Assembly (NCBI RefSeq): GCF_026571515.1
Contig: NW_026866507.1
Coordinates: 124,001-188,000, forward strand
From: Ruditapes philippinarum
Lineage: Eukaryota
Length of the DNA: 64,000 nt
Reading direction: 5' to 3'
The notes beneath the pieces were generated by a model. That model saw only the letters and a list, made by a program, of their open reading frames with translations. It did no database searches and was not told the DNA's origin. Made by a program: the position numbers and the translations under genes. Positions 1 to 64,000 of the stretch are shown in pieces. How positions within the stretch are numbered: the stretch's first letter is position 1; each line of letters starts with the position of its first letter.

Positions 1-478
1 TATCCCCACTACACTCTACTCCAATTCTAACTATCGAGATTTTAAGAAGAAAAAAATGTTCTGTTTTACGATGCCTACACCTTGCAGGTATCACATCCGG
101 TTGTTTCTCCTTGGATGGAGTAATAGCCCGACATTTATGGAGCTGATCCTATTAAACTTCATAGACACATAATTATCTTATTAGAGCTGTTTGGAAGAGA
201 CATACCAAAATAAATAGTTGTTTTATAGAAAAGTATCAGAAACAAAAATAAATAGTAAAACGGCCGTTCTAGGAAGGTTCAATGATTCTTAAATATTTTT
301 TCGGTTCATTTCGGTTCATTATCCCTCATGTACAGACTCAATCAAACCGAGTCTGCAATTCTCTTGTAATTTTGTTGTGATTTATGCTTCCGAGGTATCA
401 CTTTGTTTCCAGATTTTCTCATTGACGTTGTTTTTAATTTTGATTGATTTAAATGATTTATTCTGGTTTATTTTTCAG

Positions 479-3400
479 AAACCACGACAACAACAACCAC
501 GACCGTTACATTACCGATTACTACGCGACCTCCAGGTGAGTACAATTTGTTAGAAAATATGATAAAAGCATTTTCTCTGTGTTTAACGAAGCATTTTAAT
601 TGTGTTTGCCAATTTATTTTATTGTTTTATTGATAGTCAAGTTAAAATTCCAAATAATATCAAAAGTAGTTTATTTTAAGATGCATGCACAAAACATGTA
701 GGTGGGTAAAAAGACGGATAGATAATTCTTAGGCAAATGCGCCAACGAATTGCATTTTTCCCGCCAAATGTGGCCCCAAAATTAAATAAAAAATGATTTT
801 GTTATATGTTATGATAATTTCTAAGCCGATTTGTTGTAAAATTATACATAATTAAATTGAACAGAATTGAGTAAATGAACGACTTTCACTAATTCATCGT
901 CGGATACCCACGGCTTCGCCATTAACATGGATTACATGTTAAGTTACATGGTAATCAACCGTGGGTATCCGACGATGTCACTGATTATGCCTCTTTATTA
1001 ATGCAACCTTTCTTTTTGTTTCATATTGCAGGTCCATACCTCCTTGATGAGAGTAAATTCTTCATCCAGAGTTTTGAAGGCTATCCGAATATACTGCAAA
1101 TTGAATGGGCGGTTCTAGAAGACGTAGCAAATTTTACACTCAGTGTGACCTTGAACATTTTTGAAGTAAAAGTCAGAGAGCCGGACTGTCCGGAAAACTA
1201 CATAGCTGATATAGACGTGATGTAAGTTAAGAAACGTGAAGAAAAAATGAAATTATTAGTTACTAATTATGTTTGGGGATTAAACTTAACGTAAATTAGT
1301 TAAACGTTAGTTTTAAGTAAGATTACGAAGCTTTAAGCTTATAAACACGCTCTAGTTTCTGTTCCTGGCACCAACTAGTGGGAAGCAATTAGTGTGAAGT
1401 TCCTTACTCGAGAAAAGAACAGGATTCGGACTTGTTCGAGGCATTAAGCACTATGGCCTGCCGCCAGAGTTGATACGAAATACCTTCAAGCTCCTACTTA
1501 CTTCCGTTAGTTTTCAACAATACCTATTCTGATCAATTCATTAGATATTCATAAAAATGATAGTGAATGGTTTACCGAAATCGGATCTTCGTGCCTAGGT
1601 CACTTATTGCTAGCCACTAGTGTATTGAGCTGGGTTCGAATCCTGCCATGGGACTTTGAATTCCCCTTCCCCTCCCCGCCACATACACGCAAACATGAAG
1701 AATAATGTACGCGGAAAAGCATGCCTGAAATAATGAAATAAAAAATCCTATTAGGCTGATTAGTGAGAATAACAAACATGTCCGTGCTCGAACACCTTTA
1801 TCGATTTCTGATTGAGGAAATTAAATAGATCTTTTATTTCTTTCTTTATACAGAACGTTAGAAAAGTCAGGCAGTTACAATGTTACCAATCTGTTGCCAT
1901 GGAGATTGTATAGGTTTAATTTAACAGCTGTGAGTGAGACACACAACCTTACAGATTCACTACACAAAGATGCTGGAACGCCGGAAGATGGTAAAATCAT
2001 ACATGAAATATCTTAACTTTCATTATTACAGACTCACATGTGAATTCACATGTGTGGTATTAAATTCTGGTTTTAAGAAAACACCTTTAAAATATTTGAT
2101 GTGGAAAGTGTGTGAATATTAAGCATTTAATTAATTAACATTTTTCATTACAAAAATAAAGACCATATCGTAATAGAATTCAACTATTTTATTACACTTT
2201 ATAGTTCTCGTCAGGCAATCTCATGTGTTGAAACTACATACGGAAAGGCGCGTAAGGTCTTCCTTCGGAAGTAAAGCTGAAAATTCTGTATGGTTACCTG
2301 TATGATGCATATTTAATATGAACACAGCCAATTCAAATCAAGTGTTTCATGAGGACAGAGATAACAATCTTTTTATAGGCCTTATACCACATATAACAAA
2401 ATGAATATATTATACATATGTTTAATTTACTAGGCAAAAGATTTTCGGCAGTTTTCACTTTAGATCTCATTTATTACCACTGTTTTCTGCTCTTTTTGGT
2501 ACATGCACAATGAATTGCAGCATGAAGCTCGCTTATGCTAAGCTATATACTGACGAGAGTTGATATGAAAATATAAAATGGAGAAAAGAAAAGATATTCC
2601 TTCTATTCATTTTAGTACCAACGGCGCCGGTTAGGAATCTAAAAGTCTCTTCCATAGCCGCCGGATCTGCTTTAGTGAGCTGGTATGTTCCAGAATGCTC
2701 TGGTCGCAATGGCGCCTTTCAGAACTACACATTAGATGTTTACGCGTTACCCAACGATACACATATAGCTATGACGTACGACACAGATTCGCCATTCTTT
2801 GAAATAACGTCTCTCATGCCTTACAAAAACTATAGTGTATCCGTTGTGTATGTCAACTCTGCAGGTCGAGGACGTCAAGTGGCGACTCTCGTTTCGTTTA
2901 GAACTTTAGAAGCAGGTTAGTAACTCTCAAGTTAGACTTAGCTTGATCTACGGTAAATATGTAGTATACATGTATTTTAAATAGAAATGTTCAAGTTTTC
3001 TCACCGTTAACAAAGGTTCTAAACTTTCTCAAGTTTGTTCGAAGAAGATTGTTTCAGAGGTTAATGTATTGCTGGCTTTATTTAATTTTGCCATTACCAA
3101 CACCCCTGCGAAAGTTACAAATCCACGCTTTACTAATTAAAAAGAGACCGTTAAAATAGTTCAACCATGTTACATCAGATACTGTAGCTGTTTTCCTATT
3201 ATAATTGCTCGAAGCAGATTTAAAATTGTTGATAAAGATATGTTGGGAACATATAAATGTAATAATACTTTAATTTCGTTGACAAACATTACTTTGATGA
3301 AATCTATTAATGAACACTGGCCTATTTCATAAAATTTTTCTAGCAATGCTTTTTTTCTTTTGAAATGATTCATTTCAAATTACGTTTTCTTTTTTTTTCT

Positions 3401-6400
3401 CTCTCTCTCTTTTAATCTGGAGGAAAAATCTTGTTATTTTCAGTACCAGGGCCTCCGAGTATATCCAGTATAAGGGCAGATATGACGTCAATTACACTGG
3501 TTGTTCAAGAACCTGCTATACCGAATGGAATTGTCCTTGAATATCATGTGTCAGTTGCGGAAAATGTGAACTTTCAATCTTCTGTAACAAAAAGCTTTCT
3601 TAGAGAAAGTAATGACAGATTCCTCACAGCGATAATGACCAATTTATTACCAGACACTACCTATTTTATCAAGGTTATTAATATTCTTACTTCTTTATCA
3701 CATACATGTACATTTGAAGTTTGGTTCGAACTTGGTCAGAAGTGTCTGTGTTCTTTTTGTATTTTTTCAAGGATCTAGCGATATTTATAAAGTGTCTATA
3801 TGTAAAGTTTTGTATTTGTATTCACTTTTATTTCATATAAACTTTTAAATGTAGTGTTAATGAGTCATGGATAGAGTAATATATTTTTTAATTCATGTAC
3901 TTAATATTCGGTTCACGTTCTAAAAGCAATCCATATTAGCTTTCCTTCTCTTTTATTTTTTTTAAATAATATGCACGTTAATGCTTTATTTACTGGTCTA
4001 GTAATTGTAGACGCATAACCATTCATTAGGACTGGGTTCTCTTGTCATTCAGGTTTCTGCCAGCACAAGTGTAGGACCCGGTCAGCCGAGCCCTACGAGA
4101 CAAATTGAAACAAAGCAGTCGGTGCCAAGACCACCAGCTAACATTACATCGGACAAAAGTAGTCGGAACGTTTCGTGTGTTAAACTACAATGGTCTCATG
4201 AGGATATATATAACGGAAACATTACTGGTTACAATGTAAGTAAGACTAATTTATATCCTGCTGAATAACCTGCTGAATTTGTGAATCGATTTGCTCTGCT
4301 TTGAATATGGACCAAATATTCTATTCCTATCTAGATAGGAAAGACAATTGATACTAGTCTTCCCTTCAAACAATATTACTTAAAGAAATGAAAAATGTTC
4401 TTCTATTACAGGTGTCTTACCAAGAAACAGGAGTTACTCAGGGCACGGTTAAAAGTTTTGCAACAGAAAATACTTATGCACAAATATGTGATCTTAAATC
4501 AGGCCGTTATTATACATTCATGATAAAAGCTTCTAATCCAACTGGGTTCAGTGAAGCTTCTATACTTACCATCTCCACCGAGCAACCCGACCCACCAATT
4601 CCGCCATTACCGGAAGTGATAAATACAACGTCGACTACTATCGGCGTTGCGTTATTTCCAGTTGTTGTGACAAACACTTTGTACGAATATGGCTATTTAG
4701 TCTCAATACAAGATGTTACGGGAAAAACGAAGCGAGCAGTGAGCACAAGTAACATTTCCTGTCCTGGAATTAATGAAATACCTGGTACGATTGTTAAAAA
4801 TTTTACTCAGGCCGAAATACCGTTTAAAATTTCCTTCATAATAGGCGACGGGAAACAATATGGTGACTTTGAAAATAAGCCTTTGACAAAGAATAACTTG
4901 TATGACATTTATTATGTTATAACGAGTTATTTTGAAGACGTATGTAAATACACGTATGTAAAGACATCAAGCCCGGTGAAAGTGGCCCCTGCTGCTGTTA
5001 TGGTACCAAACACTACAGAAAGCTCTTCGACAAATGTCGTATTAATTGTCGGCATTGTCATTCTTGTTGTTATTATAATAATTTTTATCATTGTGTTTAT
5101 ATACTGCTGGTGGCGCAGACGACAATCCGACCAAAACTATAAACCATATTACAATGAGAGCGATGATCACTTTGATCTTAAAATCTACGAGAGAATTGAC
5201 AATTATAATGCACAGAAATATTGGAACACAATTTATTCCTTGCGTGAAAGTAGGTACATAGTGGAAGGGAGAGAGCACATACGTGACGGACAACGGATAA
5301 TGAATGGATCGGTCGGCGTGGCTACTGGAGAACAGCCTTTACTGTTCCAGGATGAATTCTCTAATCTTCCCCATGGACGTTTATCAGCGTTTAATGTGGC
5401 AAAGAAAAGAGATAATGAACTTAAAAACAGGTTTAGTCATTTGCTGCCATATGATCACAGTCGCGTGATTTTAGACCCAGATGTCAATTCTGAAAGTGAT
5501 TACATAAATGCCAGTTTTATCAAGGGCTACAAACACCAGAGAGCATATATTGCCGCGCAAAGCCCGTTCGATGAGGATACCGTCCTAGATTTCTGGCGGA
5601 TGATATACCAGTATGAAGTTAGAGTGATAGTAATGCTTTCAAACATTGTGGAAGACAATATTGTAAAGTGTACGCAGTATTGGCCTGACCAGGGTCGTGC
5701 AATGTATGGACAGTTTATATTAGACCTTGTTGATGTACAAGAATATGCAGATTACACACTCAGATCTTTACGAGTTCGAACCTCAACTGAACGAGACTGG
5801 CAAATGGTGTATATATTTGACTATACTTCGTGGCCCGAGCATGGTGTTCCCGGTGACGCAATTCCGTTACTTGAAATGAGAAGAAAGATAAATGTTTACC
5901 AAAATAGGTACACTACACCAATTGTTGTTCATTGCGGAACTGGCGTAAGTAGAAGCGGTGTTTACATAGCAGTTGATTCTCTGCTGCAGCAATACGAACA
6001 AGAGGGGAGAATTAGTGTGTACTCTTTTGTAAAGAAAATGCGAAAAGACAGACCAGCTATGGTTAGAACAGCAAAACAATACATATTTATCTACGAGGCT
6101 ATATTTGAAGCCATGGTGGTCGGTGACACACTAACTGGACCTGGTGATCTTAAAGAAATGTACGAAAGTCTAACAAAGAAAAATCCAAACACTAAGCATT
6201 CTTACTTGCATGGACAATTCCATTGTCTAGAAGAGTATACGCGAAAACTGTATCCATCCGCGTGTTCTCATGCCTATTTTCCGGCGAATGTGAACAAAAA
6301 TCGTTTCTGTGAAATAGTCCCACCTGACCAATTCAGACCAATACTAACGACACCTGGAGGTTTAGGTAGAACTGATTACATAAACGCTGTCTACTTAGAC

Positions 6401-7421
6401 AGTCACAGGAAGTCCTGCCACTATGTGATCACACAAACACCCCTGCATACGACCGTCATAGACTTTTGGAAGCTTGTTTACGACCATGACATTTATACAA
6501 TCGTAATGATGGAGCCTATGACATTTGATGACGATACAAGCGCGGAATATTGGCCGGAAGATCACATGAAACAGTACGAACCTTTCTTTGTTGAAACTGC
6601 CGATGTTTATCAACAAGAAAACATCACCATACGTAATTTCAAACTTACCAGCATGGGAAATCCAAAAGATACCCGCCATATCCGTCAGTTTCAGTTCAAC
6701 GCTTGGGCTGATTCGGAGTTTGTACCCAAGTCTAAATCCATGCTTCTTGATGTTATTGATCTTGTAGACGACTGGCAGCGCGTCAATAACAATGATTCTA
6801 CGCCTATTCTGGTTCACTGTAAGGATGGTGCTACGCACAGTGGGTTGTTTATTGCGGTGAGTCTTCTGTGCGAGAAAGTCCTAGATGAAGGCGAGGTGGA
6901 TGTCTTCCATACAATAAAGCATTTGAAGCGTCGCAGAACTCAGATTGTTGATATGCTGGTAGGTTTAATTTGTTAACTATGCGATCAGATATATATTTTC
7001 TCACTGTTACACACTGATATATACCTTCTTTAAAAAATCAGGTCGCCTAGCCATTATTACATAAATTTAAAAATCTTGACCATAATTTATACTATACAGA
7101 CTTTGCTATACATGTATTTAGATATGGCCTTGACATTTTTTTTAATTTTTACACGTGTGGTTTTAGAAAAAAAGTATATTATATGTATGTTATTTATTTA
7201 AATTGCAATTGAATGGATTCTTTTAAGGACTACTTTATTTCTTTTATTGATTTTTTCAGGATCAATATCGTTTTTGTTACAAAGCATTATGGGATTTTAT
7301 CAACATGCGTATGCCGGGCGGGACACTCACGGAGCAGATGAGCAAGACGATTGCCGATAAACCTTACAGCAGTTTGAGCCTGGCTTCATATGCGTCCGCG
7401 CATGATTATATGCCGTATTAA
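479..7421 (+). CDS. Receptor-type protein tyrosine phosphatase (Thr-rich linker, FN3 repeats, TM, tandem PTP D1+D2); 5' end lies outside the window
   Basis: Phase-consistent GT-AG exons: 479-535, 1032-1221, 1854-1990, 2616-2915, 3444-3673, 4053-4235, 4412-6958, 7260-7421 (TAA). FN3 motifs (LLPWRLYRF, LMPYKNYSV, LLPDTTYFI, LKSGRYYTF), KTKR dibasic site, TM VVLIVGIVILVVIIIIFIIVFIYCWW, PTP motifs KNRF, DYINA, DFWRM, KCTQYWP, VHCGTGVSR (D1) and VHCKDGATHSG (D2). Last exon begins DQYRFCYKAL. Confidence 0.93.
895..977. mobile_element. 83 bp hairpin MITE
   Basis: 19 bp perfect TIR CATCGTCGGATACCCACGG/CCGTGGGTATCCGACGATG; flanks TCACTAATT and TCACTGATT (9 bp TSD, one mismatch); related copy near 59370. 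Confidence 0.7.
4412..6958 (+). CDS. 2547 bp internal exon of the receptor PTP (end of last FN3, membrane-proximal domain, TM, D1, most of D2)
   Basis: ORF 4388-6976; acceptor ttacag|GTG at 4411/4412 and donor CTG|gtaggt at 6958/6959, both phase 0. Confidence 0.93.
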
Positions 7422-9109
7422 GTGTCTTACTGGAAACCAAAGATTTGTGTTTTTTTGGAGATAGCGGACATTTTATTTACTAGCGATGAAATATAGAAAT
7501 TAAAATGGACGTAAACGCTTTTGTTATTCGGAGAATACTTCTTTTTGCTGTTTTGTATACTTGACTACTTATCATAGTACAAATTAAATTTTCATATCAC
7601 TATATATAGAAGTTGCTGGTGCAAATTTTAAAGGTGCATATACATGGTATCTAAACCGCTAGTAAAATATGTCTACTGGGTAATCATGGTGCTTATAACT
7701 TTAGTATGTCTTCTGAAAAAACTTTGTCGGAAAAAAATTGCTCAACTGCGCTTCATTTTGTTGTATTTTCATTTTCTGTAATATTAAGCTTTTTTTCACT
7801 TCATTTTTAGTTCTCATGTAAAGTTTTCTGATTGACTAAACCATTAAAGATATCAGCTTTATTTAGTATTATTCATTTTAGTATTTGCACAACTTTATCG
7901 TCAATGAGAGGGCATTATTTAAGAAACTTCCGACTGTCTATTTCCCATAACCTCCCTTCAATAGTGTCCATGTAAAATTGGCATTTATATTTGGATAAAC
8001 AACCAAAGTATGCTGCTCTGCTCCAGTCCCCACCGTTTAAGCTGTTTTAAATGGTATATTTTTTCTTGTTGGCAGCATATCATAATAGTAAAATTGCTTG
8101 AAATGTGTGATAGCCAGTTATTCATTGCATTTTTATCTTTAAAAAATGGAGTAGTAAAATATACGAATATACAGAATAAAACACTATAATTACTTTATAA
8201 AGTTTTACCCCTAGAGTATATTATATATGTTTGTTACAATATGTACAACGTACGTACGGGTAAAGTATTCGCAATGAGACCATATATTCGTTCACCATCT
8301 ATTCATGATTTTGTATTTTAAAATTTTAGTACTTTGCTTTTGAACTAGCCAACATGACTATTATTTAAATTTAACTGCAAGTGACATGTAATGTATCAGA
8401 TAAAATATGGAAATTTAGTATTGTCCTTTTGATTATCTGGAAACTAAACCGTGTGACCATATTCACTGGGCACGCAATGTAGTCTATGAACTTCTGTCTG
8501 CTTGTGTATAAATATAACACTCCTGCTTGCATAGCATCAATTTTTTCTGCACAATATATATTTATTTTTTTAAGTTTCAATGTTAGAATATAAGGTTATT
8601 TTTATTTTAGTTTAAATGTCGTTGTTACAAAAATGTCGACAAAAATGAGATATCAGTAATGTTAATTACCTCTCTTTTATCTCAAATATACTTTGATTGT
8701 TGTTAAAAGTATCGTAAATACTTTTAGTTTAATACATACCGTAAATAGAACATTTCTTATTAAACATCAAGTGATATATTGATATGTAAAAGAAAAAGGG
8801 AGATAAATTAAATTTCAGTTTTATTTTATTTTATATGTTACAGGTTTGCAATTTTTCATATCTAAGATTTGTAGATCTGTTTTGTATTTATAGTTAATTT
8901 ATCTGTTAAGATTTCTTAGTTAAATGTGTCAGCATTTGTTATAATTACTGTACGATATTTTCATGTAACAAAATAAAACGATTTTTATATTTCTAAGATT
9001 TGTTGTTATCATTAAAAGGACATAAAGCCAAAAAGTGGACTGTCTAAAGTGGGTTACTGTTACATATCTTCGGTTGAGTTTAACCATGTATTGTAATAAT
9101 ATGTATAAA

Positions 9110-9294
9110 GGGCCAGTGGGTAAGGTGTCTGCCTCTCAATCCAGAGTTCATCGATTCGAGCTCTTCTCGGGTCACGACCATGTTTCTTCATATGACACCA
9201 GTACTGGTTGGTTTCAGGAAGCGGACTCGAAAGTGATTAATATAAGTTGCAAGAGCTTGTTTCGCAGTCGAGCTTAAATAAATATGTTTAAACC
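9110..9294 (+). mobile_element. tRNA-derived SINE
   Basis: A-box-like GTGGGTAAGG, B-box-like GATTCGAG; body CAGTACTGGTTGGTTTCAGGAAGCGGACTCGA and tail resemble the SINE at 41791-42007; head resembles the minus-strand copy at ~53810-53920. Confidence 0.65.
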
Positions 9295-9495
9295 AATATG
9301 TATAATAAATGTATTTTATGTCCCAGCTTTTTTTCTTTATTTATTTTTTGATAATTTCTTGTCAACATATAAAATTGGACTACTAACAAAATTGTCATCA
9401 TTTGGCTATATTATACATTGTTCTCTATTTATTTCTTGAAAATTATAATTTTTTCTGCTTGACGTTTATATAATTAAGTGATTAAATTAAGGTAA

Positions 9496-10423
9496 ACAAG
9501 CAAATTCGTTGAATTTATATCCCCCGCCGAGTACTGGTTATTATTAACACAACAACTGAAGACATAAGGCGTTATTTATATATTAATCATGGCATAAACA
9601 GTAATATTCTTTGAACTTGATAAATATTCAGGGAAATAAAAGAGCCATAACTTTGTGTTAAATAGTAAAATCTGGAAATGCCAATGAGATGTATGCATAC
9701 TACATAACTAATCAAGGGCCATAAATCTGAGATATAAGTATCGAGATCTGACTGGAACAAGGCGACTATATGCACATCTCCTCTTAGTATCCCATAAAGT
9801 TTCATTGAATTCCAGCCAGTAGTAGCAGAGAAGTAGCGAGGAAACAAATATTTTTCCATATGGATACTGCATAACTAATCAAGGGCCATAACTCTGAGTT
9901 AAAGTGTCTGACCGGAACAAGCCGACGATATGCGCATCTCCTCTTGGTATTGATGATTCCCATAAAGTTTCGTTGAATTCCAGCCAGTAGTTGCAGAGAA
10001 CTACTCCGGAAACGATTTTTACTCTATATGCATACTACATAACTAATCAAGGGCCATAACTCTAAGTTAAAGTGTCTGACCGGAACAAGCCGACGATATG
10101 CGCATCTCCTCTTGATATTGATGATTCCCATAAAGTTTCGTTGAATTCCAGCCAGTAGTTGCAGAGAACTACTCCGGAAACTATTTTTACTTTATATGCA
10201 TACTACATAACTAATCAAGGGCCATAACTCTGAGTTAAAGGGTCGGACCGGAACAAGCCGACGATATGCGCATCTCCTCTTGATATTGATGATTCCCATA
10301 AAGTTTCGTTGAATTCCAGCCAGTAGTTGCAGAGAACTACTCCGGAAACGAAATTCGGACGGACGGATGGACGGACAACGCCAAAACTATATCCCCCTCC
10401 CGATTCCATCGGCGGGGGATAAT
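9496..10423 (-). mobile_element. Non-autonomous Helentron-like element (HINE) with ~167 bp internal tandem repeats
   Basis: ACAAG end with short hairpin AAATTC-GTT-GAATTT; subterminal TATCCCCCGCCGA inverted at the far end (TCGGCGGGGGATA) inside a terminal stem-loop; monomers start ~9698, 9865, 10033, 10201; GGAC microsatellite. Confidence 0.8.
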
Positions 10424-11748
10424 AAAAATAGGAATGGCCATTACTTGGCTGACTAACCGACATTTCTACTGTAGGAAACTGGAAGGGTGCTCTTGTCTAA
10501 TATATGCGAATATCGTAACACCTTCCTTATGGTCTAATCCGATCGGCAAAATGCATGACAGGGCACAACAATCAACGGGAGCAAGTAAAATGCATTGGAT
10601 ACCCGCATCTTAATATTTAATAGATGTTAGCAGTACAAAAGTAAACGAGTTTGCTAATTTTACACTGTGTTAAGATGCAAAATTTTTCAGATAATGCTAG
10701 AAGCAGTAAATTCAAGCTAAGAATTTTTCTTTTCAAATCAGGTATTGAAATGAGCAGACCTTGAATTTTGAATACTAAAACTATAAAATCTGTCAATATA
10801 TTAAAGATGGTCCCTGTTGGAACATTTTATCAGATGTAAAATATATTATGACAATACTGGCCGAGCTAGCTATTCGCTTTGAGGTAGACTCGACTCGCGC
10901 TTTAAGACACTAACAGGCATCAACCCTACTTGTCTGTGGTATATATTTTAACTGCAATACCACAATTTGACATATTGTAGAAAATTGTGTTTCTAAAGTA
11001 AGCAAAATTTGCTTAGTTCATTGATAAACTGGAGGGCTGCGACAGTAAATATTCATCGGTTATTATACATTTTACGGTACAATACGGGAATATATTTGGA
11101 CGAGTAAACAGCTTGAAAAATCATATTGGCCGAGCCGATAGGCGAGTCCAATATGACTTTTGGTTTTCAATGAAACAATACATTATACTGTACATTTATT
11201 TAGTTGTGTTTTGGATTGAATGAACCGTATATAGTGTATCTGGAATAATATATATATATATATATATTATAAAGAAAATATTTAAGTAGTATGAAAAAAA
11301 TGCCTTTGAAAGGATAGAATAAGTGGACACAAAATGTTAGGGTTTGACCTGGAAAAGTGACCTCGACTTGATAGCATGGTTTTAACACCGCCTTGCTGCC
11401 AAGTTTGAAGAAAATGCCTTAAATAGCGGACACAAAATTGTCCGATAGGATATTTGACCTTTAATGGTGACCTTAAGTCTATACAGCGGTGGCATGAGTT
11501 CTGTACATCGCTTTATTTAAAAGACCATTAAGAACAAAGCGTTAAGAAAGTCTTTCCAGGTCATATTGGACTTTTAGAGAGCAGACATGACAGAGACGGA
11601 CGGAAACGTGACCGGACTGGTAAAAAGGGCAATTTCTTCTTTTCCCCCCTGTTTAATAGAGGGCAATTGTCCCCTTATACTACTGTAACGGAATAAACTC
11701 TATTGTTATATTTTGTTATGTTTATAGTTTACATTTAGATGACCTTTT

Positions 11749-13228
11749 CAGGCTGTCCAGTACCTTCTGACAAAAAATTAGGGCAAATTTTAGGGCAATT
11801 TTTAAGAAATTTTAGTGCTAAAATTAGGAATTTAAGAGAAAATAAAAGAAATTTTAGGGCTAGAATTTGGAATTTTATACTTAAAATATGGCCTCAAAAG
11901 ACCATGATATGGGCTCAACTTTGCATAATTATTTGACACAAAAGTAGCGCACAAATAATGCTCTAGTTTGATTATAAGGTGTTACCAGTGTTCCATAGTC
12001 ACCAGTGAATGAATGGATTCACTGGTCAACTGCCTTTAAAAATAGCTGATAAAACTACATTAAAACATAACTAGAATGAAAACATTTTCAAAGTTATAAG
12101 TATCCCTGAACAACCAATATTCAATTTGTTAAGCTATGATTAGCCAATAATAAATGGAAGGGGAAATTATGCTTTAAATTTATTTTAGCTATAAATGCAT
12201 TTCTTATCAACATCTATTCATTTTAAGGTTGGAAAATTTTCAACAAGTCTTGATCTTTCTTAAAAAAAAACAATAAAAACGAATGACCCACTCAAGTTAT
12301 TCCCAGGAATATTAAAACTCAAATTCAAACAGCAGGGTATACACCTATGAAGAATTTGTTCAAGATAAATCAGGCTACTAAAAATTGTAGAAAATTTCAC
12401 AACAGTGTCAGATTTTTCAATGATTTTCAATAGATGTTTTTCCCCAATTTTAAAAAACTTACACTTTATGTTATAACTTATGTTCAATACATGTTAATGT
12501 GTACAAAAAGGGCAGTTGAAGGTGTCACTTCTTATTCGGTAGCAAAATGGTTAAAGCATCAAATCATTACTGCCAGTTTATCTTATCCACTTTATAATTA
12601 GCAAATATGGAAACTTGTCTAGATCTGCCAGCTGGTATCACTTACAAAAGATCTGTTCTACAGTCATCACTTGAAAATGGTTTGATTATAAATTAAGATT
12701 TTATTAATAAGGACCCCTACATAAAGTCTGATGAAATTTAGTGATACATCATGTAAATAGCTGCTTTCAATACACCTAAGACTGAGGTAAATGGTAAAAC
12801 TCTGTAGCCAATAAAATGTAACTTCCTTGAAAAAAAAATTATCACAATTTTAAACAGGTGACTATTTTGATATAGTCAAAGTCGTACAATTTTCATTGTT
12901 CAATTTAAAACAAACAGTTTTTATTATTTTTCTGATAACATCTGACATTCAAGTATAGCATATCTGCAGGAGTTGAAGTAAATACATGTGACTTTATGCA
13001 ATTTAGTCAGACATGACATCAGCTCCACTGACTGTGTTTGAATTCAGGTTGTGATTTAAACATGGTTATTTCGGGATATATTCATCACAAAAGATATAAA
13101 ATAGGAATTTAAGTGAAAAAATATGGCATTTTTAGGAATTCCCTTTGAATTTTTCATTTCTTTAGGAATTTTAGCCAAACTGAAAAAAATAGAATTTTTT
13201 AGGAATTTTAGGGACGCTGGACAGCCTG
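11749..13228. mobile_element. Non-autonomous DNA transposon, 12 bp TIR, 6 bp TSD (hAT-like CAG termini)
   Basis: CAGGCTGTCCAG ... CTGGACAGCCTG flanked by CCTTTT on both sides; repeated TTAGGAATT/TTAGGGC motifs near both ends; no transposase ORF. Confidence 0.8.
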
Positions 13229-13297
13229 CCTTTTATTTCATTCAGTAGTGCTGTTGGACTAACGGACAAACCTGACAAAAGTGATTCAGGTATAGCC

Positions 13298-13416
13298 CTG
13301 TAACACCGCACTTTGTGGTCCGACCCCAAAGTACGTCCAACCCCAAAGTGCGTTACGCACTTCCCCAAAGTGCGTCACGCGCTTTGGTGTCGAGGTTTGA
13401 CCCCAAAGTGCGTTAC
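13298..13416. repeat. Cluster of CCCCAAAGTGCG direct/inverted motifs, probable orphan transposon end
   Basis: Four CCCCAAAGT(G/A)CG copies plus inverted CGCACTTTG copies; matching other end not found. Confidence 0.45.
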
Positions 13417-14804
13417 TCAGTTAATATGCATATTTAAAATCAGGCAAACGACCGTTATTTGGGGTTTAGTTTAATAATATTTTATTGCTCTTTGAATACA
13501 ATTTAGAACATTATTTTTACAAATAACAAACGGCAAAAGGGTTGAACAACAAGATCTAGCAACATTAGTAACTGTCCTTCCCTTAAGCATTATAAAATAT
13601 AGAAACGAAAACATGTTTAAACACTATACACATGAGCAATTACAAATATCAAGACGGATACAAAAACAAAGTAGCAAATAGAATTCGACATCAAATTTAA
13701 GAGAAAAAAAACCAGAAAACATTATTACATCTTATCAATTTTTTTAAATATAAAAAAATAATAGTAATTTTCCTGCACTTGCAGTATGTGATGGTTTGTA
13801 TGGCTGTCAAAATATGTCATTTATAAGGGGAATTAGAAGAATTAAAATTGGAACAACGATTGTTATTTTTACATGTACTTATTTCTTATTATTTAAATCT
13901 ATGTGTATTTTTTATATATTTTTGAACCTCATGAAATAAAAAAGAGTTTTCCTCGACTGATAAATTTTCTTTTCCATAAAGGAGAGTACTTGTACTTAAT
14001 GGATGAAAAGGGCGAGTGGAAGTGAAAAGTTAGAGTCTTTTTGGGGTCATAAAAATTAATCAATGAATTTAAGTGATGTTTTAAATGCCAATTGAAAACT
14101 AAAAACAAGGAAGGAAGTAGGCGAAATGTATTAAGTCAGTAATAGCAGACAGATTATTTAAATTTGTTATATCTAAAAAAGGGTTGCAATTTATTATAAT
14201 AATTTAATTATTGATCTCATAGGATAGTGGCCTTAAAGTATAAAAATGTTTGATAGTGTGTAATGATACATTTGATAACATATCATTTAAGTCTTACCGT
14301 GTGTCGATAATTATCACACATATTTCCATCTAATTAAAAACCAGTTCATTCTAAGATAGGATCTGTTGAGGACCCATTAAAATCTGGATTTACCTTACTT
14401 CTTGTTATATTATTAAAGGGAGGTAACGTTTTTGAATTTATTAATTATAGTTCTTTCAATGTTGAATGAATAATCTAGCACAACTGGACAAAAAGAAACA
14501 TTTAAGATGATTCCAAGATAGGTGCCATATTGAAAGAATACATCATACTCAACAAGATCATAAGTGTATATTTAGAAGAAATGCACATCCGATTATGGCA
14601 GGAATTATTTTCAACACGCATATAGAAATTTTCGAAATATACAAGTCATCTTGTCTGATTCAAAATGGCAGCAGTTTTGGTGGCACATAAAACTGATACG
14701 TTTTGCAAAACCTGAAATATTAACCAAGTTTTCATTGACTGCCTCTTGCTGTAAAGTAATGTTAAAGGCATTCTTAAGCCGACAATCTTATTATAGTAAA
14801 AATT

Positions 14805-15102
14805 CCCTTTGACCTTTGACACAGTCACCTAAAAATCTATAGGGGTCATCTACTAGTCATAAATAACCTCCATGCCAAATATGAAGACTGTGCAGACAAG
14901 CATTTTTTTAGTCAAGGCCCCTGTGACCTTGACCTTAAAATTAATAGGGGTCATCTACTAATCATGACTAACCTGCATGCAAAATATGAAGACTGTGGGT
15001 AAAACGAATCTTAAGTTATTGGGCAGACAAGGAAAACCCGCTGGACGGCCATCGAGCTGATTTCAGTATAGCCCCATTACAACTTTGTTGTGCGGAGGTA
15101 TA
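14805..15102 (-). mobile_element. Degenerate HINE remnant
   Basis: Two diverged monomers (TGACCTT...AGGGGTCATCTACTA...ATATGAAGACTGTG) ending in the family-type stem-loop AGTATAGCCCC...AACTTTGTTGTGCGGAGGTATAA. Confidence 0.55.
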
Positions 15103-15177
15103 AAAATTTACAACAATACAAACACAATGTTTAGTGACTTTATTAGCTATGATCAAAAATAAATAATTACAGAACTT

Positions 15178-18100
15178 TCAGGTTATCTTTTGCATTTTCT
15201 TCTTAGATTGCTTTGAATGTCTTCCAGCCTTGAATTTCTGAAACGATATACATGTATATACATACAACACATGCATAGAAAAGTTATGACTTAAACTTAT
15301 GTTTCAAATCAAAATTTTGAAATTCAAGTTTGACCTTGAAGATAAAGTTCATTTCTGATTGACAGTGCAAAATCAAACTTGAATGATGAGAGTAGAGTTA
15401 ATGGCTACAGGTATGTTCTGGGTATATTCTGGGCATGTTTTGTTCCTATCATGGCTCTAGCTTATATGATGATGTTACACACAAGATTAACATTATCTGC
15501 CGCAGATTTTCTCCTGCTACATGTTTTATATCTGCAATATGTGATTTTAATAACAAGAGGGCCATGATGGCCCTAGATCGCTCACCTGAATTATCAAACT
15601 CATCCAAACAATTACCTAGACAAGCATTCTGACCAAGTCTCATGACAGGTGAGTCAAAAATGTGACCACTAAAGTGTTAACAAGGATTATCCATATTTGA
15701 GCAGTGTGACCTAGTTTTTTACCCAGGTGACCCATATTCAAACTTGACCTAGAAATCATCAAAACAAACTTTCAGACCAATTTCCAGGATACTTGGATCA
15801 AAACAGTAGCAACTAGAGTGTTAACAAGATTTTTCTATTTTTAGCTCCGGTGACCTAGTTTCACATGCGATTTCGAACTCATCCAAGCAATTACCTAGAC
15901 AAGCATACAGACCAAGTTTGATGATAATGGAGTCGAAAATGTGACCACTAGAATGTTAACAAGGTTTTTCCATATTTGGGCGGTGTGACCTAGTTTTTCA
16001 TCCAAGATGACCCATGTTCGATCTTGACTTAGAAATCATCAAAACAAACTTTCAGACCAATTAACAGAATATTTGGATCACAACAGTAGCCACTAGAGTG
16101 TTAACAAGATTTTTCTATTTTTAGCTCCTGTGACCTAGTTTTTCATCCGAGATGTCCCATGTTCGATTTATTCCCAGCAATGACCTAGACAAGTTTCCTG
16201 ACCAAGTTTGATGACAATTGAGTCAAAATTGTGACCACTAGAGTGTTAACAAGGTTTTTCTATTTTTAGCTCCTGTGACCTAGTTTTTCATCCGAGATGA
16301 CACATGTTCGAACTCATCCGAGTTATTACCTAGACAAGCATCTTGATCAAGTTTGATGATGATTGATGCAAAAATGTGACCGCTAAAGTGTTAACAAGGT
16401 TTTTCTATTTTTAGCTCCGGTGACCTACTTTTTCATCCGAGATGACCCATGTTCGAACTCATCCAAGCTATCAACTAGATAAGCATCCTGACCAAGTTTG
16501 ATGATGATTGATGCAAAAAATGTGACCGCTAGAGTGTTAACAAGGTTTTTCTATTTTATAGCTCCGGTGACCTAGTTTTTCATCCGAGATGACCCATATT
16601 CGAACTCATCCGAGCTATTATCTAAACAAGCATCCTGACAAAGTTTGATGATGATTGGGTCAAAAATGTGACCACTAGAGTGGTCACAAGGTTTTTCTAT
16701 TTTTAGCTCCTGTGACCTAGTTTTTCATCAGAGATGACCCATGTTCGAACTCATCCAAGCAATTGACTAGACAAGCATTCTGACCAAGTTTGATGATGAT
16801 TGGTTCAAAAATGTGACCTCTAGAGTGTTCACAAGGTTTTTCTATTTTTAGCTCTTGTGACCTAGTTTTTCATCTGAGATGACCCATGTTCGAACTCATC
16901 CGAGCTTTCAACTAGATAAGCATCCTGACCAAGTTTGGTGATGATTGAGGCAAAAATGCGACCGCTAGAGTGTTCACAAGCAATTGTGGACGGCCGGACG
17001 GACGACGGACGACGGACATTCATCGATCCTAAAAGCTCACCCTGAGCAAGCTCAGGTGAGCTAAAAACTGAAATTGGCAAAGGTTTGACTTAATGCTTAA
17101 GTACAACATGATTATAGACATCCTGCTCAGTTTGGTAAGATTCTTTTCTTCTTATATATCAGTAAAATATTACAGCAAGCTATTTTATATGAGCAAACTC
17201 ATGCATGTTTTTAATGTATTCATTAAAATCTTACATTGATAACAAACCAAATAAACATTAAACTTTAGGGGATAGAACACAAAGTCAATTTTAAAACATA
17301 TCACAGGAAAATTTGCATTCTTGCACCACCCAACCTGTCCTGATAAGTTCAGCATAAAAATATTTATTGGCCAGTGAATATAAAAATAAGTTCAAGTTAC
17401 TAAAATATCTGATAACTTTTTTTTCAGAATAAGATTTAGGAACATACATTTCTTTTCTGTCCTCTCTGTTCTGTATCAGTTTTATTTGGAGATTGTTTGA
17501 TATTTTCTGTTTCCATTTCTTCAAACTCAAAATCAGAATCATCATCTTCATCTACCTGACTACCACCAGCTACTTCCCCGTGCTCAACCTGATCCTCTAA
17601 AGTCACTTTATCAGCTGCTGAAATACACATCATATCCAGTTACTATACAGTATTTGACACTACTCTTAGTAAATTAACTCTTATTTCATTAATAAAGAAA
17701 ATAGATATGTCAAATTTAAGGTGTCTCATTTTTGACACCACCTGCATGACTAGTAAAATATTTGTAGAGGTGTGCTAGGAAATGCTTCATTTCAAATATC
17801 TAAGCTCTGAGCATTGTAGTTTTCTGCAGGGTTTTAAATCTGTTAATATCAGCCACTAAGTTGACTACCAGGACATAGTAGTTTTGACCCTAGGGAGCTA
17901 CAATGTGATGCTATCTTTAAAATACTTCTGTACTGGGCTTCGTTGTTTTAAATAAGACTTTAAAGACTTGTAAACTACATTTTATGCTAATTAAAAAATA
18001 AATCTATGTAAACTAAATGACACCAAGGTTAACCATTTTGACTTTACGCACATGTACATATGCATTAGACTGGAAACATTCATAAAAACTTTTGCATTTA

Positions 18101-21100
18101 GTTTGGATAAAAAGCACAAATGTTGTTTATTTAGGATGTCATGTTAAAGAAATTGCCAAACAAGGGAGGATCAGCGCAAAACTATCACAAAAGCTCACTT
18201 TCATGCTCAGGAGAGCTAAAAAATACTAGGTTTGACTGAGACCACATAAAACCTGTTTTCCAGTAGTTTTATAAAGACTGGGCATAAAAATTACCTGGAT
18301 ATAGATCACTTAGACTGTCAGTATCACTTATCTCCCCTTCATCATCCTCTCCACCTTCCTCCACAGAGTAAGCTCTCTTTCTCAAATCTAGATTTTCCTG
18401 AACTTTCCTTCTACCTCTTGGTGGACGATACTCTTTCCCAGTTCTCTGGCATTCCTCCCCTGGAAAATGTTCAATTATGCAAAAACTTAGTTAGATGCAT
18501 AACACCCTCAAGCAGGTTCAACTAGACCTATCACTGAAGGTGATTAATACCCCCACCAGCAACTTTGACTTTTTGAAAAATACGTGGTCTAAAGAAAATT
18601 TGAACACAAGCTATAGTAAATGAAGTATCAACTGTGTACAAAGAATTATTTCAATTAATTTCAATAACCAGCCGGGGTCTTCATATAAGCTTGCTATACA
18701 CCAAGTTTGATTACAATATCTCATTTCTAACTCTAGTTATTGTTTGGAAACCATTTTTCTATATTTAGTAATGCTGACCTTGACCCCAGGGGTTCAAAAT
18801 GCAATACCAAACAGGGTCTCCACATATGGTTGCTATATACCAAGTACAAAACCTCATTCCAAACTCTAATTATCCTCCGGAAACCATGCTGTGGACAGAC
18901 CGACAAGCTGACTCCTATATACCCCCCCCCCCCCAAAAAAAAAAAAAAAAAACTTTGTTTGTGGGGGTATAATTAAAAGCTGGTTCATTTGTCAACATTT
19001 ACATATAAGTGACATGCATTGCATAAAAAAATCCTGTAAGTATAGATATTACAACAAAAGCCTGAGTCAGTAACCAATTTGCCAAAACGGTTCATCCAGT
19101 CTCTCAACTATGGGAGGGGAGTCTGTTCAATAAAATTTGTTAACAAAGTTATATTACTTTACAGACTTGTGTCTTTATTTTTATTCGAAAAAAAATGTTA
19201 ACTGGCATGTTTGCTATTTGATGATGTTAAACAATTCCCAAAGAAAGCCGTTGAACTAGGTGACCTCAAACCCCACCTATGTTGTAAGACCAACAGTTAA
19301 TAGGGTACATATTTTTGTATCTTACTACCAAGTTAATGAAAGAAATTAGTCAATACTAGTAACTCAGACCTGTACAAGCTTAAGTGTAAAAATATATTTT
19401 TAAGCACCAGTGACCTTGATCCCAGTAACTCCTAACTCCATACTAAGGTAGAGAACTACCAAAGGTATGTTTTTTTATGAGAGGCATCAATTAATAAATA
19501 AAGTCTGTATGAGCAAAATGGTAAAACTAGTGACCTTAACCATGACCCCTGTGACCTAAAATTACACTCAAAGATTAAGGACGATGACCCAAGGTTTCTA
19601 CCAACCAAATATGAAAGACTATAGTCAATTAATGAAGTTGATTGGAGAACTTAAGATATATTAAACTTGCCAGAATACTAGTAGGTTAAAACATATCAGG
19701 TGATAAAAAGGAAAATAATTGTGGAAAAATTGATGTAACAATTATGATACTTTATACTTATAAGAGTGTGTAATATACAAATTTTGGTATAGATAAAGTT
19801 TTAGATGTATTCATTTTTCTTCAAAACAGTTTAACCATACTTAGTTACAAAGTACTTTAAAGAGAAATAACTGGGGAAAATGGAAACCAAAGTTATGTAA
19901 CTTGCCAAGATTATGAACTTTGTATTGTGTGTAAATTATGAAGTCTTTGGTACAGGAAAAATCTAACAGGCTGGTGGATGTTAACCTTGTCCAGATGAGT
20001 AGACAGATGGATGTTATATAATATATAATAAAACACTTTATGCTGGGAAACATAAAAATTTGTTTAACCTCACTTTATGCTGGGGAACATAAAAATTTGT
20101 TTAACCTATCTGCAAGTAATCACTGAATCCATGCATTTTACAATTTGATAGAAAGTTACAGCTTTGGTAAGAAGGCATGATGCCATATCATATGACATTC
20201 AAAGCATCCAATTTGTATATCTTTATGCTAAAACTTTTAACACAGCACAACATGAAACAATTTTAGTTGTGTTTGATTTAACATAAAATTATGGTTTGAT
20301 CTAATGGCATAATTCAAATCAGAAAATTACTTTCAATTGTTGCTTTGCCATACAAGCAAACAGTATTTTTGATACTCAACTCATAAAATATCCTCTTTAT
20401 ACTTCATAAAACATTTGTAATCTATTACTCACATCTTGCCAAAAATCTCTTGAATTTTCCTCCATTAACATGTCTTTCTACATGAGCTAATGTCTTATTT
20501 ACATGACACATTGTCAGTGTACAGAATAACTGGTGCCTGAAAGTAAATGTTGACACATGGTCAGTGTATAGAACAAATAGTGCCTGAAAGTAAATGTTGA
20601 CATGTGGTCAGTGTACAGAACCGCTGATGCCTGAAAGTAAATGTTGACACATGGTCAGTGTACAGAACAAATGGTGCCTGAAAGTAAATGTTGACACATG
20701 GTCAGTGTACAGAACAAATGGTGCCTGAAAGTAAATGTTGACACATGGTCAGTGTACAGAACAATTGGTGCCTGAAAGTAAATGTTGACACATGGTCAGT
20801 GTATACACCAAATGGTGCCTGAAAGTAAATGTTTGTTTGTTTGATTTGGGTTTTACGTCACATCGACACAGTATAGGTCATATCGCGACGTTCCAGCTTT
20901 ACTGGTGGAGGAAGACCTCAGGTGCCCTTCCGTGCATTATTTCAGGCAGGAACGGGTACATGAGTAGAACCACCGACGTTCCGTAAGCTAGCTGGATAGC
21001 TTCCTAACATGAAAGAATCCAAAGTCCCTGTCGGGATTCGAACCCACAGCGGTGAGGGGCAAGTGGAAAGTAAATGTTGATACATGGTCAGTGTACAGAA

Positions 21101-24100
21101 CAACTAGTGCTGGTGCATGAAAGTAAATATTGACACATGGTCAGTGTACAGAACAACTGGTGCCGTAAAGTAAATGTTGACAAATGGTAAGTGCACAGAA
21201 CAACTGGTGCTGGTGCATGAAAGTAAATATTGACACATTGCCAGTGTACAGAACAACTGGTGCCGGTGCATGAAAGTAAATATTGACACATTGCCAGTGT
21301 ACAGAACAACTGGTGCCGTAAAGTAAATGTTGACAAATGGTAAGTGCACAGAACAACTGGTGCATGAAAGTAAATGTTGACATGTGGTCAGTGTACAGAA
21401 CAACTGGTGCCTGAAAGTAAATGTTGACATGTGGTCAGTGTACAGGACAACTAGTGCCTGAAAGTAAATGTTGACATATTGTCTATGTACATAACAAATG
21501 ATTCCTGAAAGTAAATGTTGACACATGGTCAGTGTACAGAACAAATGATGCCTGAAAGTAAATGTTGACACATGGTCAGTGTACAGGACAACTGGTGCTG
21601 TAACATGGTAAGTGTACAGAATAACTGATGCCTGAAAGTAAATGTTTACACATGGTCAGTGTACAGAATAACTGATGCCTGAAAGTAAAAGTTGACACAT
21701 GGTCAGTGTACAGAACAAATGATGCCTGAAAGTAAAAGTTGACACATGGTCAGTGTACAGATCAACTGGTGCCTGAAAGTAAATGTCAACACATGGTTAG
21801 TGTACAGAACAACTGGTGCCTGAAAGTAAATGTTGACACGAAAATAAATGTACAGAACAACTGATGCTGTAATATGGTAAGTGTACAGAATAACTGATGC
21901 CTGAAAGTAAATGTCAACACATGGTTAGTGTACAGAACAACTGGTGCCTGAAAGTAAATGTTGACACGAAAATAAATGCACAGAACAACTGATGCCTAAA
22001 GATAAATGTTGGCACATGGATTGGTAAGTGAACAAGTAGTGCCTACTTTTATTAAAATGTTGTTATCAGATTGTCATGAACTGTCATGCATTTGTATTTA
22101 AACTAAGCAAGATGTTATGATAATTTCTCATTAAAAAGCTACTCACTCATGATGTTTCTTTGTGCTGGGTACCAGATGAGGCTTGTACTTCTCATAGTTT
22201 TTGTCCTCTCTTTCCAAGAGTTTTATGTACTTCTTCCCGGTAACATAACTTCTGATAGCTTCTTCCTTATATGGCATCTCATGACCAGATAGTGAACATG
22301 TTACCTGTAAATAGAAATTTGGAAGTATTTTAAAATTAAAAGTCTATTAGTTTAGCTGTGATTTGAAACTAATTTTTTAGCGATATATACAGATAAAATA
22401 TGAAATAATCTAACATTAAAATTAAATCTTTCAAAAATCGAAGGACACTGGAGATAAGTTTTACTTGTTTCCTATCTTATTATGGTTTCCCTTCAAATTG
22501 ATATTCTGAATCCCTTGCCTAAAATTACCGTCAGTCCAAATATGAAGTTTCTCGAACAAACTTTTTTCTAAAAATGGAGCTCTTAGCATGTTCAAGATCT
22601 TCTGATGAATTAATCATAAAAAACGTTAAATTTTGATTGATTCAAGTACACAGTTTATTATTTAATAAATTACAGTCCAAATAATCTTATTTATACAGAA
22701 CTTATCCAGATAATATAGAACTAGACCTATCACTGAAGGTGATTAATACCCCCACCAGCAACTTTTTGAAAAATAAGTAGTCTGAAGAAAAATTTCAACA
22801 CAAACTATCAACTGTGTACAAAGAAATATTTCAATTAATTGTAATCCCAACTGGGGTCTCCAAATAAGCTTGCTTTTCACAAAGTTTGATTACAATATCT
22901 CATTCCTAACTCTAGTTATTGTCCGGAAACCATTTTTCTATTTTAAGGAATGGTGACCTTGACCCCAGGGGGTCCAAATGCAATACCAACCGAGGTCTTC
23001 ATATAAGCTTGCTATACACCAAGTTTGATAACAATATCTCATTCCTAACTCTAGTTATTGTCCGGAAACCATTTTTCTAATTTTAGTAACGGTGACCTTG
23101 ACCCCAGGGGGTCCAAATACAATAACAACCCAGGTCTTCATATAAGCTTGCTATACACCAAGTTTGATTACAATATCTCATTCCTAACTCAAGTTATTGT
23201 CCGGAAACCATTTTTCTATTTTTAGTAACCATGACCTTGACCTTGACCCCAGGGGCCTAAATGCAATACCAACCCAGGTCTTCATATAAGCTTGCTATAA
23301 CGCAAAGTTTGATAACAATATCTCATTCCTAACTCTAGTTATTGTCCGGAAACCATTTTTCTATTTTTAGTAACGGTGACCTTGACCTTGACCCCAGGGG
23401 GTCCAAATGCAATACCAACTGGAGTTTCCACATAAGGTTGCTATATACAAGTTTGATTACAATACCTCATTCCAAACTCTAGTTATCGTCCGGAAACCAT
23501 GATGTGGACCGACCGACCGACGACCGACCGATTACAATATCTCATTCCTAACTCAAGTTATTGTCCGGAAACCATTTTTTCTATTTTTAGTAACCATGAC
23601 CTTGACCTTGACCCCAGGGGGCCTAAATGCAATACCAACCCAGGTCTTCATATAAGCTTGCTATACGCAAAGTTTGATAACAATATCTCATTCCTAACTC
23701 TAGTTATTGTCCGGAAACCATTTTTCTATTTTTAGTAACGGTGACCTTGACCTTGACCCCAGGGGGTCCAAATGCAATACCAACCGGAGTTTCCACATAA
23801 GGTTGCTATATACCAAGTTTGATTACAATACCTCATTCCAAACTCTAGTTATCGTCCGGAAACCATGATGTGGACCGACCGACGGACGGACGGACGGACC
23901 GACCGACCGACAAGCTGACTCCTATATACCCCCCCTAAACTTCGTTTGTGGGGGTATAATAAATAGAAAATAGATGCCGAGTCAATATCAACTTCCGGTA
24001 GGTTCCTGATTCACGATATCCTATTCTTGAAATGGAATTGTTAATCCTGAAATTTGATTTAGAATTTGGAAGGGATTTTATTCTGAGATAGGGGAAAAAT

Positions 24101-27100
24101 ACATATGATTTCTTTGAGAGGGGAACAAACTGTTAAAAACTTGTTAAAAATAATTTTAATATATATTATTCTCCTCATATCAAAATCGAGTGACGTCACG
24201 AAATGGAGTCAGCGACAAACTCAGATCGCGGGAAATAATCAGAAAATGTTGAATTATTCCTACATAGCTATGCGATTTTAAACAAGAACTGTCGGAGGAC
24301 AGTAAAGCTCGACTATTCAAAATTTGTCACAAGGGTGTTTCATTGAGTATAATAATGCTTACCTATATGAATACATAAAATTGTCCGAAAAGGTACAAAC
24401 TCTTCAAGTTTCAATACATTCCCTTCAGTAGTTATGGAGATACAAGCTTACATACAAAAACTTAACCAAGATTTTCTAAGTCGAAAAAGGGGCATAATTA
24501 TGAAATAAAACAATTCAGAGTTATGGGACTTGTACCAATCACCTTAGATAATCACAGAGACCAAGTGTGTGAAGTTTCAATCCATTCCCTTCAGTAGTTA
24601 TGGAGATACCAACTTACACGCAAAAACTTAACCAAAAATTTCTAAGTCGAAAAAGGGGCATAATTATGTTAAAAAGCAAATCCGAGTTATGGGACTTGTG
24701 CCAATCATCTAAGATAATCACAGAGAACAAGTGTGTGAAGTTTCAATCCATTACCTTCAGTAGTTATGGAGATACCAGCTTACATGCAAAAACTTAACCA
24801 AGAATTTCTAAGTCAAAAAAGGGGCATAATTATGTAAAAAAGCAAATCAGAGTTATGGGACTTGTGCCAATTATCTTAGATAATCACAGAGAACAAGTGT
24901 GTGAATTTCAATCCATTCCCTTCAGTAGTTATGGAGATACCAGCTTACACGCAAAAACTTAACCAAGAATTTCTAAGTCGAAAAAGGGGCATAATTATGT
25001 AAAAAAGCAAATCAGAGTTATGGTACTTGTGCCAATCGTCTTAGATAAACACAGAGAACAAGTGTGTGAAGTTTCAATCAATTCCCTTCAGTAGTTATGG
25101 AGATAACAGCTTACATACACAAACTTAACTAAGAATTTCTAAGTCGAAAAAGGGGCATAATTATGAAAAAAAGCAAACCAGAGTTATGGGACTTGTGGCA
25201 ATCATCTTAGATAATCAGCAGAGAACAAGTGTGTGAAGTTTCAATCCATTCCCTTCAGTAGTTATGGAGATACCAGCTTACACGCAAAACTTAACCAAGA
25301 ATTTCTAAGTCGAAAAAGGGGCATAATTATGTAAAAAAGCAAATCAGAGTTATGGTCTTGTGCCAATCGTCTTAGATAAACACAGAGAACAAGTGTGTGA
25401 AGTTTCAATCAATTCCCTTCAGTAGTTATGGAGATAACAGCTTACATACACAAACTTAACTAAGAATTTCTAAGTCGAAAAAGGGGCATAATTATGAAAA
25501 AAAGCAAACCAGAGTTATGGGACTTGTGCCAATCATCTTAGATAATCACAGAGAACAAGTGTGTGAAGTTTCAATCCATTCCCTTCAGTAGTTATGGAGA
25601 TACCAGCAGCTTACATACAAAAACTTAACCAAAGATTTTCTAAGTTCGAAAAAGGGCATAATTATGAAATAAAACAATTCAGAGTTATGGGGACTTGTGC
25701 CAATCATCTTAGATAATCACAGAGAACAAGTGTGTGAAGTTTCAATCCATTCCCTTCAGTAGTTATGGAGATACCAGCTTACATACAAAAACTTAACCAC
25801 AGGGACGCCGACAAATGGGTGACTGCATTAGCTCGATTATTCTGCGAATAGTCGAGCTAAAAATCATAGGTGGTATTTGATGCATTTATGTATTGTTTAT
25901 CGAAATGGCCCGATAGATTATTTTGATCTATTGTTTTGTTGATTTGTTCGGCGTAGATTATGTTGGGGTGGGGAAAAGGCATTTCATTCCTTGTGTTTAT
26001 TTATACAGTCTAGGGGGTATATTTTGGATATTATCATTAAAATTGATAGAATTTCAAGTTCCTGTGCTAAAGCAAAGACAGTGTTCCTTTGGCCTGTATA
26101 GTCGCATGGATTTTTTGCCAGAGAAATGAAATGTGTTGTTTTGGGTCTTGGGTCACCGTCAGTGATTTTTCTCGCTTAATTGGGAAAAATTATCGCTAAA
26201 ATTGCCAATTTGGGAAGAAAAAAGCATGTTTCAGTTCAGATTTTTGGGAAAACTGCATGATTTTAAAGAAAATTTCAATTGGGAAGTGGCCCTTTTCCGG
26301 AGTCTGTTATATATGTAGGAAAATCACTGACTGTATATTTTGGGCTTCAACTGAATGAATTGCAACTTTTTTGACTGCCTGCCTATTGCAGATGGGATCA
26401 TTTAAGAATCCGGGTCAGCTCGGCCCTAAAACGTACTCGGCCCCCGAGTCAGCTCGGCCCTTTTCCAACTCGGCACGGGTCAACTCGGCCCACTTTTCAA
26501 TTATTAATATTTAGGTTTGTGTTAACACTATTTATTGTAATTATTGTAATTATTTATAATACATGCACGGATTGACAGTTTCGAACTAGCAGCAGGCAAG
26601 CTTTTCTTATCAGTAGAATTGCGAGTAAAGATAACCAATAGCGTATCTCACTGTATTTCTACATATTTAACTTCTGTTCTGTTCTTTATTACTTTAACGT
26701 TCTAGATAATGCACAGACAAGGTCTTTCTATTTGATAGAAGAAAAAAAAACGTATGACACATGCAAATAAATTTCGGCAACAATCAATGCGCTTATACGG
26801 AAGATTTAATTAGAAGCTTATGTCATGATATTAAGTAAACACGTTTTTGTTTAATTTTTTAAATATTATTTTACAAACACATTTTATTAGAATCTACATC
26901 TATATTAATTTTATCGAATCTGCAAGACAGATAAATAACATTTTTTTCTAAATATACTTTATTTCAGAAGAAGTACAATGTATGTGAATAATTATATAAT
27001 AATAAGATATTTCTTATTATTCATTTACCTTAACAACATGCAAAGCAAAGTTAAAACGTTATATATACTTTTGCAAAGTGGGCCGAGTTGACCCGTGCCG

Positions 27101-27450
27101 AGTTGGTATAGGGCCGAGTTGACTCTTTTCCTCATTTTATTGTAGATTTGCAATCTTATGTCGTATATGTTCTCAACAAAATGTGTTTTCTTTTTCTAGG
27201 TTGTGTAGTTTGGTATGGACATTGACGGCAGGAACTTGAAATTAACTGTGGAGCACTACCTCAAGTTAAATTGAATATCAGATCTGTCGCGAATACATGT
27301 GACAAATGTAAATTGCCGATTATTAGGATGTCTTTGTTCTATAAGAAAATAAAATTATAATATATAAATTAGCAGTGTTACCTTTCCAGTCACTTCGCTA
27401 TAGTTTAAAGAAGGGTGGTCAGTAAGAAGTGATTTTAATTTCTTTGACAT
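15178..27450 (-). CDS. SURF2: Surfeit locus protein 2, complete, 6 coding exons, 241 aa
   Basis: Exons (minus): 27450-27382 MSKKLKSLLTDHPSLNYSEVTGK; 22304-22147 VTCSLSGHEMP..YVTGKKY..PHLVPSTKKHH; 20536-20433 HQLFCTLTMCHVNK..HVERHVNGGKF; 18459-18295 WEECQRTG..SDTDSLSDLYP; 17617-17448 acidic; 15237-15178 basic tail and TGA. All GT-AG and phase-compatible, 726 nt. Motifs match SURF2 as I recall it (HPSL, CxLxGHE, GKKY, PHxVPSTK, HQLFCxLT, EECQ, DLYP). AATAAA at 15144-15139. Confidence 0.92.
15553..17063 (-). mobile_element. HINE/pearl-like element with ~10 x ~145 bp internal repeats, SURF2 intron 5
   Basis: ACAAGAGGGCCATGATGGCCCT hairpin end, subterminal GCTCACCTGA, terminal palindrome AGCTCACCCTGAGC-AA-GCTCAGGTGAGCT, GACG microsatellite; GTGACCTA recurs at ~145 bp spacing 15706-16857. 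Confidence 0.85.
17700..18220 (-). mobile_element. Old degenerate HINE remnant
   Basis: Ends AAAGCTCACTTTCATGCTCAGGAGAGCTAAAA, a decayed form of the palindrome at ~17033-17063; scattered TTTGACC monomer remnants. Confidence 0.45.
18521..18973 (-). mobile_element. Short HINE, same family as 22720-23960
   Basis: Same end ACTAGACCTATCACTGAAGGTGATTAATACCCCCACC, ~1.5 monomers, GACC/GACA microsatellite, GTTTGTGGGGGTATAAT terminus. Confidence 0.8.
20504..22045 (-). repeat. 47 bp minisatellite made of the SURF2 intron2/exon3 junction (~28 units)
   Basis: Unit (minus) ACATTTACTTTCAG|GCACCAGTTGTTCTGTACACTGACCATGTGTCA; junctions at 20536 (true), 20583, 20630, 20677, 20724, 20771, 20818, continuing after a SINE to ~22040. 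Confidence 0.95.
20834..21065 (-). mobile_element. 5'-truncated tRNA SINE (V-domain/RUDI-like) inserted in the minisatellite
   Basis: B box GGTTCGAATCCC, body GGAAGCTATCCAGCTAGCTTACGGAACGTCGGTGGTTCTAC...GAAATAATGCACGG, (AAAC)n tail, 13 bp TSD GAAAGTAAATGTT (20821-20833, 21066-21078). Family name is from memory of the V domain. Confidence 0.85.
22720..23960 (-). mobile_element. HINE with ~140-147 bp internal repeats, SURF2 intron 1
   Basis: ACTAG end with hairpin ATCAC-TGAAG-GTGAT, subterminal ATACCCCCAC inverted at far end (GTGGGGGTAT), monomers with GACCTTGACCCCAGGGG, GACC/GACG microsatellite present twice. Confidence 0.85.
24282..25859 (-). mobile_element. HINE with ~9 x ~166 bp internal repeats, SURF2 intron 1
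   Basis: ACAAG end with hairpin ACTGTC-GGAG-GACAGT, subterminal AGCTCGACTATTC inverted in terminal palindrome AGCTCGATTATTC-TGC-GAATAGTCGAGCT; CCTTCAGTAGTTATGGAGA recurs at ~166 bp spacing 24421-25752. Confidence 0.85.
26160..26329. mobile_element. 170 bp MITE with CAGTGATTTT TIRs
   Basis: CAGTGATTTT...AAAATCACTG; internal TTGGGAA repeats; flanks ACCGT/ACTGT. Confidence 0.55.
26405..27131. mobile_element. MITE with repeated AACTCGGC(C/A)C subterminal motifs
   Basis: Left (A/G)CTCGGC x5, right inverted GCCGAGTTG x3; CCAACTCGGCACGGGTCAACTCGGCCCACTTT is inverted at the right end; flanks TCATTTA/TCATTTT. Confidence 0.75.
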
Positions 27451-27563
27451 TTTCACGTGTTGTTGTTTTTTACTTTGTTATCTCCCTTTGATCAAGGATC
27501 GACTAAAAAATTGCAGACCGTTATTTCCCGTACTTTAAAGTTTAAAGTCTGTCACCGTTTTCA

Positions 27564-27933
27564 TACGGTGGCACAGAGGTGACATGTTTGTGTTTTTTTT
27601 ATCTATCTCATGCTATGTAGTGCACACAAGTTACCATGTCAACGTAAGTAGCTCAAAGCTCACGACATACTAACTCGTGCTCAAGACATAATAACTCGTG
27701 CTTACGACACAGTTACTCGTGTGCACAACTTAAAATTTTATCTCGTGCGTACGATCTTAAGTAACTCGTGTACACGATGTAGTATCTCATGCGCACGACA
27801 TAGCACCTCGTGAGCAACTTTTTATTTCGTGCGCAAGACTTAGTAACACGTGCGCAAAGTATCTCGTGCGCACGACATATTATCTCGTGCGCACGAGATA
27901 AATAAAAACATACATATATCATCTTTGTGCCAT
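27564..27933. mobile_element. MITE with ~21 bp-period CTCGTGCGCACGA palindromic repeats
   Basis: Imperfect TIR TGGCACAGAGG..ATGTTTGTGTTTTT / AAAAACATACAT..CTTTGTGCCA; paralogous copy at ~48544-48882. Confidence 0.6.
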
Positions 27934-28009
27934 ATTGTCAATCTCAAAATAATGTGCATTAAATAGATCTAATCATTTGTTATACCCATGAGAATAGTAG
28001 GTCTATGAT

Positions 28010-28646
28010 GACTGACTCACTTACTCTCTCACTCACTCACTAGTTTAACTAACTTACTGACTGACTGACTGACTGACTAACTAAATAACCCAACTAATAA
28101 CTAATCCAACTAACTAAACTAACTAACTAACTAAACTAACTAACTAACGATCTAACTAACTGACTGACTGACTGACTAACTAACTAACCCAACTAACTAA
28201 CCCAACTAACTTACCCAACTAACAAACTAACCCAATTAACTAACCCAACTAACTAACTAACTAACCCAACTAACTAACTAACCCAACTAACTAACTAACT
28301 TACTAACTAACCCAACTAACTAACCCAACTAACTTACTAACTAACCTAACTAACTAACTAACCCAACTAACTAACTAACTAACTTACTAACTAACAAACC
28401 CAACTAACTAACTAACTAACTAACTAACCCAACTAAATAACAACTAACTAACTAACTAACACAACTAACTAACTAACTAACAACTGACTAACTAACTAAC
28501 CAACAATCTAAATAACCCAACTAATTAACTATAACTAACCCGCTAACTTACCGGCTAACTAACTAACCAATCCACTAACTGACTTACTAAGAACTAATTA
28601 ACTGACTGACTGACTGACTAACTGACTGACTGACTGACTGACTGAC
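28010..28646. repeat. Compound microsatellite (ACTC/ACTG/ACTA/AACCC)
   Basis: Direct reading of tetra/pentanucleotide runs. Confidence 0.95.
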
Positions 28647-29228
28647 ACATTGGGAACCTTATCTAATTATTGTTATCAAAATAAGAATAATTAGCCTCTA
28701 TAAACACCCTAACATATAGACCTAAGAGTTCATATATCACCGTAGGGAACGTGTTACAGTATCGCGTTTTTCGGTTACAGTATAGAATTTTCAAGATGGA
28801 GGATTATTTATGGGAAGAGAGGTAGGTGATTTTTATTCAGGTCCATACTACTAGTAGTTAAGTTTTTAAAAGATGTTTTTGTGCTTTGCTTGTAAGGAAC
28901 AGAATCCGGTATCTAGTCATATATTTCATCAGACCCTGCACCGCAGATTTATCTCTATATTGTCTCATAAATGTGCAGATTTGACATTTTAAAAATTTGA
29001 ATCGAGGGACCAACGCATTTTTCTCCCATTCCGACATTATCTAAGCATGCCTAGATAAAGTAAATCTACAAAACGTTAGTCCTTTATATTTAGAAACGTC
29101 TATAAAAGTAAATGACCAGTTGAACCTATTTTCCTGTTGGTAAAATGCGTTTGAAAAAATAAACAATGTTACAGTATAGAGCGAGTTTAATTTTGGAGGG
29201 TAACAGCATAGACCTAGCGACTTTGACC

Positions 29229-29418
29229 TGTAGTGTTGTTAGTATTTAGAGATTAGCTCCGCCTACTTGATTAAATATGCACACTCTGAGAACTCTCTCT
29301 CTGAGCCCTCTTTGATAGACAGTTTGGATTACACATGCAATGTAGCAACATCTCTGTGAATACTCTTGTAAATAAATCTTAGAATAGAATGTTTATATTG
29401 AGTTTTCAATACAGTACA
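29229..29418 (+). repeat. 5' LTR
   Basis: Identical by eye to 34277-34466; contains AATAAA. Confidence 0.95.
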
Positions 29419-29419
29419 A

Positions 29420-29432
29420 TGGCGACGAGGAT
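29420..29432 (+). promoter_or_regulatory. Primer binding site, probably tRNA-Ser(GCU)
   Basis: TGGCGACGAGGAT one base after the LTR; complementary to ATCCTCGTCGCCA, the metazoan tRNA-Ser(GCU) 3' end as I recall it. Confidence 0.8.
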
Positions 29433-29583
29433 TTAAAAAGAAAATTGGATAACATGATATTTGTTGATTAAATTAAATAAGTGAACACCGGAAATTTACA
29501 CATTTTGGAATTTAAAGTTTAAAACACTTTTCCTGGACTTTGTTACAACTTAGCTCTATCAATAATACTGATACAGTGACAGT

Positions 29584-32500
29584 ATGGCACAAGGATTGCC
29601 AGTTTTTCCATCATTTGGTGTAAGTGAACCTGGTGTTGACACAAGATGGAGGAAGTGGACAGGTCGATTCGAAAACTTAATGATTGGCATGGACATTAAA
29701 GATAAAAAACGTCAGAGAGCCTTATTTCTACACTATGCAGGGGAAGAGGTAAATGACATTTTCGACGTACTGCAGAATACAGGGGATGACTACGAATCAG
29801 CAAAGATAAAGCTAACAGAGTACTTTGCCCCCAAGAAAAACACAGAATTTGAGATATATAAATTTAGACAGGCAAAACAGGAATCTAATGAAAACATTGA
29901 TAGTTTTCACACACGTTTAAGACACTTAAGTATAAACTGTGAATTTTCGGAAACAGACAAAGAAATTAAGTCACAAATCATTCAAGGCTGCACCTCAACT
30001 CGACTGCGTCGCAAAGCACTACGCGATGACCTGACATTAGACAGTCTCATCAAAGAAGCAAGGACACTAGAACTATCAGATCAACAAGCATCTGAAATTG
30101 AAGGTCAAACAAAATATGACGCCGTTAATGCTATGAAATCACGAAAAAGACAAAATCAAAAGGCGCAAAAAGAAAGACGCAGACACATCATTAAGGAATC
30201 AATATGCAGATACTGTGGCTATGAATATCCACACAAATCAGGAAAATGCCCAGCCAGTGGAAAAACATGTACATATTGCTCAAAGAAAAATCATTTTGAA
30301 GCAGTGTGCTTGTCAAAGAAACGGGACAATAACTTCACATGCCAGCTTAATGACAGCTCACAAAGTGAAAGTGATAAGGACAAAGAAAGTGAAGATGAAA
30401 ACGAAATATATGGACTATCTGTCAATTCTATGCAATTACAAAGACCAAGGCTGAAAGTGCATATCAACGGCTGTAAAATTAAAGCATTAATTGATACAGG
30501 ATCATCAATAAATGTAATTGACGAAAACACGTACTCAAAGCTTCAAAATAAAGTTCATCTTAAGAGAGCACACACCAAAGTCTATGCATATGGTGCTAGT
30601 AAAGTTACCTTATTAGGCAAGTTCCAAGCACAAATTGAATCTAAAAACAAAATAACAACAGCTCCAGTATATGTGACAAAGGGCGCCAGCGGTAATCTTC
30701 TCTCTTATCAGACATCTGTTGACCTCAATATCATTCCAGAAATAAACACAGTCACAGACAGCAAGGTCGATGAACTCTGCAAAAAGTACCAAACCGTGTT
30801 CACAGGCATGGGGAAAATGAAAGCAACAAAAGTCAAACTATATGTGGATAAAAATGTTCAACCTGTTACGCAACCACATAGACGAATACCTTTCCACTTA
30901 AGAAAACAAGTTGAAAATGAGCTTCAGAGGCTTGAGGACCTAGATATCATTGAAAAAGTTGAGGGTCCCACAGACTGGGTATCACCCATTGTAGTAGCTC
31001 CAAAGCCAAAAACTAACCAAATAAGGATATGTGTCGACATGAGGCTACCGAATCAAGCCATAAAGCGTACAAGACATATTATTCCAACAATTGATGACAT
31101 GATTGTGGACTTAAGTGGTGCCAAAGTTTTCTCTAAACTCGATTTAAATCATGGATATCACCAATTAGAACTGTCAGAGGAATCACGCAACATTACAACA
31201 TTTACAACACATGTTGGATTAAGACGATATAAACGCCTCAGTTTCGGAATCAATAGTGCAGCAGAAATATTCCAAAATGCTTTAAGTACGGCTCTAGAAG
31301 GTCTGAACGGCGTGAGAAACATTTCCGATGATGTCATTATATGGGCTGGCGACCAAGCAGAACATGACAGAAGACTTGAGGCAGTGTTAAAGCGACTTGA
31401 GCAGAAAAACTTAACTTTGAATAAAAGCAAATGTGAGTTTAATAAGCAAAAACTTGAATTCTTTGGGTACATTTTCAGTAAAGATGGAATGTCAGCAGAC
31501 CCTAAGAAAATTGACACAATTAAAAAGACACAGCCTCCAAAAACAGTTTCAGAAGTCAGAAGTTTCCTAGCAATGACAAATTACGTGTCACGCTTTATCC
31601 CAAATTACAGCACTATAGCAGAGCCAATACGTCGTCTGATAAAGAAAAACGCAAAATGGGCATGGCAAAATGAACAAGACGAAGCATTCAACAAACTGAA
31701 ATCTATTTTGAGTAGTGATACAGTCATGACATACTTTGATCCTAATAAGGAAACACAAATAATCACAGATGCATCTCCAGTCGGAGTAGCTTCAATTATG
31801 CTCCAAGAAGGTAAAGTTGTGTGTTATGCAAGCAGATCACTGACAGATGTTGAACGAAGCTCTTACAGTCAACAAGAGAAAGAAAACTTAGCATTAGTTT
31901 GGTCATTAGAACATTGGCACATATACTTATTTGGACATAAATTCACAGTCATAACTGATGCAAAATTTCTTGAGAATATCTACAATAATCCTAAATCAAA
32001 ACTTGGATCTGCAAGACTGGAACGTTGGAGAATGCGTCTGTTATCATATGACTTCAGGATCGTGCACAAACCTGGAGAGTCAAACATGTCAGATTATCTA
32101 AGCAGACATCCAGACACAGGACAAGGCAGCAAATCAAGCATAGCTGAAGAATATGTAAGTTTTCTTGCATATCATGATGTACCTGTTGCAATGAACATGA
32201 ATGAAATTATTCAGGCAACTTCTACGGACAATGACCTCCAAATGGCCATTAAATCCATAAAGACGGGTTGTTGGAGCAACACCAATAAAAATAAAGTATT
32301 TGATACGTTCTCTCGCTGTAAGAATGAATTATCGGTAGTAAATCTCCAGGGAGGTGAAATCTTACTGCATGAATCAAGAATTGTTATTCCTAAGCAGTTG
32401 CAAGATAAAGCGATATCATTAGCTCATGAAGGTCATCAGGGAATTGTTAAAACCAAACAACTGTTAAGAGAGAAAGTGTACTTCCCAGGCATGGATCAAC

Positions 32501-33567
32501 AAGTTGAAAATATGTGCAAAGGCTGCATTCCGTGCTTAGCAGCAACAAATTCAAAACAGCATGAACCTTTAAACATGAGTGATATGCCAAAATACCCATT
32601 TCAAATGATTAGTTTGGATTTTTGTGGCCCATTTCCAGATGGAAAATATCTGCTTGTACTAATTGACGAATATTCACGTTTTCCTTTCGTAGAAGTCTTA
32701 AATTCCATAACAGGAAATACAGTGATCCCTGTGCTGGACAAAATATTCTCAGAAACCGGAATTCCTGAAATTCTCAAGTCAGACAACGGCAGTCCTATGA
32801 ACTCTCACCTATTTAAAAGCTTTGCAAAACACATGGGCTTCAAACATAGGAAAATAACCCCATTATGGCCACAAGCAAATGCCGAATGTGAGCGATTCAT
32901 GAAAACCATAGGCAAGTCAATACGAGCTTCTCATGTGCACCATACAAACTGGAAACAAGACATGTATGCATTTTTAAGGAATTATAGATCTACACCACAT
33001 GGGACAACGGCCGAAACTCCTGCACAATTGTTCTACGGGAGGCCTATTAACATCAAAATTCCCATGGTTCAAAAACAAAAGAAATCTAAAAATGACATAA
33101 AGGCCAGAGAAAATGACAGAAAATCAAAACAAAAAATGAAAGAATACGCTGATAAACGAAGAAACGCTCGGAAAACTGAAGTTAAAATAGGCGACAGTGT
33201 GTTAGTAAAGCAAACCAAACAAAACAAACTCACAACTCCATACGACCCTAAACCGTATGAAGTAACCAAGAAAAAAGGATCAATGATAACGGCAGAGCGA
33301 GAAGACAAACACATCACTAGAAATTCATCACATTTTAAACGTGTCGGCAACTCTCAACCCCAAAGTCTAAATGGAAATTCTCCTTTAAATGTCGAGGGTG
33401 AACACAGCAATACAGAACCAATTTACAACGAAACGAGCATAGAATCACAATCCGATGAAAGCACAATGTTTGAAACCTTACCTACATCAAATGAGTATAC
33501 CTCTTTGCGAAGATCTGAAAGGCACAGAAAACCATCTGACTATTTAAAGGATTATATGTGTAAATAG
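29584..33567 (+). CDS. Gag-Pol polyprotein, 1327 aa (Gag with two zinc knuckles, PR, RT, RNase H, integrase)
   Basis: CRYCGYEYPHKSGKC and CTYCSKKNHFEAVC; LIDTGS; RICVDMR..FSKLDL..ISDD; TDASPVG; AHEGHQG..CKGCIPC; SLDF, SDNG, NAECER. Order PR-RT-RH-IN is Ty3/Gypsy. Confidence 0.97.
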   Translation: MAQGLPVFPSFGVSEPGVDTRWRKWTGRFENLMIGMDIKDKKRQRALFLHYAGEEVNDIFDVLQNTGDDYESAKIKLTEYFAPKKNTEFEIYKFRQAKQESNENIDSFHTRLRHLSINCEFSETDKEIKSQIIQGCTSTRLRRKALRDDLTLDSLIKEARTLELSDQQASEIEGQTKYDAVNAMKSRKRQNQKAQKERRRHIIKESICRYCGYEYPHKSGKCPASGKTCTYCSKKNHFEAVCLSKKRDNNFTCQLNDSSQSESDKDKESEDENEIYGLSVNSMQLQRPRLKVHINGCKIKALIDTGSSINVIDENTYSKLQNKVHLKRAHTKVYAYGASKVTLLGKFQAQIESKNKITTAPVYVTKGASGNLLSYQTSVDLNIIPEINTVTDSKVDELCKKYQTVFTGMGKMKATKVKLYVDKNVQPVTQPHRRIPFHLRKQVENELQRLEDLDIIEKVEGPTDWVSPIVVAPKPKTNQIRICVDMRLPNQAIKRTRHIIPTIDDMIVDLSGAKVFSKLDLNHGYHQLELSEESRNITTFTTHVGLRRYKRLSFGINSAAEIFQNALSTALEGLNGVRNISDDVIIWAGDQAEHDRRLEAVLKRLEQKNLTLNKSKCEFNKQKLEFFGYIFSKDGMSADPKKIDTIKKTQPPKTVSEVRSFLAMTNYVSRFIPNYSTIAEPIRRLIKKNAKWAWQNEQDEAFNKLKSILSSDTVMTYFDPNKETQIITDASPVGVASIMLQEGKVVCYASRSLTDVERSSYSQQEKENLALVWSLEHWHIYLFGHKFTVITDAKFLENIYNNPKSKLGSARLERWRMRLLSYDFRIVHKPGESNMSDYLSRHPDTGQGSKSSIAEEYVSFLAYHDVPVAMNMNEIIQATSTDNDLQMAIKSIKTGCWSNTNKNKVFDTFSRCKNELSVVNLQGGEILLHESRIVIPKQLQDKAISLAHEGHQGIVKTKQLLREKVYFPGMDQQVENMCKGCIPCLAATNSKQHEPLNMSDMPKYPFQMISLDFCGPFPDGKYLLVLIDEYSRFPFVEVLNSITGNTVIPVLDKIFSETGIPEILKSDNGSPMNSHLFKSFAKHMGFKHRKITPLWPQANAECERFMKTIGKSIRASHVHHTNWKQDMYAFLRNYRSTPHGTTAETPAQLFYGRPINIKIPMVQKQKKSKNDIKARENDRKSKQKMKEYADKRRNARKTEVKIGDSVLVKQTKQNKLTTPYDPKPYEVTKKKGSMITAEREDKHITRNSSHFKRVGNSQPQSLNGNSPLNVEGEHSNTEPIYNETSIESQSDESTMFETLPTSNEYTSLRRSERHRKPSDYLKDYMCK

Positions 33568-34276
33568 TGTTAAATAGTGGCATAATAATCCACTAAAAGT
33601 TAGCTAAATGAGTGAAAACCACCTGTATATATATGATATATATGACTATTTAGAAGAATAAATGTATAAACAGTGTTAAACAGTGGCATAATAATCCACT
33701 AAAAATTAGCTTCAACATTCATTCAAACAAACGAGTTCGATTATTTTAACTGTCGGTGTGCACAAACATTCAAAACAGGGATTTAATATAACTGCTGATA
33801 ATCATACAATTCTTTACTATGTGCTTAAATCTCCAGAGGAAAATGGAATACAAGTATAAATGAAACATTCAATTAGCATTTTGATACTTAAACTATTTGT
33901 GTATCATTTAGATTCTATCTTCAATCTTTATTCTAATTTGTTTTATTTCATGCTGATAAAACCTGTTTGTATTCTGTAAACATTGAAAATTTACTCAACA
34001 CAGTTTAGACGTTAAGTTAATTTATTGGACTACGGACAGTCAGTAACTTTCTAGACTTATTGCCTCTAGAACATAAACTGAGATTTAATGTGATAGCAAT
34101 CAAGAGACTATCATTACTGGATATAAAATAATCATTAAATTGTAGTGGCAGCGCCAGCGTGAAATAAACACCTGTGAATCAATGGATATCTGAGACAATA
34201 ACATTACTGTCAGACAAATAATTAATGTCCTTCATTAGGACTGACCAGTGAACTTTAAACCTAAGCAAGGCGGAGA

Positions 34277-34466
34277 TGTAGTGTTGTTAGTATTTAGAGA
34301 TTAGCTCCGCCTACTTGATTAAATATGCACACTCTGAGAACTCTCTCTCTGAGCCCTCTTTGATAGACAGTTTGGATTACACATGCAATGTAGCAACATC
34401 TCTGTGAATACTCTTGTAAATAAATCTTAGAATAGAATGTTTATATTGAGTTTTCAATACAGTACA
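34277..34466 (+). repeat. 3' LTR
   Basis: Identical by eye to the 5' LTR. Confidence 0.95.
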
Positions 34467-35249
34467 TGATCCAATTTTGTTACAGTTTATACCCAGATTT
34501 CGGTTACAGTTTAGATACTTGCCAAATTTCAAACAAAGTTCGTTATGAAATGACTCATATCCTTCTATTTAATACATTCTTGAAAGGTTGTATTACTTTT
34601 TTTCTTCAGCAGAAAAGTTATAGTTTGCTATTTTTCTTACTTTAAGTTTCAGATTGAGACTTTTTGCAGAATAAGTAATGTCCTAAGTAAGGACTGTTTT
34701 CACGACAACAACAGTAACTTTTATCGAATTGTATTGAGAGAAGAAAGATTATTGCTTGATTTCATTACACATTATAATAATGCCCATTAGTAATAATATA
34801 GAGAAAAAAGAATCCTTAACAGAAGTCCAACACAGAAAACATGAAAATGTTGCAGGCTCAGTTTGATTAAACCTGTTCATGGACGGTAGTGGTAACTGCA
34901 ACCTACCGTCCACGCCTCCTAGCACCGGCTGTGGATGTGTTCATATGGCGGTTATCATGGAACCTTCAATGTGAGACGTTATTGCCATTCTATGAAAAGC
35001 GGCATATTACTCCCAGGTTAAAAACTGCGTGTGCCCTAAAAGAGAATACAATGAGTGAAACTAAATAAAATGAAATTTTGAGAGGGGATCAGAGGTTATG
35101 AAGCCTGCATACCATAGATAAGCTGCCAAAAGACACAATTAACAAGCAGGCAATACCCTAAGAATGATTAAACAGTATTTAAGTGAGCAATACTGCAACC
35201 TTAAATTTTATTTTAAGTTGGAATAATGTATTTTGTAAGTATTTTAAAG

Positions 35250-35512
35250 GGTTTGTTGTTGGCTTTCTTGGATTTTAAGTTTCAACGACACTGAGGTCAT
35301 GTGAAAACATTCCTGCTTTAGTGTAAAGAAAGACCCCAGATACCCTTTGTGAAACATTTCAGACACGAGTGGGCATCTGACTAGAACCACCGACCTTCCG
35401 TAAATTAGCTTGATAGATTCCTCACAAACAACGAATCCAAAGTCATGATTGGATTTCAACTACAGCAGTAAATGAAAGATGATTTGATGTGGACGGCCTT
35501 ATCCCGACTCTG
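35250..35512 (-). mobile_element. Degenerate V-like SINE inside the DNA transposon
   Basis: Shares AGAACCACCGAC(C/G)TTCCGTAA, GAAGACC and GAATCCAAAGTC with the SINE at 20834-21065. Confidence 0.7.
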
Positions 35513-35844
35513 CCACTATTATGTACCTCAATCAGGCTCACTAGAGAAGATATTGTAATTGTCTGACCTTAATTTATACTCTATAACTTTCAATATTATT
35601 TTCTTTTTCAGAAACATGAAAACTGCTATACAGGATGTCTGAAATAAAAAAAAAACGACTTTTAATTTAATAATGACAAAATAATCGTAACTTCAACAAA
35701 GAAGCATTCGAAATGACGCCATGATCATGATTTTATTTGAATGATTTTGGTTCGAGATGAGAAGGGTCTTTAAACATTGCCTTTTCATAAAATCTATGTT
35801 TTAGGTTTTCGTATCTCCGATTGCAACCGAAACTATTTGAACAA

Positions 35845-35987
35845 CTTGTTTGTTTGTTTGTTTGTTTGTTTCATTTTACGCCTTTTCCCAACAGTATTTC
35901 AGTCATATAGGCGGGTAGTTTCCTTACCATCGTTCCTGGAGAGTTTCACCAGTACTAGACTACCTTCCTCCGCGCTAAACTACCAAA
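35845..35987 (-). mobile_element. SINE 3' fragment with (AAAC)n tail
   Basis: TTGT repeats then ACAGTATTTCAGTCATAT...TTCCTGGA...CACCAGTACT; resembles the diverged plus-strand SINE at ~40920-41190. Confidence 0.55.
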
Positions 35988-35988
35988 G

Positions 35989-36348
35989 CAACTTAATTGG
36001 TAGAAAGTCATGTAAATTTCATCACATTTAGTCAAGAATTTACTGAGCGGATGAGATTGCACACACATGTGTACGACAGACGGACGAATAGCCATCGGGC
36101 CAATTTTAAAAGTCTATGTATCATTCATGCATTTTACCTTGTATATATAGAAAATATTGAAGTCTAACAACTTAATTGGTAGAAAGTCATGTAAATTTCA
36201 TCACATTTAGTCAAGAAGTTACTGAGCGGATGAGATTGCACACACATGTGTACGACATACGGACGAATAGCCATCGGACCAATTTTAAAAGTCTATGTAA
36301 CATTCATACATTTTACCTTGTATATTATATAGAAAATATCGAAGTCTA
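35989..36348. repeat. Two tandem copies of a ~180 bp unit
   Basis: CAACTTAATTGGTAGAAAGTCATG...GAAGTCTAA repeated at ~35989 and ~36168. Confidence 0.9.
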
Positions 36349-37565
36349 AACTGTAACCGAAATCTGGGTATAAACTGTAACAAAATCGGAAAAAAATTGC
36401 TAGGTCTATGCTGTAACACTGCACAAATCACCTCGCTCTATACTGTAACATTGTTTATTTTTTCAAACGCATTTAACGAACAGGAAAATAGGTTCAACTG
36501 GTCATTTACTTTTATAAACGTTTTCTAACATAAAGGACTAACGTTTTGCAGATTTACTTTTTCTAGGCATGCATAAATAATGTCGGAATGGGAGAAAAAT
36601 GCGTTGGTCTCTCGATTCAAATTTTCAAAATGTCAAATCTGCATTTTTACGAGACAATATAGAGATAAATCTGCGGTGCAGAGTCTGAAGAAATATATGA
36701 CTAGATACCGGATTCTGTTCCTTACAAGCAAAGCACAAAAACATCTTTTAGAAACTAAACTACTTGTAGTATGGACCTGAATAAAAATTACCTACCTGTC
36801 CTCCAAACAAATAACCCTCCATCTTTAAAATTCTATACTGTAACCGGAAAACGCGATACTGTAACACGTTCCCTACGGTGTATATATACTGTTAGAAATA
36901 TAGAAAAACATGTACAAACGTACGCGTATCTGACCTTTTGTACAAGTACAAGATACAATGTATGCAAAATAACACCTCAAATGCATGATATTTTCCTAAA
37001 TCATCGCAATAAATTATTCGTATCAATGGTGTCTGATCACAATGATAACCCTATATTTAAACTATCAAATGTATCCTTACACGTAGGTGTAAGTCTGATT
37101 TTGTCTTTGTTAATTTTGATCCGGTGCATTAATAATAGATCTTAATTAAGTCAACAATAAATCAATAAAACGGGTGTAAAGTGTTAAATCATTGTAAAAT
37201 GCCACATGAAGCGTTATGATTTTTATGTTTCAGTGAAAACATGCCTTATCATGGACTTATTACTAACTTTTAAATTTGTACTTTCAGACTTACATAAACT
37301 TGCCACGTTTATTTTCATTGTTCATATCATAAGAATAGGTAAGACAACTTTGATATAATATGATGTAAGTAAAAGATAGGCAGATGCTTTGATGTTTTAC
37401 ATACAACAGCGTATTGTTTGGCAATATTGACATGAGACTGATAAATTTTCGAGACGCGTTTCGTTAGTTTCCGTAATTCATTACGATTTACCCATTAATT
37501 TTTATTGATAGTAAAGTTTACATTGATATGCATAATAATTATTGTGACCTGATAACCTAGTGGTG

Positions 37566-38487
37566 AACCCGCGGTCTCACTAGCTTACTCCCGGCAAAGC
37601 CCAGGACCACCTCGGTAAGTTACTGGGATGATCAGGGTCGATCCGGGGTGAAATTATTGTTGTGGTCACACTCCGGCAGCACTCAGTAATTCCAAACTTA
37701 CCACCAGGATGCGCTCCGGACCATCCAGGCAGAGACCACGTGAAGCTAAAGTTCATGCCGGTGCTTCCCCGGTCGTTCCCGGATGACGTCGGCAGAGCCC
37801 CGGTTGACCAAGGCAAAGCGACGGTCGATCCAGGCAGAGCCCAGGATGATCCCAGCAGAGCCCCGTTGGATTGAAAACGCGTGAAAATGATTACGTTGAT
37901 ACATAATTTTCATTTAATATAATATCTCTTGTTCCAGAACAGAGATTCGTGATGATTTTCTGAATAACCCTTATGAAGGGAACGGGGAGGGGTTTTAATA
38001 CAAACAAGTGCAATCAATTGCAGGCAAATTGTAGTGATTCTTTTTAAATGAACCGGGCTTTGCCGGGGCTCTAACGGGATCAACTGTAGCACCATCGTCA
38101 TGCTCCGGGGCTCTGCCAGCATCATCCGGGGCTCTGCCGTCATTCACCGGAGCTCCCTGGCATTCACCGGGGCTCTACTGTAGTTCTACCGGCTATATCG
38201 TACCCCGGATCATCCCCGGTTTGTGCCGACAGAGCTTCGATGCTTCCCCGGTGTAACCCCGGTCGTTCCCGGCAGAGCTAAGGAGGAACCGGGAAAAGCT
38301 ATACTTCCCGGATCATCCCGGTGATATTAAATATTTTATTCCATCCGGGGTCGAATGCCGGATGTTCCCGGATCATCGCGGACGTTGCCGGCAGAGTTAC
38401 GGACGTACTCCGGTTGTTCCCGGCCGTTCCTGGATCACCCCGGACGTCTTCCGGGGCTCTGCCGGGATGTAATTGAGACAGCAGCTT
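37566..38487. mobile_element. GC-rich CCGG/CCCGG-repeat non-autonomous element (PIF/Harbinger-like)
   Basis: Imperfect TIR ACCCGCGGTCTCACTAG..TCCCGGC / GCCGGGATGTAATTGAGACAGCAGCT; two GC-rich arms of GGCAGAGCCCCGG-type motifs in opposite orientation around an AT-rich core. Confidence 0.6.
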
Positions 38488-41400
38488 TAAGTATGATGAC
38501 ATTGCTATCGCGAAACTGTAGGTTCGAATCCTCGATAAACTATTTTTTTTATATTTTTTTTTGTAATTATATGCGACATTATTGTATAAATTATTTGATT
38601 ATTTCTCGGTATTTTTTTTTAATTAAACATGTATATGCCTTAGTAATTTTACATAATTTCAATATGTAATGTCGTATAATGGGTGATTGGCATGTAAAAA
38701 ACATAGTAATCAAGTTTCGAAAAATAAAGAAAAGAAGAAAAAAAAAACAATGAAATAATGTTTCACTAAGATTCAAATTAAATCCGAAAGTTTTAAGTCA
38801 TTGTCAGTGAGACTTTTTCGGCAAGTGTTTTGTTACTAACGTTAAGTTATACGTTAACCATGTTTACCGTTATGCCATACTTTAAAATTCGTAAGACTGC
38901 TTCGGAATACGATAATCGAAAAAAAAGTCATTGAATATTCAAATGTCTCAGGACAATAGTATCATTTAATACACTGTAAGTGTAAATGTTAAAGAATAGA
39001 ACAAATCTTGAACGCCTATTTGCAACAGATATTGAACGCCAAGACGCGTTCTATTTCTTAATATTAGTGTTCAATTTTTGTCTCCAACTGTTCATATATT
39101 AACGCCTAATGAACATCTAGTGTTCAAATTTTAACGTTGACGTTAAAATCCTAACACAAAACCATTCCATTAAAGAATATGTTGTGAACATTCAGGTGTT
39201 CTACTTTAAAATGCCAGACGCGTTCAATTCCGATGCAACAGATATTGAACGCATAGAACACGGAGAAATCATATTAAGATTTATTTAATTATTTTCAGTT
39301 ATTCACAATAACAAAATGAATAATGTTATTCAAAATTTCTTATTTTTTCTAACTCTAAGCCTTATAAACAGTTATAAAGAAAAAATATCTAAAAGACTTT
39401 AACAATTATGATTAGAACACATTAACATAAATTATGTTTTACAAAGTCCTTACGGTAATTTTTAGTACATGTTAACTTGTGAGAGTCTTGAAAACATAAA
39501 CAATAAACAATGTTTTATGTCGAAAACAAAGTTAATTTCAAGTCACTGAATTTTAAACACAAACAAACACTATCCACAGCAATTGTCCTCTCCTCTGAAT
39601 ATCATCAGTTTGTGTGGGGTGTTTTCATTTGTCTCTATAAATTTAGCTGGAAAATCATCTTCTTCGTTATCCTGGAAAATATAAATAGAAATTATTTACA
39701 TGTACATAATTTATATTTCCAACACTTGCTAAGTATTTGATTGTTCTATCCACATAGGTATTCATAGATATTTCAAGGGATCAACAGAACCGTATAAGTT
39801 AAAGACAGTACTTATATAAGAGTAAGACCAATGTTGGAATTTAAATATTGTCGAATCTATTGTATTGTTTAAGAAAACAAACCTCAACGATCTGTATGGA
39901 AGTCCTGAAATTACATCCCCTTCTTATTTCTGTAAGTATTTTGCTCCAGTTTCTATAGATCTATACAGCAGTTCAAGGCGTTCAGCACTTCTTGTTCCAC
40001 AACAGTACTTACTTACTAGCTATCCTATTAAAATATAAAGCAACACAAATAATTATATATCATTTAAAGATCTACATACAGAATTTAAATAATTAATTAA
40101 TCTTAGCAGACTGCTCAGAAAAAATCTACATTCTCACATAGATCTACATGTATATGTAGAATTAGGTCTAGATTCTACTCCTTGTAAAAAAAATAAAGAG
40201 ACACGTTATGCCATTGTGAACTACAACATATCGACTAAGTTCTAAACAAACACATAAATCCATTTAATAAAAATAAAATGTATGGATAAAAAAGATGCTA
40301 ATGAAGTGTATGTTACTTCTTAAAAGTTTATACCGTATTTTTCGTCAGCTTTATTTTCGTTGTTGTTGTTGTATTTAATGTGCCCTCGTGCGGATGCTAA
40401 TTATGACGTCACAAATCTTTTTTAGACACGTTCTCAATTAGAACATCCAGGAACTTGTATATCTATCATACTTAAATTCTATACCCTGTTGTTTCCGAGA
40501 TGATTATGGACAATCGACGTGAGTTCCAAATAAAAATTTTCGCATGTACGCGACCCATTCCAGCTTAAGACTGTACATGATTAAAGTTTATGGAGAAAAG
40601 TGCAACGGATACAACTAGAAATTATTATTCGGGTTAGTTACAGAAGCAGAGGATCGAACTTCCTAGGGTGAAACAAATAAAGCATTATATTTGGAATGTG
40701 TTAAAGTTGACAAGCAATAGATGGATGAATATCTCATTTAAAATATATTAAAATATTTATCACTCTTGTGATGATCTAGCTGTGAGTTTCATTATATTTT
40801 CAGCTGAAGGTCAATGTACAAGCGATACAAGGCCCCTCGTTTTAAGTTCATCCAACTCCATCCAATACTTCTCCTCTCCAGCGTATCCGGCTGACTATCC
40901 TCCGTATGTACTTTACCAAAGTCTACTCGTAGGCGTTTATCTGAGTAGAGTTAGTAACGATATCCAGGGGTTGGTGGTTTGACCCTCAGGAGATGTGTAA
41001 TTTCTCTGAATGAGTGTAACGGTCATTTGTCTCTCAGTGCTTTAAAATTGAGAACTCATGTGAGATTATCAGTTGGTCACAATTTGAGAACTTGGTAATT
41101 ACTGGCAAGTTATCCAGGAAAGCCGGGTATGTGGATCCTTCCCCGAGATATGACCCAAAATGTGTTAAAAATAATTAAACAAACAAACATACATAATTGA
41201 TTTTTTCGTCATTCATTTCAGGGTTTTATCGAAAAGAACAATTCTAGTGTTTTAATCACACTAGAGTTATTTAATTCTTTCTTTTTTGACAGAAAATATG
41301 TATTACGCTTTATGAGTATTCAACTGATTTTACGGGAGAGTCATTCCTAATTAAGTCATTGCCGCGGAAGTGTTATTGTGACGTGTACAATCATAGCAAA

Positions 41401-41790
41401 ATACATATTCAGACCCTACATTAAAATCTAATGACTTTCCGCTTCATAATCATAGTTAATGAGATGCGTGTTTACTTTATCCCCCGGGTTACTTCTTTGT
41501 GATATCATTTAAATATTTTCACCAGGAATGCGGACTGTACCTGGCACATACAGGCCCCGAATGAATACGACAAGATTATTTTGAATGTAGAGCTGTTCCG
41601 TACACAACAAGATGAGTTTCTCAAGATATATGATGGCGGTAAATAGTTTCCATAGTTAACATCATGTTTTTAGATATATAATTTCTTTGTAATGCCTTTT
41701 TATTTCTTGTTCCAGATGATAATTTATGTTTGAGCTTTAAGTATAATGTTATTGATTATCTGTTATAATTCTAAAGTAGTTAATTCTGTT

Positions 41791-42007
41791 GGTTTATACA
41801 AATTTATTTTAGTTTGATTGTATTGGAAGCTATAAGCTTATAGAAACACTCTCAAATCCGTTCCTGGAACCAACCAGTACTAAGCAATGAATGTAAAGTT
41901 TCTTGCTCAAGGAAACAACGGCTTGCCCCTGACAGGGTTTGAACCCATGCGTTAAGCAATCCTTAGATTGCTAGTCCGACGCGTTAACCACTCGGCTACG
42001 CCGCCAC
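41791..42007 (-). mobile_element. Full-length tRNA-derived CORE-like SINE
   Basis: Minus: GGCGGCGTAGCCGAGTGGTTAA (A box), GGGTTCAAACCC (B box), GTTTCCTTGAGCAAGAAACTTTAC (CORE-like); 11 bp TSD TTAATTCTGTT at 41780-41790 and 42008-42018. Confidence 0.85.
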
Positions 42008-42815
42008 TTAATTCTGTTTAAATCTGTAAACTATCTTTTACTAGACTAAACCCGTGTTTCGAGACAGGGAACTTCGAGTCGCGTGTCTTACATGTATTTA
42101 TTCAGTGAGTTCGATCGGTTTTGATTTATGTTCAGGAACTGTGACTGGAACACTATTGGCAGAGATAGATGATACAAATCAGAAACAGTCCAATGCATTT
42201 GTTAGTCCTGGTGATGAACTGTATTTCACGTTCCAATCTGACGGGGAAAATGAGGCTACTGGTTTCAATATTCTTTTCTTCTCGAATCAATCAGGTATAT
42301 GTGTATGTCAAAATTACCTAATTTATTGCGTATTATCATTAACCTGATATGCATTTACACCATTACACTATTCTTAAACCATTGATAGGCAATGACGAAA
42401 ATTAATTATCTTACATCATTGCTGAAAACAATCATTTCAAAATCAAATCAAGTACAAGTACAATGTCCAAATCATTGAATAAAAATAAACTCGATTCATG
42501 GATGAAAAACACATTTGTACATGTATTGTAATTTTCTTTATTGTTAGTTATCCAATCATATAACGAAATACAATGTATAATATTTTATTTAAGCCAATCA
42601 GCATGCGTGTGGCGAGACTATAACAGTTTCATCAGCACCACAGATATTTATGTCCCCGAATTTACCAAATCAGTTTACAGCGTAAGTACAAGCTATACAA
42701 AAAAGTCAAAAAAGATATTTTATTATTTACTAAAGTATTTCTTTATGAAACATGCATAACGTTATCACATTTCATTTTATAGAGGTGATGCATCTCTTAA
42801 AAATCATTAGCTTTC

Positions 42816-43420
42816 TACCGTGACCCAAATTCGGCGTTCTCCTAAATTCGGCATTGTTTTGTTTTTCATCATTCACGTGAGATTTCAGAGGTGAAGGTCA
42901 ATCATGTTTATGTCCCACGGTCTATTTTTACAACTCCAGTGATTTTCTGCGCTAAATATGGAGATACGGCTGGTAAACATTAAAAATTGTATATGACATG
43001 GAGAAAATTGTGTGTTTTACCTGATGCAATTTTAAGTTTATATATACTTTCCTCTATTTGATTGATGTTGTTGCTTAAAATAATTTGACAGTCGCCGTTT
43101 TTATCTAATATTAAACTAACTATTTTTACTGCCGATCTAGGTCAACATACTACGTCACAATCCCGCCAAAATAAAAAAATTACTGCAACCAATCAGAGTC
43201 GCCGAATTTAGGTGACGTTTTCAGATCGTAGTAAGATTTTACATCAGCCATATATGTTTATATTTGGCAACCCCTGAACGATTACATTGTTAGAAATCAA
43301 TTTCAAGTAATTTTTAAATATTTGTAGTAAAATTATATCAAGTATAATTATATATTACTGTAATTTATTGAAAATGCCATTGTCATTTGTTCTTATATCG
43401 CCGAATTTAGGTTACACCGG
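42816..43420. mobile_element. MITE (Tc1/mariner-pogo-like TACCG end)
   Basis: TACCGTGACCCAAATTCGGCG with repeat CCTAAATTCGGC; inverted GCCGAATTTAGGT at 43201 and ~43400. Confidence 0.6.
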
Positions 43421-43513
43421 GATACTGACACAATGGGAAAATCTTTGATTTCAGCGACGATGGTTGTAATTGGCTTTTCACATCGGCCAGTGGAGCCATT
43501 TCGTTTCAGATAT

Positions 43514-45312
43514 TTTTGGCTTGCAGCCACGGCTGCAAGCCCATTTGTTTTGGAAAACTTGTTCCGGTTAGGTGGTTTCCTGCTTACATTTGTTAGTGCA
43601 TGATTGAACGAGAAACCAACTGCAATCGTGCCAATCGCAACTTTTTGGCCCTTTCCGTCACTCTTCGGTTTAATGATTATAGCCGATGTAGTTCCGATTG
43701 CAATCGTGACAATTCGGGCGATTCCGTCATACTGCGGAATCAGACGAGGTAATATTACGGAAATCTAAGCTATTTTAGTTACTTCGGTAATCCCAGTTTG
43801 TTTATATAAATAGGATTCCTATTTTTACTTGATTTATCGGTTTAAACCGTAATAAATTATAAACGAAATTGTTACGTTTCAATTCTTTTTCAAGACGCAA
43901 AAGTTAGTTTCTTTTATAATTGTTTTTGTCTGTATTAGTTTTGTATGTTAATTGACATATATACCTTATACAATAGAGGATGGTTACGTCTCCAAAGGGT
44001 GGTCTTGCTTACCAAATCACAGAGAATATTAGTGCATGATCGAGTTATATTTAGATCTAATGAACGCAGTAAGGTAATCTAAAAATAGCCCATGCATATC
44101 ATTAACCTTACCGTATCTGTGGTTGTGTAACATAGTTGATACATGCTTATTAATTGGTACCACGTAACGAAGTATTTTAGTGCATTTACTTGTCCATAAA
44201 GATGCTATATAAATGAAATTAGCAACTGCCAAAACGAATGATTTCTCTTGAAATGAAATGTTCCTTGTGACCCCGATGTCTTTTTGCCTTGTATAAGTAA
44301 AGAACAAACTGAGGGTTACTGGTTCATCAATTTAATTTGTAGTGGACACTAGCTTTATATATAATTCCAATTTGGTACATCTCAACATCAAACATCATAT
44401 GTCATACATCATACAACATACACATCACAGTTACATCACATCTACATCACATCTATATCACATCTATATCACATCTATATCACATCTATCAAGCCCTGAA
44501 AGTATAAATACCAAACATCCCATACTATCATGAAATATATATAGTTTTATACATTTGTATATACTACAGTACCTTAAATATACGTAATCTAATATTCTAT
44601 CAACAGATCAGTCTATAGGGATAGACCATTCATTTTATCTCATGTAAATAAATCATGTACACATAAAGTACATCTTTTAATGTATTACATCATATTGTAC
44701 CTGCATCTAGTGACCACTTAATCATTTACTTATAAAACAATATACATTATGTTCAACTTAAGAAATACATATAGCTCTAAAAATATATAAACAATAACAT
44801 ATAAATATAATATAACATACCAATTGTGGATCAGACTCTGTAAATATACCTCTGTCACTCACACCTGTCTCACTGTGCTGTTAATTATGCTGTAAACTGT
44901 AATTTACAAACATCAGTGCAATACAAATAGAAACAGTGATTTCTAGGAATAACTATATTAAAGATAAGAACATATGCTGCCATCTTGAATTCTAACACTC
45001 AAGAACAATACAAATTTATCAAAATAACTTTTATCAAATCCACAACTGTATTTAATTACTATAAGTCTTCATTTAGTTGACATTAGAACTTTTAAGAACA
45101 AATGAATAAAAGAAAAGAATTGTTTCCTTTTCAGTATGATAGAATAGTTAGTATTTTTATGATTGATTATTTTCTTTACAAGTTTTATACAATAGAGAAT
45201 AGATTTCAAATTGTTTTGACAAAAAAATATTCGTTTTTACAAAAAAAAAACAACTAAATAAACACTTTATGAAGGCACAACTGTGCAAGCCTTTCCTTTT
45301 AAAAGGAAACTT
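43514..45312 (+). mobile_element. Helentron-like element inserted at a TT inside a CUB exon
   Basis: 5' T-run then palindrome GGCTTGCAGCC-AC-GGCTGCAAGCC; 3' TGCAAGCC then hairpin TTTCCTTTTAAAAGGAAA; removal restores an open CUB exon. Confidence 0.8.
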
Positions 45313-45570
45313 TATTCATGGATATGGCCAGTTGTAAAACGGAGTTCCTATCATTCTATATGGGCAAGTCAGTTTTGATTATCACTTCCGCATTTTTGCT
45401 TAACATCATTCACTATTACATTGTTATAATTGTGACAGCTGAAATCTAACAGGAACTTTTGTAAGAAATATCTAACGTTATGTTAAATGTTCATAGAAGT
45501 GCAAACTCGTTTGAATAACATCTTAACTAAATCTCAAATAGCCGTTGTCTAATCGGTATTTTGTAATTTC

Positions 45571-45773
45571 TGTAGTCTTATTTCGTCATTTCGGTATCCT
45601 TTTCCTCATCACTTCAAAAACACATATCTCATAGTTTGTGTAGTCCCTTCTATTTTCATTTCTGTAACTTTTCCCTCATCACTTCAGTAACAGTTACCTC
45701 ATAGTTTGTGTAATCCCTTATCTCGTCATTTGTGTAACCTTTTCCATATCACTTCAAAAACATTTATCCCATA
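45571..45773. repeat. ~70 bp minisatellite, 3 diverged copies
   Basis: TCATTT...ATCACTTCA...CATA recurs at ~68-70 bp spacing. Confidence 0.75.
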
Positions 45774-47004
45774 TCGGCCACTACTAGAACCACTATCCAA
45801 TCATTCCGGTTCCTTTATCTTGGAATTTCAAGAACCGTTATAGCATCGTTTTAAATGCGTATATATGATCATTTCAGGGACCTCTTCTGACAGCAACTTG
45901 CTTGTTCAGGAATGTGAAACAGCCTTTGTATATGAATTTCCTGCAATTAGTACTACCGGTTCTAATGCATATGTAGAATGGACAGTAAGCCAAGACGCTA
46001 TTGGATACGGTTTCATGTTTGCGTTCCTGCAAGGTGTTGGTAATTTTATTCTTGTACTTGTAGAAAATATTGAGTCTAAAACAGGCTGGCGAAATTATTA
46101 ACAAATTATAGCATCCTGCCTTCAGATGGTAAAAAATGAAATGAAATAAAATAAGAAAAAATGATAACAAAAAAATTAAAGTAAACGATAAATCTATCTT
46201 TACTGAAAGAAAGAAGGTTGAAAAAACTGTCAGTTATTTGTGCTTCTTCGTAGCATAATCTTTTGCGTTACTTACGCAGTAGCCGATATAAATAGAAAAG
46301 ATTATTTATTCAATGTGGTCACGTGTCGTAATAGTGGTTGGGAAAATTTCCAGGGATTTGGTACGCCCTTTCCACGTATTTCAATTTTAGTTAATGTTCA
46401 GGCTGGTACTAGTATATTGCTCTTATCATATTTCAAGCTAAAATTAAATCAATATTCCTGTCAATATGTTTTATGATTTTATGAAATTATTAATCAATAA
46501 AAGAGACTTATTATTCAATACAGCTCTGTGTTAATATCAATAACTTTAAGTGCAACATATTACGACAAATATCAAAGCTAAAGCGGTTTCCTCATTTCCC
46601 GATTCCACGTCCCGTGCGTTCAGTATCACGCATTCCATCTCGTGGTACATTAAATAAATAATCGTGATGAAAAAGACCGTAGTATAATAAAAGAAGCCAG
46701 GTCAGGGCTGGGAATCAAAAGTGCATCCTTAAATGTAAACAAACGCCGCCATCTTGGAACGAAAAAGGTATGTTTTTGTTGTTACTCTTTTTGTTGGAAA
46801 TGACTGAAAACAAGATACCCGGTATATCTATTAACGCGGTCCACTATTTCCGCTATGTTTCTGAATTTATTTGATATCTTTCTATCTTCAAGTTTAAATG
46901 ACTATCAGATTAACTCATTTCACTGTCGCGAATACATGCGACAAATGTTAGTTTTCAATTATTACGATGACTTTGTTCTATAAGATATGAATTAACAGTG
47001 TTAC

Positions 47005-47078
47005 CTTTCCACTTCGCTATAGTTCAAAGAAAAATGGTGATCTGTTAGCAGTGATTTTTAAAATAAATTCTTTGACAC
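47005..47078 (-). pseudogene. SURF2: Decayed copy of SURF2 exon 1
   Basis: Aligns with 27382-27450; ATG changed to GTG, indels present, donor AAG|gtaac retained. Confidence 0.8.
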
Positions 47079-47108
47079 TTTCACGTGTTTCTATTTATTT
47101 AGTTATCT

Positions 47109-48468
47109 ACATGGTTTTAAAAAGCAACGCACAACTGGAAGTCATTTTCTTCCCAATCTTCAAGACCTGTCATCAGCCCTGGATCAAGAGGAACAAGTAG
47201 ACGCTTTACTACTAGACTTCAGTAAGTTGTTCGACGTTCTGCCTCACTAACGACTCCTTTCCAAGGTGAACCAACCCGGCATTAGAGGAACAGTCCGAAG
47301 CTGGACCCGGAGCTCCCTGTCTAAACTCAGCCAACAAGTTGTCGTCAGCATCTTCCTCAGTCACTCCAGGCAACAGTATTAGGTACGTTGCTGTTCCTTT
47401 TTACATCAACGACCTACCAAGGTGTGTGACTTCCATCAGCCGCTTATTTGCTGACGAGAGCCTGATTTACAGAATAATTGAATCAGAAGATGACGCACAA
47501 GCTGTTCAAAGAAGACCTTGATTGACTTCAGGAATGGGAACGGAAGTGGATGATGTCTTTTAATCCCAGCAAATGTGAAGTAATATACATCACCAAGAAA
47601 AAAAAACATCATTCATGCCTACAAGGTCCATCAATCAACTTTTCAATCAGTCTAAAGTGGAAAGTGCCTTGGTGTCAACATTGCAAAAAATCTCTCATGG
47701 AATCTACCACCAAGAAGAACAACAACGCCCTATCATTCATTACAAGAAATATCACAAGCTGCCCGCAAGACATCAAAGCCAAGTCCGACAAGACCCTTGT
47801 AAGACCCATCCTGGAGTAAGCAGGTACAATCTGACACACACACACAGCCATCAACATCAACCAGCTGTAAGATAACAAAGCCAAGTCCGACAAGACCCTT
47901 GTGAGACCCATCCTGGAGTACGCAGGTACAGTCTGACACACACACATACACTGCCATTAACATCAACCAGCTGTAAGCTGTGTAAAGGCGAGCTGCCCAA
48001 TTTGTGAAAGGCGACTACTAGACTACCAGCAGTACCACTGCAATAATGGCCGACCTAGGCTGGCCAACACTACAGCATCACCGCTCCAATACCAAGCTAG
48101 TGATGGTCTACAGGATCACGCACAACCTTATAGATATCCCACCTACACAGTACCTCCATCCCCTGACACTTGGTTGCCATGGCTACGGACACAGATTCCA
48201 TGTCCCATTCTGCAGAACTGACACCATGAAGTTCTCCTTTGTACCCTCAGCCATCCGCCTGTGGAACCAGCTTCCAGAACACTTAGCCACAGCAGTCAAC
48301 CTTGAGGACTTCAAAGGAGAACTAGTCATGGGGCCCTAATATGCCGGAATTGTTTTCATTTCTACCCTGTTCTTCTTTTAAATTTTCACTTATTCGCCGC
48401 ACAAAACTTTGTACATAAACCCTGTGCGTTAATGCCCCAGAGCGGGTTATGTACAATACTGGAAGAAG
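47109..48468 (+). mobile_element. 5'-truncated, decayed LINE (CR1/RTEX-like RT 3' part)
   Basis: LDFSK.FD..PH, YINDLP, LFADE, WMMSFNPSKCEV, TLVRPILEY, FSFVPSAIRLWNQLP across frames with stops; GAAGAAG tail; absent from the paralogous site at ~27483. Confidence 0.88.
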
Positions 48469-50399
48469 GATCAAGGATTGACTAAAAAAATTGCTGACCG
48501 TTATTTCCCGTACTTAAAAGTTTAAAATCTGTCACCGTTTTCATATGGTAGGACAGAGGTGACATGTTTGTGTTTTTATCTATCTAATGTGCACGAGATA
48601 CTATGTCGTACGCATGAAAAACTATGTCAATCGTAAGTGACCTTACAGCTCACAACATAGTAACTCGTGCTCACGACATAGTAACTCGTACTTACGATAC
48701 AGTAACTCGTGTGCACGACTTCGTTATCTCTTATGCACGAGTAAGTTATTCGTGTGCACGATATAGTATCTCATGCGCACGAAATTGCTCATGAAGCAAT
48801 GGGTTTATTATCTCGTGCACAAGACTTAGTAACTCATGGACAGGAGTAAATAAAAACATACACATGACATCTTTGTACCACAGTATTGTCAATCTCAAAA
48901 TAGTGAGCATTTAACACACCTAATCGTTTGATATATTCTTGAGAACTGATTCTCTTACTCTCTCACTCACTCACTAATCTTACTAACTGACTGACTGGTT
49001 TACTAACTTACCGAACTAACTAACTATCCATTTAGCTAAATAACTAACTCTACTAAGTAAATTACCCAGTAAAAACCTAACTAACAAACAAACTTACTAA
49101 ACCCCAACTAACTGACTACAACCAACCAACCTACCTACCTAACTACTAAATTAACGAATATACTAATTATCGAACTATCTTACTAATTGTAATTTTATAA
49201 ACGACCGACCATGTAGCTAGCAAACCACCTACTTGTCCGTCCATTCATTCGCCTACTCACACGTATATTGTTATTGACTGGCCATCTGACCGACCATCTA
49301 ACTGATTGAGATATGCTTACAAAAATCATTACACGCAACACATAAATTAAACATGTTCTTTTTTATTATAACTATTAGTATCATTGCATTTTAATCAAGA
49401 TTTTTTTTCCTCATTAAAGACCGTGTTAATTTACTACATTTTGTTTATCAAATTTATCTCAATTTCAAATCCTTAAGTTTTAATTCTTTAACTGCACAAA
49501 CGATTCCAATCCCGATGCAAAACAATTTCAAAAATGTGTATTATGGCAATTAACCAATCAGATACTAGAATATTAGAGGCACATTGGGGACCTAATCTAA
49601 TTATTTTTATTATCAAAATTAGAATAATTAGCCTCTATGACATCCCTTTAATAACCGATAGCCCTAAGAGTTCATATTGGTACTTATACTGTTAAACAAA
49701 GAGAAAAATATGTACAAACGTACGCGTAGCTGGCCTTTGTACAAGATACAATGTATGCAAAAGGACACCTGAAAAGCATGTTATTTTCCGAAATCATTTT
49801 TCGTATTTCCGATTATCAATGGTGTCTGATTACACATGATAAACCTATATTTAAACTATCAAAGGTATCCTTGTTTAACACGTGCATGGTTGTAAGTCTA
49901 ATTTTTTTCTTTGTAATTTTTGATTCGGTGCATTCAAAGATCTTGATTAAGTCAACAATAAATCAAAAGAACGGGTGTAAAGTGTTAAATCATTGTCTGT
50001 TTAATGCCACACCAGGTGCTATGATTTTCATATGTAAATGGTTTCAGTGAAAACGTGCTCCATCATGGATTTATTACTAATTTTTAAATTTGTACTTTCA
50101 GACTTACATAAACTTGCCACGTTAATTTTCATTTTTCATATCATTACAAAAGGTAAGACAATATTATATACATGTACTTATGTGTAACATAAAGTCATGT
50201 CAGTAAAAGAAGTAATGAAACTTTGTAGAAATGAATATTGTAACGCTAAACATACCCTGTCAGTTATATTTATATCCATGCCAATGTCAGTAGTGATATA
50301 ATTCCAAAGTTTGTCATCAAATCAGAGTGTTGTACATTCAAAAAAGAGCATAACTGAACGGTTTATGTACTTTCAGGATCTACTACAACTTCACCAACC

Positions 50400-51200
50400 C
50401 CTGATACAACAACAGCTGCTCCGGATACAACATCGGCAGCAGCTCCGGATACAACAACGGCGGCTGCGGGCACGACAGCAGCTCCGGATACAACATCGGC
50501 GGCAGCTCCAGATACAACAACGACGGCTGCGAGCACAACAGCTGCTCCGGATACAACAACGGCGTCTGTGGGCACAACAGCAGCTCCGGATACCACAACG
50601 GCATCTGCGGGCACAACAGCAGCTCCGGATACCACAACGGCGTCTGTGGGCACAACAGCAGCTCCGGATACCACAACGGCATCTGCGGGCACAACAGCAG
50701 CTCCGGATACCACAACGGCGTCTGTGGGCACAACAGCAGCTCCGGATACCACAACGGCAGCTGCGGGCACAACAGCAGCTCCGGATACCACAACGGCGTC
50801 TGTGGGCACAACAGCAGCTCCGGATACCACAACGGCGGCTGGTGGCACAACAGCAGCTCCGGATACAACAACGACGGCTGCCGACACAACAGCAGCTCCG
50901 GATACACAACAACGACGGCAGCTCCGGATACAACAACGGCGGCTGCGAGCACAACAGCAGCTCCGGATACAACAACGGCGTCTGTGGGCACAACAGCAGC
51001 TCCGGATACAACAACGGCGTCTGTGGGCACACCAGCAGCTCCGGATACCACAACGGCATCTGCGGGCACAACAGCAGCTCCGGATACCACAACGGCATCT
51101 GCGGGCACAACAGCAGCTCCGGATACCACAACGACGGCTGCAGGCACAACAACAATTCCAGATGCAACAACGACAGTTGCGGGCACAACAGCGGTAGCAG
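50400..51200 (+). repeat. Coding 39 bp tandem repeat (TTAAPDTTTA[S/A][V/A]G mucin stalk)
   Basis: GCAGCTCCGGATAC recurs mostly at 39 bp spacing within exon 50377-51364. Confidence 0.92.
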
Positions 51201-52212
51201 ATACAACAGTTACGCAAGATCAACTCGGAATTAATTTAACGTATCCGTTAGCGTACGTTCAATTTTCTTTACCCGAGAACACGTCAATTGGATTCGTGAA
51301 TAAATCTGTTGCTGCGATTATTTTGACCACCACTGGAGTTCTAGATTTGAAAATTGATCCGAGGGTAGGTAGCTGATTACAATGTGAAGTAAAGAAAATC
51401 AAAACTTATGAATTTGTCCTTACATGACAATTTTAATCAAATATAAACATAATTAAGGGTCAGCATTTAAATAAAAATAAATAGAAAAGAAATCGATGGT
51501 TAAAGTAATGTTTGCGAGCCATTTCTATTGAAGCCCGCTGGTCAATAATGATTGGTTAGTTGTTGGTATCGTCTGACTAATACTTTTCCCGTTTGTATTT
51601 ATTTTTATTACAATATCTAAATTTTTAAAATCCATACCAAGATTCACGTCAAGAGTTTTGTAGTCTGTAAATGTCCGTTTGTAACGGGGGAGAATTTTGA
51701 TAATAAATTAAGAAAACTCGTGTATCACATTTTATGTATGGGTTAAAGTGTATTAGTACGTATATTGTATTTACAAAATTATATTGGTCCGCGCGAACTG
51801 TTCAATTTTGTAAATACATACTAATGAATTTTAACTGGCCTAGTGTTTTACTAGACTTATTAACAGTTTGCCGATTTACCAAAGTAAATGTGTTACGTTT
51901 CATTTGAAATACTGCATTCCTATTGGACAGAAATTAATTTCAAACAATAATATTTCTTTGTATTCAGGTATGCCGCTTTCAGATTTTAATTATTATCATA
52001 TTGTTACTTTTTTCTAGTATGAATCCACTACAGATCAACCAATTGACATGGCCAACGATGTTCAAGTCTTCTCCTTTACTGAAACAGATTCTCCTTATTA
52101 TTACCTCTTCTTGGGAAAAAGCTTAGATTATGAAAAGATAGACAAGTTTAGTCTTCTTGTGACGTAAGTGAAATGCTTGTGGTATAATTTAAATTGAATC
52201 GAAAGTTCTAAC

Positions 52213-52531
52213 TATGGTTGCTGATTTGGTACAATTTGCGCGTTGCGTTGTCGATAGCGACAACACAACCTATATCGTTATCGCCTTTTCGCATTGTCGT
52301 CTTGTCGCTAGCTTCAAACCTGAGGATTGGCTATTTGTCAAGCGACAGGGCGACATCGGAACAACGCGCCGCACGACAACGCGCCGTTTGGCGTGCTTCG
52401 CTAGCGATAGGATGACAAGACAACAGTGCGAGTGAGACAATGCGCCGTTTGAAAAGGCGATAACAATACAGGTTGTGTTGTCACTACCGACAACGCAACG
52501 CGCAAAATGTACCAAATCAGCCACATACATA
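52213..52531. mobile_element. Palindromic MITE with ~90 bp TIRs
   Basis: GCTGATTTGGTACAATTTGCGCGTTGCGTTGTCG / CGACAACGCAACGCGCAAAATGTACCAAATCAGC. Confidence 0.8.
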
Positions 52532-55500
52532 CAAGATATTTATTTATACAGAAAACAACTTTTGCAAAATAAATTCTGCTCAGCTAGTCAAGTGACTAAA
52601 AACGGGTTGAGGTCCCGCTCTTAAAAAGTAATATCTGTGACTATAACTATTAGAGAAATTTCACCACAGTATGAGTTTGAAGCTTTTCATACAAATCACT
52701 ATATATTGATAAATTCTAAGGCCTATAATTTATATGGCTTTTGGATTATAAACTAGAAATGCCAATGATCGATATTTGATAACTACTGTCTACACACCGC
52801 CGTAAAGTGATTAATCAATTAATTAATAATTGATGAATACAATTGAAGTGGATTAGTCTATAATTTAATGGGCACATTGCCCATAAGTTAGTTTTCAAAT
52901 AAATGATAAAAACGATATAGATATATGATTTAGATATTCTTATAACATATTTCGTTAAGAAAATAATTTGAGTTCAAATTGATTTAGTATGAATTAATAT
53001 AAAAGTATGCTATAGAACAATATATCGTTTTCTATAGAAATGCATTATTGTATGATATATTTCACATTTTGTAAAACATTAATATATTATTAATACATTG
53101 TATATGATTTCATCTCATTTATGATACCATACACTATCAGCATTTGGATTTATGGTATAAGAGACCTTTCCTTCGCGTATTTTTTATAATATATATTGTA
53201 TAAATATTACGATACAAACAAGCAGTATTATACGGAAAGTGGCAGCCTTCTCGAATTAATACGAACTAATGTTGATGAATTTGAATTGATACTCACGAAG
53301 AACATGTCCGCCAACTATAATATTAAAACAGCTTACATTTTACAGGCTAAGTGATACCAACGTCACCGGTGTGTCGTATACTGTCACCTTTGATATAACG
53401 ATAACTGACGTCAATGACGTAGCCCCCGTTATTCTAAACCTACCAGAGAACGTCACTCTTACAAGGGATGAGGTAAAAGGTAATACATATATATATATAT
53501 TATTATGCTCTGCGTACGATATTTATTTCTTCAAGCGAACAATTCTATGTCGGACATATATTTGCAATAGTTACGCTGTCTTAAGAAAAACCGTTGTAGC
53601 AGGGACTAAATTTATTACTTACAAGTACAAATATTTAATCAAATATGTACTTTATGTCTGTGGGTTTATGCTCATTTGTTGGTACGTCATAAAGACGGTA
53701 CGTATTGGAGAATTGTGGTCATTTAATTGTTATAGTTAAAGCATTATTCATTTCACCTTGATTTTACAATGGTTTTAATTCATTTAAACAACTCTCGAGT
53801 TGCCTAAAAATTACCAGTACTGATGTCAAACGAGGAAACATTGTCGCGACTGCAATAGGGCTTTAGGTCCCTAGATCCCTAGGTTGTGAGGCAGACACCT
53901 TGATCACTAGGACACCGCTTAGGACACAATACGTTTTTTAAGTCTATATAGATTACTTGCTCCTTGGGAATATTGCAAAAATATTGATCGGGTGTACATG
54001 TATTCATTTCCAAGATGATAAATTGAAATAGCACCATGTCACGTCACATTAGGCTACATAGTAGATTTTTTACGCGACGTATAATAAATCCCAATATTCA
54101 AACGTTTGCAGTATTGAAAATTACCGTGTTCAAGCTATTCAATTCTAGATTATAATCGATTTTTGAAATAGATCATAATCTGTAAACGAAATTCTATCAT
54201 AAGAAAAAAATGTAGCTAAACAGTACGTAACTATTATACAAATGTTGCTTTTTTGTCTTTCATTAAGGTCATCACATTTATACAATAAATAGCACAGACG
54301 CTGATGGGACGGTTGAAAATCAAGTAATAGCTTATCGAATCGTATGTAAGTACTCTTTTCATGAATTTAAAGCGGATTCAGAAAGTTTAGGAGATAATTT
54401 GCGAAAACAGTCATTTTTTGTTGTTGTTGTTGTCCACTGTTTCTAGAACGATAATGAGATTTTATTAATAAAAGATTGTTTTTGCCTTTTATAAATTGAA
54501 AATTTTACTTATTGAACTAATTTTTTATGTTTAAGCTATTCATATTGTTCAAGTCTGGAACAATAAAAAAATTGTATGTAAGGTTTTTCAACATTGTATG
54601 ATCAGTTTATCTTTTTTCTATAAATCAATACTTAATATAGTTTAAACAATAAATTTTGAATTTTTGTTCAAGCCGGGAATGAAGATGGGATATTTAGCGT
54701 TGATAATACAAGTGGAGAAGTGAAGCTTATAAAGGATGCTAACCAGATACCACCAACTGTCGACCAGTACTCCCTCAATATCTCAGCATACAGTGGTAAG
54801 AACTTATTATTTTCCTCTGTTTTTTCCCTTTTCATTCCACTGACGTCAAAAAGCCTAAAACACATAAAATATGAAAGTTTTAAAAAAGATCAATGTGAAG
54901 CACTTTTAATGGAAAAAATCTGCAAAGGATAATAAAGAAACATATTCGAAATTCTTTGTCCGATCAAAGTGATAATATTTCACTTTTTGGTCATTTTGCA
55001 CAATAAAAAATATTCATGAATAAAAAAAAACGGTGTGAGGAATGATCTGAAAATTTAAACACAAATAATTAGTTCAGACCTACATCAGATGGTACACAAA
55101 TCTCGAAAAAAAATTCCAGTCCAGTCATGACAAAAAAACTTCACGGAGTCCCTTTCAAGATACACTATTCAGATATGAGTGAAGCGTAGAATGTTTCTTA
55201 TCGGGAAATGTTATGTATTGATTTGTGAGAATTAACATTCAACAATGTTAATATTATTCACACAATAGAAAAGAAACAGTACATTTCGTTATGGAAATTT
55301 ATATAAAAAAATATTTTTTCATTTAGGAAACACTTCTATTGAGAATTCTGCAAGACTTATTGTCATTGTCCCAAACAACGCCCCAAATTGCACCCACGAC
55401 ACTGTATGGGCCAACAGTCTCGATATAAACACTGCGACCGTTGGAACTATAATAACAGTAAGTGAATATTTACTGACAATAAACTTATTTTATAACATAT

Positions 55501-56029
55501 TTAGCGACTTCGTAAAAACGGTATTGCACTGCCGTGCATATAATTATTTTAATGTAACTTCATTTGCGTTATACCAACTTAGCGTAAAGACGTGCTTAAT
55601 TTCAGCATTTCACTATATGCACGTCAATGAAAACGTTATTCTGTTCCTCACTGTAAACAGTTCTTTTTTGGGTATGTGATTAATAGAGCTATATTCATTG
55701 ACTTTTTTGAATAAAATAATATTTTGCTCGCCTATGATATTTTTTTCAACTCGTTCAATAAATTCAGTATTGAACTTACACTTATTCAATATCCTCTATT
55801 TACTAGATGAAAAGAATTTTTGAACATTTCGAATACAGATATACATAAAATCTAGGACTTGAGGAAATATACATGACCTTAGTTATGTTTACATTGATAG
55901 ACATGCGATTCAAATCACACTATTTGTTGGCATTTAAAAGATCATGAGTAAGAGATTCAACTACTCTGTTAAGGGATACATCAGAGGTTGAAAGGGTGGT
56001 TCTTTTATGTTGAATGTTTTGAATATACA

Positions 56030-57300
56030 CCTTATGATTGGATTACAGCTATTGACAAAAATGAAATAGTTGGTTCAATTTTCCTTGATATCTCTATTTA
56101 AAGCTATTGACTATGTGGATCACTCTATTATTATTGAAAAGCTTAGAATGTATAACCTAGACCCTACATCAGTTGCTTGGTTTTCCTCCTATTTAGATTG
56201 CAGAACCCAACAAACTTACATAGTCGGTTTATATTCAGAGTCAAATTCAGTAACTACTGGAGTTCCTCAGGGCTCAGTGCTAGGTCCTAGACTGTTTTAA
56301 TCTATATCAATGACCTGCCTTGGTCTATGGAAAAAAACAGAAACTGATATTTTTGCTGATGACACCACCTTTTCAACCTCTGATGTATCCCTTAACAGAG
56401 TAGTTGAATCTCTTACTCATGATCTTTTAAATGGCAACAAATGGTGTGATTTGAATCGCATGTCTATCAATGTTAACAAAACTAAGGTCATGTATATTTC
56501 CTCAAAACACAAGCAAAATTATATGTATGAAAGTAATTCTTGTATTTCATATAAAACAGAGCAAATTGTTTGTAGCACTGGGTATTACCATAAATTACAC
56601 CTTATCTTGGAAAAGTCATATTGATAATGTTCTCATTGTTACATTTATCATCTCGTATAAAATTATTCATATCTATACCTGTACGTAAAATGTTCTACAA
56701 TGCATATATTTTACCACATCTTGACTAATGGTGCTTCATTTACGGGACTTGTACGTCTTTTCTAGAAGATAAACTCACTAAGTTCCAAAAAAGATCTGCA
56801 CGAGTAATTCTATAGACAAAGATTATGAACTTTGTCTGAACTGCTGGATGACCTTTTCACAGAGGGTTGTTTTTCAAAAAGCTATTATGATGTTTAAAAT
56901 AATGAATAATCAGGCACCTTCCTATTTATTGAATAATTTCATTTAATCGTCAGATGTTTATACTCGCATTTTGCGTTCATCATCTGATTTTCAACTTTAT
57001 ACCCCTAGACCAAATACTGAACAATTTCGTAAGTCTTTTGTTTATTTTGTATCTTGTATTTGGAACGGCCTTCCTGATTATATTAAGTCTGCTACATCTG
57101 TGAACCATTTTAAAACATTATACTTGAGGTTAATATCACACGTTGATGTATACAAATTGTTTTTACATTTATGTATTTTAATAGTTTGAATATGTTAAAT
57201 TTATGTTGTTCCTTGTTGAGGGCCTCATGGAAGATTGATATGTTTGTTCAAATGAGTTCTTTTGTTAAATAAAGTCATTATTATTATTTTTATTATTATA
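56030..57300 (+). mobile_element. 5'-truncated, decayed LINE (L2/Crack/CR1 group)
   Basis: KAIDYVDH, WFSSYL..RTQ, GVPQGSVLGP, YINDLP, FADDTT, INVNKTKVM, IWNGLP across frames; AATAAA followed by (ATT)n tail. Confidence 0.88.
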
Positions 57301-59369
57301 ATAACATTTGGTGAAAAGTTGCTACCATTTTATCATCGCAAAAATAGTTTTACAACTACCAATAATAGTCAAAAGAGTTTTTTGCTATATATTTGATGTA
57401 AGGAATGAACATTGTGAGAGCATATAAGAAACTGTTATTTAAACTTTTTTTTTAACTACCGTGTTGCGATCGTTAAATTTCGCCACAATTTGTGTTGATT
57501 ACAATTTGTAATCATTACATTGTTTTTTAACGATGGTTTATGAAAATGAACGAGTACAGCTATTTTATAATCATCACTTGTAATGTATGTGTACTATGTA
57601 TTTAGAGCAAGGAAATATGCGCATTTCTTAACAGTTCCTTTATATAATTTATCTGTCATCATCGTTGTCGTCATCATCGTCCTCCTCCCATCCTTCCACC
57701 TCCTCTTTATCATAAATATCATCATTATTGTTATGTTCTTTTCTAACACAATTAGTTCTTTGATTCCTGGAGCTGTTCAGATGTAGGGGATACGATGACA
57801 TACAGCATAGTTTCAGGTAACATACTCGTATAATTTTGAATTTATTTATTTCACTTCCAATAGGCTAATAAGCCCATGAGGACAACATATTACAAACATA
57901 CTATATATGACATGACAGAGTAATGCATGATAATGATAATAATACATTTCTTTTTCAAATATTTGAAATATAGGAGAAGGTTGAAACTCAACCTTAAAAA
58001 ACAATTATTCAATACAATACATTATAATATATATGCAATCATGGGAATAGAACTCCAATTTTTAATCAAGCTTTATCGAAATCGAAAACAAAAGAGAAAA
58101 GGTCAACTCATTGGCTATTCGTGAAACATCATCATCAAAATAACAGTAGATTGATTCAAATATCATTAATTATATTTTTTCTCTTTGAAACTTTTAGTAT
58201 TGAATTTTATACCTTGAAAGGAGTAATATTTCCACTGTGCTGTGGCAACCAAAAGAAGAGAAGAAGAAAAATGCTGAGATATATACATTATTTTACATGT
58301 ATCATTGCCCGTACATAACGTTATTTCTAATAGCAAAAGCGTTGTATACATATATTCCTGAATTTCTAATAACAGTTTTGTTATCAGATTTAATCAATTC
58401 TAAAAACTTAAACGTATTCGGTCTATTCCAATAGTATCTTGGTATATACATATCATTGGTATATCATTGAATTGATATTAGAAATCAGTAACAAATTAAT
58501 TACAAATTTCATATTTCAAATATATTTTCCAACGAGTTATAGCTTATTGAATTATCCAAATAATTAGGTCATCTATTTAAGCCAAGATTATTTTTCAAAT
58601 CTTCGATAATTAATTTCAAACATGGAGTACTAGTTAAGGGAAAGAGATATACTACGAATATTGTTGACTAAAAAATCAAAAGCCTTTCTTTCAACATCTT
58701 TCGTTCATTTCATTATTTTAAACTTGCGTCTTTGAATCTTTTGTTTCATTTAGTCAGTCCAAATTTGACATCAGCATTTACTATTGATTCTTCAACCGGG
58801 ACTGTCTCACTTTTACGCACTATATCGTCAGCCGAAGTTCCAAACAGACAGTTTATGCTAGATATTGCTGTTAAAGATGCCATAAATCAAACGGTACAGT
58901 CATATTTCTGCTTGTTTTCCAATCTTTCCAAGTTTTTTTTTGTCCTTAACTCCATGCATGTCTGTATTTTAAAATATATGTTTGAGCGCTTGATAAAAAA
59001 ACACACAAAAAACAACAAAAACAACATTAAATTGAAACAATTTTATTCGTACGATTGTTTACAAAAATCCAATAAATAAACATGAAACATACTATTAACA
59101 TTCCTCTTTTATTTGTGATGACATTTATAACAATCATACCTTAAGTTGTTTATTATTTCATAAGCGTATATATTGAGGATAAAGTAAAATGATTTTCGTA
59201 AACCAAAGGTAAGAATATGATTTTCTAATTTGCAGGTTACATTCAGTATATAAATGAACGTTACCACCATATCGTGTCTTGCAAACCCAAGGAATTTGTA
59301 TGTCCGCATGGATCAAGGTAAGTTGTATATTTATCCAAAATAGGCTTATGGGCTTCTCTGTATGTCTCT

Positions 59370-59439
59370 CATCGTCGGATACCCACTGTTGATTAACATG
59401 ATAAATGTTAATAGTTCGGCCGTGGGTATCCCATCATGC
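59370..59439. mobile_element. Second, decayed copy of the 895-977 hairpin MITE
   Basis: CATCGTCGGATACCCAC...CCGTGGGTATCC. Confidence 0.6.
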
Positions 59440-61805
59440 TTCATAAAAACAAAGAGCAATATACGGTTTATAGCCATATGATAAAAGTATAATATTTTGT
59501 AAATTATATAAATCAATGTTTATGTCTATATAGACTAAAATTCTTTCAAACGGAACAAGAAAAAGGGCATTAAATTGTATGACTAAGATATAGACCTGAA
59601 AAAAACACTGAAAAAAATATATTTACCCGATAGCCTAACCTACTAGAAAACAGGAACTATTTAGATAAATTGTATATACCTTATAAATATTTCATACCTG
59701 AGGTTTATTTACATTAAAATATAAATGTTTTGTAGAGTTGGGTGGAGTTATATTAGATAATTTTAACTGCACTGTCACTAGTGGTCTGACGTTCTCCATG
59801 ACGCAATATCCGGTTGGTACTTTTGAAATCAATGAAAAATCACAACTGGTTTTAAGAGGTAAGGTTAAGGTCTGTACTAAATCACAACATGGCTGTAAAT
59901 TTATTAAGAATTTAACTTAAAAGGGAGATATTTTACAAACAAATTGCCCAGGTATAAATAGTTAGCAACATCTTTCAGAGCAACAATGAAACAAATAGCA
60001 AATATCGTTTTAGAATGAGAAATATGCTTATTACAGTAAACACTTTTTTGTATTTTGATTCCACTCCCTCTATCCAGGTTGTCTGGTCAATCCCCGTACC
60101 AGTTACCCATCCTCTCTCCCTTACTGATGCATATATACTGTTTTTTAAATTGATACTTATTTTCAAAAACGTCATTACCTTTTTCTTTCAGCCTCCGTGG
60201 TGAAAATAAAATTCTACAGCCTGTCAGTTACAATAACACATGGTTCGGAAGAAGTTTTTCTCAAGTTTCAAGTTATCATCCAAACAAGACGGTGCGGCGT
60301 TGCCGGGGGAATTTCACATCATTTACAACAGAACAAAAACGAAATTATTTTGTTCGTATGTTGCTGGACAATTTTATGGAAATTCTTTTACACCGATTTT
60401 CTTTTTACATAAAAATATGAGAAGAAATTTATTATTGTGACTATATTCTTGACGAGGTGTTTACCTTACATTGAAAGTATATCTTATTGTTTTAATTGCA
60501 ATTGATTTAAAACACGGTAATACTTTATAGTAGCAGCCTAGCCCGTCATTTTGTAGTTTAAAAATTTGATAAATTAAGCTAAAGCAAGTTTAAAAAAGTT
60601 ATGTTTTTCTTAGCTAGTGTATATGAGTACTTAAATCCTATAATTGATTTATTTTGGAAACAAACTTGATTTTGCACTGTCATAATGAAACTAATTAATG
60701 CAATAATGTATTATGGGCAAGGGACTTTCATTGTATAAGTTTGAAGTGATTGATAGTAAAGGAATGACAAGAACCATTATTCCTGTTATTGTTCTTTTCT
60801 CCACTGTGGCTTCTAGAGCATTTAAGATAGCAAATTAACCACTTGTTCTACTTTCTTTGTATCCGACTTGATCATGTAATCTGAACATATATGTACATAA
60901 TTGAGTAGCTCAAAATATTCGTAATATATTCGTTACAACTGCAAACATCTCAAAACATATCGTCAAATGATAAGATCTGAAATTTCCTTGCTATTATTCT
61001 TCTAATTGCACTCGGGAATTTAGTTATTGTAAGCATATATCAACTTGCAAGCTAGTGCTTCGGATGTTCCGTAATCAAATAAGCGTGATTCACGAAAGGA
61101 ATCTAAATATATATATTTACACATTTATTTTTCTGTCTACAATTTTCCGCTCATGACTTTCTTTCATTCATATTTAAATAAACATATATGTTAACTTGAA
61201 ACTTAATGAAGCAATTTGGAGTCGTCATATAACGAACATGCATGGTCGTGACCGAACCTACTATCACTCAGCTGAAACAATGGTGACTAAACCACTGAGA
61301 ATGTTAGACGTTAAGAGGAGATAATTATCTGAATGCCGGTCAAGCTGACCTTTTACCTAAAAACATCAAATGTATTTATAACATATTTGAATGAAATATT
61401 TAATGAACATGTTAAGAAATTATATGGAACTTTATTGGATGAAGCCATTGATACAAACACCAATTGCAGACATAATGTGATGAGCATTATTGTACCGAAT
61501 GATATGATCAATTTACTTTACAAATACAAGTAATTTAATAAATATAATTCTAAACTGAAATAAATTACATCTAGGATATTCAGAAATGAATACTAGTAAA
61601 TGAGAATTGTTGTCGTTGTAATTATAGTTAAATGTGCTTCGATAATTAACGTACGTGTAAATATGCATGTTTTATACAAAAACCAAATTTTCAGAATAAT
61701 GAACTTGGTCGCTATACAACTTATTTTCAGAACAGATACGGATTCCTTTTAAAGGAATATCATCTTTTACTGTTTGCACATTTTACTCTCACAAGAACAC
61801 AACTA

Positions 61806-62532
61806 TCATGCCAAACTAAACACCTTAACAATATCCTTATCGCCCTGTGTAACAAGCAGTTTCTTTTCACGTGGTTCGTATGCAACAGCACGTGGGTACG
61901 AGATCGATTCTCCTGTCACGAGGACTTTTACTCTTTTACCGCATGGAGAAATCACGTGTACGCTATTTGACGTGGTACCACATACGTATTTATTACCTTC
62001 CTGATCTAAAGTAATTCCCCCTGCACTTCCTAAGTCTATTGCCGAGTAGTTAAAGTTTAACTCCCCAGTTTCCTTCAAGTTTACAATACAACCCAGGCGA
62101 TCATCCGACACCCATATCTGCTCGGCTTTAGGTGTACATGTGACATACAGGGGCTTAGAGAACAGAGTAAACCCGTCGTCATCAACGCATACGTACGTTA
62201 ACTCTTGCCCTGTGGGAGACAGGATTTTCAAATTGGGCGGATCTCCGTCATAGGTGACAGTGAGGAACTTCCCATCAGTGTAACATATACCAAAACATGG
62301 TTCATCGGTTGGAATGGATCGAGTCTGGGTTAGGTAGTCCCCATCAACACTAATGAGTTGAATCCTGCATTCCGCCGGTAGCGAAACGGCGACCTCTTTA
62401 TCGGTGACAAGTGCTATATCCCATGGCTTGGATGATAGAGGAAATTCTCTTATAGGCATGAAATTGCTTGTAAACAGCTTAAGCTTCCGATTTGTTCTGT
62501 CTGCTAGTAATATGCGACCGTCTGATAAAAAT
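61806..62532 (-). CDS. TRIM-like gene, last exon (NHL-like beta-propeller)
   Basis: Acceptor tttgtag|A at 62533/62532; FLSDGRILLADRTNRKLKLF, PWDIA, CFGICY, GITLDQEGNKYVCG, PRAVAY; TGA at 61808-61806. Confidence 0.9.
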
Positions 62533-62766
62533 CTACAAATAAGCGTTATATTTATTACAATATTTAATAAATTTAATTATTTCATTTTAAATGATTGTGT
62601 AACAGATTTTTAAGCTCAAAACCGTTATCATATTCTAGGAGTAATTCAAATCATAGATAAATTCTAGGTTTTTTTATTCTGGTATATGTCTATATGTATC
62701 CGTTGCATTCGTCTAAAGACGTGTAAAATATGATTTTCAATGAAGGAAATAAAAACATATGCTTAC

Positions 62767-64000
62767 TTCGCTCCAGTAAACCAACAGTCTTGAGTGTCTT
62801 CCTCAAATCTTGCACAGAATTCACCTATCTCGTTTGCATTTTTACCAGACAGTGTGAACTCTGGTTTAACTGCCTTTGTCTTAGTCGTTGAACTCTGGAG
62901 ACCCAACGTTGCTGCAAGTTTTGGTGCTGGCGGGAGTTTTGTAGCGGTAGTATTAACATCGATACGACCGAATTGATTCAGTCTCTTCATCACTTGCTGC
63001 AATGAGTTATCTAGGGCAATATCGTAGTCGACCGTGCGCATGCGCGAACAGAGTATCGAAATACTTTCTTCGTAATATTCACACTCTCCTCGGACTTTCT
63101 CGGTCATTTCAATGATCTGAGAATTTGATCCGTGATTGTCGGCGACAGATAGAATTTCATTTGTATTTGTAACGGCTGACTGAATTTCTTTGCATTTAGT
63201 GATATCTTGCTTGATTTTCTTCGTCTCTTGCCGATGTGTAGAGTCTAATATCGTGTTGAGATCTTTCTCCATCTTCTCGAGCTGAGATATGATGTGTTTC
63301 TTAACATTTACAAACTCTCCCATTAATTTTGACTTCTTGTTATCTAACTTTTTTAAAAGATTGGACCGATCCTTATGTACGATATCCATATGAGATTTGT
63401 ATTTGTCCAGTGCATTTTCTAAAGATGAAATATTTCCACTGGTCTTACTTTTTAGCGCTGCTTCCGCAACTGTGACAACACGGTCACACTTCCTGTGATT
63501 CTCAGTCAAACATTGCGAACAGCAGAGAGTGGAATGAACATAACAATAGTGCTCTTTCAGTTTTCACTGTCGTTAATAACTCTCCTCTACTTTTAAAGAA
63601 TTTTAGCATCGCAAATCTGAGCGTTTGTTGAACCTTTGGTTATCGACGCTTCGTAACCCTTTATGTGTCTTTGCACATGGTTCACACATTGCATCTCGAC
63701 AACTTTTGCAATATGAATGAACCTGAGATGTCGACTTGTTGCGTTTACAGGGGTCGCAAACTTTGGTACCGACTTTCATTGAATGTAAATCTACAAGGTC
63801 TGCAAGTAGATTATTCTCTGGGAATAATTCAGCCCATTTGTCAGGCGATGTTTTAGGCAACTGCGGCGTTGTAGTAAATTTCTTACAGCACGGACATGGG
63901 AATCCCTTCGAAGTTCCCTGGAACTGAACATTGCCAGATTTGGACGATGCTCCATCGATTGGGTCACGACTCGTTTTTGGCACTTGTCGCGTTGGTGACT
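62767..64000 (-). CDS. TRIM-like gene, upstream exon (RING C-terminus, two B-boxes, coiled coil); runs off the window; locally scrambled at ~63555-63650
   Basis: FPCPCC..FPENNLL; CDPC..YCKSCRDAMCEPCAKTH; HYCYVHSTLCCSQCLTENHRKC; long coiled coil; donor AA|gtaagc at 62767 is in phase with the last exon. Confidence 0.85.

What the first reader, a model, noticed from the sequence alone, without database searches (positions are those of the whole stretch)
20433..22146. SURF2 intron 2 is a ladder of decoy splice acceptors copied from its own exon 3 junction
Seen: the 47 bp unit is exactly 14 nt of intron end (ACATTTACTTTCAG) plus the first 33 nt of exon 3 (encoding HQLFCTLTMC). About 28 units fill all but ~100 bp of the 1.6 kb intron, and roughly 17 upstream units keep an intact ACTTTCAG|G. 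Only the last unit continues into the exon. I translated use of the decoys at 20583 and 20677: both hit TGA (..GTA CAC TGA) within about 24 codons. Established: exon definition favours the acceptor nearest the downstream donor, and premature stops trigger NMD. Inference: either the spliceosome rejects many near-identical acceptors purely by position, or the array is a copy-number-tunable unproductive-splicing (or stepwise re-splicing) device on a housekeeping gene, and it shows a route of intron growth by splice-site amplification. I do not know of a description of this at SURF2, but cannot search the literature.
Basis: partly seen in the sequence, partly recalled or inferred. Interest (0 to 1): 0.85.

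Follow-up and report, generated by a model that had tools for sequence, protein, structure and literature searches.

The report
Splice-junction minisatellite in clam SURF2
Intron 2 of the Manila clam SURF2 gene has been inflated by about 27 tandem copies of its own 3' splice junction; this is a real "mirage" minisatellite, a repeat type already described in amphioxus, and nothing yet shows that it regulates the gene.

Summary
The window is Ruditapes philippinarum. SURF2 lies on the minus strand. Its 1610-nt intron 2 (22146..20537) holds 27 upstream copies of a 47-bp unit made of the last 14 intron bases plus the first 33 exon-3 bases. Seventeen copies keep ACTTTCAG|G, and all 17 would give a premature stop.

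About 86 nt of the intron is unique. The array occurs nowhere else in the 1.4-Gb genome. A related bivalve has the same intron, 379 nt long, with no array, so this is lineage-specific intron growth from the exon junction.

This kind is already known: "mirage" minisatellites of amphioxus (Adh3, globins, PGBD5, TnC), with human F7 IVS7 as the donor-side mirror image. In those cases only the exon-adjacent site is used. Both RefSeq protein models here also use the last unit.

Stepwise re-splicing is excluded, because no donor is regenerated (AG|GCAC).

This scan has already noted the same kind of array at ten or more other places in this genome. Verdict: a new member of a known kind, most likely a tolerated by-product.

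The parts
22147..22304 (-). SURF2 coding exon 2 (158 nt, ends ..CATCATGA|gtgagt; phase 2 donor)
   Evidence: Pfam SURF2 PF05477 positions 22-73, E 6.3e-16; identical to residues 24-75 of XP_060575139.1
20537..22146 (-). Intron 2, 1610 nt, GT..AG
22061..22146 (-). Only non-repeated part of intron 2 (86 nt after the donor)
21066..22060 (-). Distal block of the array. It holds 21 units with higher-order repeats of 80-221 bp. Eleven units have intact ACTTTCAG|G. A run of six units (21377-21078) has lost the AG at the site (CAT or ACG). It ends with the 12-nt 5' piece of the unit split by the SINE (21077-21066).
20833..21065 (-). 5'-truncated tRNA-derived SINE with an (ACAA)n tail, in sense with the gene, inserted in one unit. 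ACATTTACTTTC is present on both sides.
   Evidence: At least 1787 candidate copies in the genome, the 40 scored copies 94-98% identical; alignment A1
20551..20832 (-). Proximal block: six near-identical decoy units, all with ACTTTCAG|G and CTGAC 25 nt upstream (89-98% identical to the consensus)
20560..20564 (-). CTGAC, the likely branch point of the genuine acceptor (A at 20561, position -25). It lies in the exon-derived part of the last decoy unit.
   Evidence: Motif scan; its use as branch point is inferred
20504..20550 (-). Genuine junction unit: 14 intron bases, then AG|, then the first 33 bases of exon 3 (HQLFCTLTMC). It differs from the array consensus at two synonymous sites only.
20433..20536 (-). 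SURF2 coding exon 3 (104 nt). Its unique 71 nt are purine-rich (63%) and end in the donor AGAT|gtgagt.
   Evidence: Pfam SURF2 positions 73-105, E 2.1e-9
15178..27450 (-). Whole SURF2 coding region: exon 1 27450-27382, exon 2 22304-22147, exon 3 20536-20433, exon 4 18459-18295, exon 5 17614 (or 17617)-17448, exon 6 15237-15178
   Evidence: tblastn of P0151 on the window and splice-site check

Best explanation
This is a 'mirage'-type minisatellite: a tandem repeat whose unit is a copy of the host gene's own intron-exon junction.

Origin (inferred). A 47-bp duplication spanning the 3' splice site of a short ancestral intron 2 was amplified by replication slippage and unequal exchange. That produced 27 upstream units, later higher-order duplications and one SINE insertion. 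The intron grew to 1610 nt.

Why it was tolerated (inferred). The exon-derived part of each unit happens to carry a branch-point motif (CTGAC, or CTAAC in some units) 25 nt upstream of the next AG. Every unit, including the last decoy that now precedes the real exon, is therefore a complete 3' splice-site module.

Splicing.
- Shown only through the RefSeq protein models and protein conservation: productive mRNA uses the exon-adjacent acceptor.
- Inferred: that choice is anchored by the purine-rich unique part of exon 3 and its strong donor (exon definition).
- Inferred: any use of a decoy adds 47n nt, meets a stop within 2-149 codons, and is expected to be removed by NMD.

The array has no dedicated function. 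It is a tolerated, probably length-variable by-product in a very repeat-rich genome.
For: - The array and its register with the true junction are confirmed.
- The gene is the single-copy SURF2 of Ruditapes philippinarum, and the window exons equal XP_060575139.1 and XP_060575138.1. Both join ..KKHHE|HQLFCTLTMCHVNK at the last unit.
- The unit is confined to this locus.
- A relative, L016, has the same intron position and phase, 379 nt, with no array. L015 shows no array in the 375 nt after exon 2.
- All 17 decoys give premature stops.
- CTGAC or CTAAC lies at -25 in 14 of the 17 decoys and in the real site.
- The consensus unit differs from the exon only at synonymous sites.
- The kind is published. 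Amphioxus mirages duplicate splice sites without aberrant mRNAs (PMC3087553, PMC3902484). In human F7 IVS7, 5-9 identical donors exist and only the exon-adjacent one is used (PMC1557585).
- The scan's earlier notes list the same kind at ten or more other places in this genome (these are leads, not checked here).
- Ten tandem arrays lie in this 64-kb window, four of them in SURF2 introns.
Against: - No RNA reads could be examined, so how much splicing goes to decoys is unknown.
- By local sequence the six proximal decoys are indistinguishable from the real site from -47 to about +6.
- Two distal decoys (AG at 21901 and 21773) have a better branch point (CTAAC). They would make short introns of 246 and 374 nt, which intron definition should favour. 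Appreciable mis-splicing is therefore plausible.
- The intron-derived 14 bases are not less conserved among units than the exon-derived 33 (0.94 against 0.90). There is no sign that decoy signals are being erased.
- The recurrence of such arrays in this genome could reflect a process aimed at junctions rather than chance.
Confidence: 0.75

Rival explanations
1. Regulated unproductive splicing. The decoys are used at a set rate, the products are destroyed by NMD, and copy number tunes SURF2 output.
For: All 17 decoys yield premature stops. Their signals equal or exceed those of the real site. The acceptor core is well kept among units.
Against: - The array is absent in a related bivalve, so it is not a conserved regulatory element.
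- Only true-junction isoforms are annotated.
- The same kind of array sits in many unrelated genes of this genome.
- In published mirages no aberrant mRNA was found (PMC3087553, PMC3902484).
- A run of six units has lost its AG and was itself amplified.
Confidence: 0.08
2. The decoys are a cost, not a device. Seventeen acceptor and branch-point modules with no donor of their own bind U2AF/U2 unproductively, which slows intron removal or causes intron 2 retention.
For: Complete 3' modules without any credible donor in the unit. No RNA structure hides them: the fold is weaker than shuffles, z = +2.4.
Against: No RNA data. The gene is single-copy and its protein is conserved, so a strong defect would be selected against.
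Confidence: 0.1
3. Assembly artefact: the array, or its length, is produced by mis-assembly of a shorter repeat.
For: Amphioxus mirage loci have been mis-assembled in a draft genome (PMC3087553). The six proximal units are nearly identical. No reads could be laid on the region.
Against: Units differ by up to 40% and form distinct higher-order blocks. A SINE is inserted cleanly in one unit. There are no Ns. The existence of the array is not in doubt; only the exact copy number could be wrong.
Confidence: 0.05
4. Stepwise (recursive) re-splicing through the ladder of acceptors.
For: None beyond the repeated acceptors.
Against: Recursive splicing needs a donor regenerated at the new junction (AG|GTRAGT). 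Here the base after every AG is G followed by C (AG|GCAC), and the GTs inside the unit are poor donors.
Confidence: 0.02

Closest known systems
'Mirage' minisatellites of amphioxus (Adh3, globin BflGb6/BflGb9, TnC, PGBD5; Canestro et al. 2002 as cited in PMC3087553; PMC3902484)
   Same: The tandem repeat unit spans an intron-exon boundary of the host gene. The copies carry splice signals. The genuine junction is the terminal unit. Normal mRNA uses the genuine site. The acceptor-side type (BflGb6) is the same arrangement as here.
   Different: The host is a bivalve mollusc and the gene is SURF2. There are 27 upstream copies against 3-6 in BflGb6. The unit is short (47 bp). Length polymorphism and RT-PCR evidence are lacking here. 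A SINE is nested in the array.
Human F7 intron 7 37-bp VNTR whose first unit spans the exon 7 donor (PMC1557585)
   Same: A boundary-spanning minisatellite gives several identical splice sites in a row. Only the exon-adjacent one is used, although the pseudo-sites are functional when tested.
   Different: It is the mirror image: donors downstream of the real site, not acceptors upstream. It has 5-9 sites against 17 here. It was tested experimentally, whereas usage here is only inferred from gene models.
Intron gain or alteration by internal tandem duplication (Rogers model; PMC3265369, PMC4974935 by title and abstract; PMC2812944)
   Same: Tandem duplication that includes splice signals reshapes an intron.
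   Different: No new intron is created. The intron position and phase are ancestral (L016). An existing intron is enlarged about fourfold.
Alternative 3' splice sites coupled to NMD (regulated unproductive splicing); from general knowledge
   Same: The upstream acceptors would all give premature stop codons.
   Different: There is no evidence of use, no conservation, and no known autoregulatory factor.

Membership tests
Mirage (exon-intron boundary) minisatellite | Head-to-tail minisatellite array inside a gene | tested here: met
   47-bp period, 27 upstream units plus the genuine one, TRF score up to 1094
Mirage (exon-intron boundary) minisatellite | The unit is a copy of the host gene's own intron-exon junction, and the terminal unit is the genuine junction | tested here: met
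   Unit = 14 intron nt + 33 exon nt. The true unit is 45/47 identical to the consensus. The exon part encodes the conserved SURF2 motif. The unit is absent elsewhere in the genome.
Mirage (exon-intron boundary) minisatellite | Many copies keep the splice signal | tested here: met
   17 units with ACTTTCAG|G
Mirage (exon-intron boundary) minisatellite | Regular mRNA is made from the genuine site | tested here: inconclusive
   Both RefSeq protein models and orthologous proteins fit the last unit. No reads or cDNA could be examined.
Mirage (exon-intron boundary) minisatellite | Length instability or polymorphism | not testable with these tools
   Only one copy of the locus is in the assembly.
F7-type boundary VNTR | The first unit spans the exon-intron (donor) boundary, with pseudo-donors downstream | tested here: not met
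   Here the last unit spans the acceptor boundary. It works like F7 in mirror image but is not the same arrangement.
Recursive splicing site | Acceptor directly followed by a donor (AG|GTRAGT) so that a 5' site is regenerated | tested here: not met
   Every unit reads AG|GCAC or AG|GCAT
Regulated unproductive splicing (AS-NMD) | The alternative site gives a premature stop | tested here: met
   All 17 decoys do
Regulated unproductive splicing (AS-NMD) | The alternative junction is seen in RNA and raised when NMD is blocked | not testable with these tools
Regulated unproductive splicing (AS-NMD) | The alternative site is conserved in related species | tested here: not met
   L016 intron 2 has no array
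Intron gain by tandem duplication (Rogers model) | A new intron at a position that is intron-less in relatives | tested here: not met
   The same intron position and phase occur in L016, and exon 2 ends at the same point in L015

The most novel reading that the evidence does not exclude
Two readings are not excluded.

(a) With 17 acceptors as good as or better than the real one, a fixed share of SURF2 pre-mRNA is lost to NMD or to intron retention. Array length would then act as a heritable, fast-mutating dial on SURF2 dosage.

(b) The many junction-derived arrays of the Manila clam genome reflect a mutational process that targets splice junctions, not mere chance in a repeat-rich genome. That would make this clam a natural library for studying 3' splice-site choice and intron growth.
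Probability: 0.1. Interest if true: 0.65.

Novelty: new member of a known kind. Interest (0 to 1): 0.3.

Why it matters
This is a clean natural experiment on 3' splice-site choice. Seventeen complete acceptor and branch-point modules, identical to the real one or better, lie upstream of it, yet the gene model uses the last. It is the acceptor-side counterpart of the F7 intron 7 system that was used to study donor choice.

It also documents, with an outgroup, an intron that grew about fourfold by amplifying its own splice junction. It extends 'mirages', so far described in amphioxus in the papers I could read, to a mollusc. As a single locus without RNA data it adds an example, not a principle.

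Tried and rejected
The Mercenaria mercenaria SURF2 locus (P0001) could therefore not be fetched to see whether the array is shared.
- A search for short protein fragments carrying exon 2 (possible decoy-spliced or intron-retained ORFs, 29-91 aa) found no candidate. This says little.
- L003, a weak SURF2 hit elsewhere in the genome that might have been a retrocopy preserving the spliced junction, is only a low-complexity repeat.
- RNA structure masking the decoys is rejected. The proximal block plus exon 3 folds less well than shuffles (z = +2.4).
- Rfam found nothing in the whole gene, so no intron-hosted small RNA explains the array.
- A dispersed satellite or transposon origin of the unit is rejected, because it has only self-matches.
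- Slippage between flanking direct repeats as the origin: only a 2-nt in-register match (CA) can be reconstructed at the decayed distal end, which is not informative.
- The bacterial promoter scan is irrelevant to this genome.
Exons were searched one by one by reference. The only joined reading was a local frame translation in a script to find stop codons.
- Literature. No paper on SURF2 in Ruditapes and none on such arrays in bivalves in the held library. Canestro et al. 2002 (PMC117041) is not held and is cited only through PMC3087553.
Full report
**What is there**

The gene lies on the minus strand. Reading 22400..20200 shows exon 2 ending ..CATCATGA|gtgagt at 22147. A long run of near-identical 47-nt units follows. 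Exon 3 begins after ..acatttactttcag| at 20536 and ends AGAT|gtgagt at 20433.

Tandem Repeats Finder gives a 47-bp array over 20504-22019, with higher-order periods of 80, 94, 128, 141, 174 and 221 bp. The low end of the array lies 33 nt inside exon 3.

An anchor search and a MAFFT alignment of the units give 27 upstream units plus the genuine junction:
- 21 units are distal. Two of them lack the 14 intron-derived bases, and the two outermost are degenerate.
- 6 units are proximal and nearly identical (89-98% to the consensus).
- Six further units carry other AGs.
- A contiguous run of six units (21377-21078) has CAT or ACG in place of CAG. Its alternating pattern shows that two or three mutations were then amplified as a higher-order repeat.

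At about 20833-21065 the array is interrupted by 234 bp that are not repeat units. This stretch has at least 1787 candidate copies in the genome, and the 40 scored copies are 94-98% identical to it. Alignment with three copies (A1) shows a tRNA-derived SINE with a B box and an (ACAA)n tail. It is 5'-truncated here and in sense with the gene. ACATTTACTTTC is present on both sides, so it was inserted into an existing unit.

The intron (1610 nt) therefore consists of 86 unique nt, about 1290 nt of units and 234 nt of SINE.

**Identity of the gene and the organism**

- Exon 2 and exon 3, searched separately by reference, match Pfam SURF2 at positions 22-73 (E 6e-16) and 73-105 (E 2e-9).
- The family occurs once in the 1.4-Gb assembly.
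- A scan of 1.84 billion representatives with the exon 2 peptide, followed by a search with the best full-length hit, led to XP_060575139.1 and XP_060575138.1. These are 'surfeit locus protein 2-like isoform X2/X1 [Ruditapes philippinarum]'.
- tblastn of that protein on the window gives six coding exons, identical apart from residues at the junctions. All have GT-AG borders, and together they make 723 nt = 240 codons plus stop.
- The two isoforms differ by one alanine from a CAGCAG tandem acceptor at exon 5. Both join ..KKHHE|HQLFCTLTMCHVNK, that is, at the last unit.
- Orthologues from Mercenaria, Mactra and others read through the same junction.

**Direction and age of the event**

- The exon-derived part of the consensus unit encodes HQLFCTLTMC, the conserved SURF2 motif. 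It differs from the present exon at two synonymous sites only.
- The unit matches nothing else in the genome.
- Two metagenome contigs carry SURF2 of other bivalves.
  - In L016 the intron sits at the same position and phase, is 379 nt long, and has no tandem repeat.
  - In L015 the 375 nt after exon 2 show no repeat.

So the intron is ancestral and short. The array is a lineage-specific amplification of the junction, and the intron grew about fourfold.

**Consequences for splicing, from sequence**

- Joining the exon 2 donor to any of the 17 decoys gives a premature stop.
- The unit holds only 14 intron bases, so the original branch point was not copied. The exon-derived part, however, carries CTGAC (CTAAC in two units) with its A 25 nt upstream of the next AG. 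This holds in 14 of the 17 decoys and in front of the real site, where the A is at 20561.
- Each unit is therefore a full 3' module, and the real acceptor must now use a branch point made of former exon sequence. This would explain why the first duplication was viable. It is an inference.
- From -47 to about +6 the six proximal decoys cannot be told from the real site.
- What differs lies downstream. The unique 71 nt of exon 3 are purine-rich (63% against 45% in the repeated part) and end in a strong donor. That fits choice by exon definition.
- Against this, the decoys at 21901 and 21773 have a better branch point and would give short introns of 246 and 374 nt. Some mis-splicing is plausible.
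- No RNA structure hides the decoys (z = +2.4).
- Re-splicing step by step is excluded. Every junction would read GA|GCAC, and no good donor lies in the unit.

**What is known**

- The human F7 gene has a 37-bp minisatellite in intron 7 whose first unit spans the exon 7 donor. Five to nine identical donors follow. All are functional when tested, but only the exon-adjacent one is used (PMC1557585).
[quoted passage not shown] These include acceptor-side arrays (BflGb6). They are length-variable and do not disturb normal mRNA (PMC3087553; PMC3902484).
- Internal tandem repeats at exon-intron boundaries also reshape introns of human paralogues (PMC2812944).
- I found no paper on SURF2 in this clam, nor on such arrays in bivalves.
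- The scan's own notes list the same kind of array at ten or more other places in this genome: ABCA, an aminopeptidase, GABARAPL2, a CTD phosphatase and others. All were filed as mirages. One of these notes gave me the word 'mirage', which I then checked in the papers. I did not check the other loci.

**What could not be done**

- A search for short protein fragments found nothing.

Decoy usage, intron retention and length polymorphism therefore remain untested. The statement that the last unit is used rests on the RefSeq models and on protein conservation.

**Verdict**

The origin by junction amplification is supported. The regulatory reading is unsupported, and re-splicing is refuted. This is a new, large, mollusc member of a known kind of repeat. 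It is most likely a tolerated by-product in a genome where tandem arrays are everywhere: ten lie in this window, four of them in SURF2 introns. Its value is as a natural test case for 3' splice-site choice.

Noticed in passing
window 20833-21065 (-): 5'-truncated copy of a very abundant tRNA-derived SINE with a B box and (ACAA)n tail. The genome holds at least 1787 candidate copies, and the 40 scored copies are 94-98% identical to it. Its insertion inside the array shows that the array predates it.
   Followed up: partly
window 17614-17620 (-): CAGCAG tandem acceptor (NAGNAG) at exon 5. It explains the one-alanine difference between RefSeq isoforms X1 (241 aa) and X2 (240 aa).
   Followed up: yes
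window 22855-23866, 24406-25799 (intron 1) and 15597-16980 (intron 5): Large tandem arrays with 139-168-bp units in other SURF2 introns. A related sequence also lies in intron 3 (about 18600-18970), so these look like a dispersed element that forms arrays, unlike the locus-specific intron 2 array.
   Followed up: no
window 28046-28643: (TAAC)n microsatellite of about 600 bp (146 copies), about 600 bp upstream of the SURF2 start codon at 27450.
   Followed up: no
genome G000, contigs C9238 and C6022: The only SURF1 (PF02104) matches lie on other contigs. The head-to-head SURF1-SURF2 pair of vertebrates (from general knowledge) is apparently not kept in this clam. The two equal hits may be haplotigs or a duplicate.
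   Followed up: partly
L016 4196-4533: The related bivalve has a 42-bp x 8 minisatellite (97% matches) in SURF2 intron 3, about 150 nt after the exon 3 donor. It does not span a junction.
   Followed up: no
window 20504-22019 (+): Read on the plus strand, many units contain ATG|GTCAGT or ATG|GTAAGT, which are good donor-like motifs. No antisense gene or exon was seen.
   Followed up: no
window 50502-51192: A 39-bp repeat in the stretch 40804-60412 that another first-stage note (s1-804712) reads as a CUB/cadherin-like gene with a Thr/Ala mucin stalk. Whether the repeat is coding was not checked here.
   Followed up: no
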